The position numbers and the translations under genes were made by a program. A stretch of DNA of 64,000 nt, from contig JBIKKO010000002.1 in the NCBI GenBank assembly GCA_044360315.1, positions 355 through 64,354 of the forward strand, given 5' to 3'. Each line of letters starts with the position of its first letter. The first letter of the stretch is position 1. The notes under the pieces were generated by a model. It saw only the letters and a program-made list of their open reading frames with translations. It was not told where the DNA came from and did no database searches. The stretch comes from Oligoflexales bacterium. Its GTDB lineage: Bacteria; Bdellovibrionota_B; Oligoflexia; Oligoflexales; RGVZ01. Shown here one piece after another: positions 1 through 64,000 of this stretch.

Positions 1-2
1 AG

Positions 3-1196
3 CAGGGTGTTAATAATGCCTTTGGTTTTGATCTTTATAGATCGTTAGCGGCCTCGTCAGACTTTAGTCCTAACAATTTATTCATTTCACCCACGAGTAT
101 CTCCACTGCATTAGGCCTGACATACCTCGGTGCCGATGGCGCCACACGAGAAGAGATGGCGCGGTTATTACGTGTCCCGTCGGATGTGGCCCAGGCGGGA
201 TCCCTCTATAAGTCGCAGTTAGGTAGTTTGCAGGCAACGAAGTCTGAAAATGGTTATGACCTGAAGATTGCGAATAAAATTTGGACATCTCCGGTTGGAT
301 TTAAGCCTTCATTTATTGATGCGACAAGACAGTATTTTGACAGCGAAGCAGCTCGGGTGGATTTCCGGGATTCAAGAGCTCGATCACAGGCTATAAAAGA
401 CATAAACAATTGGGCGTCTGATAATACAAATGCCCGAATCACCCAAATTGTCGATCAGACCTCCATTCAACCCAATACAAGTGCTGTCCTGGCTAATGCC
501 GTTTACTTCTTGGGTGACTGGGTCAATCCATTTCCTAATGATGGCGTCCCGCGCGTAGGCAAATGGCTGCGGCCTGATGGCGCAGAGGTCGATGTGACTT
601 ATATGGCCGACAAGATGGATGTGAAGTATGTTGGTAACAAGCGTTATGAGGCCGTTGAGCTTCCTTATAAAGCCTCTGAGGGCGAGAGTCCCCGCGTCTC
701 AATGGTGATCGTTCTGCCAGCGGAGGGTGTTGGTTTAGGTGCGCTGGATTCTTTGCTTGATACGACACAATGGGACCAAATGATCCGATCGATGGAGGAC
801 TCGAGTGGGTCCGTGATGATTCCCAAGTGGGAGGTTCAAGGTGATGCGATTAAGTTAAAGCAATATCTGGTGCAACTTGGGATGAAGACGGCTTGGATCC
901 CGTATGATATTCGTCAAGAAGCATCATCTGCAAATTTCTCTGGGATGACTCAGGATCGAGGCAAGGTTTATCTTTCGGAGGCATTGCATAAAACATTTGT
1001 GAAAGTTGATGAAAAAGGAACAGAGGCTGCTGCTGTCACCGCTGTGGTCGGTATTGAGGCCACGTCGATTCGACCTGGTTTTTCATTCCGGGCAACCCGT
1101 CCATTTATCTATGCAATTCGTGACATGAGATCAGGAGAAATTTTGTTTATTGGAAGAATGCTGGATCCAACAAGCAAACAATTACGTTCGAAGTGA
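3..1196 (+). CDS. Serpin (serine protease inhibitor) family protein, 5'-partial (runs off window start)
   Basis: Frame 3 is open from nt 3 with no stop upstream of the listed 156 start. Translation gives NAFGFDLYRSLA...NLFISPTSISTALGLTYLGA, NAVYFLGDWVNPF, the hinge/reactive-loop EKGTEAAAVTAV, and C-terminal RPFIYAIRD..ILFIGR. All are classic serpin blocks. Confidence 0.9.
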   Translation, partial: QGVNNAFGFDLYRSLAASSDFSPNNLFISPTSISTALGLTYLGADGATREEMARLLRVPSDVAQAGSLYKSQLGSLQATKSENGYDLKIANKIWTSPVGFKPSFIDATRQYFDSEAARVDFRDSRARSQAIKDINNWASDNTNARITQIVDQTSIQPNTSAVLANAVYFLGDWVNPFPNDGVPRVGKWLRPDGAEVDVTYMADKMDVKYVGNKRYEAVELPYKASEGESPRVSMVIVLPAEGVGLGALDSLLDTTQWDQMIRSMEDSSGSVMIPKWEVQGDAIKLKQYLVQLGMKTAWIPYDIRQEASSANFSGMTQDRGKVYLSEALHKTFVKVDEKGTEAAAVTAVVGIEATSIRPGFSFRATRPFIYAIRDMRSGEILFIGRMLDPTSKQLRSK

Positions 1197-1249
1197 GAGC
1201 AAAAGTGGGTCTTACTGCTACTTAATCCAATAGATGAGGGGTAACGAAA

Positions 1250-2176
1250 ATGAAAGCAATTGTCTTTAACAAGTTTGGGAAATCTGATGTTTTAATGGTT
1301 TCGGAAGTACCAACACCCGCTCCCAAGAAGGGAGAGGTTCTAATCAAACTTAGTCATACGTCAGTGAATCCTGTTGATTGGAAGATCCGTGAAGGCTATC
1401 TCCAATCAATGCTGCCCCACGTTTTTCCAATCATTCCTGGCTGGGATGCGGTTGGAGAGGTTGCTGCTGTCGGCGAAGGTGTGCGAGCATTTAAAATAGG
1501 CGACCGCGTGTTTGCGTATAGTCGATTACCGACGGTGCAAAACGGCACGTATGCTGAATATATTTGCCTGCCCGATGACTTCGTAGCATTGGTGCCAGCC
1601 GGTCTAAAGTTGGAAGAGGCTGCCACAGTACCATTGGTGGCTCTAACAGCATTTCAAGCACTCACGGAACTTCTTAAGATCAAAAAAGGTGATCATCTAT
1701 TGATTACGGGAGGGTCTGGCGGTGTAGGATCTTATGCAATTCAGATCGCTAAGGCTTTGGGCGCCATCGTCACAACTTCGACGAGTACCTCAAACGTTGA
1801 GTACGTGAAAGGTCTCGGAGCAGACCATGTGATTGATTATACGAAGACCTCCTTAAAAGCTGGCTCGAAGCTGGTGGTTCCAACCGGATACGATAAAGTT
1901 TTTGATGCTGTAGGTGGCGAGACTCTCATTGAAGCCGGAGCTCTAGTTAAAGATCCAGTAAACCTGGTTAGTATCGTCGACACTCCGGCTCAAGGTTCAT
2001 TTCACTTTGTCTATCCTAACGGATCCCAGCTTAAAAGCATTGCTGAGCTGATAAGTTCCGGAGCGGTGAAAATTCCGGCCTACGCAGTTCGAAGTGTAAA
2101 GGACGCACCGAAGGTTCAAGATGAAAGCGCATCTCATCGCATTAGGGGCAAGGTGGTTCTCAAGATTGATTTTTAA
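1250..2176 (+). CDS. NADPH:quinone oxidoreductase / zinc-type alcohol dehydrogenase-like protein (MDR superfamily)
   Basis: 308-aa ORF with N-terminal GroES-like region (GEVLIKLSHTSVNPVDWKIREG, GWDAVGEV..VG) and Rossmann GGSGGVGSYAIQIAK. GAGGGG-type SD lies just upstream of the ATG. Confidence 0.85.
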   Translation: MKAIVFNKFGKSDVLMVSEVPTPAPKKGEVLIKLSHTSVNPVDWKIREGYLQSMLPHVFPIIPGWDAVGEVAAVGEGVRAFKIGDRVFAYSRLPTVQNGTYAEYICLPDDFVALVPAGLKLEEAATVPLVALTAFQALTELLKIKKGDHLLITGGSGGVGSYAIQIAKALGAIVTTSTSTSNVEYVKGLGADHVIDYTKTSLKAGSKLVVPTGYDKVFDAVGGETLIEAGALVKDPVNLVSIVDTPAQGSFHFVYPNGSQLKSIAELISSGAVKIPAYAVRSVKDAPKVQDESASHRIRGKVVLKIDF

Positions 2177-2375
2177 TGGATTTAGTTTGTCTTGGATTCA
2201 GGAGGGCTTTAGTAAAGTCCTGGCGTTCTTGTGTCGGGTTTAATTTTAGATACGTATCGCCACAAATCGACTCGTACTCAGGGCTGAAAATCGCATCTAC
2301 CGGTTTTCAGCCTCAATCAAAACAGGAAAGAATCTATCAAGATGCATTACTGTGCCGTTAGAGCCCCTTTAAAAG

Positions 2376-3878
2376 CTAAACCGAGTAGAGTTCGCTATAT
2401 TTTTTAGTGAGATAGTCCATATAGCATTCGATTGATAACTCAGCTCCGGTCGCGTGATGAATCAAGTCTGTTGGGTTACGAGTTGCGCCCCAGCGATGTA
2501 CTTTGTTCTGAAGCCACTGCAAAAGTGGCTGGAAATCACCCTTCGAAAATTTGTCTTCCATGTTTGGAAGAGATTTTTTTGCAGCAGCATAGATTTGAGC
2601 GCTCAGAATGTTTCCTATGCTATATCCCTGAAACGAGCCCCCAAATGCCGACGAGAACCAGTGGACGTCTTGTAGGCACCCGTCCTTAAATGATGGGACG
2701 GTGACACCTAGATCTGATTTGTATCGAGAATTCCAAGCATCCGGTAGATCTTTGATCTTCAATCGTCCTTCAAGGATATCACGCTCGATATCAAATCTGA
2801 TCATCACGTGAAGATTGTACGTCAACTCATCAGCATCGACTCGAATAAGACTTGGCTCAACTTTGTTTATAGCTCTTAAAAATTCAGACTGTTCAATTGA
2901 CTTAAATTGAGGAAACTCGTTTTGCAGATGTGGATAGAAAAAGTCCCAAAAAGGTTTTCCTCGACCAACGCAATTTTCCCAGAGTCTGGACTGACTTTCA
3001 TGCACGCCAGAGGAAACCCCTTGACCTAAGATATTCCCATCGATGCTCTCGGCGATTCCCATTTCATACAAAGCGTGTCCAACCTCGTGAATCACACTAA
3101 AGATGCAATCCGTCAAGTCATCGCGTCGAGACCTTGTCGTAATTCTGATATCGCCTCCCGAGAGTCGGGTCATGAAGGGGTGCGGTGACAAATCCAGCCG
3201 ACCTCTTTGGAAATCGTAACCGAGTTGTCGTGCAATAAAAATCCCAAACCTGAGTTGGGTAGCCTCAGGAAAATCTCCGATCAGGCAATCACTATCTATC
3301 TGTCTTTTCGACTTAACACTCTCAACCAGCGGAACGAGGTGGGAGCGTAGTTTTTGAAACATGCGCTTCAAATCATCGACCACGAAGCCGCGATCGCTAA
3401 ACTGAATCAACGCATCCATAGGGTGATTGCTATCTGGAAAGCATTCTGCTAATCGCAAGCTAAAGTCAACCGATGTTTCAAGCATTGGCTTTAGGGATGA
3501 AAAATCATTGTTTGGTCGCGCAGTAGTCCATGCCGCGTACATTTGCGCAAAATGCTGAGCCATTGCTGAGGCTAAATTTGAAGGGATCTTGGCTTTCAAG
3601 TCATAAATCCGTTTAGCCTCTTTGATTAGGGCAGCGTCGGTATTATCGTCCTTTTGTCGCTCTGCCCACGGTAAAAGCTCATGAATCAATCTCTTGGTAT
3701 CGTCTGATATAAGGAGACAGTGAGCGGTATTTGTAAGAGTAGCAAGTTGACGCCCGCGCTGATCGGAGCCTTTTGCTGGCATCATCGTGGCTTGATCCCA
3801 ACCGAGAATCTCGGAAGTCAGTAAAAGATCTGTGTAGGTTTCAAGACGGCGTTTCAGAGGGTTTATATCGGGATTCAT
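2376..3878 (-). CDS. Carboxypeptidase Taq-like metallopeptidase (family M32)
   Basis: 500 aa. Carries HEVGHALYE (HExxH), GVHESQSRLWEN, and DVHW....FGYF-like block DVHWFSSAFGGSFQGYSIGN, all typical of M32. Confidence 0.9.
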   Translation of the reverse strand: MNPDINPLKRRLETYTDLLLTSEILGWDQATMMPAKGSDQRGRQLATLTNTAHCLLISDDTKRLIHELLPWAERQKDDNTDAALIKEAKRIYDLKAKIPSNLASAMAQHFAQMYAAWTTARPNNDFSSLKPMLETSVDFSLRLAECFPDSNHPMDALIQFSDRGFVVDDLKRMFQKLRSHLVPLVESVKSKRQIDSDCLIGDFPEATQLRFGIFIARQLGYDFQRGRLDLSPHPFMTRLSGGDIRITTRSRRDDLTDCIFSVIHEVGHALYEMGIAESIDGNILGQGVSSGVHESQSRLWENCVGRGKPFWDFFYPHLQNEFPQFKSIEQSEFLRAINKVEPSLIRVDADELTYNLHVMIRFDIERDILEGRLKIKDLPDAWNSRYKSDLGVTVPSFKDGCLQDVHWFSSAFGGSFQGYSIGNILSAQIYAAAKKSLPNMEDKFSKGDFQPLLQWLQNKVHRWGATRNPTDLIHHATGAELSIECYMDYLTKKYSELYSV

Positions 3879-4173
3879 GTTGACAACCTATTCTGTTGGG
3901 TTCAAAATTTTTTTTGCTAGTGATTCAATTTACCTCAAATTTCGTCCAAGTAAAGACGTGTTTGGTTAGTTGTGCTCTAATTTAGGCGTTCCCCTGAAGC
4001 AAGCGCTTGGTTGGACTAGATGCTGCTGCCGGGGTTGAATGTGTCAGCTCACAGGATGTTTGTAGGTCGGTTTTTGGGCCCTATCAGTGGTGAGAGAAGA
4101 TCGATATCGGTTATAAACATCAGCGATATGCTAGGATGTTGATCAGACGGGATCCAAACTCTTGGAATGATCT

Positions 4174-4896
4174 ATGGCGCTTTTAGGAGGCGTGGGGCAA
4201 ATTATGAATGATCGTGATTTTGATGATCAGCGAGATGCGGATGATTGGATCAGCGTTGTGGAGAGCAATTCCGGTAGATCTCGACTTGAGGAACTTCGGC
4301 CGTTGATCAGTGCTCTGGAGGGTGATCAGGTAAGGGGGCATGTTCTAGATATCGGTTGTGGCCAGGGACAGATTCGATCTCTGTTTGATCCCAAGAGATG
4401 GACATATTGGGGCGTCGATCCGTCACCATATCTCATCAGTCGTGCCATAGAACTGAACTCAGAAGCAACGGTTCACTTTATTCAAGGTAGTGCTTATAGT
4501 ATTCCTTTTGATGACGCGCATTTCTCTGCAGCAATATCAATCAATGTCTGGCATTTGTTACGGGATATTAATCAAGCGGCTAAGGAGATAATGCGGATAC
4601 TAAAGCCTAACGCTCGCTTCTTGATCGTGACTGCCCACCCCGATTCTATAGATCTGTGGACTCAGCTTTATCAAAGTTATCAGCGCCAAGATAATGGACT
4701 TGTGGGTTTCAATGTGCGTGAAGATGGTTCAAAATCTGTGGATGAGTTATATTTCCATAAGGCTAACGAAATCCGGGATGTACTGCTTGAAAATCGCGCG
4801 AGCAACATTGCGATGCGACCTTTTCGCATTCGAGAGTCATTTGGGCCAGTTTATCTGGCGATTTCTGGAAATAAGTTGGCGGCAAGCAGCCTCTGA
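4174..4896 (+). CDS. Class I SAM-dependent methyltransferase
   Basis: Motif I VLDIGCGQGQ, post-I WGVDPS, and a later LKPNARFLIV block. The start is ambiguous (4174 or 4204). Confidence 0.75.
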   Translation: MALLGGVGQIMNDRDFDDQRDADDWISVVESNSGRSRLEELRPLISALEGDQVRGHVLDIGCGQGQIRSLFDPKRWTYWGVDPSPYLISRAIELNSEATVHFIQGSAYSIPFDDAHFSAAISINVWHLLRDINQAAKEIMRILKPNARFLIVTAHPDSIDLWTQLYQSYQRQDNGLVGFNVREDGSKSVDELYFHKANEIRDVLLENRASNIAMRPFRIRESFGPVYLAISGNKLAASSL

Positions 4897-4907
4897 AGGT
4901 GTTGGCT

Positions 4908-5420
4908 TTACACATCCTTCTTCATGTGCATATGCATCGGATAACTGCGCACCGAGCTTCCGTTAATCATACGCGTCTGTATCGGTCCTGAGTCCTCGAA
5001 GCCAAGTTGACGGTAAAAGTTGTGAGCGGTAAGGGACGAGTCAAGGGATATAGATTGTGCCCCAGCATCGCGAGCAGCTTGGATCATGAGCTTGGCTAGT
5101 TGTTTGCCTAGACCCCTGCCAAGAACCTCTGGTGTTATATAGAGAGCATGAAGATGGGCCTGTGGCTCAGAATCCGATACAAAAATTCGGATGTATCCTA
5201 CGCCGTGGATGATGTGTTTGTATTCGATGACCCAAACCGTCTCCTCTGCTATCTGTCTAATCCAGCGATCTTCGAGTGGTCGATTTCCCCATCCAAGAAC
5301 CTCAGCCTCCCCATGATCTTTTATGCAAATTTCGCGAATCGAGCGCATGTGAGCTTGGTGAATGCCATCTTCATCTCCAGGGCGGGCTTTACGAATTTTG
5401 GGTTCGTCTTGCGTTATCAT
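4908..5420 (-). CDS. GNAT family N-acetyltransferase
   Basis: 170 aa. Acetyl-CoA motif A VLGRGLGKQLAKLMI and C-terminal NFYRQLGF. Confidence 0.8.
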   Translation of the reverse strand: MITQDEPKIRKARPGDEDGIHQAHMRSIREICIKDHGEAEVLGWGNRPLEDRWIRQIAEETVWVIEYKHIIHGVGYIRIFVSDSEPQAHLHALYITPEVLGRGLGKQLAKLMIQAARDAGAQSISLDSSLTAHNFYRQLGFEDSGPIQTRMINGSSVRSYPMHMHMKKDV

Positions 5421-5651
5421 AAGATTGTCCTACGGAACCGAGGAAAGCACTGTTTAAAGATACATATGGTCGTATTAACGGTCAAGCCTGGATGATTATA
5501 GTGACGCGCCCTGTTACCAGGCGCTTTTATTGCATAGGCGCGGGATATGTGTGAATTCCTAGATCTCATTGGAGGGTGATTATGAGCCACGCAGAATGAT
5601 CCGAAGGATTTCGCTAACTGTCAGCCGATGCTAATAATCCATACCAAACTT

Positions 5652-6005
5652 TTAGATTAAAACCGTCTTGGCCGGATCATAGTATGGTGCATCCATACTG
5701 ACGAAAGTCACTTCACCACCGATCCCCCGATAGCTGTGAGGCTCACCTTGAGGGATCGATATGAAATCCCCCTTGGTCATTCGATATGTTTTGCCGGAAA
5801 CTTCTGCGAGCAACTTCCCATCAAGAACCATAATACTGTGGGAAGCGTCAGGATGAAGGTGGCGCGCAAGTTCTCCGCTAAATTTAACTAGATTGATTCT
5901 AATCCGATCGTCTTTTTTTATTGTCCAGACCCTCATGTTTTGTTGATTGATAACGGCGGCTCCAATCTTAAGATTCTTGAGTCGACTAAATATGAGAGAA
6001 TTCAT
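5652..6005 (-). CDS. Cupin domain protein
   Basis: 117 aa with cupin motifs G..ARHLHPDASHSIMVLDG and GDFISIPQGEPHS. Confidence 0.7.
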   Translation of the reverse strand: MNSLIFSRLKNLKIGAAVINQQNMRVWTIKKDDRIRINLVKFSGELARHLHPDASHSIMVLDGKLLAEVSGKTYRMTKGDFISIPQGEPHSYRGIGGEVTFVSMDAPYYDPAKTVLI

Positions 6006-6278
6006 ACGGCCCTCCTGTCAAAGCTTGAAAATTGGTTTTGAATGCAAATGACTATGGTCTTCTGAAAGCTAATCTCACCATTTGCTGTGCCTAATCTGTC
6101 GGTAATTTAAACATCGTTTGTGGAAAATCATGTAAAAACCTCTGAACGATCCCGTTGGCTTGAAGCAAATTGGTACTGAGATGGCGTCAAATGACGACAC
6201 AACTGGATCTCGAAGTAGTCAGAATGTCAAGTGCCTGTAAATGTGGGTAGGCCGATGCATGAGACAATGATTCACAAA

Positions 6279-6629
6279 CTAATCGGCCATAGGAGAGACA
6301 GACGTGTCGGCCTCCACGCAGGTAAACAAAGCTGAGGCCTTAGCCTCGTAAGTATCTCCGGCGACAGTACTTGACGTCAATATACATCTTAACGTCCATT
6401 CAGACTGTAGTAATGGCTCTTCTGGATCGCACCAATTTGCCGCTTCGTTTAGTACAAGTTTTTTCAACCTATAGACAATATCAGGATGTATTTCGTTGGA
6501 CCATCGATTACAGTAGTGAACTTCTTCTTGTACACTTACTTCTTTGTGTGGAACACCAAACCCATTTATTGGAAGGAACGATAGAGCCACTAACACAGGC
6601 ATTCTTTGGCTTTTTTTGCGCCATTGCAT
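6279..6629 (-). CDS. Hypothetical secreted protein
   Basis: I prefer the internal ATG at 6629 (GAGGG SD 7 nt upstream), giving MQWRKKSQRMPVLVALSFLPING with a signal-like N-terminus. Divergent from the LysR gene. No recognisable family. Confidence 0.45.
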   Translation of the reverse strand: MQWRKKSQRMPVLVALSFLPINGFGVPHKEVSVQEEVHYCNRWSNEIHPDIVYRLKKLVLNEAANWCDPEEPLLQSEWTLRCILTSSTVAGDTYEAKASALFTCVEADTSVSPMAD

Positions 6630-6685
6630 AAAATTACCCTCGGTTTTAAGGTTGTTTTCGAAACAGCGACATAGTAGCAAAGTTA

Positions 6686-6706
6686 AATTTGACAACAATG
6701 CAAATT
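6686..6706. promoter_or_regulatory. Inverted repeat AATTTG-N9-CAAATT (contains a T-N11-A LysR-type box) in the divergent intergenic region
   Basis: Perfect 6-bp arms read directly, 20 bp upstream of the LysR ATG (6727) and between divergent genes. This is the classical LysR autoregulatory geometry. Confidence 0.35.
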
Positions 6707-6726
6707 AAATCAATAATTGTTGCGCA

Positions 6727-7587
6727 ATGAACACTGATCAGTTAAAGCAGTTTTGTACCGTCTACGAAATCGGAACCTTAGCTAAGGCCTCCGAGCTTCA
6801 CCATTTAACTGTAGGTGCTCTGTCGAGATCTATAAAAAGACTTGAAGAAGAGGTTGATATTCGCTTGTTCACTCAAGATGGTAGATCTCTTAGAGTCACG
6901 GAGGCTGGGAAACGGTTTTACATACTTTGTAAACAAATCATTACAGACCTAGATACTGGGATAAAGGAAATGAGATCCGAATCCAATGAGAAGAAAGAAA
7001 TTCGGATTGGGTCTTTTGAGGTTTTTACATCTCGTCTGCTAGTTGGTATTCTTAGTCAATGTTTCAAAGATCGGAGAGCATACCTAGCAGAGTTGGCTCC
7101 TGGAGAGATTGAAAAAGCATTACAAGGTGGAGCGATTGATCTCGGTATAACCTATGTTCCGGTGCCTAAAAAGGGTCTAGAACACATTAAAGTTGGTAGC
7201 TTCAAAATGATTGCATGCTCGGGCTCAAAGAGGTTTAGCGGATGTAATTTTTCGGACATTCCGTTCGCAATTCCAACCACGCAAATGACTGAAAACACTG
7301 CTCAGCTGGCAGCACTTGACGGATGGCCTCTATCATTTCCAAGAAAAATTAATTATCGATTTGAACTGTTGGAAACTGCTTTGGAAGCCAGTCGTAAGGG
7401 TTTATCAGCAGTTCATATTCCAGAGTTTATTGCGGCTGAAGAAAAATTTATGTTAATCCCGTTGCCTCCAAACTTTCGCCCAGTAACGATGACGTGTTTT
7501 TTAGTTAAGCGAGAGGGATTCTGCGATGATTCAATTGGAACTTTGGTTCGTGAACTAAAGGTGAAAATTCAGCAAAAGATTGCGTAG
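6727..7587 (+). CDS. LysR family transcriptional regulator
   Basis: N-terminal wHTH LKQFCTVYEIGTLAKASELHHLTVGALSRSIKRLEEEVDIRLF, followed by a ~200-aa effector-binding-sized C-terminus. Confidence 0.85.
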   Translation: MNTDQLKQFCTVYEIGTLAKASELHHLTVGALSRSIKRLEEEVDIRLFTQDGRSLRVTEAGKRFYILCKQIITDLDTGIKEMRSESNEKKEIRIGSFEVFTSRLLVGILSQCFKDRRAYLAELAPGEIEKALQGGAIDLGITYVPVPKKGLEHIKVGSFKMIACSGSKRFSGCNFSDIPFAIPTTQMTENTAQLAALDGWPLSFPRKINYRFELLETALEASRKGLSAVHIPEFIAAEEKFMLIPLPPNFRPVTMTCFLVKREGFCDDSIGTLVRELKVKIQQKIA

Positions 7588-8088
7588 ATGGTACTGAGTG
7601 ATCTTGAGTCGACATCTGCCAATCGGCGAACAAAATCAAACCTGAATTCACTTGTTGGTATGATCGATGGAGGCATTAATTTTACCATGTATTGAAATAG
7701 CACGATCATGGTGGGTCCATCTGATTCCATGGCGGAACTCGCTATGTTGCTCTTAAAGTTGCTTAGTGTCGGGAGCTCTGCTGAGGAAATCGTAAACTAC
7801 CTAGCGTGGTCTGCCCAAGGATTGAAAAGCGACATCTAATCTCTTCGTCTTTGATGATGCCAAAACAGCGATCACGTCGGCTTGATAAGTCGATCATGTG
7901 ACATTGCGACTAGATCTAGCTAAGTAAGGGACTTAGACCCTCTATGCTTGAGGGATTCCTTAATGAGAAGGAATGTAGCGCACTGCTTCATCAACGTATT
8001 GTGAAGTGAGATCCAAAAATCTTCTTTAATTCTATCCTAACCTGTTCAGGATGATCTGCCGTTCCACGCTGACAATTGACCCCAAGGT

Positions 8089-8310
8089 TTGGCTGCTGGC
8101 AGGATAGATTCAGGAACGGATGTGATTGCTCTGCGAAAATTTGTAGGATTATCGCAAGTTGATTTCGCCAAGGCTTTGGGTATAAGTGTCGGAACTTTAT
8201 GTAATTGTGAACAACGTCGTCGAATTCCTGAGGGCCCCGTATTATCGTTGTTGCGAATTGCTGCACGGCATCCGCGAATAATCAGCGCAAACCACACTTC
8301 GGTTGCTTAG
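8089..8310 (+). CDS. YiaG/XRE-type HTH protein (type II antitoxin-like), probably 5'-degraded
   Basis: DVIALRKFVGLSQVDFAKALGISVGTLCNCEQRRRIPEGPVLSLLRIAARHP matches the YiaG pattern (..IR...GLS...FA..LGVS..T...WE.GRR.P.GPA..LL..I...P). The ORF starts at TTG. The expected N-terminal segment (STLTIDPKV) lies in another frame starting at ATG 8051. Confidence 0.55.
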   Translation: MAAGRIDSGTDVIALRKFVGLSQVDFAKALGISVGTLCNCEQRRRIPEGPVLSLLRIAARHPRIISANHTSVA

Positions 8311-8485
8311 TCGATTAAGTGGCCAATAGCTGCAAAAAAAAGGCTTTCTGAAGTGAATTAATTCTTTTTCGCCCCGCGGGCAGTGGATAAGCCTACTGCG
8401 ATGTCATACCCGGCGCTGGAACTTGACCAACCCATTTGCTCTTTTGGGCGAAAATTAGATGAAGTGTAAACTTAAATAATCTCCC

Positions 8486-8752
8486 TCAAACTCTTTTTTC
8501 CGGGACCGTACGCCGAAGCTTTTGAAACAAAACATACATCAAACAAGACGCTAAAGGAAGAAGGCACGCGATTGCTACCAAACCATAAACAAACGTTGTG
8601 TCATTTACAGGAAAGCCTTGAGGGTCCGTACCTCTACCATCTTCAAAGTGAATCGAAAGATAGCGCTCGTCGAGCATCATAAACATCCACACGGCCGGAA
8701 GCACCATGATAGCAGAAAAACCCGTCCACAAGAATTTTATGTATCGCAACAC
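8486..8752 (-). CDS. Small membrane protein (2 predicted TM helices)
   Basis: 88 aa with two hydrophobic stretches (FSAIMVLPAVWMFMM; VYGLVAIACLLPLASCLMYVLF). Last gene of a tight 3-gene minus-strand unit. Confidence 0.5.
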   Translation of the reverse strand: MLRYIKFLWTGFSAIMVLPAVWMFMMLDERYLSIHFEDGRGTDPQGFPVNDTTFVYGLVAIACLLPLASCLMYVLFQKLRRTVPEKRV

Positions 8753-8761
8753 TTTTGGGGC

Positions 8762-9274
8762 CTACTTATCAAATTTGATGGGAAGTTTAACGATCGTACC
8801 AAACTGTCTTTGCTCGCCTGGCCTGTAATACAAGGAAATCCAGCCGACAGACGCCATCCATCGCAGTTGAGTTTCGCTCTTTTCGCTATATTCGAACGTT
8901 GAATTTTGGATTGTCACATCAAATCCGAAATAAGTGAGAAAAAACTCCGCACCCAAACCAACACGTTGTCCACCTGGCGTCTTATCTATGGTCGCAAGGG
9001 CGCCGAGTCCTCCTAAACCGATGGATCTAAAGTAGCTGAGTTCAAATCCTTGGATGATTCCATTTACTGAGGTTGCGTAGTGGTAACCAGGCAGGAGATA
9101 GTGTCTGTCTGCCCACTCCGCTCTGTTGCGATTCACAATGGGAACACACAAAAATGCTTCAGGCCACTGACACGCTGAATCACCCATCAATCGGATCCCA
9201 GACAACCCACACTCCGCACGCACGAAGAACCCGAGCAGAATGTACAAGATGTTTAGTTGAGTGCGATTTGTCAC
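8762..9274 (-). CDS. Hypothetical protein
   Basis: 170-aa ORF, 9-19 nt from its neighbours. Hydrophobic N-terminus and a beta-strand-like alternating C-terminus. No family recognised. Confidence 0.5.
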   Translation of the reverse strand: MTNRTQLNILYILLGFFVRAECGLSGIRLMGDSACQWPEAFLCVPIVNRNRAEWADRHYLLPGYHYATSVNGIIQGFELSYFRSIGLGGLGALATIDKTPGGQRVGLGAEFFLTYFGFDVTIQNSTFEYSEKSETQLRWMASVGWISLYYRPGEQRQFGTIVKLPIKFDK

Positions 9275-9293
9275 TTCTATTCCCTGTACCTAT

Positions 9294-10028
9294 CTATTCG
9301 GCGACCTGAAGTGGTGCGACCGCCTTGTCTTCCAAACAGGCTTTTTCGGAAGGATAAGACTGATAGTTCTTAATGAGATGAGCACAGATTTTTAATTTCA
9401 GCTTGAGAATACGCTCACATCCTTCAGACGGATCTTTCATCTCTTCTCGGTAGCATTCACTTGCTAAGATAGTCTCGACGTCGTCACTACCGATCACATA
9501 TCCACAGTATTTGGCCAGCCAAGGAAGCACGCCGCCTTCTGCCTGACACGGCGTTGTAGAAGGTGCAGAAAGAACAGACGGCGCATACGAGTCCGCTTGA
9601 TTGATACATGTGAAATAAGGCGACTCCATTTTCGCATCAAGATGACATTGAAGAGAAATCGCTGGCGCGGCTGTTCCAGTGGGGACAAAAATGGCCGAAA
9701 GTTCTAACTGAAATTCATTCCATGCGATCTTCTCGATCGAGAAATCTTGAATCTTGTCTTTCTCTAAAGAGTAATCTTGATCATGATACCGCAGCTTACA
9801 AACACGCTGCGAAGTCTTAACCTGAGGTTTCTTGTCTCTAAGGTTGATACGTTCAAGCAGGATACAAGCATCTGACTCAGAATTAAAAAGTACATAGCGA
9901 AAAAAATCGCCGTTTTCTTTGATGGATGCACGGGACTTCTTTACTTCGCTGATCTGGGGATCAATACCGGTGCGGGGCCAACATTGGACCAGAAACAGAC
10001 TCAAAAAAAGGATCATAAGAAAATTCAT
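9294..10028 (-). CDS. Hypothetical Cys-rich lipoprotein
   Basis: 244 aa. The N-terminus MNFLMILFLSLFLVQC looks like a signal peptide plus lipobox. Many Cys residues in the mature part. Confidence 0.55.
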   Translation of the reverse strand: MNFLMILFLSLFLVQCWPRTGIDPQISEVKKSRASIKENGDFFRYVLFNSESDACILLERINLRDKKPQVKTSQRVCKLRYHDQDYSLEKDKIQDFSIEKIAWNEFQLELSAIFVPTGTAAPAISLQCHLDAKMESPYFTCINQADSYAPSVLSAPSTTPCQAEGGVLPWLAKYCGYVIGSDDVETILASECYREEMKDPSEGCERILKLKLKICAHLIKNYQSYPSEKACLEDKAVAPLQVAE

Positions 10029-10373
10029 AGATTCCGACTGTCCTCCTTTGCTATGGCTACCACTTACCCAAAATTACGCGAAACGCAATCTAATCATAGC
10101 GATATCTGTTTAACACGTTGTTCCCTGGCTGCGCAACAGACGTAGGGCATCTTTTACAAAAAACGTGTAGATTCGCAACAGAGCCCCAACGCCCTTTGGC
10201 TTGGGGTTGACGGGGCAAGTGCCAATCACTAAGACATTTGTACCAACTCCGGCGCCGGAGTTAGGGAGAATATGGTCTTATGTTGGCGATCAAGATAATG
10301 CGACATAAGTGGCAATACCCTGCAAAAAAGATTCGACCACTTAGCAATTCTTTCACGCAATCCCATTTGCTCC

Positions 10374-10402
10374 CAAAAAACTCCTTAGCCTGCCAAGGCT
10401 AA
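10374..10402 (-). terminator. Rho-independent terminator downstream of brnA
   Basis: On the minus strand, TTAGCCT-TGGC-AGGCTAA hairpin (10402-10385), then GGAG and T6 (10379-10374). It sits 23 nt after the brnA stop. Confidence 0.6.
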
Positions 10403-10424
10403 TGGATAATCGCTTTTGGTTTTT

Positions 10425-10646
10425 TTAGCTCCCAGTCTTTTGCCAGTTAATCGAGGGCTTTTTTTCGTTTGTGGCGCAGTCACGAAGGTACAGGTTTATA
10501 AGATTTTGATAGGAAATGCCTGTTTCCTCGGCCAAAGCCTTAAAATAGGCGATCGTACCCTTATCAAGATTGATTGTGACTTGGCGCTTAGTCTTGCTGT
10601 TGTAGGCACCGCGCTTACCTTTTGAAAAATCATATTCTTTTCTCAC
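10425..10646 (-). CDS. brnA: BrnA-type antitoxin (CopG/RHH-like, DUF4415 family)
   Basis: GTG start at 10646, preceded by GAGGGGG 6 nt upstream and 1 nt after the brnT stop. Sequence RKEYDFSKGKRGAY..VTINLDKGTIAYFKALAEETGISYQNLINLYLRD matches the BrnA pattern. Confidence 0.8.
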   Translation of the reverse strand: MRKEYDFSKGKRGAYNSKTKRQVTINLDKGTIAYFKALAEETGISYQNLINLYLRDCATNEKKPSINWQKTGS

Positions 10647-10647
10647 G

Positions 10648-10923
10648 TCAAACCCCCTCGTATTGCTTGCGTTCCATTTTGGTTGCCTTGCGAGCCGAGA
10701 TGATGCGGATTGTGTCTCCAGTAATATCGACATGCACCACAACCAGAAGCTGCGCTTTAATGCTCGCACCAATCAAGATCAGCCGATCCTCATCGGCGGC
10801 ACTATCCGGATCATCAATCAAAATATGCATCGGGTCATAAAAGCAGGAGCTAGCTTCTGCAAACGTCACCCCATGCTTCTTCTGATTGGGCTTTGCTTTG
10901 ACGGGATCCTACTCAAATTTCAG
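10648..10923 (-). pseudogene. brnT: BrnT-type toxin (DUF497) with premature stop at the conserved Trp codon
   Basis: Minus-strand reading gives (L)KFE*DPVKAKPNQKKHGVTFAEASSCFYDP...LLVVVHVDITGDTIRIISARKATKMERKQYE. The family begins M.FEWD..K...N..KHG..F.EA. TAG at 10911-10909 replaces TGG, and the would-be start is CTG (10923-10921) after GGAGGG. Confidence 0.75.
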
Positions 10924-11012
10924 CGTTCACCCTCCTGCAAAGCAAAAACCAGAATCGCCTACATAATTATTTTATAATGCAATTCTTTGTTGATCTTCGT
11001 TGGTGACGCAAT

Positions 11013-11032
11013 TTATCCGTGATTATCCGTGC
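11013..11032. repeat. Tandem 10-nt direct repeat TTATCCGTG(A/C) x2
   Basis: Read directly: ttatccgtga ttatccgtgc. Confidence 0.9.
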
Positions 11033-11540
11033 GCGTTTGAGTTCAGTCGGGAAACTAAGGGATCGGACAGGACGAAACATGGAGGTTAAGTCACTGACAT
11101 TCTTAGATAAAATCATGATTCAAACAACTTACGCACTTTGCTTTTCGTCTCCAGGTGGGGCCGCCATTGCAAGCAGTATTCGAACCATCCTGCAAACCTC
11201 TCATCCTCCGATGCCTCCCAGAAGGCGGCGGTACCTCTAGCAATAAGCCTTCTGAGCGTTTAAGGCACTTTAAGTCGATTGAAAAGTCTCCCTTCCCGCC
11301 GCTCACCATCTGGCGGCACTCACCACTCGCGGTCGCAGGGGCGCCCTGGCTCGAACCGCCGTAACTTGAAACTACTTCCGACCCCGTTATTTCAAATTCC
11401 GCATATTGGACTATTTTTTAGCCAAGAATCAGGAGATAATGGCCAATCTAGAATCTATCCGGCAAAATCTCGTTGCCGAGACGCTGTCAAGACTGGGAAT
11501 CGCTTGGACTTCTCCACCCAAGAGACGGCAATCAGTCATG

Positions 11541-11568
11541 TGTCCCAGAAAAACTGTCCCAGAAAAAC
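11541..11568. repeat. Perfect 14-nt tandem duplication TGTCCCAGAAAAAC x2
   Basis: Read directly. It ends 5 nt before a TTGACA hexamer (11574-11579) that could be the -35 of the glmS leader promoter (18-nt spacer, TAACCT). Confidence 0.9.
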
Positions 11569-11644
11569 TGCATTTGACACCCCATTAGGGCCTGCGTTAA
11601 CCTTGGGTCAAGGAATCATGGTGATTTCTTGTGCGTGAGAGATT

Positions 11645-11777
11645 AGCGCCAGACCTGTCGTGCGGGCAGGTGACGAGGGCAGGGTTCATCGAAGTTTTCG
11701 GCGGGTGACCCTGAAGGTTAGCTCAACCTTTAAACTGATCAACAAATCCGTTCAGCAATGAACGAGCCAAAATGATC
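11645..11777 (+). ncRNA. glmS ribozyme: glmS ribozyme (GlcN6P-activated self-cleaving riboswitch) in the glmS 5' leader
   Basis: The sequence reads A|GCGCCAGA, P1 hairpin ACCUG-UCGUGCGGG-CAGGU, UGACGAGG, GCAGGG...CCCUG, UUCAUCGAAGUUUUCGGCGGGUG, hairpin AAGGU-UAGCUCA-ACCUU, and GAUCA...GUUCA-GCAA-UGAAC...UGAUC. These align block-for-block with the Bacillus ribozyme core as I remember it. Located ~200 nt upstream of glmS. Confidence 0.85.
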
Positions 11778-11979
11778 TGTAGAGTGGAGTCGATTTATCG
11801 ACCCTGGTTTTTTCGTAAAATCCTCACTCAAAAATTTCCGCAAAAAATTGATTGGGCCATGACTCCCACAAGGCAGTCTCGCCCGGCTTTTTCATGTTTA
11901 ATGATTAAGGCCGTGGTGATGCTCGTCTAGGGATTTCTTGGTTCTGAGAAGCGCATGTCTATTGCGCAGGAGAGACTCT

Positions 11980-13788
11980 ATGTGTGGCATCGTAGGTTTT
12001 GTTGAATCTGAGCAAAGTGATTTGGGAATCAGACTTGTAGAGGGGTTATCTGCTCTCCAATACCGCGGGTACGACTCCGCTGGCATTGCTGTGGCATCCA
12101 AGGGACGCCTTAGGGTGGTCAAGTCCGTTGGCGATCTTGCAAAATTGAAAGAACGGCTGAGCCATCAGAAAATAGTTGGCAATGTTGGAATGGCACATAC
12201 GAGATGGGCGACACACGGCGCCCCTTCGGAACGCAATGCGCTGCCCATTGAAACCAGTGATGGTTCAATGTGCATAGTCTTCAATGGAATTGTCGAAAAT
12301 CATTTTGAGCTTAGACAGCAGCTCATAAATGAGTCCTACTCGTTTAGCTCTGAAAATGATGCGGAGACTCTTCTTCTGTGGATAGCAAAACATTATGCCG
12401 GAAATCTCGAGATGGCTGTACGAGAGGCCTTAGGAGCAATTAAAGGGCGCTATGCATTCGCGTTGATGCACCAAGACCACCCGCATCAGATCATTGTCGC
12501 CAGGCGCAATAGCCCGTTGGTTATCGGGAAAGGGCGTCATGGGTTTGCGATTGCGAGTGATGTTCTTGCAATTCAAAATAATGTCGATGCCGTGTACTAC
12601 CTGGGGAATGATTTGGTGGCGATCGTCCAAGCGGACTCATGTCGGATCAGCAACAATGCAGGGGCTAAAAGCGTCGCGGATTTCATCCCCATTCAAAAAG
12701 ATGACTTGATGGAAATTAAATCGGACTACGAAACATTTACCTTACAGGAGATATTCGCCCAACCGGACACTATTGCCAACAGCCTCCAGGCGGCGCTTGA
12801 AAGTCGTGAAGCAATCGAAAAATTGTCGACAGATATTCAGCACGTGACTTTGATTGGCTGTGGTACAGCATATCACGCGTGTGTGATTGGCAAGTCATTG
12901 ATAGAAGAATTCGCGGGTATCCGCACGGATGCAAACATCGCAAGTGAGTTTCATATTGGTTCACCAGTCATCGACGCTAAAACATTGGTGGTCCTCGTTT
13001 CACAATCCGGTGAGACAGCCGACTCATTGGTTTGCCTCGAGATGGCTAGAAACAAGGGTGCAACAATCGCTGTTCTCTGCAATGTGCCAACCAGCACCAT
13101 GGCTCGACTTGCGGACGTGTTTATTCCGATCGCCTGTGGCAAGGAGATTGGAGTGGCATCAACCAAGGCCTATACGGGTATGCTTTTACAGTTGGTTTTC
13201 CTCGCAATTGCAATTGGCATCAGAAATGGCGAATCAACAGGCGACGTTTGGGCGGAGCATGAGTCCGCTGCCAGAGAGCTTCCAATGCTAATCAGTAAGA
13301 CTCTCAAGACGCGTGATCAAGTGGAAAGACTTGCGCGTACCCTCCGTGAACGGAGAAATTTCGCTTTTATGGGTAGAGATGTTTTCTATCCAACTGCATG
13401 CGAAGGAGCTTTAAAACTTCGTGAACTTTCTTATCGGAATGCTGAGGGGTTTGGTGGTGGCGAACTCAAACACGGCACATTGGCACTTGTTGAGCCAGGT
13501 TACCCAGTCATCGCTGTCGCGCCGAGAGGCAGAAGCTTTGGAAAGATGATCGGCAATATACAGGAGATCCGCTCACGAGGGGCAAAGGTTATCGGGGTTA
13601 TTTCTGAAGATGACATTGAGGCCGAAAGTGTTTGCGATGAAGCTATCAGAGTGCCTGCAACCCTGGATGCCTTTATGCCATTATTGACGGTGATTCCACT
13701 CCAGTTATTTGCTTATGAGTTTGCAAAAACGCTTGGCAGAAACATCGATCGCCCGCGCAATCTTGCAAAGAGTGTAACTGTTGAGTAG
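11980..13788 (+). CDS. glmS: Glutamine--fructose-6-phosphate aminotransferase (isomerizing)
   Basis: Starts MCGIVG (catalytic Cys2) after AGGAGA SD. Also LQYRGYDSAGIA, HTRWATHG, two SIS domains (SQSGETADS), and C-terminal PRNLAKSVTVE. Confidence 0.95.
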   Translation: MCGIVGFVESEQSDLGIRLVEGLSALQYRGYDSAGIAVASKGRLRVVKSVGDLAKLKERLSHQKIVGNVGMAHTRWATHGAPSERNALPIETSDGSMCIVFNGIVENHFELRQQLINESYSFSSENDAETLLLWIAKHYAGNLEMAVREALGAIKGRYAFALMHQDHPHQIIVARRNSPLVIGKGRHGFAIASDVLAIQNNVDAVYYLGNDLVAIVQADSCRISNNAGAKSVADFIPIQKDDLMEIKSDYETFTLQEIFAQPDTIANSLQAALESREAIEKLSTDIQHVTLIGCGTAYHACVIGKSLIEEFAGIRTDANIASEFHIGSPVIDAKTLVVLVSQSGETADSLVCLEMARNKGATIAVLCNVPTSTMARLADVFIPIACGKEIGVASTKAYTGMLLQLVFLAIAIGIRNGESTGDVWAEHESAARELPMLISKTLKTRDQVERLARTLRERRNFAFMGRDVFYPTACEGALKLRELSYRNAEGFGGGELKHGTLALVEPGYPVIAVAPRGRSFGKMIGNIQEIRSRGAKVIGVISEDDIEAESVCDEAIRVPATLDAFMPLLTVIPLQLFAYEFAKTLGRNIDRPRNLAKSVTVE

Positions 13789-13795
13789 TCGACAG

Positions 13796-13826
13796 GCTTG
13801 GACGCCCTTATGAAGGGCGTCCAAGC
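13796..13826. terminator. Perfect 14-bp stem-loop between convergent glmS and LysR stump (terminator-like, no U-tract)
   Basis: GCTTGGACGCCCTT-atg-AAGGGCGTCCAAGC, 8 nt after the glmS stop. There is no T-run on either strand, so its function is uncertain. Confidence 0.4.
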
Positions 13827-13862
13827 TCGGCTCAGATCACCCATATGCTCGTTAAGCTTCGC

Positions 13863-14172
13863 TTAACTCACTTGGGCCGTAACACGCAGATCTTGTTGTT
13901 CATGCTCGATCTCAAGCTCCAGACTCTCAATATCTGCAAGAATCTCGCGCGCTCGATACAAATACGTTCTCCCGACTTCGGACAAATGTACTGCTCGCGT
14001 TGTGCGTAGAATGAGCTTTACTTTTAACCGCTGTTCCATCTGGGCTATTGTTTTACTAACTGCTGATGAAGTTATTCCCAAGGCCTCTGCTGCTTGAGAA
14101 AAAGACAACTTCTCTGCGACTACGGAGAAGGTTTTGATTTCGTTAAGCCGTTCTCGTTGAATTTCAATTCAT
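13863..14172 (-). pseudogene. LysR-family regulator remnant (HTH plus linker only; frameshifted start, effector domain missing)
   Basis: Translation gives ..EIQRERLNEIKTFSVVAEKLSFSQAAEALGITSSAVSKTIAQMEQRLKVKLILRTTRAVHLSEVG.. and stops after ~100 aa (DLRVTAQVS*). ATG-AAT-TGA at 14172-14164 becomes in-frame MNEIQRER.. if one T is removed. Confidence 0.75.
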
Positions 14173-14284
14173 TCCTTATATTCACCAATATTGTGAATTT
14201 CAATCTATTTATTGATCTAAGGGAATTAGATAGAGTTGCTGTGTGGCGGCCACTACTTATCAAACATCTAAACTAGGAGCATTT

Positions 14285-14906
14285 ATGAACATTTCTTATC
14301 TCAATATGAAACTTCTTGCTGCAAGTCTATTGACGGTTGCTATCACGGCACAAGCCGAAATGATCTATCACAAGGACCGTAAGAATACATTGCTCGCGTT
14401 TCAACAGTTCTTGGAAGGACCGCTCAACAGCCAAAATCGCTCAACTATCAAGGCAACCCGAGAGGGCATCATTGCTCAACCCAGCAACGTTGGTGGTTTC
14501 ACACTGTTCAAATTCCGGCAAGGAAAGGTCTCAACGTTATGGTGCAGGCCCATACGAAGCTGACTTCTTTGCTCGAGAACTGCAGATCATCGCAGGATTC
14601 GAACCCAATCTTCCTGCTGACAATCACGATCCGGGGGCGTTTTATGGCGTAAAACCAGTTATTCAAGGATTTGAAGTTGTAGGAACACAAGGTCTATCAC
14701 CCTATGACTTAGTGATAGGTGATACTTACGAACTCACTATGGAAGCTCGCGGACAGTATATCAAGACCTACCGCCGTTCCGTGGAACATCAGCAAGAGCG
14801 AGTTTTAGTTTCGAGTTTTAGTTTCGAGTTTTATCAATGTGGACAGGCAAACAGATCCCATTCGGGGCGGTTCACCGATAGCGCTTTTGCTTCAGGCTTT
14901 TCCTAG
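14285..14906 (+). pseudogene. Secreted hypothetical protein, apparently frameshifted (two overlapping frames)
   Basis: ATG 14285 follows AGGAG and gives MNISYLNMKLLAASLLTVAITAQAE (signal peptide). This frame stops at 14563. A second frame (14472-14906) is open across the junction. A 13-nt tandem duplication lies near the 3' end. Confidence 0.5.
14799..14833. repeat. 13-nt tandem repeat CGAGTTTTAGTTT x2.7
   Basis: Read directly. The unit length is not a multiple of 3, so copy-number change shifts the reading frame of the surrounding ORF. Confidence 0.9.
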
Positions 14907-15031
14907 TGATGTGAAAAGCCCTGTGTTCCACGAAATCTCTGTTGAGGAACTTTAGGAAACTAATGGATCTCACCATGAACGTCCGCGCCACTGTGTCCTA
15001 ATCATTTTTTGAAAATCAAGCCATAGAATGA

Positions 15032-15649
15032 CTAAGCAACTTTTTTTGGTATTCGAGAGATCTTAACCGTAACTTTGCCAACCTTAACAGTGATGCTGAC
15101 ACGAACGCCATTTTTAGTGACTAAAGTTTGTTGGTCTTGCTTTTCTTCAACATCATCAAACTGCACAGCCAAAAGCTCACCATTTGGCGACGTGAAATAC
15201 ACTCCGTTACCCTCTTTGGCTTCGTGTGCATCACCGAATGGTCCGGGGTACCAATTGACTGACAGCGGTGCGGCACCCTCAATAGGATTAAACAAAACCT
15301 TTGGCTTATGTATCATAGCTTCAGCCTCTTCAAATTTTTTGTGAGGGTTTCTAATCGAGGTACCGGTCGGATACATCGAAGTAAAAAAATTTCCAATAGA
15401 AGTGATCTTTACGACTGCATAAAGAAATCGCTTATTTTCCAATCTATAAAACAGCTGGTAAAGCTTTGGAGCTTTCAGATCATCAACCAAAATTTCAGTT
15501 GGATCTTTTAAGACCAACTCCAACAGCTCAAGCAAAATGACGTCAGGTAATAAGAAGTGCTCTTGTGCGTGACGCAGCTCAAGTTCGCCGACGATAATCT
15601 GATCGCCAGTTACAGCTGTAATAATTTTTGCGATTTTACGTTTCCCCAT
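15032..15649 (-). CDS. Two-domain hypothetical protein: N-terminal half resembling small barnase/RelE-fold toxin families (DUF4258/PBECR-like), C-terminal half resembling DUF2283 (YuzE-like antitoxin)
   Basis: Start preferred at ATG 15649 (MGKRKIAKI..). N-half: ELRHAQEHF..PDVILLELLELVLKDPTEIL....YQLFYRLENKRFLYAVVK....FFTSMYPT. C-half: PLSVNWYPG..DAHEAKEGNGVYFTSPNGELLAVQFDDV. The resemblance is judged by eye only. Confidence 0.4.
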   Translation of the reverse strand: MGKRKIAKIITAVTGDQIIVGELELRHAQEHFLLPDVILLELLELVLKDPTEILVDDLKAPKLYQLFYRLENKRFLYAVVKITSIGNFFTSMYPTGTSIRNPHKKFEEAEAMIHKPKVLFNPIEGAAPLSVNWYPGPFGDAHEAKEGNGVYFTSPNGELLAVQFDDVEEKQDQQTLVTKNGVRVSITVKVGKVTVKISRIPKKVA

Positions 15650-15768
15650 ATCGCGTCCACTTGAGCAGTTAGATTTGATCGAAACTTTTCCGATCAAATC
15701 TAACTTGCCAAAATTTCAAGACAATTCTATTCGATGTTACCCGAATTTTTGTCTTACTTCCCGGAAAA

Positions 15769-16120
15769 TGGAGCCGGCGGGAATCGAACCCGCGTCCATA
15801 CACGCGTCGGAAAAAGCACTACATGTTTAGTCTTATGATTTGTCCTCTTGCCTTACGCGCCCATAGACAGGCTCATCTGACCGCAGCCTGATTGTCGTCA
15901 TGCCTGACTCTCCAGACGGAAGAGCCTGACACCAAGCCACATCGATTGCGCCATCCCCCAAAGCCGTGGCCGCTTTGGGTTCGACGGCAGCTAAATTAAG
16001 CTGCGAGTGCGTATTCGTTGCCGAATAAGCGTTGGTACGCCTTTAATAACCGGGTGACGTCCCCACCCCGGACATGCGCTTTAACTCGACGACCGTGCAT
16101 GTCGAAACCATGACGGCCCC
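15769..16120 (-). ncRNA. ssrA: tmRNA (transfer-messenger RNA)
   Basis: Minus strand begins GGGGCCGUCAUGGUUUCGAC and ends GGACGCGGGUUCGAUUCCCGCCGGCUCCA. The acceptor stem has a G3:U pair, the T-arm is GCGGG-UUCGAUU-CCCGC, and CCA is not encoded. Tag ORF GGC AAC GAA TAC GCA CTC GCA GCT TAA encodes GNEYALAA* (16022-15996). Confidence 0.93.
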
Positions 16121-16331
16121 CCAAGGAAAAACAGCTGATAGTAGACTATAACGTCTCATTAAACAAGGGAAACGATCAAAATGCCGGGAGCAGGCGCAAG
16201 CAGGGCTGCCTGGTTCCAGCTCAAAAGGTAACAAGCTAGGAGGAATATCACAACAAATAGCCAGTCGTTCGATTTGAACGATATCGTGTAATTGGCTCAT
16301 TCCAGTTTTGAGCGGTCGTCAGATGCTGCAC

Positions 16332-16613
16332 TTATGGAGGATCGAATACACCATATATGGACTCCGATTTTTTATGTTGCAATGTGTGATTACTAGGTAC
16401 AATTCTGTAAGTTGATCGCTGCATCATATCATTAGCAGTTAGTGCTAGGTCTGACTTTGGCGAGCTCGAGGAAAGGTTTATGCCGTTGGGGATGAGTTGG
16501 CTCAGATCATTAGTGTTGGGTCCCCCGCCCAAGCCACCAAGCATGCTGCATGCCGATCCCAGAGCTCCAGACACACAGATCGCCAGGTGGAGTTTGGAAA
16601 ATTTGATGTTCAT
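16332..16613 (-). CDS. Small Gly-rich lipoprotein, paralog 1
   Basis: 93 aa. MNIKFSKLHLAICVSGALGSAC (lipobox), then LGGLGGG, with C-terminal ..SESIYGVFDPP. Resembles the adjacent ORF. Confidence 0.6.
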   Translation of the reverse strand: MNIKFSKLHLAICVSGALGSACSMLGGLGGGPNTNDLSQLIPNGINLSSSSPKSDLALTANDMMQRSTYRIVPSNHTLQHKKSESIYGVFDPP

Positions 16614-16642
16614 ATCCGGGAAATCTCCTTTACTAGCTACTG

Positions 16643-16906
16643 CTATTCTGGCGCTGAGAAAAGACCGTAAATGCCGCGAGTTTCTGTAGAGGAGCTAGGT
16701 ACTAGCTGATGTGATAATGCTCCTCTGGTGCTGGCCAGGTTCATCTCGCCCGAGTCGTCTCCGGTGAGACCTAGTAGACCTCCTCCTCCTCCGCCGCCTC
16801 CTCCTGTTAACATTCCCAATAGCGGGCTAAGGAGGGCGCATCCGCTACTTAAGAAAGCGGTTACAAGAATTGCAAGAACAACGCGCTGAGATTTTATATT
16901 AGGCAT
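16643..16906 (-). CDS. Small Gly-rich lipoprotein, paralog 2
   Basis: Start at ATG 16906 after AAGGAG. MPNIKSQRVVLAILVTAFLSSGC (lipobox), a G9 run, and C-terminal ..TRGIYGLFSAPE. Confidence 0.6.
   Translation of the reverse strand: MPNIKSQRVVLAILVTAFLSSGCALLSPLLGMLTGGGGGGGGGLLGLTGDDSGEMNLASTRGALSHQLVPSSSTETRGIYGLFSAPE
16779..16805. repeat. Trinucleotide simple-sequence run (CCT/CCG)x9 encoding Gly9 on the minus strand
   Basis: cct cct cct cct ccg ccg cct cct cct, read directly inside paralog 2. Confidence 0.9.
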
Positions 16907-16956
16907 GATAAACTCCTTGCTTTTTTTGACTTGAATCACGTCAATCATTAGTTGGT

Positions 16957-17994
16957 TTACGGTGAAAATGACTGTCCGAAAGCCGCGATATCTTCGGGGT
17001 GCGGGCGTACGACAAGTGTGACCATATCCTCGCGATCAAAGATCTTTTTACAGTCTAATGTACCCTTATACCGTGATGATTTGGTCGAGGACCGTACTGC
17101 AAAGCCGGCGAAGTGACCGTCGACATAAACGCCTGCTCCGGTATCGTAATTTCTGCCGTCTGAAGATCCGCAGAGACCAGAGCCGCTAAACTCCCAGAGG
17201 TGCTCGCGCTCCGGATGGAGCTTCGCTAGCGGCGTAGACTCTCCTAATATGGGGGTAACAACCGCAGCATTCCGGGCTTGCATTCCGTCGAGATTAAATT
17301 TCTTATCTTGATCCCTGTTATCGGCAAGGCCCGTCTCGCCAAAGCCTACTACAACGACCTTGTTGCCCTCCGTCAATTGCATTTTAGATAGCTTAGCAGC
17401 AGGAATCGCACCGTTTTCTTTGGGCAGCCCAATCATAACATAGCTGGTTTCAGCAACTCTAAGGTTTCGGCCACCTTCTGCCGCGATTGGACTTTCCCTT
17501 AGCAGTCTCTGGGCTAATCCCGACACTGTTCCTGGAGGCGGGGTACTAGGACGAAGCCCCACAGCCAATAGGGACGTTTTCACCTTAGGTTGTTCAGTAT
17601 TACTTTTTTGAACAGTGACGCCCGACTGGTCGATTGCAATATCAAAAGATAAATCTGGATATTGAAGAATCTTGAGTTTTGCAGTTTGAAAAAAGGGAAT
17701 AGATCCTTTATCGAAGCCATCGGCAAGGCTCATAATTAAGGCCACGTGACTACTTAAACCAACATCAACAATTGTTCCTACGTTCCTGATTGTGTGCTCC
17801 TGACCTGAACCATTACGACCTGTCAGCTCCACGTAAACAGTCGCATTGTATTTTTCGGCCAAAGCGGAACTTCCACCCGCAACGCGAAGGGAGGTTCGGT
17901 CTGATGGCTGACAGCTGCTCATTGTCATAGTCGCAACACCCAAGCCTGCAAACAGCAAGGATGAACTCAACTTCCTTAGATGATTCTTGAACAT
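16957..17994 (-). CDS. Trypsin-fold (S1-like) lipoprotein with non-canonical active-site motifs
   Basis: ATG 17994 follows GGAGG. MFKNHLRKLSSSLLFAGLGVATMTMSSC (lipobox), RVAGGSSA (IVGG-like), VVVVGFGETG (GWG-like), and C..YDTGAGVYVDGHFAGFAVRS aligning to GDSGGPLV..G...GIVS with Ser->Thr. No clear TAAHC. Confidence 0.5.
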   Translation of the reverse strand: MFKNHLRKLSSSLLFAGLGVATMTMSSCQPSDRTSLRVAGGSSALAEKYNATVYVELTGRNGSGQEHTIRNVGTIVDVGLSSHVALIMSLADGFDKGSIPFFQTAKLKILQYPDLSFDIAIDQSGVTVQKSNTEQPKVKTSLLAVGLRPSTPPPGTVSGLAQRLLRESPIAAEGGRNLRVAETSYVMIGLPKENGAIPAAKLSKMQLTEGNKVVVVGFGETGLADNRDQDKKFNLDGMQARNAAVVTPILGESTPLAKLHPEREHLWEFSGSGLCGSSDGRNYDTGAGVYVDGHFAGFAVRSSTKSSRYKGTLDCKKIFDREDMVTLVVRPHPEDIAAFGQSFSP

Positions 17995-18292
17995 TTTAAT
18001 GCCTCCGTACTGTTTATCTTTAGGGCCTTTGAACCGTAAGGGAGGTATCGGTGTCGGCTTGTAGGACATGAAGGCCAAATGATAATCAATTGAAATTATT
18101 TAATTTTTTAGCGCGATTTGGACTAACTGGGTCTTCCGGGCGTCGTGCCCGCCATCGAGCCGCATTATGAATTCATATGTTGTGCAAGAGCATGGCGAGC
18201 CTTTTAAAACCAGCCTTCAGGAATCAATGAATTCTATTGGATTGGCCTGCGTCCCGTGGGTGATAATGGCTTGGTGTGAATCGAATGATGGT

Positions 18293-19216
18293 CTACCGTG
18301 TTTCAGATAGGTTTGGTGACGGATTCTTTGCAATTTTGGCACGTGTTTCGTTTGCAGACTTAACAAGAGATGAATCTACAATCGCAAATAATAATCTGGT
18401 CAAAAGTGCGATTTTTTCTTCGCTCAAATATTCCCAGCTTAGCCCTGCTTGATCACCTGAGATGAGAACGCGACGGACTCTTGCTGAAATCCGTAAAATA
18501 TCTGCTGCCCCTTTTACGTACTTGGATAATGGTAGATGTACCATGATCTGATCTCTGGTTGAGAAGTTGTGTGTTCCTTCAGCTACGCTGATTAATGCCC
18601 CGTGGATGCTAAAATCTCGGATTTGCCCTGAATACTTTATGTCACCCATATCCAAGACTTGAAAGTGAACTGGTATGTCCACCTTAAAACGTTTCGCCCT
18701 GCGGCGATTTTGGGACTCAATGCCAAATTTTATTTTTCTAAAAATGACGTGCCGAGGTTCGGATTCGTAGTGTACATACTCATCAACCTCATGCCATGGA
18801 AGTAGTTCCTGCCGATAAGAATCGACGAGATCGCCCGTGCTTTTTGTGAGGAACAAAGTCGGCATTGGTCCGTCAGTTTTGGTTTCCTTCAATTTTCGGA
18901 CAAGTCGCATCGTGTCTTGGCGAGTCAGAAACTCGTCATCAAAAATTGATAGCACTATATTTCTTGATGCGTAACGCATAACGTCATCAGAGTTTCGCGC
19001 AGTCACAAACGTTAATTTTGGGAATTGAGACTTGATAAACTTTTCAACAGCGGTGATTGTCTCGGTCTCCATCCCGGATCCTGGAGCAAAGATGACATAG
19101 CTTTTGCGTTTCTTTTTTGGCGCTTGTAAAAAGTCTTCGATAGCCTGGCCCGACTTTGTTTTTGCTTTGCTCTCTTCAGACGAAGATGCGCTTTTGTTTG
19201 CTCCAGAATCAGCCAT
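18293..19216 (-). CDS. PilZ domain protein with N-terminal receiver-like (pseudo-REC) domain
   Basis: C-terminal RRRAKR (RxxxR) ... DFSIHG (DxSxxG) are PilZ c-di-GMP motifs. The N-terminal alpha/beta domain (LSIFDDEF..MRLVRKLKE) lacks the acidic DD pair. Confidence 0.75.
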   Translation of the reverse strand: MADSGANKSASSSEESKAKTKSGQAIEDFLQAPKKKRKSYVIFAPGSGMETETITAVEKFIKSQFPKLTFVTARNSDDVMRYASRNIVLSIFDDEFLTRQDTMRLVRKLKETKTDGPMPTLFLTKSTGDLVDSYRQELLPWHEVDEYVHYESEPRHVIFRKIKFGIESQNRRRAKRFKVDIPVHFQVLDMGDIKYSGQIRDFSIHGALISVAEGTHNFSTRDQIMVHLPLSKYVKGAADILRISARVRRVLISGDQAGLSWEYLSEEKIALLTRLLFAIVDSSLVKSANETRAKIAKNPSPNLSETR

Positions 19217-19234
19217 TTTAAATTCCTTTATATT

Positions 19235-21502
19235 TCATAAAGCACGGCTACTGCTTGAGTCATGCAGTGATGTTTTTCGACGATGCTTTGTTGCTATTGC
19301 CCGCCAATTTTCTAGCATTGTTAAATGACTGCGATCTAAAATGGACTCAAATTGCGCCCATGATTGATCTAACGTCGCAATAGTTAGAATATCCCCAGCG
19401 CATTCTGCAGCTTTTTGCTTCGCTGTGAGAATCACAAAGGACAAGGTCAAATGCTCCGTTGAATTTTCCTCAAGAAAGCTCAACGAATCTTTCAATTTGA
19501 TGGCTTGAGATTCTATTTCGCGGAATTTTTCGGCCATAGAAGAGTCGTTTTGAATAGTTGGAAGCATTAAAGTGTAGATAAGGTTCACGTTTGTTTCGAT
19601 AAAGGGAAGAAACTCTTCTCTTCCAGTTTTGACAGAAACTTTTTGCATCTGTCGCAAAATCTGCAGAACTCTCGCCTTGTCGCCGCTCGCGTTGGCAATC
19701 TCAGCAGCGAGCTGCAGGTTTTCAATGGAAATCTCATTCTGTGGGCTTTCCGATAAAAGGGATCGTTCCGCGGCAGAAGAATTTCCCTCGGCGAGTAGTT
19801 TTCTGGCAAGTCTTCGCGTTTTGGTCTCTAATCTTAGCGACACAAGGTTGTTTATATCGGCTACGTTATGGTCTGTAGGTTTATTGTGTAGTGATTTCGT
19901 GACTCTTGACCCTATTAAGGTTGGAATGTTTTCGGACGTGATCACTCTAGAGATGATATTTGCCGTCAGACTATTACGTCCAATATTCTTAATTTTGAGG
20001 GGTGCTTCACCGTGGTTTGTACTCAGAACTAGTGTATCCGAGTTTTCAATGAACTCGGTATTTATTGCGATTTCCAAGTCGTCGCCCTTTATGCGCTTGA
20101 CCGTTCCGGGCCAAGGAATTTTTCGGAATAAACTATTTCTCGCCTTGTCAAATTGTTTTAGCCAGTAATCTTCCGTTTGGGAAGTGAGGCTTATTTGACT
20201 AAATTGCGACTGTGACACGTACCCTGCCGAGTCATGCGCAATCAGTCCGAACTCAAGCGATTCGTGTCCTCTTCGGATAACTGGCATCAGAGCTAAAGAT
20301 CCAGTGGGTATATCAAAGACGTTTTCTACTTTTTTTTCTAAAGACACTAATGGTTCAGGTTTTCTTTCTAGAATTTTTTCGAGTCTGTCAAAATCTATTG
20401 GATCACCATCGTTAATGATATCTATGGTGGTATGGATCGGTAAAATGAACCACTGTTGCCAGCCGCTCGTAGAACCGTCAGAAAATCTTACAGAAATCTG
20501 AGCATCTTTTTTGCTTTTGATGGTAAATCGCTGTGAACTATGAGTTGGTTCATGATGGACTACCACCTCAAACGGGAACTCGCCATCTAAGCTAGTACTG
20601 ACGATGCCTGCTAAATTAGGCTTCACGGTCTTCAGGAGCTTGTTTTGGTGTTTCAATTGAATCGATATGTCCGAGGTTTGTCGGCTCGAAAATGGTGATG
20701 ATTGCGTGGCAATAACGTCCAAGCTGACTCCGAGATCAAGGTTTACCCGGTGATTCATGTTTTCTGTGACAGAGATTTTCTCAAGGTAAGACTTATAGCC
20801 TTCTCTTTGAACAAGTAAAACCCCAGCGGCTGGAAGTTTGTACTGGACGCTTATGACGCACCGACCGCGTTCATTGCTCTCACACTTTGTGGCGGTATGC
20901 TCGTCTCTTATGAATGTCACTACCGCATTGCTGACTGGAAATCTGCCCGCGTAGATGTGTGTTGTGAAAATATGCGAATCATTAGGTTGAGACCGCTCGA
21001 TAGGTCTATGTGTAATTTTTTGTGCATTTAGAATCGAGAGAAGAGGAAGAATGTCGTCTTCAAGTCTGTTTTTTGTTGGAGGTAACACGGGAGGCGATTC
21101 TGCAATCAAATTTGAAGTAGACTTTACACCAGTGATCGACGTACTCAGGATGCGAGGTTTGGGGGCTGTGTACATCGCTGCGGTGATGTTGATTTGCGTT
21201 GTAGGCTTGTCATCGAGATCGAAGACTTCGATGTGGGGTGCATAGTAGTATTTATCATCTTCTCGCGTAATGGAGATCTTGTGCTTGGTTGTCCGCGATA
21301 GTGATAGTGTGGATTCGAAGGTGCCAAAACCGTTTGTCTGGCCGATCGTTTCGTCGTTTAATACAATTTGGGCGCCCGAAATCGGATAGCCGTTAGAGGA
21401 TGTCGCCTTGATTGTGAGTTTTGCTGGTCTGTCTTGAAGATCGCAGGTCAGGACAGAGGTTGCGGTTAGCAGTAAAGCAAAAATATGGCGAGGGTACCGC
21501 AT
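19235..21502 (-). CDS. Large lipoprotein with two PEGA/CarboxypepD_reg-like beta domains and a helical C-terminal region
   Basis: MRYPRHIFALLLTATSVLTC (lipobox), ISGAQIVLNDETIGQTNGFGTFE..ISITRED, and VSNAVVTFIRDE..CVISV....LLVQREGYKSY. The C-terminal ~200 aa are helical and TPR-like. Confidence 0.55.
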   Translation of the reverse strand: MRYPRHIFALLLTATSVLTCDLQDRPAKLTIKATSSNGYPISGAQIVLNDETIGQTNGFGTFESTLSLSRTTKHKISITREDDKYYYAPHIEVFDLDDKPTTQINITAAMYTAPKPRILSTSITGVKSTSNLIAESPPVLPPTKNRLEDDILPLLSILNAQKITHRPIERSQPNDSHIFTTHIYAGRFPVSNAVVTFIRDEHTATKCESNERGRCVISVQYKLPAAGVLLVQREGYKSYLEKISVTENMNHRVNLDLGVSLDVIATQSSPFSSRQTSDISIQLKHQNKLLKTVKPNLAGIVSTSLDGEFPFEVVVHHEPTHSSQRFTIKSKKDAQISVRFSDGSTSGWQQWFILPIHTTIDIINDGDPIDFDRLEKILERKPEPLVSLEKKVENVFDIPTGSLALMPVIRRGHESLEFGLIAHDSAGYVSQSQFSQISLTSQTEDYWLKQFDKARNSLFRKIPWPGTVKRIKGDDLEIAINTEFIENSDTLVLSTNHGEAPLKIKNIGRNSLTANIISRVITSENIPTLIGSRVTKSLHNKPTDHNVADINNLVSLRLETKTRRLARKLLAEGNSSAAERSLLSESPQNEISIENLQLAAEIANASGDKARVLQILRQMQKVSVKTGREEFLPFIETNVNLIYTLMLPTIQNDSSMAEKFREIESQAIKLKDSLSFLEENSTEHLTLSFVILTAKQKAAECAGDILTIATLDQSWAQFESILDRSHLTMLENWRAIATKHRRKTSLHDSSSSRAL

Positions 21503-21549
21503 TTCAACGTTTCCTTGAATATCTAAACCCTAGAACCGGTTGTCACTGT

Positions 21550-22602
21550 TTAAAGGTGCTTGTTGTCTTGTTCCAATTCAGGGTTTGGACTTATTGCAAG
21601 TTGATCTACAGGAACATTCACAACGTCTTCTTTTTGATGATTCACGTCGGTGAAGTGAATGGTTACCTTTGTTAACTTCCAGTCCTTTGTAGCCGGGGTT
21701 TTGAATTCAAAATTCTTCTTTTTGTAACGTAGGATCGCAAATCGGTAGGCCGACCTTACAGAGGTAATTTTTCCTGAGTTTGTGTCAATTTGTACGTGGT
21801 ATGGAGCGCCCGAGTGAGATGTTTTACCGTCAGGACTTGAAAACGCAGCCACTGCCCAGATGTAGCCCGCCGCACGCTCGGTCCTGCGATTATTGATATC
21901 AAAATTGAGTTCAATCTTGTTTTCTGCACGGGAGATCTTTGCGCCTGAGACTTCAATTAGTGGCTTTGCGTTGTCTGATCGGACCGGAGTCGTGCTGTCA
22001 AATGACGCAGCAACAATCGTTGACTTCTGTGTGGGAGCATTGGATGTAGTGGTTGAAGAGACCGCAGGGGCTTGCTTGGGATCTGTTCGTGCGCTTATTG
22101 GTTTCTCGTCGGGTTGAGTTTTCGCGATGCTGCCAGTTACTGTTGAGGATGACGGCTGATTTGATACGGTCACCTCCGGTGCTCTAGATGCGGTTTGTGC
22201 TGATGAAGAGGGTGAGCTGGATCCGGATGATGGGTTTGTTGACTTGGGATCCATAACTGGATTGTTGGAGGCAAGCTGTGCAGCCTCTGAATAGTAGCTT
22301 TTCGTTGCGTCAGCTGGGTAGGCAATTTCAAAGACCCTATCATTTTTAATTTGATAGTCGAAGATGGTTGTCAACGATGATTCCAAGCGTTGACGAGTGT
22401 CGTGCACATGATTTTTTAAGGATAAGATCCAAAAAACGCTCCCAGCTGCCCAAGTGACGATGATGGCAACAAAGCCAACGGCCCAGCGGGCATATTTTAA
22501 GTTGATTCGGATGGTGTGACTACGTGCTGACTCAACGAAATACACGATATTGAGATAACGTGTACGATCGGATTGGGCTAGCTGCTTAGAAGAGCGCTCC
22601 AT
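21550..22602 (-). CDS. Membrane-anchored protein with Ser/Thr/Pro-rich linker and beta-rich C-terminal domain
   Basis: 350 aa with one TM helix (WAVGFVAIIVTWAAGSVFWILSL) and a low-complexity linker SSGSSSPSSSAQTAS..SSTTTS. First gene of the same-strand unit. No family recognised. Confidence 0.55.
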   Translation of the reverse strand: MERSSKQLAQSDRTRYLNIVYFVESARSHTIRINLKYARWAVGFVAIIVTWAAGSVFWILSLKNHVHDTRQRLESSLTTIFDYQIKNDRVFEIAYPADATKSYYSEAAQLASNNPVMDPKSTNPSSGSSSPSSSAQTASRAPEVTVSNQPSSSTVTGSIAKTQPDEKPISARTDPKQAPAVSSTTTSNAPTQKSTIVAASFDSTTPVRSDNAKPLIEVSGAKISRAENKIELNFDINNRRTERAAGYIWAVAAFSSPDGKTSHSGAPYHVQIDTNSGKITSVRSAYRFAILRYKKKNFEFKTPATKDWKLTKVTIHFTDVNHQKEDVVNVPVDQLAISPNPELEQDNKHL

Positions 22603-22789
22603 CAGGCAACCTCTCAGAATCTAAAGATATTTAAGGATCTCATGACTCTATTCTACGCTGCTAGCCATGGGGAGGCAACAATCCTGCCGGTTTTTCATGC
22701 AAGGGTTCATTTGGTGAATACTCGCGAAAATCCATTTTTTTTAGTAGATTCAATTGATTAGATTGTTAAATCACGGAGCTCGGTGACTG

Positions 22790-23884
22790 TTGAAAATTGG
22801 AATTATTAGAACATCAAGCATCGGCGATGTTGTACTCGCGACAGCTGTCATTGACTACATGCTTCGCGTCTCGCCCGACGCAGGAATTGTTTGGGTTGGG
22901 CGTAAGCCTTCGTCGGATCTCGTAAAGATTAGCTATCCTCATGTTCAGGTTTTGGACTTACCGTCAAAAGCGCCCAGGACGGTCGTTGAGGAAGTCTATG
23001 CGTGCCTTGCGACTTGTAATGCCGTTATTGATCTACAGACCAATGGGCGCAGCCGGAATTTAGTAAGGCGACTTCGTAAGGCAGGTGTAGCGGTTGCATC
23101 CGCCGATAAGGAAGGCTTTTCACGGATGAAGATTGTTATCGAATCATGGCTGCGGGGAAGGCTTCTGCGGTTACAACCGACAGCAGCGAATTCGCTGCAG
23201 CATCAGTTCAAGATGATGCTCAAAGCCGCCTATTCAGCATTAGAAATGGTTGGATTCAGGGACTCAATAGCACTTGAGAGCGCTAGACCCCGTCTGGCAA
23301 TTTCTGCTCGCCGCATACCTGAGGGTGCATGGACGCGGGAGTTGGAGTTCGGGCAATGGCTGGGTGTCGCTCCGGGAGCTTCATATCCAACAAAGCGTGC
23401 GCCAACAGAGGTGTTCAGGGATGTTCTTTTGGAATTTAAACGCAGCTGGCCTCAAGAGAAATCCGCTCCTGGTTTGCTGCTTGTCGGTGGACAAGAGGAT
23501 CGAAGTTCGGCTGTAAGCTTGGTTGACGACATACATTGGCCTGGACCAGTTATCAACATCGCAGGGAAGCTCTCTCTTGAAGAGACGGCCTATGCATTGT
23601 CGAAAACGTCGATTCTTCTTTGCAACGACAGCGGCTTGGCGCATATGACGGAGGCCCTTGGTCTGCCGGTTGCGGTTTTGTTTGGTCCGACTCATGAAGC
23701 ATTTGGATTTTGGCCGCATGGCAAGACCAGCGCTTTCTACGCGTCATCATTAGGCTGTAGGCCGTGTAGTAAGCATGGTAAGACTGCATGTAGATATGGT
23801 GATCAGCTTTGCTTTCAGACTATTGATGTGCGGTCTGTTGCAAGACACTTAAATCGAGTCCTCCTGCAAGGAGATCTTCTTTGA
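22790..23884 (+). CDS. Glycosyltransferase family 9 (ADP-heptose:LPS heptosyltransferase-like)
   Basis: TTG start giving MKIGIIRTSSIGDVVLAT, plus C-terminal NDSGLAHMTEALGLPVAVLFGPT. Both are GT9 hallmarks. Confidence 0.85.
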   Translation: MKIGIIRTSSIGDVVLATAVIDYMLRVSPDAGIVWVGRKPSSDLVKISYPHVQVLDLPSKAPRTVVEEVYACLATCNAVIDLQTNGRSRNLVRRLRKAGVAVASADKEGFSRMKIVIESWLRGRLLRLQPTAANSLQHQFKMMLKAAYSALEMVGFRDSIALESARPRLAISARRIPEGAWTRELEFGQWLGVAPGASYPTKRAPTEVFRDVLLEFKRSWPQEKSAPGLLLVGGQEDRSSAVSLVDDIHWPGPVINIAGKLSLEETAYALSKTSILLCNDSGLAHMTEALGLPVAVLFGPTHEAFGFWPHGKTSAFYASSLGCRPCSKHGKTACRYGDQLCFQTIDVRSVARHLNRVLLQGDLL

Positions 23885-25212
23885 TGGTTGGCTTGTCGAG
23901 GACCTTAGTGATTTTGGCGTTGTCGGTCATTGTGCGTTGGCTCGTCTGGCCGCTTGTCTTTGTCGTCGCGATTTTCAGTGACCGTGTTAAAGAACAGCTT
24001 AAGGGCCGACAATCCTGTCATCAAGATTCTATTGATCTGGCGCGTCGCAGGCGTGATTTTGACGATTGTGTGATTTTTTATTGTAGTTCAGCTGGTGAGT
24101 ATGAACAAGCAAAGCCCCTCATTGATCGTCTGACGGAAAATTTTGGTGTTTTATGTCATGTCTTCTTCTTTAGCGTTAGTGGTCCGAAATTTGTGAAATC
24201 TAGAAGGGATCCTGTCTCTTGGTCTCTTGCACCGCCAGACCATGTGTGGGCGTGGGCGTCTTTGTTCGCGGCGTTGCGCCCATCAAAAGTGGTTGTGATT
24301 AGACATGAAATTTGGCCAGCATTCACATGGATAGCCGCCCAATGGGGTCCGGTCTTCGTGATTGATGCTGTCGTTCCATCCCTATGGGGGCGACAAAAAA
24401 AATGGAAGGAGAATTTAAACGTTGCTGTTAAGGCGTGGCTTTTGAAGTCTGTAACTCATATATGTGCCGTGTCACAGACGGATGCGAAATTTTTTGAACA
24501 ATGGTTGTTTATTCCAAAGGAGCGGATTTCCGTCATGGGAGACACTAAGTATGATCGTGTAATCGAGCGTGCTAGGTCTCAGGCGTCGATGGTTGATCAG
24601 CTTAGATTGCGATTTCGGGAGTACTGGAAGCCGCCGCTGTCGGAGTTTATATTGATTGGTGGCAGTGTGCATCTTGCGGATGTTACATTATTAATGTCTG
24701 TTTTTGCTCAGCCTGGCCTTGAAATGGTTCGACTCTTGCTCGTGCCACATGATGTTGCCTCTGGTAACATTGCCAACATTTATGAAGCTGTCAGAAAATA
24801 CGGCGTTTCCTGTGACCTCTTGAGTGAAGTCGAATCTTCGCAGTTTGAGTTTATTAAGGAGCATCCGCGTGTCATTATAGTGGATGAAATGGGCCGACTG
24901 TCTGATCTATACGGTGTTGCTGATTTTGCGTGGATTGGTGGCGCTGTTCACGCAAAAGTACATAATGTTTTGGAACCTGCGGCTTGGGGGCTGCCGGTTT
25001 GTTGTGGACCCCAGTTTAAAAACAGTCGGGAGGCTGTAGCAATGAAAACGGCAGGCGTACTGTTTGCGTCATCTGATCCCGTAGCGATTAGATCTCATAT
25101 TATTCATCTTATTAAGGATGTGAGAACAATCGGGAATGATGTTAGAAAGTTTGCCGAGTCCATGGCTGGAGCATCGGATAAAATTTTAAAAAAGATTGAA
25201 ACCATTAACTAG
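23884..25212 (+). CDS. waaA: 3-deoxy-D-manno-octulosonic acid (Kdo) transferase
   Basis: ATG overlaps the upstream TGA (ATGA). N-terminal TM helix, and GGAVHAKVHNVLEPAAWGLPVCCGPQFKNSREA matches the WaaA C-terminal block (GGS...GHN.LEPAA.G.PV..GP...NF). Confidence 0.85.
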   Translation: MVGLSRTLVILALSVIVRWLVWPLVFVVAIFSDRVKEQLKGRQSCHQDSIDLARRRRDFDDCVIFYCSSAGEYEQAKPLIDRLTENFGVLCHVFFFSVSGPKFVKSRRDPVSWSLAPPDHVWAWASLFAALRPSKVVVIRHEIWPAFTWIAAQWGPVFVIDAVVPSLWGRQKKWKENLNVAVKAWLLKSVTHICAVSQTDAKFFEQWLFIPKERISVMGDTKYDRVIERARSQASMVDQLRLRFREYWKPPLSEFILIGGSVHLADVTLLMSVFAQPGLEMVRLLLVPHDVASGNIANIYEAVRKYGVSCDLLSEVESSQFEFIKEHPRVIIVDEMGRLSDLYGVADFAWIGGAVHAKVHNVLEPAAWGLPVCCGPQFKNSREAVAMKTAGVLFASSDPVAIRSHIIHLIKDVRTIGNDVRKFAESMAGASDKILKKIETIN

Positions 25213-25228
25213 GCGCATTGGTGTCCGT

Positions 25229-26761
25229 ATGATTGAAAAGCAAATTATCGTAAATCACAACATTTCAGAAACACGGATCGCTGTTGTTGAAAAGGAGCAA
25301 GTGGCGGAGCTGTTTGTTGAGCGGCACAGTGATCGAGGACTCGTTGGAAATATCTACAAGGGGTCTATTCTGCGAGTGTTGCCGGGAATGCAGTCCGCTT
25401 TTGTTGACATCGGCGAGGCACGTAGCGGTTTTTTGTATGTTGCAGATGTGTTAAGTGAGGAGTTCATCGCACAAACGCGAGCCTTATTGCATGACACACT
25501 GGATGATCTCAGTCATGACGAGATTGAAAAGAAGATAAAGTGGACGAAGATTGCCATCGAAAAACTACTTCGTGATGGTCAGGACATTTTGGTACAGGTG
25601 GCTAGAGAACCGCTTGGCAGTAAGGGTGCTAGGCTGACTATGTTTATTGCGTTCCCAGGCCGCTATATTGTCCTTAGCCCCTATTTTAATCATATTGGCG
25701 TATCGAAGAAGATAGAGGACATCGAGGAAAGACAACGACTCAAAGAAGTTTTTGATCCAATTAAGCCTGACAATATGGCTGTAATTATGCGGACGGCTGC
25801 TCGCGGGGTTGCTGGAGATGTTTTGATCAAGGAAATGCATTATCTGATTTCACAATGGCGTGATGTGCAGGAGCGTTTTGGATCGGCGTCCTCTCCCACG
25901 CTTTTACATCGCGATTTAGATGTGACACAGCGAGTCATCCGAGAGCAGTTTTCCGAGGACATCGGTAAAGTGGTTATTGATGATGACAAACTATTGAATC
26001 GTGTTAAGAGTTTTCTCGCGGTTACGTCTCCTGGTGCTGAAGCGAAGTTAGAGCTCTATTCGGGCTCTACACCGATTTTCGACGTTTACGGCATAGAGAT
26101 GGATATCGGACGGGCTTTGAGCAAAAAGGTGGATCTTCCAAGTGGTGGATATATAATTATTGATCAGACTGAAGCATTAACATCGTTCGATGTTAACTCA
26201 GGTCGCTACGTGGGCAGATCGAATGCAGCGGAGACAGTTCTCAAGATCAATCTTGAAGCGGTTAAGAAAGTAGTGTCCCAACTAAGGCTTCGAAATATTG
26301 GTGGAATCATTATTATTGATTTTATCGACATGGAGAATCAAGTCGATCGAGACCTGGTGTTTGATTCCTTAATGGAAGAGCTGAAGTCAGACCGGGCGCG
26401 GTCTAACGTTTTGCGTATCAGCGAGTTTGGATTAGTGCAGATGACGCGCAAGCGTACGAGTGAATCCCTCGAGCAGCTACTGATGGATGATTGTCCTCTG
26501 TGTGATGGTAGGGGCAAGGTCAAAAGCGTAGTTACTGAGTCGCACGACTTGTTGCGTGAGATTGTTAGAATCCATAATCAGACAGGAAGAACTCTACTGC
26601 ACGTTCGGGTTAGGGAAGATATTCGTGATTGGATCCTTGAAGAGGAGCGTGATTGGTTTCAGGAGATTGTAGATCGGTGGGGCTTGACGATTAACTTTCG
26701 GCAGGGTGAGCTTAGTGCAGCTGCTTTGTTTGAGAACAGTTTTGAAGTAAGCGCAGAGTAA
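25229..26761 (+). CDS. rng: Ribonuclease G (RNase E/G family)
   Basis: Start at MIEKQIIVN. S1 domain GNIYKGSILRVLPGMQSAFVDIG..GFLYV, DNase-I-like block IIIDQTEALTSFDVNSG, IGGIIIIDFIDM, and CPLCDGRG (Zn-link). Confidence 0.9.
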   Translation: MIEKQIIVNHNISETRIAVVEKEQVAELFVERHSDRGLVGNIYKGSILRVLPGMQSAFVDIGEARSGFLYVADVLSEEFIAQTRALLHDTLDDLSHDEIEKKIKWTKIAIEKLLRDGQDILVQVAREPLGSKGARLTMFIAFPGRYIVLSPYFNHIGVSKKIEDIEERQRLKEVFDPIKPDNMAVIMRTAARGVAGDVLIKEMHYLISQWRDVQERFGSASSPTLLHRDLDVTQRVIREQFSEDIGKVVIDDDKLLNRVKSFLAVTSPGAEAKLELYSGSTPIFDVYGIEMDIGRALSKKVDLPSGGYIIIDQTEALTSFDVNSGRYVGRSNAAETVLKINLEAVKKVVSQLRLRNIGGIIIIDFIDMENQVDRDLVFDSLMEELKSDRARSNVLRISEFGLVQMTRKRTSESLEQLLMDDCPLCDGRGKVKSVVTESHDLLREIVRIHNQTGRTLLHVRVREDIRDWILEEERDWFQEIVDRWGLTINFRQGELSAAALFENSFEVSAE

Positions 26762-26777
26762 GTTGGTTCATTACGAG

Positions 26778-27308
26778 TCATGGAGTTGGCATGCGAAAGG
26801 CGCGTGCAACAAGCCACGTTGGTTCTGATAAGAATGAAGTACTAGAAACAAGGTCCATGACCAACACGTGATTCACCTCCGTTTTTAGGCCTGGAGGAAG
26901 TTTAGCTAGTCGCCAACTTTTACCGCTTTTGTTGACTATCGCAAATTCATTTTTTGCAATCATTTTAAGCACTCCAACAATTGCTGGACGTCCGCGCGCG
27001 ATCTCGAGGATTTCGAAATCGGTGACGTCAAAACAGCTTTTGGCAGGACTCTTTGTATCTACAGTGGTTCCTGTTACTGAGGTAATTGTCCCAGCGAGTT
27101 GCCGGATCTGAAACTCACGATTTCTTGGGCAGATGGTAATTGATTCACTAGAGGCACTCGGCTTGATTTCTGTTTTTCGATTGGCTGGATTGCCTGAAGT
27201 GAATATTTCACCCGTTAGGGTTTCAGCTGACAAAGATGATGTCAAACTCCACACCGTTAACGCAGCTAAAGCAGATGTTCTCCACATTGATTGGGCTTTA
27301 TAAATCAT
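26778..27308 (-). CDS. Hypothetical secreted protein immediately downstream of flgD
   Basis: 176 aa. The start abuts the flgD stop (27308/27309). Signal peptide SALAALTVWSLTSSLSAE. No family recognised. Confidence 0.55.
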   Translation of the reverse strand: MIYKAQSMWRTSALAALTVWSLTSSLSAETLTGEIFTSGNPANRKTEIKPSASSESITICPRNREFQIRQLAGTITSVTGTTVDTKSPAKSCFDVTDFEILEIARGRPAIVGVLKMIAKNEFAIVNKSGKSWRLAKLPPGLKTEVNHVLVMDLVSSTSFLSEPTWLVARAFRMPTP

Positions 27309-28499
27309 TTATCGACCGGCAAATGTCACTGGGATATTCATCTCAGAAATGTTTGGAGGTGGTGCTTCGCTATCTCCGTTTGCGGAGCCTAGTGTTTCTT
27401 TAGGTTTGCCTAGAACGGGGTCGTTGCTATTGTCCCAGCCTAAAGGCTCGGATGATGCGTCTCCGGTAACGGAATTTTTCTCAATTTGTGACTGCGCGGG
27501 CTGTCCCAAAATAGCTGCTTGCGGATTTTTATCACTAGATGGTTGCTCAGATGTGCTTGAGTTAGGCGCACCTTGTGAAGGGCTTGGGGGAGGTGCGGAC
27601 GGTGCCATGACCTTGTTTTCGTCAAAGCCTTGAATACCAACGCTAGCGATATCTTTGACGGCAAGTTTACCAAGCTCTGTGAAGAATGCACCACCGGGTG
27701 CTTGTAAGTCGACACCCGTTATCTTGACTTTGCTTTTTATGGATATCGGAACGTCTTGACCATCTGCCGACTTGCCTACAACCGAAAAGTGATACAAGCC
27801 TGGAGTAGCGACTTGGCCGCTTTTTAGGGTGCCATCCCACTTCAAATTGTGCTCTCCTGGCATAAGATTGCCGAGTTCTTTACTGCCAATGACCTGTCCA
27901 GAACCGTCTCTTACTTCGATAAATGCATTCGAAAGAGGCTGTTCGACTTCGAACGTGGACTTTGTCATTTTATTTTTATCCCACTTTAGCATTCCTGTTC
28001 CAACATCAACCTCTTTTCCAACATAGTTCACCATTGATATCGTTCGGTCGTTTGTTTGACTCTGAAGCATTGTCTCAAGAGTCTTATTGACGTTCATCAT
28101 TTGCTCGAGACCATTAAACTGAGCCATCTGTGATGCCATTTGAGCAGAGTCTTGAGGGTTTAACGGATCCTGGGACTGGAGTTGAGCAATGAAAAGCTTC
28201 ATGAAGTCATCTTTACCCAGAGCGTTCTTCGGCGTTCGCTTTGGATTTGCTTTTTCGGAAAGCATTTTGCGGAACTCTTCATCGGTTTTTGCAGCACTTA
28301 AATCGCCGGTTTTTTTGGCAGATCGTTCGCGAGCCATATCAGAGTTCGAGTTTTGAAGAAGTTTATGAAACTCAAGCTGCTGCTCGGCATCGCGATCCTG
28401 AGCCTTCGGCGTTTCATTGATGCCGACTTGGCTGAATTCCATTGTGTTGGGTGTAGTGATGGGACCCAATTGTGATTGAATTTTTGCACTTACGCTCAT
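27309..28499 (-). CDS. flgD: Flagellar hook assembly (capping) protein FlgD
   Basis: KDDFMKLFIAQLQSQDPLNPQDSAQMASQMAQFNGLEQM is the FlgD N-terminal signature. The central Ig/tudor-like part carries GEHNLKWDG..G..ATPGLYHFSV. There is a long S/P-rich C-terminal tail. Confidence 0.9.
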   Translation of the reverse strand: MSVSAKIQSQLGPITTPNTMEFSQVGINETPKAQDRDAEQQLEFHKLLQNSNSDMARERSAKKTGDLSAAKTDEEFRKMLSEKANPKRTPKNALGKDDFMKLFIAQLQSQDPLNPQDSAQMASQMAQFNGLEQMMNVNKTLETMLQSQTNDRTISMVNYVGKEVDVGTGMLKWDKNKMTKSTFEVEQPLSNAFIEVRDGSGQVIGSKELGNLMPGEHNLKWDGTLKSGQVATPGLYHFSVVGKSADGQDVPISIKSKVKITGVDLQAPGGAFFTELGKLAVKDIASVGIQGFDENKVMAPSAPPPSPSQGAPNSSTSEQPSSDKNPQAAILGQPAQSQIEKNSVTGDASSEPLGWDNSNDPVLGKPKETLGSANGDSEAPPPNISEMNIPVTFAGR

Positions 28500-28549
28500 G
28501 GACTGCCCCCTTTTGCTGATCGATCAGCATCAAATGACGGAGGTGTTGA

Positions 28550-31198
28550 TCAGACGCGTACTTCAAGTCGTCCGCTTGATAGGTTTGTCGGGTTCGACCA
28601 TCGCGATAATGTCGTAGTTGCCGGACTTATCGATCGAGGACTAACGCTAGGCGTTGAATTCCTGAAGGACTGCGCATAATCGCGCATGTCATTGTACGTT
28701 GACCTCTGCTGCTGTGCACCTTGACCAAACTGCTGGCCTTGTCCTGCGAATTGGCGCGGCGTATTCTCGCCAGCCTTTCCGACCTCAAGACCTCTAAGGC
28801 TGATACCCTGCTGGTTCAATCCCTCTCGAAGACCAAATACCTCCTTAGAGATCATATCACGAGCTTGCTCAGATGACGTAATGATACGTACATCAAGTTG
28901 ATTGTTAATTAGATTAATAGCGACATCAACCTTGCCAATTCCAGGGGCTTCCATGTCGAGTCGCATCGATCCGCCACCATTTTTAAACATCATTTGTGCT
29001 TGCCCGAAGATTTTTGAGGCTATCGAGTCTTTGACAGGCGCTTTAGGAGCTTCAGCTACTTTTTCAGTGAACGTCTCGGTAATTTTTCCCGTCTCTGTTT
29101 TGGAGGTTATGAGATTGGATGTTAGATCAAAACCTTGATCTCTCGATTGAGACCCACCATCGCTAAAACCCTCTTCTTGGCTAAACTCCGCAGACGAAGT
29201 CACTAGGTCTGGTAGACTTCCAGTTAGCATCTGTGGGATGTCGCTTGTTGAGGTTAGCCCAAACTCATTTTCTGGCTTAAATTCAGGTATAAATTTCTGT
29301 GGAAGTTCCTCTAATACCCGCTCGATTCCTCTCAAATCTTGAATTTTTGCGTCTTGTTGCGGTAGGTGTTGGTTTGGCTGTGGGTCGTAGCCGCGAGAGA
29401 GTAGATTTTCTTCAATGGACCTTGCGCTAAAACCGTCTCCGCCGAATTCAAATTTTGTGGTTTGTGTGACGTCCATCTGACGACCGATTTCAAGATAGGG
29501 ATCACTTACAAAGTTCTGCCCTGTTATGTCTTGAGGATTGAGCTCGGTCACGATACCTGTAGAGTTCACGTTGCGAGCTGTTATAGAGGTATCACTTAAT
29601 CCTGGCGCATTTGGTTTTGCTAAATTTGAGGACATGGGTTCGGAGCTGACAACTGGCACCCCAGCGTAGATGGCCTGAGCAATCAGCGCTTCAGTCGGGT
29701 CTAATATGGCCGTGGACTCGGCCTTGCTCTCAGCGAGTGTTGGGGTAGAAGGTTTACTGATAGAAGATAGACGGTCATTTAGTGGGTCAAGGCCAACGTT
29801 TGCGTGCTGCGACAGAGCCTTGTCTGGCGTTATGGGCATGCCTGGCGTCACCAGTTTTGCTTGAGCACCTAATTTAGGCGTATTGGCGGCGACTGGCACT
29901 TGTGGATTTTGGTCGCCGAGGCCCGGTTTCTCAACAGTAGGGAGATCTTTGGTGTTTTGGCTCGGCATGATCTGTGTTGCGGCGTCTTTGTTGGCCTTGT
30001 TCTTATGCAAGGGTGCTGACGCTTGCATAGCGGAAGCTCCAACGCTAGCGGCCAGAGCTTTGGCTCTTTGGATGTAGGGAGCTACGCCATCAAGTGGTAA
30101 ACGTTGCTTCAATATAGTTAGTTCACTTGCTATGCGACTAGAGTCGAGACCCAAGGCCTGCAGAAATTCCTTGGGAGTCACTAATTTGCTAGGATCAAGA
30201 CCGGCTTGTGAGGCTTTGTTGATAAGGCTTTGATCGAGTTCGATCAGATTTGAGAGGTCACCGATTGTCATCGGTTTGTTCATAAAGTCTGCTATATCAC
30301 CAGAAGCTAAAGCTTGCTTGATGAGCGGACTCTCAGCGATTAGCGAAGGAATCGTTTCCGGATCAAGTTTTTCCAAACGACCAGTTACAAACGCAAGGAC
30401 TGGATTGCGATTGATGAGTGCATCGGACGCCATCTTGCCGCTCATGATCGTTTTGAGAGGTGACAGAGCTGTGATCGCGTCTATTGCCTGGCTTGACGGT
30501 AATGCTGAAGTGTTATCCGGCATGGTGGCTTGCATTGTGAGAAGATTCAGCTGCTCTGGAGATAGACCTCCCGGCTGACTTGGGACTACTGGGCTTTGGT
30601 CAGCGGTTTGATTTACTGTAGGACTAGCTGCACCTTCAAGCCCAGGGGTTTGGGGCTCCCTAAGTTTTTTTGAGGCCATGCTCTGATTCCGGGATAATAA
30701 CTGGCTGCTGCTTTGGTTGCCTTGTGTTTCGCCCGAACCAGATGTTTGTTGCCCAGCCTGTTCCGGAACATCGGGCGTTTTGCGGGTTGATTTGACGATT
30801 ACTTCGGAGTGATTAGTCTGTTGTTTTGCTTCGTAACGGTCTTCTGAGTTCTTGGAAAGTTTTTCATAATCTGAGGTCTGCTTGGACGCATCAGATTCTT
30901 TGTTTAATTTGGCAATTTTTTCTGAAAACGCTCGTTTTGCGTCGATACCCGATGTGGTGACTGGTGCTTGCGCGGGAGCGTTGACGTCAGGCGGTGATTT
31001 TTTTGTTTGAGGTTGCTGTTGTGGTTTTTTGAGTGTCGCAAGTAACATCTCGGAAAAAGAAGACTCGTCTCCACGCGAAACATCCGGCGCCTTTGGTCTG
31101 CTAGAAGGTCGGCCAAAATTACCCCCTGTAGGTTTCGAGGAGTTGAGTAACTCGTCGAGTCCTTGGTTGTTTTGTAGCTGTCCTAGCAAGGGTTTCAC
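28550..31198 (-). CDS. fliK: Flagellar hook-length control protein FliK
   Basis: 882 aa, with a Q/S/P-rich disordered body and a C-terminal Flg_hook block MRLDMEAPGIGKVDVAINLINNQLDVRIITSSEQARDMISKEVFGLREGLNQQGISLRGLEV. Confidence 0.85.
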   Translation of the reverse strand: MKPLLGQLQNNQGLDELLNSSKPTGGNFGRPSSRPKAPDVSRGDESSFSEMLLATLKKPQQQPQTKKSPPDVNAPAQAPVTTSGIDAKRAFSEKIAKLNKESDASKQTSDYEKLSKNSEDRYEAKQQTNHSEVIVKSTRKTPDVPEQAGQQTSGSGETQGNQSSSQLLSRNQSMASKKLREPQTPGLEGAASPTVNQTADQSPVVPSQPGGLSPEQLNLLTMQATMPDNTSALPSSQAIDAITALSPLKTIMSGKMASDALINRNPVLAFVTGRLEKLDPETIPSLIAESPLIKQALASGDIADFMNKPMTIGDLSNLIELDQSLINKASQAGLDPSKLVTPKEFLQALGLDSSRIASELTILKQRLPLDGVAPYIQRAKALAASVGASAMQASAPLHKNKANKDAATQIMPSQNTKDLPTVEKPGLGDQNPQVPVAANTPKLGAQAKLVTPGMPITPDKALSQHANVGLDPLNDRLSSISKPSTPTLAESKAESTAILDPTEALIAQAIYAGVPVVSSEPMSSNLAKPNAPGLSDTSITARNVNSTGIVTELNPQDITGQNFVSDPYLEIGRQMDVTQTTKFEFGGDGFSARSIEENLLSRGYDPQPNQHLPQQDAKIQDLRGIERVLEELPQKFIPEFKPENEFGLTSTSDIPQMLTGSLPDLVTSSAEFSQEEGFSDGGSQSRDQGFDLTSNLITSKTETGKITETFTEKVAEAPKAPVKDSIASKIFGQAQMMFKNGGGSMRLDMEAPGIGKVDVAINLINNQLDVRIITSSEQARDMISKEVFGLREGLNQQGISLRGLEVGKAGENTPRQFAGQGQQFGQGAQQQRSTYNDMRDYAQSFRNSTPSVSPRSISPATTTLSRWSNPTNLSSGRLEVRV

Positions 31199-31254
31199 TA
31201 AAGTTTTTCTCCAAAGTTCCTTGGGACCATGTTCTGAGGTCCTCTTTCAGGTAA

Positions 31255-31270
31255 AGCATGATCCATGCCA
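31255..31270 (-). promoter_or_regulatory. Sigma-54 (-24/-12) promoter upstream of fliK-flgD
   Basis: Minus strand reads TGGCATGGATCATGCT versus consensus TGGCAC-N5-TTGCW. GG and GC are at the correct 10-nt spacing. It lies 57-72 nt upstream of the fliK ATG. Confidence 0.55.
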
Positions 31271-31363
31271 TAACTTTGGTTGATTGAATTCAGTGACTTA
31301 GGCGATTAAACTTCACTAGAACTAGGCAAAAGGCGACTTTGCTAGGCAAATCATCCTCTGTGA

Positions 31364-32194
31364 CTAGCAGGCGACAATGTATATAACCCAGGTTGTGCAG
31401 CCTATCTCGCTTTTAATAGGTCGAAACGTGCCGTTTCCACGACCTTGCTTGTCAAGACCTTCCGCCCAGTATGTGATGCTAGTAAAGCCTGATTCTTTTA
31501 ATAAATCAGTCAGCTCGGGTATGCTCCAAAGCCGCCAGTCGTAACTGAAAACCTTTTGACGTGTTCTTTCCCCATCTCTTTGGTAGTCAATATGGCACGA
31601 GATGCTGTGATTGACGGCATCAAATTTTTCCACATTCCACCAGTAGTTAAATTTTAACTGTGAGTTTCTGCGACGTTCTCGGTGAGGTCCTTCGTAGTCT
31701 GGCCCTCCAAACGCATCTAATACAAGGATGCCGTGACGTGTCAGAGACTTTTTACATGACTGGAAGTAACGCTTTAACTGGTCTCGTTCTTTCATGAAGA
31801 AATAAGAAAAATTGAGTGCGCAGATCACATCAGGGCGCAGACTGTGATTTTCCATGACATCACCATGAATGAGATGGACTCTTTTTACTACGGATAAGGG
31901 CAAGTCATTTGCAAGATTTTTTGCCCCCCACTGTAGTGCTGTCGCATCGATGTCGACCCCTGCGGCTGCGTGTTGGCTACCTAATAGTGCCCACTCATAA
32001 CAAAGGGCGGCTGTTCCACAGAAGTCTTCTTGTAAGGTGGGAGCTTTTGGCAGAGGCCCTTTCCAAGATTTTTTCATCATCTTCCAGATCAGCTGAGCAT
32101 CGTGCTCCGGGCTTTGAACGGAGTGACTATAGTAAAAGTATTTATCGAAAGGACTCGTGCGGATTGATTGAGAAGGTCTTTTGTTAGCTTTCAT
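31364..32194 (-). CDS. Class I SAM-dependent methyltransferase
   Basis: LQEDFCGTAAL (motif I variant), AAGVDID, HGILVLDAF. Start is probably MKANKRP (32194). Confidence 0.7.
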   Translation of the reverse strand: MKANKRPSQSIRTSPFDKYFYYSHSVQSPEHDAQLIWKMMKKSWKGPLPKAPTLQEDFCGTAALCYEWALLGSQHAAAGVDIDATALQWGAKNLANDLPLSVVKRVHLIHGDVMENHSLRPDVICALNFSYFFMKERDQLKRYFQSCKKSLTRHGILVLDAFGGPDYEGPHRERRRNSQLKFNYWWNVEKFDAVNHSISCHIDYQRDGERTRQKVFSYDWRLWSIPELTDLLKESGFTSITYWAEGLDKQGRGNGTFRPIKSEIGCTTWVIYIVAC

Positions 32195-32423
32195 GTCACG
32201 TCTTCCAGATTGTCTCACCGACTGCCGATGATGTGCGTGGATTCACTAGTGCAATATGATCTTGCCGTAATGTGAACGTTGAAGTTTTGAAATCAAATAT
32301 CGACTATCGAGAGGCTACTTCAAATCAATCATTCTGACCATGAACAAAATGATGGTTGAAGTGACCTCGACTCCTCCTTGGCGCAATGTCGGATGGATCA
32401 AATCGATTAATTGGGTAGATATA

Positions 32424-34046
32424 TTAGTGAACCAGATAGCCAATTGATTTGGCGGCAAGTACACTTTCTAGTACTGCTCTGCCTGTTTTTACGCCGTCGA
32501 GGGCTGCCGATACGATGCCGCCTGCAAAACCAGCACCTTCTCCGCAAGGGAAGATTCCAGGGTGACTGATAGATTGAAGGTCTTTTCCTCGCATCATGGA
32601 AATTGGCGACGAAGTTTTGCTCTCAATTCCAACGACGGCTCCTTCTTCGCAGATGAATCCGCGCATTTTTTTGTCATACTCTTTGACTCCAGCGCGAAGG
32701 GCCTCAACGATGAAGTTCGGAAGTAGCTTGTCCAACCGGGCGTTATTTACGCCTGGCTTATACGTGCTTTTAATCTCGCCTTTGGTTTCTCGACCCGCGA
32801 GAAAATCCTTTAGTTTTTGGGCAGGTGAATAATAACTACCACCGCCAGCAGTAAAAGACGCTTTTTCTAATTGTTCCTGAAAGCGGACTCCATCCAATGG
32901 ATGTCCCCTGTAGAAGTCTTCTCTCAATACGTTTACAACGACGGCAGCATTGGCATACCCGCTATTTCTTGCATGGTAGCTCATCCCATTGATAGCAAGG
33001 TGACCTTCCTGCGCATTGGTTGGCATTAAGTGGCCACCGGGGCACATACAAAACGTCCAAATACCCCTTTGTCCTGATTGCGCGGCTAGCTTGTATTCGG
33101 CAGCCGACGGAATTTTACAACGGCCAAATTGAATGGTGTTGACCACATCCTGGGGGTGTTCGAAGCGAGCTCCCATCGCAAAAGGCTTTGGCACGATGGC
33201 AAGGCCCTTGGCTAAAAGCATCTCGTAGGTCTCGCGCGCTGAATGTCCAATGGCTATGATTAAATGATCCGTTGGGATTTCTTGACCATCGTCTAAAACA
33301 ACTATGTACCGCGCGTGTTCCCCGCCGTCTTTAAACTCAACAAATCGTCTTCCAAACTTAAACTCGCCACCAGTGCTTTCAAGATGGAGCCGCATTTTCT
33401 TAGCGATTCGAACCAGATAGTCTGTACCGATATGTGGCTTGGCATCATATAAAATTTCGCCGGGGGCTCCGTGCTCAACGAACTGATCAAAGACGTGTTT
33501 AATCAGTGGATGATTGCGTCCACAGGTCAGCTTTCCATCGGAGAAGGTTCCGGCTCCTCCCTCTCCGAAGCAGTAGTTACTTTCGGGGGTGAATATTCCG
33601 CGACTTCGAAGTTTGTTTGTGGTTTTTATACGCTTTTCGACCGGTTCTCCGCGCTCAATAACGATGGCAGGTTGACCCGCTCGGGCAAGGGTTAACGCAG
33701 TAAAAATTCCGCTGGGACCAGAGCCGATGATGACCGGCTTATGGCGAAACTGGAGTCCTTCCATCTCTAAGCCGTCAAGAGGATCTGATGGCGGCGCTGG
33801 CTCAGTGATCGATGCTATAGAGGATTTTGTGCGATAGACAGATTGTTCATCATCAACGTCTACGTCGACCTGATAATGGTAGACGATTCTAGCTTTGCGT
33901 CTAGCATCAAGAGATTTCTTATTAATCTGCACACGGCGAATTGTGTCCTCGGGAATCTCAAGCATAGCAGCAATCTGGCGATTGAGATGTGCGTTAGCTG
34001 AGATATCTGTGACGGGCACTTCAACATCATGAAGTCGCAGGGTCAT
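32424..34046 (-). CDS. FAD-dependent oxidoreductase (NAD(FAD)-utilizing dehydrogenase family, COG2509-like)
   Basis: Start MTLRLHD follows GAGGAG. Dinucleotide fold VIIGSGPSGIFTALTLAR and C-terminal IFPCGEGAGFAGGIVSAALDG. Confidence 0.8.
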   Translation of the reverse strand: MTLRLHDVEVPVTDISANAHLNRQIAAMLEIPEDTIRRVQINKKSLDARRKARIVYHYQVDVDVDDEQSVYRTKSSIASITEPAPPSDPLDGLEMEGLQFRHKPVIIGSGPSGIFTALTLARAGQPAIVIERGEPVEKRIKTTNKLRSRGIFTPESNYCFGEGGAGTFSDGKLTCGRNHPLIKHVFDQFVEHGAPGEILYDAKPHIGTDYLVRIAKKMRLHLESTGGEFKFGRRFVEFKDGGEHARYIVVLDDGQEIPTDHLIIAIGHSARETYEMLLAKGLAIVPKPFAMGARFEHPQDVVNTIQFGRCKIPSAAEYKLAAQSGQRGIWTFCMCPGGHLMPTNAQEGHLAINGMSYHARNSGYANAAVVVNVLREDFYRGHPLDGVRFQEQLEKASFTAGGGSYYSPAQKLKDFLAGRETKGEIKSTYKPGVNNARLDKLLPNFIVEALRAGVKEYDKKMRGFICEEGAVVGIESKTSSPISMMRGKDLQSISHPGIFPCGEGAGFAGGIVSAALDGVKTGRAVLESVLAAKSIGYLVH

Positions 34047-34175
34047 CGGAAGGCTCCTCTTCAGTAGAAGGTGGTTTCTATAATAGAAGCCAAGGTATTT
34101 CAATGATTTTATGGAAATTTTATCAAGTATTTATAATCATTAGTAAAAATGAGGGGATCACATTCAAAAGACTGG

Positions 34176-34212
34176 CCCCTGGGTCCAGCTGATTGCGTGA
34201 CCCAGGGGTTTT
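34176..34212 (-). terminator. 10-bp perfect stem-loop (CCCCTGGGTC-N13-GACCCAGGGG) with flanking T-runs
   Basis: Read directly. It lies 60 nt downstream of the small minus-strand ORF at 34271-34468 and upstream of the oxidoreductase start. T4 follows on the plus strand and CTTTT on the minus strand. Confidence 0.5.
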
Positions 34213-34270
34213 GCGGTCGATCCATCTCCGGATGCCTTGTCGATTCCAAGCCTATTCGACTTGGAAAGAG

Positions 34271-34468
34271 TTAGTCGATAAACTGCTCATCGTGCTCGAG
34301 ACCTTTGTGAAGAAGCTTGAGGGCGACCATACAGGCTAGGGCTGGTTTTCGCTGCTCTGGTTTTAAGGTCTCAAACAGTATTTTCGTCACCAACTCACCC
34401 TTAGCTCTGGCAATGCCAGATATAGCATCAACGGCAGAATCCACTTGACCGGTTGCATCTTGTCGCAC
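34271..34468 (-). CDS. Small hypothetical protein (start uncertain)
   Basis: 65-aa GTG-start ORF. The frame stays open ~100 nt further upstream without ATG/GTG/TTG. It is followed by a strong hairpin. Confidence 0.3.
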   Translation of the reverse strand: MRQDATGQVDSAVDAISGIARAKGELVTKILFETLKPEQRKPALACMVALKLLHKGLEHDEQFID

Positions 34469-34808
34469 GCTATCATGATCAAGAACAGCTTGAACGAAGC
34501 GAAGTCTTGCCAGTTTTAGCTCACTTTCGAAAGGGATGGCAGTTGTTTTAGCGATTTCGTCATGGTCTGACCGTTAGGCCTGTCATTAGTGATTGTTGCT
34601 ACCATGGTTAAAATTTCGAGCACTTTGTGGCTAAAGAGCACTGTGCAGGACAAATAAAATTTTTATTCTTTTTAGTTTGCGAGATGAATTGAGTAGGATC
34701 TGGCTGGCGTTAACTTGGGTTTTTTGATGATTGGCATGTTTTGTGCTTCGTTGCTGGATCCTCATCGTGGGGTCATGATTTGTCATTTAAAATTTAAGGA
34801 GAACGTGT

Positions 34809-35573
34809 ATGGATTTTAGAAAATTTTTGGTTACTATCTTTGCATCACTGATGGCGCACACTATTTATGCCGACGACCATGGCTCTATTGTGGTGTTTGG
34901 CAAAGGCATGTCGACGGCTGCACCTGACTATGTATCATTAAGTATAAAAGTTTCATCGATCTGCTATGAAACCTCACAAGACGCTCAAGCTGCGAATGCA
35001 AAATTAGCGACCCGCCTCGTCGATATTTTGAAGGGATTCAAAACCAATGATCGCGATAAACTTACAGCTTCAGGTGGTGCAAACTATCGTCAAACTGAAA
35101 CGATTATGGTTGACGATACAGCGAAAGTTCTTTGCGCGCTAAAGTGGCGCTCGGAAAATACATTGACCTTAGACATGGTCGACATCACTGAGCTTGCATC
35201 CCTCCAGGATGCAGTATTTTCGGAGCTAAATCAGGTTGCTGAGGTTAATCCGGAGGCAAGTCAGCAGACCTACGCTGAAGTTAGTCGGCCTGTGTTTTCA
35301 TTGTTCACCGATACCGCGTTGCGACTTCGTAACGAAGCGCAGACTTTTGCGTTCAACGATGCGAAAGAGCAGTTTAATGGGTTGAATTCACGCTGTGACT
35401 TTGTTGATCCGAGATTGGTGAGTATTGCCCCTCCGGAGTTTAGTTACGCTGTGAAGTCCTACGGCGAGCGATCGTCACCCGGCTATGCGTCACCAGTAAT
35501 TCCTGATGCCATGGAGGTTCATGCTTCGCTTCGTGTTGAATGGCAGTTTACACCGAATTCCCCTTGCAAGTAA
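34809..35573 (+). CDS. SIMPL/DUF541 family periplasmic protein (BP26-like)
   Basis: Signal peptide, then GSIVVFGKGMSTAAPDYVSLSIKVSS...AQAANA. This is the typical start of the SIMPL fold. Size is ~250 aa. Confidence 0.7.
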   Translation: MDFRKFLVTIFASLMAHTIYADDHGSIVVFGKGMSTAAPDYVSLSIKVSSICYETSQDAQAANAKLATRLVDILKGFKTNDRDKLTASGGANYRQTETIMVDDTAKVLCALKWRSENTLTLDMVDITELASLQDAVFSELNQVAEVNPEASQQTYAEVSRPVFSLFTDTALRLRNEAQTFAFNDAKEQFNGLNSRCDFVDPRLVSIAPPEFSYAVKSYGERSSPGYASPVIPDAMEVHASLRVEWQFTPNSPCK

Positions 35574-36159
35574 TTGCTACTTATAAGACTTGGGGGGAGA
35601 CATTGGCGAGAGTCTATTGGTGACGGCCTCGTGTTTCCTCCCAGCCCCCACTGCATGCGACAGGACATAATCACTCCCCGTCACCAACAGTCCAGTGTCA
35701 GCATGACGGACTGATCGTGATGATATCAGCGGCGCTGATTGCAGACGCTGAACAGCAGTTTATGACTGCACAACTAAGTTCGCCTAGACCGGCTAAGCGG
35801 TCAGAGTACATTTCGGGGGATGAACCCCGAGTTGTCACACATTGGGTCCCGCGGTTGATCCTAAAAGACCGGCAAATAGGATTTTACCGACCGTATTGGT
35901 GTGGCGGTGTTGTCTTTTTTGTCTGCGACTGTGTCGACTTGGCGACACCTCTTGCGGGGTGATCGCTTTGCGCTCTTTCGGCATAGACAAGTCATTTTAT
36001 CAGTGATTACAGCATAATGCTCAACGTTTTTCTGCCTTTGGCTCCAGGCCTTAAGTTGTTGGCTCCGGTCTTGCATGAGTGAGCGGGTCATGAAATGGGG
36101 CTGAACGACCATAGAACACCACAAACGATTTATGTGGATCGTAGAGGCGGAGTTGTAGG

Positions 36160-38022
36160 ATGGCTAGTCGGGTAAAGTCATTGATCGCAATCCTTGGACG
36201 TTTTTTAAGACGTCACGGCGATCTGACACTATTTTTCGCACTTAATTGGCTTTGGTTGCAGTTTCTATCACTGGGTTATTGGTGGTATTCGTTTAGTAAA
36301 CTCGCTGGAATCGAAGTTGTATTCCTTGTATTTGCTTATGCGTCTGTCCTTGGGGTCGTCGTTTGGTTGGTCGCCGGCGTAAACCAGTTGATTTTAGTTG
36401 TGAATCAACGTTTAGGGAAAACAATAGCCGTCATGAGTATGGTGCTCCTGTCTTTATTGCTAATAGCGGATTGGAGTATTTATAATCAGATGAAGTTTCA
36501 TCTCAACGGTGCGGTTTGGGCGATTGTAACTTCGCCGTCCGGCCTGGCGAGTTTGAACCTCACGTCGGAATTCTATCTAGGTTTTGCGCTGTTGTGTGGC
36601 TTAGTGATCTGTATTCAGGTTGGCTTTCTGAAATTGCATAGGCAGATGAGCCGAGGATTTCCCCCCAAATTTAAGCAGAAATTGTTTAATGGGTATTCAG
36701 TTTTATCTGCGGTTTGGTTTGGCGCATTTTTGATTCAAAGCATTATATATATTTATGCCGACACAGTGAAAAATTCTTCAATCAAAGAACTTTCTTTACG
36801 TGTCCCACTTTATCTGCCAGTTGAAGTGCGTAGTTATACCGATGGCTTAATGACGGCTCAGGCCCAGCCGGACGAGGCGCTCCAAGCTCGACGGGCTGAG
36901 TTTTCTTACAATGTCGATGAATTGAATATTTCTGAGCTTAAAAAGCCAAAAGATATTTTCATCGTGGTTTTGGACTCCTGGCGCTACGACATGCTGAATC
37001 ATGATGTTATGCCGAATTTTATGAAGTTTGCTAAAACAGCTGAAGTCTTTCGTTCCCACTACAGTGGCGGCAACCAAACAAGACATGGGATTTTTTCGTT
37101 GTTTTACGGTATTCCCGCATCCTATTGGAAGTCGGTCCTTGCCAATCATCGAAGTCCTGTGATGATGGATGCTCTGCAGCATCATAGCTATGATGTGCAG
37201 GTTTTTTCGAGTTCGAACCTACATCACCCGGAGTTTCGGGAGACTGTGTTTATAAATATTCCTGATTCTCAAATCCATGATCGTCCCCCAGGTGGTGGGC
37301 CCATGGAAAGGGATCTCGCATCCGTGAATAGCTTTATACGATTTCTAAAAAAGCCATCGGAGCGTCCTAAGATGGCTTTTCTTTTCCTGGATGGAAGTCA
37401 CGGTCCATATTCATACGATCGAAATCTTGCCCGAAAATTTATGCCTGATGAGGCGGAGTATTTTGTGGCTTACAATCCACATTCTGAAGTCGATGCATTG
37501 AGAAATCGCTATAAGAACAGTTTGTATCAGATCGACATGAACCTGAAGTTGGCGTTGGATACTTTGGCCAAGAAGTCTAATTCGATAGTTGTTTTAACCA
37601 GTGACCATGGTGAGGAGTTCTTAGAGCATGGATTTAGAGGTCATTGCAGTGCCTTCACTGACGAGCAGGTTAAGGTTCCGCTTATTATTAAGGGTCTCAA
37701 TAGAAATCCTTCTGCCCGAGCATATGATCACATGACGTCCCATTCAGATCTTGTTTATTCGCTACTGGAGCAGTTGGGGATTGAAAATGCCTCGCAAGTG
37801 ACCACCGGAGCGTCTTTGTATGAGCCTAGTAGAAAATTTGCGATATCTTGTGGGTGGGACCAGTGCAGCGTGATTAGCCAAGATCACGTGACGATGTTTG
37901 GAACGGAATCTTATAACTCCATGAAGTTTGAGCTGCGTGATGGGCAGTATGTGCTTCGTAAGGGTCCCGATGCGGTCAGTCCTTACTTACGTGAAGCTAT
38001 GGGGCAGATGGCTAAGTTTTGA
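36160..38022 (+). CDS. Membrane-anchored sulfatase-family protein (YejM/LapC-like; DUF3413 + sulfatase domain)
   Basis: About 5 N-terminal TM helices followed by a periplasmic alkaline-phosphatase-superfamily domain (IVVLDSWRYDML, NQTRHG, VLTSDHGEEF). Confidence 0.8.
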   Translation: MASRVKSLIAILGRFLRRHGDLTLFFALNWLWLQFLSLGYWWYSFSKLAGIEVVFLVFAYASVLGVVVWLVAGVNQLILVVNQRLGKTIAVMSMVLLSLLLIADWSIYNQMKFHLNGAVWAIVTSPSGLASLNLTSEFYLGFALLCGLVICIQVGFLKLHRQMSRGFPPKFKQKLFNGYSVLSAVWFGAFLIQSIIYIYADTVKNSSIKELSLRVPLYLPVEVRSYTDGLMTAQAQPDEALQARRAEFSYNVDELNISELKKPKDIFIVVLDSWRYDMLNHDVMPNFMKFAKTAEVFRSHYSGGNQTRHGIFSLFYGIPASYWKSVLANHRSPVMMDALQHHSYDVQVFSSSNLHHPEFRETVFINIPDSQIHDRPPGGGPMERDLASVNSFIRFLKKPSERPKMAFLFLDGSHGPYSYDRNLARKFMPDEAEYFVAYNPHSEVDALRNRYKNSLYQIDMNLKLALDTLAKKSNSIVVLTSDHGEEFLEHGFRGHCSAFTDEQVKVPLIIKGLNRNPSARAYDHMTSHSDLVYSLLEQLGIENASQVTTGASLYEPSRKFAISCGWDQCSVISQDHVTMFGTESYNSMKFELRDGQYVLRKGPDAVSPYLREAMGQMAKF

Positions 38023-38107
38023 TTAAAGCCGTCAAGCTACGTCCTGCCTGGGATGCGGGCATAAAAGTGGCTGTATTGACTTTACTACGGGCTGGCCCTT
38101 GATGGCT

Positions 38108-38911
38108 CTAGCTATGTTCAGAGATAAAGTCAGTAACAAGCTGAGTCATAACGGATGGCTGATCAACGTGCGGCTCGTGGCCTGCTTTGTCGACTAGTGA
38201 CAGCAGACTTTCTGGGATCTTTTGATGAAGATAAAGGCTGTTGCCTCTTGGTACAAACAGATCATCATTTCCTGCAATAATGTGAACTGGGCAGCGAATG
38301 GTGTTAAGACGTTCCCAATGGCGAAATCTTAATGCTGCCACTAGCTGATTGATGACAGCAATTTGGGGTTGGGCGTAGGCTTTGTCGATAGTCATCCATT
38401 CAGTGGCTAGCTCCTGGCGAACCTTTTCGGGGGAGTGAGGCGACGTTAGTAGTCGAGCAAGTTCAGGATAAAACTTGTGCGGCTTATGGGCGGACGTGAG
38501 AAGTAGTCTTATTGCAGCGCTGCTGATTCTTGAATGGCCACTTCGACCAACAGATGCTGCTATGGGTGTAATTGACTTGGTCATGTCAGGATAGGTAATT
38601 GCAAACTCGAGTGCGATTTGTCCGCCTAAACTGGTACCGACAAGGTGGGCTCTTTCGATTTGTTCTTGCTTCAAAATGGCAGAGATATCATCCCCTAAGT
38701 CTCTGACAGTGTTCCAGGGGCGAATGGGAATGGTTGTTTGTCCAAGACCCCTACTATCGAATGTAATGACGGTCATGTGTTTTGAGAGGAGTTGATCCCA
38801 GCCGCACCAGTGGGCTGACCAGCGGCCCAGGCCTCTAATAAGGACGACGGGTTCGCCAGTTCCCTGGATATTGTAATGAAGATTACCGTAGCGGGTTTCT
38901 ATAATCGTCAT
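38108..38911 (-). CDS. Alpha/beta hydrolase fold protein
   Basis: GEPVVLIRGLG, nucleophile elbow LVGTSLGG, C-terminal GHEPHVDQP. Confidence 0.8.
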   Translation of the reverse strand: MTIIETRYGNLHYNIQGTGEPVVLIRGLGRWSAHWCGWDQLLSKHMTVITFDSRGLGQTTIPIRPWNTVRDLGDDISAILKQEQIERAHLVGTSLGGQIALEFAITYPDMTKSITPIAASVGRSGHSRISSAAIRLLLTSAHKPHKFYPELARLLTSPHSPEKVRQELATEWMTIDKAYAQPQIAVINQLVAALRFRHWERLNTIRCPVHIIAGNDDLFVPRGNSLYLHQKIPESLLSLVDKAGHEPHVDQPSVMTQLVTDFISEHS

Positions 38912-38927
38912 GACTCGGCGTAACTCC

Positions 38928-40124
38928 TCACGTTAAACTTTGAATAGCAGCTTGCTGAAGGTCTCTCTTCAAGTCATTGACTGATTCAATCCCAATGGCA
39001 AGTCGGACCGTTGTTGGACTAATTCCAGCCTTTAGCGCTTCGTCGTTTGGCAAATCGTCACCGTAGAACATAAGACAAGGGACAGCAAGGGATTCAACGC
39101 AACCAAGACTCGGCGTTAGCGTGAATATCTTCAAATGATTAAAGAACATTTCTAATTGCCTATTTGTGCATTTCAGATCAAATGTGATCACAGCGCCGCC
39201 GTCGCCTCGATTTTGCTTCTTCCATAGTTCGTGGTCTCTATGGTTTGGTAGTGCTGGATATTGTAGATTCGTGACCCAGGGTTTTTGTTGCAGCCATTTT
39301 GCAAGATCTAGCGCATTTTCTGCAGCCTTTTGTGTGCGCAGGGTGAAGGTTTTCATGCCGCGCAACGTAAGCCAGGCACTATTTGGATCCAAACAAGCCC
39401 CGAGCGTCACGGCAATGGGGAAAACTTTATCGACAAGCTCTCCTCTTGCAATAATGGCGCCTCCCATCGCATCACTATGGCCGTTGGCTTGTTTTGTCAG
39501 GCTGTGTATAAATATATCAATCTCAAACTCACCATGTGCTGTGAAACCCGCAAACGTGTTATCTAGAACAGTCAAGCAACCACAAGACTGCGCACATCTG
39601 ATGATGCGCTCAAGGTCATGGAGGCGTAGGGTAGGGTTGGTCGGACTTTCAAAGAAGACCAGTTTAGGTGGCTTAGCCTCATTGCAAAGCTCCTCCAACT
39701 TTGAGTAGTCATCTCGGTTGATACGGATCGTCTCCACGCCAAATCGGGCAAGTATCCCTTGTAGTAAAAATCTTGTGGGTTTGTAACTCTCTGTGAAAAC
39801 CACTGCGCGGTCGCCAGCATTCAGAAAGGTCATGGCGACAGCTGTAATCGCAGCCACCCCACTTGCGGTTGCTAAGGCGTCGTCGCGTCCTTGAAGGTCC
39901 GCCAACAGGACCTCTAACTCGCGGACTGTGGGATTACTGAGACGCGAGTACAGGTAACCCTGGTTGCGTTGACGCATGATTTCTTGAGCCTGATGTATGG
40001 ACGAAGGCTTGAACTTGACGCTCTGATATATGGGGCTTACAAGTGGAATATTACCTTCGGGAAGGGTTTGGCGGCGGGCGTGTATAACCTTCGTGTCAGG
40101 CGCTAAGTCTCTAGGATCTTTCAT
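38928..40124 (-). CDS. Cys/Met-metabolism PLP-dependent enzyme (cystathionine gamma-synthase/beta-lyase family)
   Basis: YSRLSNPTVRELE, ASGVAAI, VLDNTFA, and PLP-lysine block HSLTKQANGHSD. Confidence 0.85.
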   Translation of the reverse strand: MKDPRDLAPDTKVIHARRQTLPEGNIPLVSPIYQSVKFKPSSIHQAQEIMRQRNQGYLYSRLSNPTVRELEVLLADLQGRDDALATASGVAAITAVAMTFLNAGDRAVVFTESYKPTRFLLQGILARFGVETIRINRDDYSKLEELCNEAKPPKLVFFESPTNPTLRLHDLERIIRCAQSCGCLTVLDNTFAGFTAHGEFEIDIFIHSLTKQANGHSDAMGGAIIARGELVDKVFPIAVTLGACLDPNSAWLTLRGMKTFTLRTQKAAENALDLAKWLQQKPWVTNLQYPALPNHRDHELWKKQNRGDGGAVITFDLKCTNRQLEMFFNHLKIFTLTPSLGCVESLAVPCLMFYGDDLPNDEALKAGISPTTVRLAIGIESVNDLKRDLQQAAIQSLT

Positions 40125-40371
40125 GTTAAAGTCCTTTTACAGTGAGGAGGATGCGTGAGTGTCTTAACCGATCATGGCAGATTTGTTAGATTTTCTCAGC
40201 TTCATTAGCATACCCTGGGGTTGAACGATGAAAACTTTGCCTAAGACGTCCGACTTTGGCCTTGACAGTAGGCATCGATTTGAACCATATTGCCCCCTCT
40301 CTTGCGGGTCATGGGCAGTGAAACTCAATACCCTCAAGTGTTTTTTAGAGTGGGCGTTTTAGGAGAATATC

Positions 40372-40680
40372 ATGTACGCAGTAATAAAGACCAGCGGTCG
40401 CCAATGGACAGTTAAAGAAGGCGATGTGATCACCGTCAATCGCTTGGCCGCCAACGCGGGTGAGACCGTTACCTTTGATGAAGTTTTGATGGTTGGTGGA
40501 GCAAAGGTCGTCGTTGGGGCACCAGTTGTCAAGGGTGCCAAAGTAGCAGCAACCGTAAAAGAGCATCTTGCTGGTGAGAAGGTTACGATATTGAAGTATA
40601 AGCGTCGCAAAAATTACAAGCGTACGCGCGGTCACAGACAAGCGCTAACGACACTCCAGATCGGCAAGATCTCGGTCTGA
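40372..40680 (+). CDS. rplU: 50S ribosomal protein L21
   Basis: MYAVIKTSGRQWTVKEGDVITVNRL....KYKRRKNYKRTRGHRQ. Confidence 0.95.
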   Translation: MYAVIKTSGRQWTVKEGDVITVNRLAANAGETVTFDEVLMVGGAKVVVGAPVVKGAKVAATVKEHLAGEKVTILKYKRRKNYKRTRGHRQALTTLQIGKISV

Positions 40681-40697
40681 GTTTTAAGGAGTAGACA

Positions 40698-40955
40698 ATG
40701 GCAACCAAAAAAGCTGGTGGTAGTTCTAAGAACGGTCGCGATTCCAACCCACAGTATCGTGGAGTGAAGGTATTTGGCGGTCAAAAAGTGGTGGCGGGTA
40801 ACATTATTGTTCGTCAGGTGGGTAGCACATTCCACGCTGGCAGCAATGTTGGTCGCGGAAGTGACTTTACCCTGTTTGCATTAACAGACGGTGTTGTCAG
40901 GTTTGAGCGCAAAGGCAAAGACCGTCAAAAAGTTTCAGTCGTCGCTGAGGGCTGA
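40698..40955 (+). CDS. rpmA: 50S ribosomal protein L27
   Basis: [62 protein letters not shown]. Confidence 0.95.
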
Positions 40956-40980
40956 TTCGCCAACGTTAGGAAACAAATAC

Positions 40981-41017
40981 GCCTTAAGCTTCTACTGCAA
41001 GCTTGGGGCGTTTTTTA
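40981..41017 (+). terminator. Rho-independent terminator after rpmA
   Basis: GCCTTAAGCTT-ctactgc-AAGCTTGGGGC (two G.U pairs) followed by GTTTTTTA. Confidence 0.8.
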
Positions 41018-41213
41018 TTGTCCAAACGTGGTTTTTGTCGAAAAACTCCTTTGAAGAATTCTTAATATGGGGTAAAGCCTGTGCGGGTCGGAACCGTGGT
41101 TAGAACCTCGGGTTATCTCAGGCTTTGGCCAGAGGTGGATGCCGTTGGTCACATGATGGATCATTCTATTTTGGAGTGTTCCAGGTCTTAGACATTGGGT
41201 AGGCAGTGCGTCC

Positions 41214-42386
41214 GTGAAGTTTATCGATTCAACTGAAATTTTTGTTGCCTCAGGTCAAGGAGGAAATGGGCTTGTTAGCTTTAAAACAGCTAGTAATAAG
41301 CCACGACTAGGACCTGATGGCGGTGACGGTGGGCATGGTGGGGATGTTGTGTTCATCGCGGCCCCCCAACTGAATACCCTGAGTTCAGTGAGGTATCGTA
41401 GTCGTTTTGTAGCTGAAAACGGCGCCAAGGGTGGAACCAGTGGAAAGACTGGGCGATCAGGAATAGATGTGGAGATTCCTGTTCCACTCGGAACGGAAGT
41501 CTACGACGCGGCATCAGGGCGTCTGATTTGTGAAATATTGGTCCCTGGACAACGGGAGATCGTCGCCGAAGGTGGGAGACGTGGTTTTGGAAATCTGCGT
41601 TTTGTATCGTCTACGCATCAGGCCCCTGAGGAGTATGTAGCTGGGCAGCCAGGGATTGAGATGACTCTCAGGTTAGAGCTAAAACTTTTAGCTGATGTTG
41701 GTCTTGCTGGATTGCCGAACGCGGGAAAGTCGACCCTTCTTAGTGTTCTATCTGCAGCTAAACCGAAGATTGCAGACTATCCGTTTACGACCTTAGAGCC
41801 CCAATTGGGGGTTGTCGAATTGGTTGAGCGCGGTGAGTTTAATTTGCAGTCATTTGTAATGGCCGATATTCCTGGATTGATTGAAGGCGCAAGTGCTGGC
41901 AAGGGCTTAGGACATGAGTTTTTAAGACATCTAGAACGCACTAAAGTGATTGCCTACGTGCTCGACGCGTTTCCAATCGATGGCGTGTCTCCCGTCGATA
42001 CATTTAATCTGTTACGCACCGAACTAAAGGCTTATGATGACAAATTGGCTAGTCGCAAGGCGATCATTGTTCTGAATAAGTGTGATCTTGCTGACGGGGA
42101 AGAAGAAGGCCAACAAACGTTACTTGCACTCAAAGATGCTCTGGAGCAGACAGGGTTGAAGGTTTTTGTAATTTCAGCAGCAACGCGGGTGGGTCTACTT
42201 GAGCTTAAAGAGAATTTATATGATCTCGTGATTCACGAGCGGAAAATCTTTGCCTTTGAACTTTCTGCGCGTTTACCCGTGATTAAGGGGTTGATGTCTG
42301 CAGAAGCACTGGGACTCAAAAATCACGGGATGCTTGATTTCTCCAAAGCGATCGCAGATGGTCGCGCATTTAAAAAGTTGGGTTAA
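41214..42386 (+). CDS. obg: GTPase Obg/CgtA
   Basis: GTG start. MKFIDSTEIFVASGQGGNGLVSFK, the Gly-rich Obg fold, G1 GLPNAGKST, G3 DIPGLIEGA, G4 NKCD. Confidence 0.95.
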   Translation: MKFIDSTEIFVASGQGGNGLVSFKTASNKPRLGPDGGDGGHGGDVVFIAAPQLNTLSSVRYRSRFVAENGAKGGTSGKTGRSGIDVEIPVPLGTEVYDAASGRLICEILVPGQREIVAEGGRRGFGNLRFVSSTHQAPEEYVAGQPGIEMTLRLELKLLADVGLAGLPNAGKSTLLSVLSAAKPKIADYPFTTLEPQLGVVELVERGEFNLQSFVMADIPGLIEGASAGKGLGHEFLRHLERTKVIAYVLDAFPIDGVSPVDTFNLLRTELKAYDDKLASRKAIIVLNKCDLADGEEEGQQTLLALKDALEQTGLKVFVISAATRVGLLELKENLYDLVIHERKIFAFELSARLPVIKGLMSAEALGLKNHGMLDFSKAIADGRAFKKLG

Positions 42387-42391
42387 ATCAG

Positions 42392-43069
42392 ATGACGCAT
42401 AGTCCAAATATTATTTATTTTGGTGGTGCATTCGATCCTGTTCACAAGGGTCACATGGAATCTGTGGAAATCGCTCGGGAAGCTTTCCCCGATGCGAAGA
42501 TTATCCTTGTGCCGGGTTTCCAGTTGCCAAAAACCGCGGATGAAGCCAAGCAAGTCGATACTCCATTTGTGGATCGCGTGGCAATGGTTGTTGTTGCTTT
42601 TGATGAGTGGCCAGGTGTTGATGTTTCATCAATTGAAGAGGAGTTGCCCTGCCCAAACTACACGTTTCTGACTCTAGAGCGATTTGCACACGAAAATCCT
42701 GGATCAAAGCTTGCTTGGATGATTGGAGCGGATCAACTACAGGCTTTTTTAAGATGGAAGAATCCAGTTCGTATATTAGAATTAGCTGGCCTCGTTGTGC
42801 TCCCTCGAGACGATCTTGAAGCATATCAGTTGTTGGATATGGCGACAAATGTTGCCTCGTCTCTTGGGTTTAGCACTACAGTTGATACGGAGCAGCTGCG
42901 TGTAGATTTGGATGGTGGTGGTTCGATTTATATAATGAAGCGAAAGCCCTTAGCAGTGTCGTCATCGTCTATTCGTAGACTTGCTGCAGGTAACTTAAAA
43001 GATATTGAGCCATTGGTGGCCCCAGCTATCGTGGAATACATTTCCGACCTTGGTTTGTACCAGAATTAA
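42392..43069 (+). CDS. nadD: Nicotinate-nucleotide adenylyltransferase
   Basis: IYFGGAFDPVHKGHM (GxFxPxHxGH) and a C-terminal SSSSIR motif (ISST-like). Conserved position between obg and rsfS. Confidence 0.9.
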   Translation: MTHSPNIIYFGGAFDPVHKGHMESVEIAREAFPDAKIILVPGFQLPKTADEAKQVDTPFVDRVAMVVVAFDEWPGVDVSSIEEELPCPNYTFLTLERFAHENPGSKLAWMIGADQLQAFLRWKNPVRILELAGLVVLPRDDLEAYQLLDMATNVASSLGFSTTVDTEQLRVDLDGGGSIYIMKRKPLAVSSSSIRRLAAGNLKDIEPLVAPAIVEYISDLGLYQN

Positions 43070-43082
43070 TTTTAGAGGACTT

Positions 43083-43436
43083 ATGACTAGTTACATTGAA
43101 CTCGGACAAATCGCAGCCTCTGCTGCTGTAGATAAGAAAGCATCACGGATCTCTTTACTTGACGTAAGAGGCCTGACGGATCTCTGTGATTCTGTTTTGA
43201 TTTGCTCTGCTGATAACGAGAGACAATCGATGGCAATCGCTGATGCGATTGATGAACGTTGTCGGAAAGTCGCCGGACTAAAACCCTATGCTGTTGAGGG
43301 CAAGCAGGTTGGTAATTGGATTTTAATGGATTACGGATCATTGATTGTTCACGTGTTTTTGGCAAATACGAGGGATTATTATGCTCTGGATTCCTTATGG
43401 CCTAAGGCTCCAAAAATTCCAGTTGATGGCGCGTGA
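43083..43436 (+). CDS. rsfS: Ribosome silencing factor RsfS
   Basis: Start at ATG 43083. DYFVI-type block CDSVLICSADNERQSMAIADAI, WILMDYGSLIVHVF, and R.YY.L..LW. Confidence 0.9.
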   Translation: MTSYIELGQIAASAAVDKKASRISLLDVRGLTDLCDSVLICSADNERQSMAIADAIDERCRKVAGLKPYAVEGKQVGNWILMDYGSLIVHVFLANTRDYYALDSLWPKAPKIPVDGA

Positions 43437-43448
43437 TTGGTTAACACA

Positions 43449-43910
43449 GTGAAGGTTCAGGTCGTTCGTTGTGGTAAGTTGTCTCAAGTATCTTTGCTCG
43501 CTGTAGCTGCAGAGTACCGAAAGAGGCTTGGAGCATACTTTCGCACCGAGGATATCGAGATCAAAGTTGATCCAAGTCGTGATAAACGTAACCCGTCAAA
43601 GTTCAAAGACTCGTTGTACGTTCCCAATCCGGGGGAGTTTTTGGTTTTACTTGATGAACGAGGTCAAAGCCTTGATTCTCAGAGCTTTTCTCGGAATTTT
43701 CAAAGTTGGATTGACGATCCAAGTATAAAAGTTTTGACGTTTCTGATTGGTCCTCCCTATGGTTTTGATGATGCTACGAGGGCAGCCGCGCGCGTGACTT
43801 GGTCACTTTCGCCCATGACCATTCCGAGTGATCTAGCATGGCTGCTGTGTTGGGAACAGATTTATCGAGCCGTAACAATCATTAAAGGGACCCCCTACCA
43901 TCACGATTGA
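43449..43910 (+). CDS. rlmH: 23S rRNA (pseudouridine1915-N3)-methyltransferase RlmH (SPOUT)
   Basis: GTG 43449 gives MKVQVVRCGKL, typical of RlmH (an alternative TTG start lies at 43437). Also LLDERGQSLDSQSF, FLIGPPYG, and C-terminal PYHH. Confidence 0.88.
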   Translation: MKVQVVRCGKLSQVSLLAVAAEYRKRLGAYFRTEDIEIKVDPSRDKRNPSKFKDSLYVPNPGEFLVLLDERGQSLDSQSFSRNFQSWIDDPSIKVLTFLIGPPYGFDDATRAAARVTWSLSPMTIPSDLAWLLCWEQIYRAVTIIKGTPYHHD

Positions 43911-43946
43911 TGGCTTTGAATTGGGCCCTAGTGTGCAGCGAGTCAA

Positions 43947-46025
43947 TCAACTTGATGTTGATTTTAAGTATTTGTTGTCGAATTCAATAACAAAAATGCT
44001 AGCGTCATCGTCCGGCGGAGTTGTGCCAATAGCCATTTTGTAGGCGCGCCAGATCTCATCAGTGAAGTCTGTAAGTGGTCTGCCGGCATGGCGTTGAATC
44101 GTTGCTCGAAGCCATGGCTTCCCTAGTTGGGAGCTCTCGTCGGAAGTGCGATTTTCATACATGCCATCGGTATACATGAAAATTTTATCGCCGTTTTCTA
44201 GCACAGTTGAGTGATTCTCGTAGTTGCTATCTAAGAAGTCGCCAAGCACGTTCCCGGTGGCTGTTAGTTGAACCGGTCGAACCTCGGTTCTGCCGTTGAT
44301 GCCTGTCTTGGATTTCCGAATCCAAAATGCAGGTGAATTACCGGCGTTGGCATAGACACACTCTCCGGTTTCATCGTGTATCCGAACTACAAAGAAAGTC
44401 ATCTGCCGCAACGTTGATCCAACGGAAATTAATACGCGATTCAGAGTGTTTAGTATGTCGGAAGGTAGTAGTGTCTCGACGGCACGACCAATCTCGAGCT
44501 CGAGCGCGCGCGATACTGTGTAAGCGATTGAGGTCAACAAAGCGGCTGGTACGCCATGTCCCACGGCATCTGCAATGAAAAAGTACGTATAACGATTCTT
44601 CCGAATACTTCCCCACCAATCGCCTCCACATTCTGAAGCGGATTCAGATTTCCCAATCGATCGACAGGAACTTATGATAGAGGTCATTGTTTCGTTTGGA
44701 GGAAAGAATGATTTTTGGACAAGAGCTGCGACCTCAAGTTCCCGATTTTTTCTAGCCTCTTCAAGGGCGGATGTATGGATATTTAGCGCCAATCCACATA
44801 GACCTCCAATTACAAGAGACGTCGACGGTAGAACAAAAGAAATCGCAAGATTAGCGTAGACAAACAATGCTGTACTGCTGAAACCAAACAAGATCGTTGC
44901 GAAAGCTATGCCAGCGATGCTGTTGCGAGGTGTTAGATAAAGTCCAATAAAGATGCCAATAAAATATGTAACGAGCATGAAAAATCCGGGATCATCGACA
45001 ATCGTGATCCAATCATTTCTTAGGACGCTTTGAATCAGTGCGACGATATGAAATCCACCGGGAATCAGACCAAATGGTGAGTCCACAAAATCCGTGTGCC
45101 CTGTGAACATAGCAGGTAGTATGACTACGATATCTCCTGGGTTGACGACCGAGATGTCTTGCCCAAGTTTCGTTCTAGCTATGACCGGTACCATTGAAAA
45201 TGCAGCTTTTCGATATACTGCCGGGTCGAAAAAATTGACTAAAACCTTACCCTGATGGTTGGTAGGAAGCGTCTTGTCCAGTACTCTTAGCCTTCCGTCC
45301 GCGGCGTCTAGTTGTCCGAAAATACTGAGAGCCGCGTGTGGTACGTAGCCGCCAGATTTTAGCTGAACAAACGGTACGACTAGTCCGTCGTCCAGATAAT
45401 TTGCAATACCAAATGTTCCGAAGCTTTTTATGATATCAGGTTGGGCGCCGTAGAGATTCATATTGTTGAATCCCTGAGGAGTCACAAGTGTTTCAGTTGA
45501 GTTCGGTTTAAATAGTTTGCTTTGGAGACGTCCTATAACATCCCGGTCAATCTCTTCTCGAAATCGGATTCTATCGGTGTGTGCAAACACGATGGCACCG
45601 ATATTGCGCGAGGAAATGGAAGCCATTTTTGTTGAGAACGTCTGCGCCTCCTCAGCGGGAGGATGTGCATCGAATAGTTTATCCACCAGCACAGTGACGT
45701 TTTCTTTATTTGAAATACCGATAATCAAGTCAGCCCATTCTGATAATGAGATATCGGTTGATTTTCGATAAGCCACCGTGCTGTCGTCGAAAGCAAATAT
45801 TTTAATTCTAGGATCAAGGTGCTCGGTCTTTAATTTCGATTTGATTGAAAAGACAAGGGGATAAAAGACCTGCTTATTTAAGAACAGACCTAATTCACGA
45901 CTGGCTCGTAATTGTAAAACTAGCGTTAATAGAAAAGTTAAACTTATTGTCCATAGATATATCTTGCGTGATTCACGTGGTACATGGGGAAATGGTTTGC
46001 GGGTCATCGAAAGAAGGTTCTCCAT
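43947..46025 (-). CDS. CHASE2 sensor domain / PP2C-type (SpoIIE/RsbU-like) serine phosphatase
   Basis: N-terminal TM helix, a ~300-aa periplasmic CHASE2-like region, three more TM helices, then GGDWWGSI...FFIADAVGHGVPAALLTS and ...YTDG.YE (PP2C motifs). Confidence 0.8.
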   Translation of the reverse strand: MENLLSMTRKPFPHVPRESRKIYLWTISLTFLLTLVLQLRASRELGLFLNKQVFYPLVFSIKSKLKTEHLDPRIKIFAFDDSTVAYRKSTDISLSEWADLIIGISNKENVTVLVDKLFDAHPPAEEAQTFSTKMASISSRNIGAIVFAHTDRIRFREEIDRDVIGRLQSKLFKPNSTETLVTPQGFNNMNLYGAQPDIIKSFGTFGIANYLDDGLVVPFVQLKSGGYVPHAALSIFGQLDAADGRLRVLDKTLPTNHQGKVLVNFFDPAVYRKAAFSMVPVIARTKLGQDISVVNPGDIVVILPAMFTGHTDFVDSPFGLIPGGFHIVALIQSVLRNDWITIVDDPGFFMLVTYFIGIFIGLYLTPRNSIAGIAFATILFGFSSTALFVYANLAISFVLPSTSLVIGGLCGLALNIHTSALEEARKNRELEVAALVQKSFFPPNETMTSIISSCRSIGKSESASECGGDWWGSIRKNRYTYFFIADAVGHGVPAALLTSIAYTVSRALELEIGRAVETLLPSDILNTLNRVLISVGSTLRQMTFFVVRIHDETGECVYANAGNSPAFWIRKSKTGINGRTEVRPVQLTATGNVLGDFLDSNYENHSTVLENGDKIFMYTDGMYENRTSDESSQLGKPWLRATIQRHAGRPLTDFTDEIWRAYKMAIGTTPPDDDASIFVIEFDNKYLKSTSS

Positions 46026-46152
46026 CCGTGGATAACGATGTGTCTTGCTGGTGACTCTAAAGCGACGGGCGTGTCTTTATTGTATGAGAAAACTCTGGAA
46101 AGTTATAGGGGTCAGTGGCTGCCCTTGCCTAGTTGTGTTTAGGTTTATTCTT

Positions 46153-46797
46153 ATGATTTGTACCTTTTGCCAACGCGTATCTCCAGTTCCGAAGGCTCTG
46201 CCGTCAATCTGTCTTCGGTGTGAACATGAGATCGCTTCGTTACAACGTGATCGCACTGTTGAAGTGAGTGGTCGGCCCGTTCGCATGCTGTACCAATACG
46301 AGGGCCTGATCAGGTCGCTGGTCATTCGGGCAAAGGTAACAAACGATGCTGTCGCAGCTGGATTTGTCGTTCGCTATATCATGACAGCGTGGCAGAGGGA
46401 TCAGAAGGACGAAGACTTAAGGTTAGTGATTCCCGCTCCCCCAAGTTTTTGGGGACGAATTCGCGGACGCATCGATCTAGCGGAGCTTGTAGCTTGGTCG
46501 TTTGGAAGCCTTGGCCATCCAGTCCTGTCTGTGATACCGGGGGGGCCCCTTCGGTCGAAGCGTGCTGGTCGCAACACTTTAATTGATAGAAAATTTTTAA
46601 AAACAGATTTTTTTAATAAAAACATATTTTATTTTAATGAGAAGCGTCGCTCCCAGGCTTTAATTTCTCGCTACAAGCAAATTCTTGTGGTTGACGACGT
46701 TCTAACAACGGGTTTGACTATGGGGTCAGTTTTTAACCAGCTTGAAGAGCTTGGGGCCCAATCCGTTGCTGGGTTGGTATTCGCATCGTCGTCTTAG
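46153..46797 (+). CDS. comF: ComF family protein (phosphoribosyltransferase-like, ComFC)
   Basis: N-terminal CxxC...CxxC (MICTFCQ..CLRCEH), ARVTND-like RAKVTND, and C-terminal PRTase motif ILVVDDVLTTGLT. The start choice is uncertain (46084/46153). Confidence 0.8.
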   Translation: MICTFCQRVSPVPKALPSICLRCEHEIASLQRDRTVEVSGRPVRMLYQYEGLIRSLVIRAKVTNDAVAAGFVVRYIMTAWQRDQKDEDLRLVIPAPPSFWGRIRGRIDLAELVAWSFGSLGHPVLSVIPGGPLRSKRAGRNTLIDRKFLKTDFFNKNIFYFNEKRRSQALISRYKQILVVDDVLTTGLTMGSVFNQLEELGAQSVAGLVFASSS

Positions 46798-46863
46798 AGT
46801 AGATGGTGACCCGTGTTCCGCACTTCAAGTTCTTTTTAGACCCACAGGTTAGTGAGGGGCGCT

Positions 46864-49614
46864 ATGTCTACCGATCGCACTAAGTTAACACCAATGCTTC
46901 GCCAATACTTCGACATCAAAGAAACAGTCGGTGATGCAATTTTATTTTTTCGTATGGGTGATTTCTTTGAAATTTTCGGTAGTGATGCGGAAGAGGTTGC
47001 GCCAAAGATTGAGGTTGTGCTGACTAGTCGCGAAAAGGGTGATGGAGCTAAAATTCCGTTTTGTGGTGTTCCCCATCATAGTGCGAAGGGTTATTGGTTA
47101 CGGTTAATAAAGCTAGGCTACAAAGTCGCAATATGCGAGCAGCTCGAAGACGCCGCAGAGGCGAAAGGGCTCGTTAAACGAGGCGTTACTCGTGTTTACA
47201 CACCAGGAAGCATTGATGAGCTTGAGGGACTTGAACAGGAGAATCCCAATTATCTTTTGGCATGGACCGATGTTCCGGGCCACGGTGAAGAGGTGATGGC
47301 TGCTATCGACGTCTCTACCGGTGAGTTTAGATTAGGATCGGTGGGTCGAGGTGAACTTCTTCGTTACGTGCGGCAATTTAAACCTAGTGAATTGCTCGTG
47401 AGGCGATATGCTCTCCCGCAGGTGCAGAAAGTCCTGGAACCCTGGGTGCGAGAGCATCAATTGCGCATTGATGTATTGCCTGAAGCGCCTCTAAAAGATG
47501 AGGATCTACAAAGAGAGACTCTTGACAAGGTATTCGGTGCAAGTGATCTGCGAAGTCAAGGATGTGGTCAGGTGGTTGGCGGCGAGGCGATCGTCACGGC
47601 GATTGTTAGCTATATTCAATCACTCGGGGCATCTATTGGTCAGTTTATGCGGATAATGCCTCTGAATGAGCCAGAGTCGGTGGCCTTATCTGAAACTGTA
47701 CTTCGCGATTTGGAAGTTTTTGAGACAAGCCGTCGGCGACAAACCGACGGTAGTCTGGCGCGAGTTATTGATCGAACATTGTCGCCAATGGGATCAAGAG
47801 CTTTGCGATATGCTTTGGCTCATCCATTAGTGCACAAAGGGGCGATTACCAAGCGTCACGACGCCGTCGAGGCATTTGTTAAATCTGGAGAGGAAAACTT
47901 CAATAAGCTTCGAGGTGAATTGAAAAACACTCCAGACCTGGCCCGACTGACGACGCGCATTGTTGCGGGATCTGTCAGTCCACATGAGTTGGCGATGGTG
48001 AGAAATTCACTGGCTAAAGCCAATGCGATTTCGCCGTTGCTTTTATCGTTTGATGAAACGACGGATTCTCTTAAGTCTTTGGCTGAAGGTTTAGTTTCTG
48101 CCGGAACGGTATTGGCAATACTTGCTGATGTTATGGTTGATAGTCCAGAGGGATTAGGCACCGGGAGAGGGGTTTTTCGCTCTGGATTTGACGCGTTTCT
48201 TGACGAGAAGAATCAGTTGGCCGTAAGTGGCGAAGAAAAGGTAGCGGCTTACGAGGAAGGTCTTCGCCAGAAAACTGGAATCACAAGTTTAAAGGTGAAG
48301 TCACATAAGAGTTTTGGCTTACTGTTAGAGGTGACGAAGTCAAACGTAGGTCGAGTGCCAGATTACTTTATTCGACGCCAGACCATGACTAACGGCGAGC
48401 GCTATACAACGGTTGATCTGAAGGAGTTGGACGAAGAGCTCGCCAGTGCAAATGATCAGGCTGTACAGCGCGAGGTGAGGCTTTATCAGGAGCTTTTAGA
48501 AAGGCTCAAGGTGCATCGAGAAAGTCTTATGCAGGTTGCAAAGGCTCTTGGTGAGCTAGATATGCTGCAAAGTTTCGCTTGGCTTGCTCTCAAAGAGGGG
48601 TACGCAAAGCCTATTATGACAGAAAACCCTCGTCGTTTGACGCTTAAGTCCTGCCGGCACCCAGTAGTTGAAAAGTTCGTTGGTCGTCATGAGTTTGTTC
48701 CTAATGATGTTTTGATGAATGATGGGAAAAGGCTTCTTTTGATAACGGGGCCAAATATGGCTGGGAAGTCAACCATCATGCGTCAGACAGCGATTGCGGC
48801 CATCTTATGCCAAGCGGGATCTTGGGTTCCAGCATCTGAGGCCGAGATGCCTGTGTTTGATCGTATTTTTACCAGGGTTGGAGCAAGTGATGATCTCAGC
48901 CGGGGTCAATCGACTTTCATGGTGGAAATGAGTGAGGCCGCTGAAATTTTGCGGCAAGCAAGTGCCAGGAGTTTGGTGATTTTGGATGAAGTCGGGCGGG
49001 GCACATCAACAACAGACGGATTGGCCATTGCGGCGGCTATCATGGAGGATTTATCTGATCGCATCTGTTGTTTCACTTTGTTTGCAACGCATTATCACGA
49101 GCTTGTGTCGATGATGGAGACGCGAAAGTGTGTTGTCCCGGTTCAGACTGAGGTCATCGATAAACAGGGCAGGATTGCTTTTTCTCATCGCCTGATTGCA
49201 GGGGCGTCAACAAGCTCCTTTGGTATTGAAGTTGCGAAGTTAGCTGGGGTGCCGAGTCATGTGATTGACCTGGCAAATGCTCGTTTGAGCCAAGGTGATC
49301 TGCCTGCTTTACGTAAAGAAACATTGCGTGACCACGCTAGTTCTGGTGCATCAGTAAAAGACACCTCACCAGCCAAGGCATTATCTAAGGTTCAAAAAGG
49401 ACTATTTGGCCTGGGCCACGACGACGAATCCGATGCGCTTGGGGTTCATTCGGCCGGTGAGCAGGTGTTTAATCGCGTCCTATCTAGATTGGAAACCGTT
49501 AAAATTCACAAAACAACACCTCTTCAAGCCTTGAATATTCTTAATGAACTTAAGTCGATGTTAGTTCCGGTGCAGCAGCGGACTTTGTTTGATGATGATG
49601 TGACCATATCTTAG
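46864..49614 (+). CDS. mutS: DNA mismatch repair protein MutS
   Basis: TPMLRQYFDIK..ILFFRMGDFFEIF, Walker A GPNMAGKST, STFMVEM, DEVGRGTST. Start at ATG 46864 after GAGGGG. Confidence 0.95.
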   Translation: MSTDRTKLTPMLRQYFDIKETVGDAILFFRMGDFFEIFGSDAEEVAPKIEVVLTSREKGDGAKIPFCGVPHHSAKGYWLRLIKLGYKVAICEQLEDAAEAKGLVKRGVTRVYTPGSIDELEGLEQENPNYLLAWTDVPGHGEEVMAAIDVSTGEFRLGSVGRGELLRYVRQFKPSELLVRRYALPQVQKVLEPWVREHQLRIDVLPEAPLKDEDLQRETLDKVFGASDLRSQGCGQVVGGEAIVTAIVSYIQSLGASIGQFMRIMPLNEPESVALSETVLRDLEVFETSRRRQTDGSLARVIDRTLSPMGSRALRYALAHPLVHKGAITKRHDAVEAFVKSGEENFNKLRGELKNTPDLARLTTRIVAGSVSPHELAMVRNSLAKANAISPLLLSFDETTDSLKSLAEGLVSAGTVLAILADVMVDSPEGLGTGRGVFRSGFDAFLDEKNQLAVSGEEKVAAYEEGLRQKTGITSLKVKSHKSFGLLLEVTKSNVGRVPDYFIRRQTMTNGERYTTVDLKELDEELASANDQAVQREVRLYQELLERLKVHRESLMQVAKALGELDMLQSFAWLALKEGYAKPIMTENPRRLTLKSCRHPVVEKFVGRHEFVPNDVLMNDGKRLLLITGPNMAGKSTIMRQTAIAAILCQAGSWVPASEAEMPVFDRIFTRVGASDDLSRGQSTFMVEMSEAAEILRQASARSLVILDEVGRGTSTTDGLAIAAAIMEDLSDRICCFTLFATHYHELVSMMETRKCVVPVQTEVIDKQGRIAFSHRLIAGASTSSFGIEVAKLAGVPSHVIDLANARLSQGDLPALRKETLRDHASSGASVKDTSPAKALSKVQKGLFGLGHDDESDALGVHSAGEQVFNRVLSRLETVKIHKTTPLQALNILNELKSMLVPVQQRTLFDDDVTIS

Positions 49615-49737
49615 TTGCATTTTTGGGTCTCAGTTTACTTGCCAATCGCGATTTGCATGGATATAGTATTTTTCAAGGTTTTTAGCCGTAATTTTTGCGG
49701 TTTAGGGTCTAATCACTGAGTGACAAGGAAAGCAACA

Positions 49738-50583
49738 ATGGCCAAGGCTAAAGTCAAGAAACCTGCACCGAAATCGAAACCTGCTGCAAAAAAGCCAGCA
49801 CCGGCCAAGAAGACGGCTCCTGTTAAGAAATCTGCACCCGCTAAGAAACCACCACCCCCAGCTAAGCAAGCCCCTGCTAAAAAGGTGACGCCGGCCAAAA
49901 AAGCCCCAGCTCCTGTGGCTGTTGCAAAGCCAAAAACGACCAATACGGCTCCTGTTCCGCAAAAAAAGAGCACCGCGCCGGCGAAGCCAGTTAAAGCGTC
50001 AGCGCAAACATCAAGCGTGATTCAGGCTCCATCGGCCGCTAACGCACCCAAGCTAACTCCTGTGGCCAAGCAAGTTAAGCCCCTTCCAATTCCATCTGAG
50101 GTTTTAAAACTTAAGGATAAGCCAGCTGCGTCAAACGACTCGAGCACGGCGCAGGAGAAACGAGAGATTCACCAAAGTGATATTTTCTCGGAGGACGAGC
50201 TTCGCATGTTTCTCGACGCGCTTAAGAAGGAGCGCGCATCGTTGCTTGAAAAGGCTAGAGCAGCTGTGGATGCAGGTAACATCGCTTTGGATAAAGATGA
50301 AATGTACGATGAAGTCGATTTGGCGTCAGCCACAGTCGATCAAAATCTGACGTTTCGCCTGTTAGATCGGGACCGTAAGCTTTTAAATGAAATCGACCAT
50401 GCAATTCAAAAAATTCAGACAGGCGAGTTTGGGTATTGCGAAGGAACTGGTGAGCCCATTCCAAAGCGTCGTCTCGAGTTAAGGCCCTGGTGCCGTCACA
50501 GTGTAAAGTATAAGGAACAGCTAGAAAGACTGGAGAAGTCAGGCCGAGGGGTCGTTGACGAAGATGCAGAGTTGTTGGATTAA
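49738..50583 (+). CDS. DksA/TraR-family protein with ~150-aa Lys/Ala/Pro-rich (histone H1/AlgP-like) N-terminal extension and a 2-Cys finger
   Basis: N-terminus KAKVKKPAPKSKPAAKKPAPAKKTAPVKKSAPAKKPPPPAKQAPAKKVTPAKK... . The C-terminus has the DksA coiled coil with DEVDLAS (DxxDxA tip), RDRKLLNEIDHAIQKIQTGEFGYC, and finger C-x2-T-x14-C-x2-S. Confidence 0.8.
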   Translation: MAKAKVKKPAPKSKPAAKKPAPAKKTAPVKKSAPAKKPPPPAKQAPAKKVTPAKKAPAPVAVAKPKTTNTAPVPQKKSTAPAKPVKASAQTSSVIQAPSAANAPKLTPVAKQVKPLPIPSEVLKLKDKPAASNDSSTAQEKREIHQSDIFSEDELRMFLDALKKERASLLEKARAAVDAGNIALDKDEMYDEVDLASATVDQNLTFRLLDRDRKLLNEIDHAIQKIQTGEFGYCEGTGEPIPKRRLELRPWCRHSVKYKEQLERLEKSGRGVVDEDAELLD

Positions 50584-50602
50584 GAGTCCACAATCGATCA
50601 AA

Positions 50603-50633
50603 AAGGCAATGATATCATTGCCTTTTTTGTTTT
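50603..50633 (+). terminator. Rho-independent terminator after the DksA-like gene
   Basis: AAGGCAATG-atat-CATTGCCTT followed by TTTTGTTTT. Confidence 0.85.
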
Positions 50634-50840
50634 ATAGCGTGTCCCAAAAAAGTCTTAAATTATGCCTGCTCTTGAGCTTGCTGGTTATATTGAGGCTCCA
50701 TGAGTCACCCCGAGGGTTGCCTCCATAAAATCCGGCGGTCCCTTTCGTTATCTGTTGACTATAGTTTGGACAAGTCTGTATAAGGAGCGCCCAACGTCCA
50801 GCTTTCATAGAATGATTTTTGATTTCGAGAGGCTAGCCCC

Positions 50841-52016
50841 ATGACCCTATTTGATATGATCGCTATCACCCCGGAAGAGACGAAAGACGTGGTGGCTGCG
50901 GAACTCCAGGCTTTAGGGGCCACTGCAATCGAGGAAAAGTATAAAGCCGTCCACTTCAAATGTGACGAGAATGTTTTTTATGAGGCCCATCTTAGGCTTC
51001 GTTCTGCATCCCGTTTGCTGCGCGTCATTAAAGACTTTTCGGCGAAAGACGAACGGATGCTTTACGATCAAGCGCGTCGTATCAATTGGCGGATTTGGTT
51101 TGACGAAAAAAAGACATTCGTTATTGAAGGCGTACCTGGCGACCGCGGCGACGGCGTTATGACGGCCAACACAATTTCAAAGCGAATCCGCGAAGCACTG
51201 CAATCTTGGTTTGTAGAAAAGGCTGGGCAGAGACCCGTAGTCGATCTTGAAGCTCCCGATGTAACGTTGGTTGCGTTTGTGCGTGCTGGTCGCTGTATAT
51301 TGAGTGTGGATACTTCGGGTAAATCTATGCATAAGCGCGGCTATCGAGCTGATAATCATCCCGCTCCGATTAAAGAAACGATGGCCGCAGCGATGCTTTT
51401 AAAGCTTGGCTATACGGGAGACACGCCGATATATGATCCTATGTGTGGTAGCGGAACCATTGCTATAGAGGCTGCGTCAATGGCTTTGGGTAAGGCAGCC
51501 CTGATTCACCGCAAGAAGGGTGAGTTTGGTTTTGAGAGCCTTTCCTTCTTCGATCCTAAACTTTGGAAAACTGTGCAGGATCGAGCTCGTGAGGAAAAGC
51601 GCGAGGACCTGAGCTTTGGAGTTTATGCCTCTGATATTAGTGCAAGGTACTTGGAGGCGGCCCGTGACAATGCTCTTCGAGCGCGCGTAGAGAAGTTCAT
51701 GACCTTCTCGAAATGTGATTTTTTTGAGTCTACGCCGCCAACGTCGTCTGGGCTCTTGGTGATGAATCTACCGTACGGTGAGCGAATCAAGGGTGAGTTT
51801 TCAGGTGATGATGAAAGTTTTTTCAAGGCAATCGGTGATAAACTTAAACGAGATTATGTGGGATGGCGTGCTGGTGTTCTAGCGGCGGAAGAGTCTCCTT
51901 GGAAGTTTATTGGTTTAAAACCATCGCGTAAAATCAAATTGCTAAATGGGAGTATTCCCGTCCGTCTTCTGGTGTTTGATATGTATCGAGGTACAAAAAA
52001 GACCCCTCAGTCATAA
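50841..52016 (+). CDS. THUMP-domain RNA methyltransferase (RlmL/RlmK N-terminal-module-like, m2G type)
   Basis: THUMP region ..SASRLLRVI.., HKRGYR, APIKETMAAAML, DPMCGSGTIAIEAA (motif I), and NLPYGERI (D/NPPY-type motif IV). Confidence 0.85.
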   Translation: MTLFDMIAITPEETKDVVAAELQALGATAIEEKYKAVHFKCDENVFYEAHLRLRSASRLLRVIKDFSAKDERMLYDQARRINWRIWFDEKKTFVIEGVPGDRGDGVMTANTISKRIREALQSWFVEKAGQRPVVDLEAPDVTLVAFVRAGRCILSVDTSGKSMHKRGYRADNHPAPIKETMAAAMLLKLGYTGDTPIYDPMCGSGTIAIEAASMALGKAALIHRKKGEFGFESLSFFDPKLWKTVQDRAREEKREDLSFGVYASDISARYLEAARDNALRARVEKFMTFSKCDFFESTPPTSSGLLVMNLPYGERIKGEFSGDDESFFKAIGDKLKRDYVGWRAGVLAAEESPWKFIGLKPSRKIKLLNGSIPVRLLVFDMYRGTKKTPQS

Positions 52017-52165
52017 CGCGTCTGCCGTGTCCATAGAATTCGTAGGTGACATCACTTTAGGCCCCGGTATCATTGGGTTCTCAATTAGTTTGTAAACAAG
52101 ACACGCAGGGTGTTCGAGAAGAACGGCGCAGATCGTCTTTACTGTTGCGTGACCATGTGCGCTGT

Positions 52166-52781
52166 CTAAATCAGTTGTGCAGGAAATGCTTCGTAGTCAC
52201 AGACCTGGATGTTTTCATTTTTGTAGTATCGGTGATACGGTGCCGCCGTCACTAGGTGAAAGTTATGTTGGGTTTTAAGTTGATCTCGAAATCGCGCAAC
52301 GGTTGGATTCATCGCCTTGCTGTTACTTTTGCATTCCACAAGCATCCATGGACGTTTATCGCGGGTGAGCAAAAAATCGACTTCTTTGCCGTCCTTGCTG
52401 CGAATAAAGAAAAGCCCGAAGTTGCCTTGGGCGGTATCGGTCCAAAAGTGGCAGGCTTTGAGAAGATGCAGAGCGGTCAAGTTTTCTAGCCGTTTCGAGG
52501 GATCCTCGATCCCTAGGATATCAAAAAAGTGAAGCGTGAAGCATTTGGGATTCCAATGTGTCAAAGAGTCCCTTGATACGTTGTTTCCATCGCTTATCGT
52601 TGTGAATTTTGTCAAAAACAATCGGCCCATCGCCGCACGAAGGCAAAAGTAGTTCCGGGTCTTTTGACCAGATCATCCGAAATCGGGCTTGGTCCCAGTT
52701 GAAGTAGTTCCGGCTGTCAATTGGCAAAGTCTTTGCAAGAGTGGTTTTCCCCACTTGATAGGGTCCAGACACAAAAGCCAT
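52166..52781 (-). pseudogene. AAA+ ATPase (COG1373/DUF4143 family) remnant, frameshifted and shortened
   Basis: 52781-52521 encodes ..SGPYQVGKTTLAK (Walker A) and ..IVFDKIH. A second overlapping frame (52630-52166) encodes the DUF4143-like C-terminus (..LLKACHFW..EVDFLL..PWMLVECKSN). There is a TAG ~20 codons upstream of the ATG. The total is ~205 codons versus ~400 typical. Confidence 0.65.
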
Positions 52782-53121
52782 CTTACCTGAAGCAAAAGGG
52801 TCATCTTTAATGCACTGATATATATCTTTTCTTAAAAATTGACCCTACTGAGATCTGGCCGCGGCTAATTATCAGCGTGCGGAATAAATAACTAAGCGCA
52901 AGCTAGGCCTGATACAATGCGCGGCTGTCTTATTAAGCGCGGCGAATGCTGCATCAGAAAGCAGCTATGCATAAGTCGCACTTGTGAAAAATTCGATCTA
53001 ACGAGTGTACATTCAGATAACGAAAAAAAGTTTGATTACACCCCTTATCTGGTAAGTCGGATTTTAACGACAGCATATTTATCGTCAATGTCCTACTTTC
53101 GTGGAGTCTATATCCGATTTA

Positions 53122-53394
53122 TTAGACCCAGGAACCATCAAAGGTAACTTGACGTTTCGAAGAGTTTTTCTCAGCAGAATTTGCTTTCATTGGCTGAAAA
53201 TTATGGGACTTGTGGGATGATCCTGTTGTTGTCCAAGTTCGCTCAAACTTCATCGCTTGTTCAGCTCGAATCTTCGCAACAAATTTTGAGCAACAGATTT
53301 TGCAGGAAAGGTCCGGATTTTGCTCCCCTGTGTATTGGGGATGCCGGATGCAAACTAAGTTTGAATAGCTATTTATATCACTACTGCTAGACAT
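53122..53394 (-). CDS. Small hypothetical Cys-containing protein
   Basis: ATG 53394 lies 5 nt after GGAGG. Sequence MSSSSDINSYSNLVCIRHPQYTGEQNPDLSCKICCSKF... . No family recognised. Confidence 0.45.
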   Translation of the reverse strand: MSSSSDINSYSNLVCIRHPQYTGEQNPDLSCKICCSKFVAKIRAEQAMKFERTWTTTGSSHKSHNFQPMKANSAEKNSSKRQVTFDGSWV

Positions 53395-53465
53395 ACGATC
53401 CTCCGCCGCAACTAGGGGCTTGCCTCCCTTCTTATGAAGCATAGGACGTGCCAGCGAGTGGCTTT

Positions 53466-55082
53466 TTAAACAACCTTATATTTCAGGGGGTTACTTGAGT
53501 CCGATGACTGATGACGTGTCAAATTTACTAACACTTTGCTCATCAATTCGGCGTTTGAGCCAAGGAGAGCATCAAAATCCGGTGCAGTCAGAACGAGCGT
53601 ACGACTTTCGTTTTCAGCGGTCCAAGTGACAGGCCCCTCAGACGACAAAGCAAGTTCTGGTGTGAGCCAATCGCCAGCCGTGCAGTGTCCATGACCCGAA
53701 GTAAATTCGCCACGGACGACGTAGACCAAGAATGAGCTGGGTGCCCCGCTTTGGATGATGCCTCGCTTACTGATGTTGATGACTTTAAACCCGCTGACAA
53801 TGGCCGATCTCTCGTAATCTGGAATCATATCGAACAGCCAGCTTGATTTTAGCATGTCTCTTTCATCAATATCATCATTGATAGCACGATCCTCGGGTCG
53901 TCTTTCGATGGCTTGACTCGTATTTGTTTGCGACGGTACGAGATTTTCGTTTTCAATTTTATTTGACCCAGTATCGATATAGAAATTGCCGCGGAACGGT
54001 GTCTTAATCAATTTCGGGGTGGTTATTTTGGAGTGGTTATTACCTCGTTGGCCTGCATTCATTCTAGGTTTTTCCTTGCCAAGACGCTCACGACAATACC
54101 GGGCGCGGTCTGTTTCTCCTGCCTTTTCAAAGGCAGAGCAAGCATTCTCAAAGTCATCCATTTGTTCATAAAGCATTGCAGCGAATCGATCAGCAGATAT
54201 GTCGGTAAGAATCTTGGCCAATGACCGGGCCTCGGGTGACTGGATATTAACATCACGAACCAATAACGGGATGATGTGATCAGGAGCATCGCGAAGTAAC
54301 AGTACCGCTAGACTTTCATATCCTTCGGAGATAGCCCGCAAACTCAAAGAATTAATTTTGTTGCTACGTGCGATCAACTTGATGATCCCGGGATTTTGTA
54401 TACCTGACTTAGCCAATACATACAAAGTTTCGACTTCGTCCGCTGTCGGTGTCTGGCCCTTTAGAAGTGATAAGTTGTTGCCAATTTCCTTCCAGCACTT
54501 TATCGTATGTTTTTGCTTACCTGCTTTTGTCCAGGCTCGTGATGCTTCTAGCCAACGCCCAGCGTGTTCGAAACATTCAGCTGCACTTTCGAACATGTTC
54601 TCCTTGAGAAACAGGTCTGCTGCTTCAAAATAATTTCCAGCCTCTCGCATACAGGCTGCTGCATCAGCAAGGTTGCCTGACTGGATGAAGCATTGTGCGG
54701 CTTCCTTCCAACGGCCGTTTCGGCTGTATATCACGCCGGCCCGGGCCGGTCTTTGCATGCGCATCAAAATACTGGCAGCTTCATCGATGAACTTGCCTTT
54801 CTCTAGCGCTGTGATGGCGTCACGCTGCAGGCCAATTTGCTCGAGCATCTGGGCACCCTGACGAATTTGGCCTTTAACAATTAGCCGTTTTGCTCGAGAT
54901 CTAATTTTCTCTTCTTGGGGACTAAGTATGCGAAGATCAGAGGCGCGTGATACCGCATTGGGGCCGCGGTACTTAGTTGTACCTCTGTACTTCGTACCAC
55001 GCTGATTGAGGCGCCATAGTACATATGTGCCCGCGGAAATCACGAGTAGGAGAGCGATCACAATAATTTGCTGATCTTTCAA
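53466..55082 (-). CDS. Membrane-anchored helical-repeat (TPR/SNAP-like) protein with C-terminal cNMP-binding-like beta-roll
   Basis: N-terminal TM helix (IIVIALLLVISAGTYVLW). Repeated ..G.W.EAA.CF...G....AA motifs. The C-terminus LFDMIPDYERSAIVSGFKVINISKRGIIQSG..SSFLVYVVRGEF...GDWLTPELAL....TWTA...LVLTAPDFDALL has a Crp/cNMP-domain-like pattern without the phosphate-binding Arg. Confidence 0.6.
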   Translation of the reverse strand: MKDQQIIVIALLLVISAGTYVLWRLNQRGTKYRGTTKYRGPNAVSRASDLRILSPQEEKIRSRAKRLIVKGQIRQGAQMLEQIGLQRDAITALEKGKFIDEAASILMRMQRPARAGVIYSRNGRWKEAAQCFIQSGNLADAAACMREAGNYFEAADLFLKENMFESAAECFEHAGRWLEASRAWTKAGKQKHTIKCWKEIGNNLSLLKGQTPTADEVETLYVLAKSGIQNPGIIKLIARSNKINSLSLRAISEGYESLAVLLLRDAPDHIIPLLVRDVNIQSPEARSLAKILTDISADRFAAMLYEQMDDFENACSAFEKAGETDRARYCRERLGKEKPRMNAGQRGNNHSKITTPKLIKTPFRGNFYIDTGSNKIENENLVPSQTNTSQAIERRPEDRAINDDIDERDMLKSSWLFDMIPDYERSAIVSGFKVINISKRGIIQSGAPSSFLVYVVRGEFTSGHGHCTAGDWLTPELALSSEGPVTWTAENESRTLVLTAPDFDALLGSNAELMSKVLVNLTRHQSSDSSNPLKYKVV

Positions 55083-55098
55083 AATATACCTTCAAATT

Positions 55099-55689
55099 TC
55101 AAATTTTATAGGAAATTCCAACCTGCGTATTAGAGTCAAGAGTTCGACGTAATTCACCACCAGGGACAATGGAATACCCGTTTGACATGGTGTACGTTGT
55201 CTTAAGGGAAAAGGCTTGACTAAGGCGAACTTCAAAGCCCACCCCACCTTGAGGTCCGTCCGACGGATATGAGTAGGAGATGATTGAACCTTTAGCATCC
55301 TTAATGCTTGTCGAGTACATTTTGCGCACATATCCAGCAAAAATGAACGGTGTAAACACGTCCCCTGAATATAGAATCAGGATCAAGTCCATTGCATTAG
55401 AAGTCACTACGGCGTTCTTTTCAAAGTAGATGTATTCAGTTCCGGCGGCGTTCGCCTCATAACCGGTTGTGCGGTCAATTTCTTGTTTAACCGAGTAACC
55501 AATACGAGTGTATCCACCAATATCGAACGAGATGCCCACGGAGCCTGTGCCGGAATTTAATTTCTGATAACCAGCGTTTGATTCCTGAACGCTACCGCTC
55601 AAAGACAGATGGATCCCTGCTTGGCTTATGTTCGAATGCGCTAGAGCAAACAACAGAACTAATATCTGGCAAAATGTTCTTGATTTCAT
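55099..55689 (-). CDS. Outer-membrane beta-barrel protein (OmpW/OprF N-domain-like small porin family)
   Basis: Signal peptide CQILVLLFALAHSNISQA. Alternating amphipathic strands with aromatic girdle residues. C-terminal ..NTQVGISYKI. Confidence 0.7.
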   Translation of the reverse strand: MKSRTFCQILVLLFALAHSNISQAGIHLSLSGSVQESNAGYQKLNSGTGSVGISFDIGGYTRIGYSVKQEIDRTTGYEANAAGTEYIYFEKNAVVTSNAMDLILILYSGDVFTPFIFAGYVRKMYSTSIKDAKGSIISYSYPSDGPQGGVGFEVRLSQAFSLKTTYTMSNGYSIVPGGELRRTLDSNTQVGISYKI

Positions 55690-55835
55690 AAATGTTCGCT
55701 CCTCGTTGTGGCTGTGAAGGTCATCGGTTAAATTGCTCTTAAGATTAACTGGATCACTAGCTATTGCCTTTTATCAGCGTCCCTTCTAGTGTAACATAAG
55801 GGTGAATAGTCAAATTTTTGACAGGAGGTAAGTCC

Positions 55836-56285
55836 TTGGTTTATGAGTATAGACCTTGTGTCGTTGGGGTGTTTACCAATGCAGCGGGGCAAGTCTTATT
55901 GTGTGAGCGTTCTGATTCGCGCGGCGCATGGCAGTTTCCACAAGGTGGGATTGATCCTGGAGAAAGTGCATTAAATGCGCTTTACAGGGAGATGAGGGAG
56001 GAGCTGGGCTGTGATCGATTTAAGGTATTAAAAGAAGCCTCTGGTCAGGTTAAATATCGATTCCCGGCTGATCTTGTTAAGCCAATCGCATCAAAATGGA
56101 TTGGTCAAAGTCAGATTTGGTTTAGTTTAAAGTTTGACGAAGGGTATGGGCCGGATTTGACCATTGCAGATGGCGAGTTTTCAGCAGTAGCTTGGGGGTC
56201 AGTAACAGACGCATTGAATCGAATTATCGATTGGAAAAGAACTGCTTATGAGGAAGGACTCATGAAGTTAGGTTTGATTAGTTAA
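55836..56285 (+). CDS. rppH: RNA pyrophosphohydrolase (Nudix)
   Basis: TTG 55836 lies 7 nt after GGAGG. YRPCVVGVFTN, WQFPQGGIDPGESALNALYREMREELG (Nudix box), QIWF. Confidence 0.85.
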   Translation: MVYEYRPCVVGVFTNAAGQVLLCERSDSRGAWQFPQGGIDPGESALNALYREMREELGCDRFKVLKEASGQVKYRFPADLVKPIASKWIGQSQIWFSLKFDEGYGPDLTIADGEFSAVAWGSVTDALNRIIDWKRTAYEEGLMKLGLIS

Positions 56286-56294
56286 GGGGAACTG

Positions 56295-56720
56295 ATGCGT
56301 CGTCTTGCGATTTTAAACATGGCATTAGGTTTTACCCTAATTGTTATAGCTGCTAGTGGAGGGGCCTTCGTGGCACTTAGAGCTACGGAGGATTACCTTC
56401 ACCAAGTCGTTAAAACGTCATGGGCGGCATTGCTGCAGGCAAGTAGTCATGGCCATACAAACTTGTTTGGTATTCTTCACGTGGTACTCGGTCTGACGTT
56501 CCCATATAGTAAGTCCACGCCATTGCTTGATGTTTTAAAGACCGTAGGTTTGTTCTGCGGTTCTTTTGCGATGGGTCCCTTGCTACTCTTACGTGCGGCA
56601 TCTGACCCGCCTGTAACGCTTGATGCCGTAGGTGTTGTAATCGGGCTTTGTCTATCGTTAGCTTTGGCAGCCATTATAGCGCATGCATTTGGGCTCTTTG
56701 CGAAACTAATGGAGAGGTGA
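56295..56720 (+). CDS. Integral membrane protein (4 predicted TM helices)
   Basis: 141 aa, four hydrophobic segments, 9 nt after rppH. Confidence 0.55.
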   Translation: MRRLAILNMALGFTLIVIAASGGAFVALRATEDYLHQVVKTSWAALLQASSHGHTNLFGILHVVLGLTFPYSKSTPLLDVLKTVGLFCGSFAMGPLLLLRAASDPPVTLDAVGVVIGLCLSLALAAIIAHAFGLFAKLMER

Positions 56721-56815
56721 ATGTTCTTGATTAAAAAAAGACTCGTCACCCACGGATTGTGCGCAAGATCGTTATTTATTTTGTGCCATGGGTTCAACGA
56801 CGGCAAAAAATTACA

Positions 56816-57328
56816 TTAAGGGATCATACAATCTGCAGAAGCAACGATGCTTCTTCCGTGGGCCTTGTAAAGGTCGGAAATCCAACTATCAGCATTGTCG
56901 TAAATTTCCAGCTCGGAGCCCACTGCACACACAAAATAAGTTATGGAGCCTTTCGGAGCGGTAGCGATCGCGTTGAATGTTCGGGTCTTTGTGACTGTTC
57001 GATAGTCCCACTCTTTTGTTAAAAGGTTCCAGAATCTTTCTGAGGCTTCATATGTAAGGTAAGGGCAACTAGGGCTATTGACCTTAGCTTGAGACAAAGC
57101 GACCTGGCGTCCTTTCACAGACACACCATTCGCGTTGATTTGAATATCTGCCTCATTTTCTACAAAAAGCATTCCAGAGAAACTAGTCTGCGGTTGGTCA
57201 CCACCTGTTAAACACGTTAGTTTTATTTTCATTGGATCCGAATTCGCCTCTGCACTCAAAGGCGACAATGCAAACGAACCCAAAAGAACGCGAAACATGG
57301 AATTTCTAAAAAAAATACCAATCATCAC
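56816..57328 (-). CDS. Hypothetical secreted protein
   Basis: 170 aa with signal peptide ..FRVLLGSFALSPLSAEA. No family recognised. Confidence 0.5.
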   Translation of the reverse strand: MMIGIFFRNSMFRVLLGSFALSPLSAEANSDPMKIKLTCLTGGDQPQTSFSGMLFVENEADIQINANGVSVKGRQVALSQAKVNSPSCPYLTYEASERFWNLLTKEWDYRTVTKTRTFNAIATAPKGSITYFVCAVGSELEIYDNADSWISDLYKAHGRSIVASADCMIP

Positions 57329-57383
57329 AAAGCTCCTTTTCTAAAGCTTGAAAAGTTGAGGTGACTTTTATCAACTGCCTTAC

Positions 57384-57508
57384 TTAACTGTGCAAAACCC
57401 TTTAAACCACAGATATTGCAAACCTTCCCAGGGATCCCCAAAGCCCCAAGAAAATCTTAGCAAGTAAAGAGCTTACAATGGTTTTGCACAATTAACTGGG
57501 CCAGTTAA
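57384..57508. repeat. Nested inverted repeats in a 400-bp intergenic region
   Basis: TTAACTGTGCAAAACC (57384-57399) is 15/16 complementary to GGTTTTGCACAATTAA (57480-57495), 80 nt apart. It overlaps a 17-bp palindrome TTAACTGG-G-CCAGTTAA (57492-57508). Confidence 0.8.
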
Positions 57509-57729
57509 TGACCTTTATGTCGCGCAAAGCTACGTATATTTATCAAAGGTGTCAAGACGTCAAAATGGCGCGCTATCATTCAGGTAAAAATGGACTCCGC
57601 CAGTAACGTCTTGTCGCAGTAAGCTTGTCTAAAACGCTCCATAACGACATTTCTCATCCGCAACAAACGAAGCATGGAATTATCTAAAGACGCTACCGTG
57701 ATCTTTGCCAAATTAATTGAGCGGTGAAC

Positions 57730-58305
57730 TCAAGCAGCGGCATTCTTTCCGACGGAGCTGATTTTTTGTTTTGCATCTGCTGCCAGTGGTACGCAACCTT
57801 TTTTAATAAACTTCTCAAATCCAGCAGGGTCTGCCTTCAGGGCTTCTCGGATCTTCTTTTTGTCCTTAAGGTGGGGAATCAGTGCCTTCATCGCGTTACG
57901 AAGATCAATTCCACGCCCCATATATTCGTTTAGCTCGTCGATCGTGAATGGCTTCGACAGAAATCCATCTGCTGATTCAACAATTCCCTGTTGATCCCCT
58001 GTCATGGGCTCGCCGCTTATAAGAAGGACGGGAATGTCTGGATGCTGTTTGCGAATCTTCGAAAATAGCTCAAGACCATCAATTTTGGGCATTCTTACAT
58101 CGGTTAGTACGAGATCCATATCACGTTCCTTCATAGCGGCAAGAGCAGCCTTTGCCGACTCAACGACGACGACGCGACTAAAGAATTTATTAAGATGAAT
58201 TTTGAAAAATTTGAGGAGAGTACTGTCATCATCCACAATCAGGACATTACTTTCGCGATCGTATGGCCTACGCCCATGAATCATTGGATGGTTTGCGTTT
58301 GACAT
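57730..58305 (-). CDS. Response regulator, receiver domain with short helical C-terminal extension (no recognisable output domain)
   Basis: VLIVDDDS, LVLTDVRMPKIDGLELF, VLLISG, and FLSKPF give the full DD/D/T(S)/K receiver pattern. Confidence 0.85.
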   Translation of the reverse strand: MSNANHPMIHGRRPYDRESNVLIVDDDSTLLKFFKIHLNKFFSRVVVVESAKAALAAMKERDMDLVLTDVRMPKIDGLELFSKIRKQHPDIPVLLISGEPMTGDQQGIVESADGFLSKPFTIDELNEYMGRGIDLRNAMKALIPHLKDKKKIREALKADPAGFEKFIKKGCVPLAADAKQKISSVGKNAAA

Positions 58306-58351
58306 TGTTCTAGTCTCCTCGTTAAAAGTGCGAGCTTGTCTCTATTATATC

Positions 58352-59509
58352 TTATAAACTCCGAATTTCATCGACCGCTGACTTAGCCAGTCCCCGAAGC
58401 GATTGATTTGCTTTAGTAGATTGCATAACTTCAGTGAAATACCTAAGGGCAAGTCCCTCATCTTTCAGGTTTTCCCGCGTTAGAATGGCAAGGTTAAATC
58501 TCGCCAGCGGATTGTCCGCATCAAGATCCAGCGCTCGCTCTAGGATTTCCTTGGCTAGTTTGAAGCGCCCAGTTTGACGAAACACCACGCCTAAACCAAT
58601 CATGGCGTCTGTATTGGACGGCTCAGAATCAAGCGCCTTCTTAAAGTCTGTCTCAGCCATGCTTAGCTCCCCTCGAGAAACATATAGATTTCCTCTATTC
58701 ACCAGTGCTGGAGCGAAGAACTCATTCATTCCCAGCGAACGATTGTAGAAATCCTTGGCGGCAGGTGTCCTGCCTTGACGTTCATGGAGAATCCCTAAGA
58801 TGTTGTAAAGAGCTGCATGATCGCCGCCCCGGTCCATGGCCTGTTCGACAATGAATTTTGCGACAGTATCTTTACCGTCCTGTAGATAGCTAAAAGCTAG
58901 TGCAGCATAACCCGGCAAAAACGTCGGATCTTTACCGATCAAATCGCTAAGAATATCGTGCGCCTTTGCTCGGTCACCGCTTCCTAAGTACGTCATGGCA
59001 AGTGTGTATCGATACTTAAATATTTTTTCAGTCTCGGGACGTTCCTGTGCTGTGAGTAACATCTTAGCTTCGGCGAGAACATCCAGGGCTGCTGGAATTC
59101 TTTTCTGCCGTTGGAGGATAGTCGCAAGATCCAAAAGCGCCCGAATATTCTTTGTATCTTTGCGTAATGCCGTTCGGTATGTGGCTTCCGCAGCTGACAG
59201 CAGTCCGAGGGCAGACTCGTTTTGTCCGCGTTTAAGCAGTTCTGGGACGGTACTTGCATCCGCCAATTGTTGTATGGATTGCTGCAGCAGCGGTCTTTCC
59301 TTTGATGTAGGAGGACCCTTAAACATGCTTTGCCATCGAAATGCAGCGGCAGGCGCCACAGGCTTTGCAACCGATGGAGAAGCCGATGCGTCAAAGCTCT
59401 TGGCTATATTTTCTACATCAAGGTTATCCAAAGTATCTTGATTCGAAGACGGACGGGATGCACAGCCTAATATGATTAGAGATAAGAGAATGCCGACCAA
59501 TGTGCGCAT
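58352..59509 (-). CDS. TPR-repeat lipoprotein
   Basis: Start ATG 59509 (MRTLVGILLSLIILGC lipobox), 2 nt after the upstream stop. Multiple 34-aa TPR units (A..Y..AL..DP.N..A...LG). Confidence 0.75.
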   Translation of the reverse strand: MRTLVGILLSLIILGCASRPSSNQDTLDNLDVENIAKSFDASASPSVAKPVAPAAAFRWQSMFKGPPTSKERPLLQQSIQQLADASTVPELLKRGQNESALGLLSAAEATYRTALRKDTKNIRALLDLATILQRQKRIPAALDVLAEAKMLLTAQERPETEKIFKYRYTLAMTYLGSGDRAKAHDILSDLIGKDPTFLPGYAALAFSYLQDGKDTVAKFIVEQAMDRGGDHAALYNILGILHERQGRTPAAKDFYNRSLGMNEFFAPALVNRGNLYVSRGELSMAETDFKKALDSEPSNTDAMIGLGVVFRQTGRFKLAKEILERALDLDADNPLARFNLAILTRENLKDEGLALRYFTEVMQSTKANQSLRGLAKSAVDEIRSL

Positions 59510-59511
59510 AT

Positions 59512-62500
59512 TTAGTGACTCCATTGCTGGGGTAATTCGGGACTGGAAGAGGTAGAGAGTTGATCCACTATGGTCGGAGATCCCTGATCCTTCGCTAGCG
59601 ATTCGGTTGGGTTCGATAATGCCAGGGCACTCTTTGATACCCATTCACTTTTTGCATAGGCCTGGGGTGATCTTTTCTTCGCAAGAAGGTTGTTGCCGTG
59701 ATACTTCTGGGCCAGATCGCGCAGACGCGCTATGTTTTGGCTAAATCTCGTCTGGCTTTTTAGCGTGATAGGTTCACCAGCGCGCGCAGGAATAGCCGTT
59801 AACTCATCAGCAAATTCATTGGCGGTTTGGGCTAACTTAAATCTGGCTTCCGCACTAAACTCCGGTTGGTCGTGACTAGCCACCCTGTCAAGTCGGGATA
59901 CTATTTCGGAGAATAAGTCACTTTTCAGCGTGATATTTGCTCCAGGATCTTTTTGATCTCCAAGCCGTTGATCGCGAAACTTTGATATGGCGTGATTTCC
60001 AAGGAATAGACCGACGTCTGCTGAAAGTCTCTTGTAGGAATCCCCTAGTTGATATCTAAGCCTCTCTAACTGTTTATCAATACTGTCTAAGTCGTCGATA
60101 GCCGTTTGCTGATCCCCAGAGGCATACCGAACCTTTGACAAGATAATTTCTGACTGAATTTTCTCACGATTTGTCTTAGATAAAGACTTTCGTCGCTCAG
60201 CAGTTTTTTCTGCCTCTTTGAATTGATTTGCTGCCAACAAGTTTCGGATCGCAGAGTCAAAGGCCTCCAATCGTTCCTGAGGGTCTCTCGATCGTTTGGC
60301 CTTTAGTGTATTTGCGTTTGCAGCATCGGTGAAGCTGCCATCAGCGATGGCTAGCTTTTCAGCGCGTTCGATGGCTGTTGCTGCGCGTTCGTGCTGAGGA
60401 AACTTGGAGGCGAGCTCTAGATAGTACTTGACGGACGGTCCAAAACGCATCTGGTATTCGTGCGCGCGTGCCAATAAGTATGTGATGTCACCTGCGTACT
60501 TACTTAGATTAGCCGCTAAGTAAGCTTCAGCCTGGGCCTGGGCAGATGACCAGTCACCCGAAATTGCAAGGAAATATGATCCATCCCGCCACATCTGTTC
60601 ACGGTCAGGGATATCACTAAAATCAGCGGAGGTCTTTATGAGTAAGGCTGCGGCGCGATCAGTTGTCCCCGCCTTTGCAAGTCGCTGGGCCTCTTCTGTG
60701 ACTGCAGTCGAGAGAACGCCGAGTAGCTCCAAGCGAAGAGTTTGAGCAAGTAGCTTTTGATCTTCAAGCTTTAAAAACTGAGAAACGGTTTGTATGGTTT
60801 CATTTGTGTTACCCATTCGAATCTTGGCAAAGACCAGTCCTCTTATTGCCATTGATCGCTGTCCGTCAGACGGGTTAGATAGGAGAACTCTTTGCCAGTA
60901 TCGACTCGCTTCATCAAATCGATTTAGATCACGATGAGCACTCGCTGCAACAAGTAAAAGATCTACCGATCTGGATTGGCCAGGAAATCGATTGGCGTGT
61001 TCATCGACTGATTTTTCAAGCTTTGTGAGGGACTGCAAGATATCTTTGTCAGACTTGGTATCACCATTTTTCTGTATGGCTCGCTCAAATCGACTACGCC
61101 ATTGACGCTCTAAAGTGAGAACAAGCTGGTAGTGAGCTGTCGCTAGTACGTCGTCTTGTACTTTTATTTGATCGATAAGCTCTCTGTAATAGACCTCGGC
61201 ATCGTCGAGCTTCCCCGCAAAGAAATGACAGTTGGCAATCTTAAGTCTAACGACGGGGGATTGCGAGGCATTTGGTTTGTCTTCCAATAAAATGCGGTAG
61301 TAATTTGCTGCCATGGTGAACTTCTTTGGATTTCCAGATGTTAGTCCGTCGTCGTAATAGATGGTGGCTGTCAGTTCCGCAGCATTGCGTGAAAGATCTT
61401 CCATATATTCAATCAAGGTATTATCGGATGTGTGATGTCTTCGCCATAGCGAGCGCTCGGGCAGCAACAGCGCCAGCTTTTCTAAGGTTTCAAGCCTAGC
61501 TGTTCGTTGCCCCTGACGTTCCTCGGCGCGTGCCTTTAGCTTAAGTAAGTCGGGGTATTCCCTGGCCAACGCAAACTGTTGAGTGGCGATACGTCCTATT
61601 GTTGAGGCTTTAGCAGGCTGACTTATTGTTAGGTATTGTTCCATCAAAACAAGCGCAATCATTGGTGCGACTGACGATAGTTCCTTGTCTTGCATTATGC
61701 TTTGCGCCAATTCATCACGATCAAGTTCATAGAGTGAAAGAGCGATGATTTCTGCCGAGTCCCTTGAAATTCGGTCTTTCTGACGTGCTGACCTAGATAG
61801 CACGCCGGGGGTCACAATCTTCTTGGCCGAATTTATTGCATCTTTACTACGGCCAGCTTTAAATAGTGCCCATGCTAAGCGGTAATAGGTTCTTAGCTGA
61901 TTTAGGCTCTTGTCGGGGGTGTCCAATCTGCTAAGTACGTTTTGAGCCCTCTCGTAATACTTAACAGCTGATTCGAGATTAGCTTTTTCAAACTCTCCAT
62001 CGCCAGAGGCAATCGCTCCAAAGAACGTGAATTGGTCAGATCCCGTTTCAGCCAATTGTCTCCAGATGGCTGAGGCGCCAGTGGTATCCCCGTTTGTTTC
62101 TAGGAGTGTGGCGCGCAGATACATTGCTTCGCTACGGTGCTGAAATGATGGATGTTTTTCCTCAATGGTTTTTAGTAAGGAGATGGCCGTCAGGCTGCTG
62201 CGCTTATCGCTGCCGTCGTCTCTTTGCGATTGAAGAGATGCGAGTTCGGCATACATTTGAGCAAGATTCAAGAGTACGAAGGCCCGGTTAGTCGCAGATG
62301 GAACTCTTTCAAGGTTATCATTGTACTTATCGATCGCCGTCTCCAGGATTGTAATTCTCTTTTCAGAGAATTCTTTTTCCTTCCCAGCATACAAACTTTC
62401 CAGTCCTGCGCGGGCTCGCTGGTATTCGTCGACGGCCGCTTTCTTTTTCTGACGTTCATACGCCTCAAATCCATCCCAGAAGCTCTTGTATGCTTGGAGG

Positions 62501-62637
62501 GCTTCGGGATCCGGAATGTCAGAAAGCTCTGTTGAGAATCCCCGATGAGCGCAAATGCCCAACGTTAGCGATAGTATGAGCCAACGGACGGGTGTGGTGA
62601 TTGAAAAATACAGCCTATGCATCAGTTTTCTCCTCAT
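59512..62637 (-). CDS. Very large TPR-like helical-repeat protein (secreted/periplasmic)
   Basis: 1041 aa with an N-terminal signal-like segment (WLILSLTLGICA) and YbgF/BamD-like TPR hairpins throughout. ATGA overlap with the upstream gene. Confidence 0.7.
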   Translation of the reverse strand: MRRKLMHRLYFSITTPVRWLILSLTLGICAHRGFSTELSDIPDPEALQAYKSFWDGFEAYERQKKKAAVDEYQRARAGLESLYAGKEKEFSEKRITILETAIDKYNDNLERVPSATNRAFVLLNLAQMYAELASLQSQRDDGSDKRSSLTAISLLKTIEEKHPSFQHRSEAMYLRATLLETNGDTTGASAIWRQLAETGSDQFTFFGAIASGDGEFEKANLESAVKYYERAQNVLSRLDTPDKSLNQLRTYYRLAWALFKAGRSKDAINSAKKIVTPGVLSRSARQKDRISRDSAEIIALSLYELDRDELAQSIMQDKELSSVAPMIALVLMEQYLTISQPAKASTIGRIATQQFALAREYPDLLKLKARAEERQGQRTARLETLEKLALLLPERSLWRRHHTSDNTLIEYMEDLSRNAAELTATIYYDDGLTSGNPKKFTMAANYYRILLEDKPNASQSPVVRLKIANCHFFAGKLDDAEVYYRELIDQIKVQDDVLATAHYQLVLTLERQWRSRFERAIQKNGDTKSDKDILQSLTKLEKSVDEHANRFPGQSRSVDLLLVAASAHRDLNRFDEASRYWQRVLLSNPSDGQRSMAIRGLVFAKIRMGNTNETIQTVSQFLKLEDQKLLAQTLRLELLGVLSTAVTEEAQRLAKAGTTDRAAALLIKTSADFSDIPDREQMWRDGSYFLAISGDWSSAQAQAEAYLAANLSKYAGDITYLLARAHEYQMRFGPSVKYYLELASKFPQHERAATAIERAEKLAIADGSFTDAANANTLKAKRSRDPQERLEAFDSAIRNLLAANQFKEAEKTAERRKSLSKTNREKIQSEIILSKVRYASGDQQTAIDDLDSIDKQLERLRYQLGDSYKRLSADVGLFLGNHAISKFRDQRLGDQKDPGANITLKSDLFSEIVSRLDRVASHDQPEFSAEARFKLAQTANEFADELTAIPARAGEPITLKSQTRFSQNIARLRDLAQKYHGNNLLAKKRSPQAYAKSEWVSKSALALSNPTESLAKDQGSPTIVDQLSTSSSPELPQQWSH

Positions 62638-64000
62638 TCACCGAGACTTCGCAGGGTGTCGTCCAAAATTTGCCTCTCCAAGGCCAGCTTCTTTCCACTT
62701 GTTTCTTGTTCGGTTTTAACGGAGACGTAAGATAAGTATTCTAGGTCTCCTGACCATTTGAATTGACGTGCCAGTCTTTGATTGAGTTGATTGTCGTAAT
62801 AGCTCAGGATCATGGGTAGATCCTCTCCCCCAAATGTCTCGGTAACAGCTTGCAGATCCAAAAGATGGCCTTCAAGCTCGGCGCGCTTCTTTCCAATTTG
62901 TGATAGTAGTTGGGTTGTTTTTGATAGCTTTTGCTGAGCTTCGGTTCTGAGAGCCTGAATATCGACATACAGCAGATTGACCACATCTCGCCAGAGTGTC
63001 CAACTGAGCTGGCTGTCTTCATCTGCCAGTGTTTCCAAGATCCTTCCGCTATTGGGTTCATACTTGGAGATGATTTGTGATTCCTCGTGAAGTGCGCTTG
63101 CGTATGCTTGGACGATCGAAAGAATATCGTCGATGCCACTTTGACTTATTATATTAATAGCTTGGTGCACTTTTATTTCAGATAGGATCTTCATTAGATC
63201 CGATCTTAATGAAGCCGACTTTTCCTTGATTAGTTTGACATCAGCGGTCCGCGCATCCGGTGATGAAAGGAGTGCGGCGCTGGCTTGGGCCTCCAACTGA
63301 TTCAACTTTGTCCATTTTACAGATAATTTACTGAGTTGTTCGGCGGGTCCAAGCCATGTTTTCCATCGCCTGAGGTGCCGCTCAAACTTTGCCCTACGTT
63401 CAAATAGAGCGAGCCGACGATGTTCACTCGCAGATAGCCGCTGCTTGTCAACATCATTTAATTGATCGGCGAGTCGCGACTTCTCGGCAGAGGCAAGCTT
63501 GGAGCCAATGTTTAGGATCTGATCGGTGATGCGCTCATATTGCTCAATTCGATTGGCAATGGAGGGGCTAAAACTTCTTAGATCGCCATTAGCTAGATTA
63601 GTGATGGTGGATCGTTCCATGCCATCAAGTTCCAGTAATCGCCCTTTCATTTCTGCAATCTGTGTGTAGATTCCTATATAAGACCCTAGGTCAGGAGATT
63701 GCCCAGTCAGCCCATGTGTTAGATTTGAAATGGCTGTCGTGTCTTGATAGGTCAGTGCAGGCCGCCCTGCAAGAGATTGAAGCTTTTCCATTGTAGAGCT
63801 TAAGACCTGCGCTGATTGTTGTATGCTGGATCGTGCAGATTCGAAGTTTCCCGTCCGGAGTTCGAGCCAGGAGAGGATTCCTTTCAGCTGACTCGATTCA
63901 GGCTCTCCCTGGTATTTAGCAAGCCATGCTCGCGCCTCCTTGCGTGAGGATTCTTCGTTTCCAAGTTTTGCGTTAACTAAAGACTTCTCATACAAAGCGT
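62634..64000 (-). CDS. Coiled-coil protein, 5'-partial (continues beyond window end)
   Basis: The frame is open to nt 64000, and the listed 'M' at 63995 is a TTG. More than 450 aa of heptad-rich helical sequence. The stop overlaps the next gene's ATG. Confidence 0.6.
   Translation of the reverse strand, partial: ALYEKSLVNAKLGNEESSRKEARAWLAKYQGEPESSQLKGILSWLELRTGNFESARSSIQQSAQVLSSTMEKLQSLAGRPALTYQDTTAISNLTHGLTGQSPDLGSYIGIYTQIAEMKGRLLELDGMERSTITNLANGDLRSFSPSIANRIEQYERITDQILNIGSKLASAEKSRLADQLNDVDKQRLSASEHRRLALFERRAKFERHLRRWKTWLGPAEQLSKLSVKWTKLNQLEAQASAALLSSPDARTADVKLIKEKSASLRSDLMKILSEIKVHQAINIISQSGIDDILSIVQAYASALHEESQIISKYEPNSGRILETLADEDSQLSWTLWRDVVNLLYVDIQALRTEAQQKLSKTTQLLSQIGKKRAELEGHLLDLQAVTETFGGEDLPMILSYYDNQLNQRLARQFKWSGDLEYLSYVSVKTEQETSGKKLALERQILDDTLRSLGE

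Follow-up and report, generated by a model that had tools for sequence, protein, structure and literature searches.

In the 64-kb stretch of DNA analysed here (the window), the leader of glmS very probably harbours a functional and canonical glmS ribozyme-riboswitch, which would place the gene under GlcN6P feedback in an uncultured diderm bacterium allied to Bdellovibrionota/Oligoflexia, and which appears to have been kept as part of an old, vertically inherited cassette and not to be a recent import. When the whole window was compared by cmscan with all 4227 families of Rfam 15 at their gathering thresholds, two RNAs were found, namely a tmRNA and the glmS ribozyme (RF00234), the latter on the forward strand with 82.0 bits where the gathering score is 37 (whole-window E = 2.6e-17; E = 3.1e-19 when the local region was scanned) and with an alignment over the full model (positions 1-167 of 167). 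A permissive rescan of the glmS leader (Rfam, E up to 1) yielded nothing besides RF00234. The conserved core stretches A↓GCGCC, GACGAGG, AUCGA and UCGGCGG-UG are all present, and every highly conserved (uppercase) core position of the Rfam consensus is intact. An intact glmS lies on the same strand, with its start codon 190 nt downstream of the ribozyme end (11790 to 11980); the protein begins with the N-terminal catalytic cysteine (MCGIVG) and ends in KSVTVE, and Pfam recognises GATase_6/7 and SIS domains in an identical protein, with GlmS homologues at E down to 1e-264. As far as the nucleotide sequence can tell, the annotation of a ribozyme at 11634-11790 is correct.

The element had originally been predicted from a series of sequence blocks, every one of which is present where it had been placed. 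The central reading of the original prediction, a glmS ribozyme before glmS in a diderm genome, is supported by a match far above the gathering score, the cutoff that had been proposed as a check, and the intact glmS (MCGIVG) expected at 11980 was confirmed as the ORF 11980-13788. Only the extent needs correction: the element at 11645-11777 is real, but it is about 11 nt longer at its 5' end and about 13 nt longer at its 3' end, where it thereby takes in the downstream strand of P3.1. The cut predicted between A11645 and G11646 coincides with the bond that ribozymes of this family cleave (A↓GCGCC), and by analogy with this context we likewise place the putative cleavage site there.

Ribozyme architecture and its conservation among relatives

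The pairings of the ribozyme and the other features of the region are listed in Table 1. Covariation was evaluated in an alignment of 23 ribozymes, comprising nine from the lineage of the window, eight from high-GC metagenomic loci and six from Clostridium. Standard pairs occupy 94.5% of the cells in this alignment, and changes on both sides were found in 34 of the 43 pairs; for the nested helices P1, P2, P3, P4 and P4a, the fraction of pairs changed on both sides ranges from 5/7 to 7/7, with 90-100% of the cells paired. The alignment was fitted to a nested model and hence favours precisely these helices, but the signal is arguably real, because the covariation score of 0.691 contrasts with 0.19 in shuffles and with at most 0.135 when the partners were slid against each other. 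The remaining three pairings, for which we use what we take to be their names in the crystal-structure literature (P2.1, P2.2 and P3.1), lie outside the covariance model used for alignment. Two of them, P2.1 and P2.2, are invariant or nearly so and therefore say nothing on covariation, while P3.1 covaries although it is not part of the alignment model; within the lineage, for example, CUC/GAG is replaced by CUU/AAG in L084 and L086.

Table 1. Features of the glmS region and of its genomic surroundings; coordinates refer to the window, and percentages of paired cells to the 23-sequence alignment
Feature	Position	Strand	Basis or remark
Putative sigma-70-type promoter (-35 TTGACA, 18-nt spacer, -10 TAACCT)	11574-11579 and 11598-11603	+	Inferred
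glmS ribozyme (RF00234), full length	11634-11790	+	Rfam match; 186 bits with lineage model R1
P2.2 core pseudoknot, CGCC/GGCG	11647-11650 / 11700-11703	+	98.9% of cells paired, nearly invariant
P1 hairpin, ACCUGUC/GGCAGGU, 5-nt loop	11653-11659 / 11665-11671	+	5/7 pairs change on both sides
P2.1 core pseudoknot, CGA/UCG	11674-11676 / 11689-11691	+	100% paired, invariant
P2, CAGGG/CCCUG	11680-11684 / 11709-11713	+	5/5 pairs compensatory, 100% of cells paired
P3, AAGGUU/AACCUU	11714-11719 / 11725-11730	+	6/6 pairs compensatory, 98.5% of cells paired
P3.1 pseudoknot, P3 loop GCUC/GAGU	11721-11724 / 11782-11785	+	79% paired, 4/4 pairs change on both sides
P4, ACUGAUC/GAUCUGU	11734-11740 / 11774-11780	+	7/7 pairs compensatory, 89.6% paired
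P4a, CCGUUCA/UGAACGA, GNRA loop GCAA	11748-11754 / 11759-11765	+	7/7 pairs compensatory, 93.7% paired
Variable hairpin GUCGA-UUUA-UCGAC, U-run 5 nt after	11789-11815	+	Weakly terminator-like
Conserved leader motif AAAAUCCUCAC	11817-11827	+	Sequence and position kept in all lineage members
Conserved leader motif UUCCGCAAAAAAUUGA	11836-11851	+	Sequence and position kept in all lineage members
Conserved hairpin GCGCA/UGCGC	11951-11955 / 11963-11967	+	RNAalifold, 8 sequences
Shine-Dalgarno sequence AGGAG	11968-11972	+	Directly 3' of the hairpin 11951-11967
glmS, glutamine--fructose-6-phosphate aminotransferase, 602 aa	11980-13788	+	Translation, Pfam, homologues
tmRNA	15766-16120	-	Rfam
GT9 glycosyltransferase	22790-23884		Pfam
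Kdo transferase (WaaA)	23881-25212		Pfam
RNase E/G-family gene	25196-26761		
FlgD	27309-28499		Pfam
FliK	28550-31198		Pfam

The CGA strand of P2.1 sits inside the core stretch GACGAGG, and the strands of P2 flank the conserved core UUCAUCGAAGUUUUCGGCGGGUG. Some peculiarities set the ribozyme of the window apart, namely a P1 that is shorter than in most RF00234 members, a P2 loop enlarged by one G, and non-canonical pairs at two places (one U-U in P4 and one C-A in P4a); its Rfam score of 82 bits is also lower than that of ribozymes from other lineages (101-124 bits).

A search for GlmS among 5.8 billion proteins retrieved as closest sequences 14 metagenomic proteins with 47-65% identity, beyond which identity falls to 42% or less and many phyla are represented; the matches among genome contigs are only about 40% identical and likewise come from mixed phyla. 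We examined all readable contigs of the resulting clade (L081-L089, of which L081 is identical to the window and L083 is the same as L082, and additionally L102). All eight further loci, on nine contigs, possess RF00234 immediately upstream of glmS (73-91 bits), with GlmS proteins that are, where complete, 50-65% identical to that of the window, and the spacer between ribozyme and start codon is always 160-200 nt in the clade. By the reasoning of the original prediction, the regular occurrence of the element in relatives removes its novelty while leaving the annotation untouched, and this is the situation encountered here; the same eight loci support the wider phylogenetic range which had been one of its two alternatives. 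The genomic contexts around ribozyme and glmS differ between the loci. In the group formed by L082, L087, L088 and L089 the cassette is situated among housekeeping genes, in one case on a scaffold of 573 kb, where proS precedes it in L082 and where, in L082, L087 and L088, it is followed by gltX and by a gene for an S30AE hibernation factor (the contig of L089 is too short to reach them), and among the clade loci the cassette is next to the tmRNA in the window only. A scan of metagenomes with the core 18-mer CATCGAAGTTTTCGGCGG listed 80 loci, nine of which contain the ribozyme, one of them being a new lineage member (L102); the remaining loci look like chance matches. In L082, a gene caller had laid a spurious antisense ORF of 63 amino acids over the ribozyme.

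Without exception, the ribozymes found (32/32) are located on the same strand in the 5' leader of glmS. Clade members share 82-88% of the ribozyme DNA but only 65-67% of the glmS coding sequence, and the clade shows no change at the core positions even where GlmS has diverged to about 50% identity; the ribozyme RNA is evidently under strong purifying selection. Taken together, covariation and conservation in the alignments form the pattern of a functional RNA that is maintained by selection. That the ribozyme survives only as a relic or serves another purpose, cleaving constitutively or independently of GlcN6P, or acting as a mere processing or stability site without a metabolite switch, is very unlikely. 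Such a fate could be suspected from the comparatively low Rfam score, from the two mismatched pairs in P4 and P4a, from the fact that no RNase J was found among the ORFs scanned in the 64-kb window, and from the extra conserved leader elements downstream, which hint at lineage-specific additions. Nevertheless, a relic would be expected neither to keep the highly conserved core intact throughout so diverged a clade, nor to maintain its peripheral helices by compensatory changes, nor to remain strictly linked to glmS, and we accordingly favour a functional riboswitch.

Host, genomic surroundings and origin of the cassette

The gene content of the window indicates that the host is a flagellated, LPS-making diderm. 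The diderm context of the original prediction was confirmed by Pfam for the GT9 glycosyltransferase, the Kdo transferase, FlgD and FliK, while its sigma-54 flagellar promoter was not recovered, since the consensus is absent at ≤1 mismatch upstream of the flagellar genes. Other genes of the window encode a PilZ protein, a CHASE2-SpoIIE phosphatase, MutS, Obg, RlmH, RlmL and a DksA-like protein. MutS has its nearest named neighbours in "Proteobacteria bacterium" MAGs (54-57%), followed by Oligoflexales, Oligoflexus sp., Pseudobacteriovorax antillogorgiicola and Bdellovibrionota (49-51%), and its metagenomic relatives reach 77%. The tmRNA encodes the tag GNEYALAA, which resembles GNDYALAA, presumably the tag of Bdellovibrio. 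With moderate confidence, based on a single marker whose named hits lie at 49-57%, the host may be assigned to an uncultured lineage allied to Bdellovibrionota/Oligoflexia. For ProRS on the 573-kb scaffold of a relative, the neighbours are ambiguous (a 'Proteobacteria' MAG 64%, Bdellovibrionota 56%, Myxococcota 55%, Hydrogenedentes 55-57%), and the taxonomy of the relatives therefore stays loose; this picture appears compatible with an affinity to Bdellovibrionota/Oligoflexia but is less specific than that of MutS.

The window is part of a metagenome-derived contig of 70,324 bp, and in reviews the glmS ribozyme is mostly treated as belonging to Gram-positive bacteria, against which it is pursued as an antibiotic target (PMC9495366, PMC5473149), so that a Firmicute fragment fused to a Gram-negative contig by faulty assembly or binning has to be considered. 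This explanation is barely credible. An independent Logan assembly (SRR27421096) is identical to the window at 100% over positions 11193-15798, a stretch that spans the ribozyme, glmS, two downstream ORFs and the 3' end of the tmRNA, and the juxtaposition of ribozyme, glmS and tmRNA is thus no assembly artefact. Moreover, index entries for exactly this GlmS exist in additional blocks with longest contigs of 50-200 kb, composition is uniform across the junctions, and related cassettes occur in several independent metagenomes.

The second alternative of the original prediction, a joint arrival of ribozyme and glmS by transfer, requires closer consideration. It would imply that both came horizontally from a donor of Firmicutes or Deinococcota type into a tmRNA-associated island and that the copy of the window is foreign. 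Indeed, the ribozyme is absent before glmS in 20/20 sampled loci of other, mostly diderm, phyla, among them Acidobacteriota, Victivallales, Myxococcota, Planctomycetota, Gemmatimonadota, Armatimonadota and a MAG labelled 'uncultured Bdellovibrionales' (L046), and in addition from loci of Endomicrobiaceae and Chitinivibrionales, and its distribution is accordingly patchy. Furthermore, the window copy is located 2 kb from the 3' end of the tmRNA, a common integration site, among orphan ORFs and beside an ORF for a BrnA-like antitoxin. We nonetheless consider such a transfer unlikely, as the marks of an island integrated at ssrA (tmRNA) are missing: the ORFs from 8.7 to 18 kb encode no recognisable integrase domain, and positions 1-20000 contain no second, directly repeated copy of the tmRNA 3' end (15766-15800) that would indicate the far boundary. 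Similarly, PHROGs gave no phage or mobile signal on the flanks. These flanks (7.6-11.6 kb and 13.8-15.7 kb) are poor in recognisable genes and contain, besides the orphan ORFs and the antitoxin, a weak PBECR2-like hit. The 'decaying tmRNA-flanking region' of the original prediction consequently stands with respect to the orphan ORFs and the BrnA-like antitoxin but comes without integrase or tmRNA 3'-end repeat; as a description of the flanks 'decaying' is fair, if loosely supported, and an ssrA island was not demonstrated.

The gene itself likewise speaks against a foreign origin, its GC content (0.486) and GC3 (0.478) falling inside the range of the window genes and its codon usage being among the most typical (RSCU distance to the window average 0.613, compared with 0.608 for MutS). 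In relatives, as seen above, the cassettes are embedded in housekeeping surroundings (proS, gltX, the hibernation-factor gene) on scaffolds of up to 573 kb. In an NJ tree of 93 GlmS sequences, which shows just that no close donor exists, the clade is monophyletic (100/100 bootstraps) on a long branch and has no specific sister among the 85 other sequences; it is about 40% identical to all else and displays no affinity to the 19 ribozyme-linked GlmS sequences (14 Clostridium, 5 other). Recent transfer, as judged from typical codon usage and GC and from a GlmS clade that is nested neither among ribozyme-bearing Clostridium nor among other sequences, is not supported. Monophyly, typical composition and varied neighbourhoods imply that any transfer would be older than the divergence of the clade, and an ancient acquisition by the clade's ancestor is conceivable.

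The leader outside the ribozyme

Hexamers comparable to those of the putative sigma-70-type promoter of the window precede the ribozyme at an equivalent place in five further loci of the lineage, of which two are close to the window; they read T/GTGACA in combination with TAACGT, TAACTT, TAGGGT or TACTCT. A generic scan for promoter consensus sequences missed the candidate at 11574-11603 because of its weak -10 element. From this promoter transcription would start near 11610, and about 36 nt of the transcript would precede the cleavage site.

Between ribozyme and start codon the leader contains further elements of differing conservation. The hairpin at 11789-11802 folds with -8.7 kcal/mol (z = -1.06), i.e. 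with a stability not above that of shuffles, and hairpins of differing sequence follow the ribozyme in L084, L085, L086 and L102, but none does so in the L082 subgroup. A terminator between ribozyme and glmS was rejected, as the hairpin is no stabler than shuffles, stands apart from the U-run and is missing in half of the clade. The two conserved leader motifs (11817-11851) match no Rfam family, and a sigma-54 or sigma-28 promoter within the conserved linker motif was ruled out by spacing (by eye). The hairpin that precedes the Shine-Dalgarno sequence has two invariant pairs at its centre, while its outer pairs show changes in both strands; L102 possesses this hairpin too. In addition, RNAalifold weakly suggests a pairing of CCUCAC with the start-codon region GUGUGG (consensus only -5.3 kcal/mol, no double changes), which may be regarded as a lead and not as a finding.

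These elements allow for a more elaborate reading, to which we give little credence: the ribozyme might be coupled to a lineage-specific leader module, consisting of AAAAUCCUCAC, UCCGCAAAAAUUAA and the invariant-core hairpin at the Shine-Dalgarno sequence, that would link cleavage to repression in a cell where mRNA might be degraded by way of RNase E/G in place of RNase J. CCUCAC could contribute to such coupling by pairing either with the start-codon region GUGUGG or with the 3' strand of P3.1. If this reading were true, the clade would possess its own mechanistic variant of control by the glmS ribozyme instead of simply copying the system of Bacillus.

Mechanism and place within the family

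In the glmS ribozyme family, GlcN6P acts as catalytic cofactor and cleavage leaves a product with a 5'-OH, after which, in B. subtilis, RNase J1 degrades the mRNA (PMC3997798, PMC5473149). GlcN6P dependence, cut site and regulatory outcome in the window are attributed by membership in this family. Transcription would proceed from the conserved TTGACA-N18-TAACCT promoter, and the leader would then fold into a double-pseudoknot core (P1, P2, P2.1 and P2.2) braced by P3, P3.1, P4 and P4a, a step of the proposed mechanism that is based on the Rfam match and on covariation. Accumulated GlcN6P would bind to the preformed pocket and serve as cofactor for the cut between A11645 and G11646, with the glmS mRNA keeping the 5'-OH and the 5' fragment ending in a 2',3'-cyclic phosphate. 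Degradation of the cleaved mRNA would reduce GlmS and thereby provide negative feedback on the first amino-sugar step towards peptidoglycan and LPS.

The similarity to characterised representatives of RF00234, e.g. those of Bacillus subtilis, B. anthracis and Thermoanaerobacter tengcongensis, is close. The cleavage context is the same, the core strands GACGAGG, AUCGA and UCGGCGG-UG are shared, as are P1, P2, P3, P4 and P4a with its GNRA loop, and the pairings of the window agree with a P2.1/P2.2 double pseudoknot and a P3.1. As in those representatives, the ribozyme lies in the 5' leader of glmS, with a distance to the start codon of 190 nt in the window and of about 120-230 nt in Clostridium loci. 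By contrast, the characterised hosts are Firmicute and that of the window is an LPS-bearing diderm allied to Bdellovibrionota/Oligoflexia, and the ribozymes of its lineage differ in a minimal P1 of 7 bp with a loop of 4-6 nt, one extra nucleotide in the P2 loop (CGAaGUUUUCGG), an invariant 5' context GAUUAGCGCC, and conserved leader motifs of their own together with the hairpin before the Shine-Dalgarno sequence.

Negativicutes such as Selenomonas are diderms with an outer membrane and LPS, and RF00234 is present at 104 bits in a locus whose GlmS matches that of Selenomonas artemidis exactly, so that the coexistence of ribozyme and LPS is not new. The emphasis of the original prediction on LPS was therefore right with regard to the diderm host but overstated the unusualness of the combination. 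The ribozyme is likewise found directly upstream of glmS in eight high-GC metagenomic loci (L100, L103, L122, L141, L145, L148, L154 and L161), which share with the window the 18-nt core stretch CAUCGAAGUUUUCGGCGG that was used to find them. The GlmS proteins of Negativicutes and of the high-GC metagenomic loci are only 37-42% identical to that of the window, and their ribozymes, which reach 101-124 bits on the Rfam model, score just 50-84 bits on the lineage model; by this combination of high and low scores they form separate branches of the family. Further non-Firmicute records reportedly exist in papers on the distribution of the ribozyme, including Deinococcus-Thermus, Fusobacteria and a few other phyla. 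A Bdellovibrionota-like host is apparently undiscussed in the searchable literature, the detailed distribution papers lying outside that search.

In Enterobacteriaceae, the GlmY/GlmZ-RapZ system serves, in the accounts drawn upon here (PMC3997798, PMC4152352), the same purpose of post-transcriptional GlcN6P feedback on GlmS in a Gram-negative cell. It does so by trans-acting sRNAs and an adaptor protein that activate glmS translation, whereas the element of the window is a cis-acting ribozyme. For GlmY/GlmZ no match at the gathering score was obtained in the 64-kb window, which has little bearing on the whole genome.

The element thus is apparently a lineage-wide, vertically kept member of a well-known family in a host that is unusual but not unprecedented. 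It reveals no new RNA class or regulatory principle, and what it contributes is a modest extension of host range: the documented hosts of the glmS ribozyme now include an uncultured diderm clade, represented by the window and at least eight metagenomic loci. Besides flagging an annotation problem in the form of the spurious antisense ORF across the ribozyme of L082, the lineage offers biochemistry a compact natural variant with minimal P1, and provides a natural test case for how the 5'-OH product is cleared in a host whose set of RNases may differ from that of Bacillus.

Conserved elements of the glmS leader

Between the glmS ribozyme and the glmS gene, two short motifs, recognised by their sequence conservation, are kept in every member of the GlmS lineage (the window, L082, L084-L089 and L102, the last eight being metagenomic contigs). 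The first reads AAAAUC(C/U)(U/C)CAC and is followed, about 10 nt further on, by (U/C)UCCGCAAAAAUUAA, both being located 25-60 nt downstream of the ribozyme. Comparison of these motifs with Rfam returned no family match. The start-codon region GUGUGG or the 3' tail of the ribozyme could, as a weak suggestion, be a partner of CCUCAC in the leader. Closer to the gene, a GCGCA/UGCGC hairpin is found in all nine lineage leaders, among which its GC core is invariant and the outer pairs display compensatory changes. This hairpin may be an element for mRNA stability or translation.

Features of the glmS region, the window start and the metagenomic contigs
Feature	Sequence	Position (strand)	Remarks
Serpin	window	156-1196 (+)	Pfam Serpin, E 1.5e-69
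BrnA/CopG-like antitoxin ORF	window	10425-10772 (-)	gene-poor glmS flank
Tandem duplication, TGTCCCAGAAAAAC twice	window	11541-11568	perfect; immediately 5' of the putative glmS promoter's -35 box
Sigma-54 consensus TGGCAC-N5-TTGCW	window	11754-11769 (-)	one mismatch; antisense, within ribozyme helix P4a
Two leader motifs	window	11817-11851	aligned positions in L082, L084-L089, L102
Hairpin and adjoining Shine-Dalgarno AGGAG	window	11951-11972	hairpin directly 5' of AGGAG
221-aa ORF	window	15032-15697 (-)	weak PBECR2 (barnase/EndoU/RelE-like nuclease) match; gene-poor glmS flank
tmRNA	window	15766-16120 (-)	137 bits; 2 kb downstream of glmS
63-aa ORF of the source's gene caller	L082	9670-9861 (-)	antisense, right over the ribozyme (9681-9836)
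Same ORF	L083	5801-5992 (-)	antisense, right over the ribozyme
5S rRNA and run of eight tRNA genes	L161	1-840	
glmS ribozyme	L161	7217-7398	124 bits; 6 kb past the 5S rRNA/tRNA run

Signals over and upstream of the ribozyme

The 63-aa antisense ORF is a spurious protein call, which arose because a structured RNA, the ribozyme, lies beneath it. The sigma-54-like match inside P4a is almost certainly due to chance; the window holds six matches to this consensus, none of them upstream of flgD or fliK. The duplication of TGTCCCAGAAAAAC, for which the promoter-region alignment of six relatives contains no counterpart, could have arisen by slippage, or it could serve as an operator or UP-like element. 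Outside the lineage, the ribozyme of the metagenomic contig L161 (GC 0.45) has a long insertion in P1 and attains the highest score among the glmS ribozymes of the present analysis.

Genomic surroundings of glmS

The window opens with a bacterial serpin, a family not known to be common in bacteria. The tmRNA encodes the short tag peptide GNEYALAA, and neither an integrase nor an att-like repeat was found near it. The antitoxin ORF is without a recognisable toxin partner; together with the 221-aa ORF, it may be a remnant of toxin-antitoxin systems or mobile DNA.
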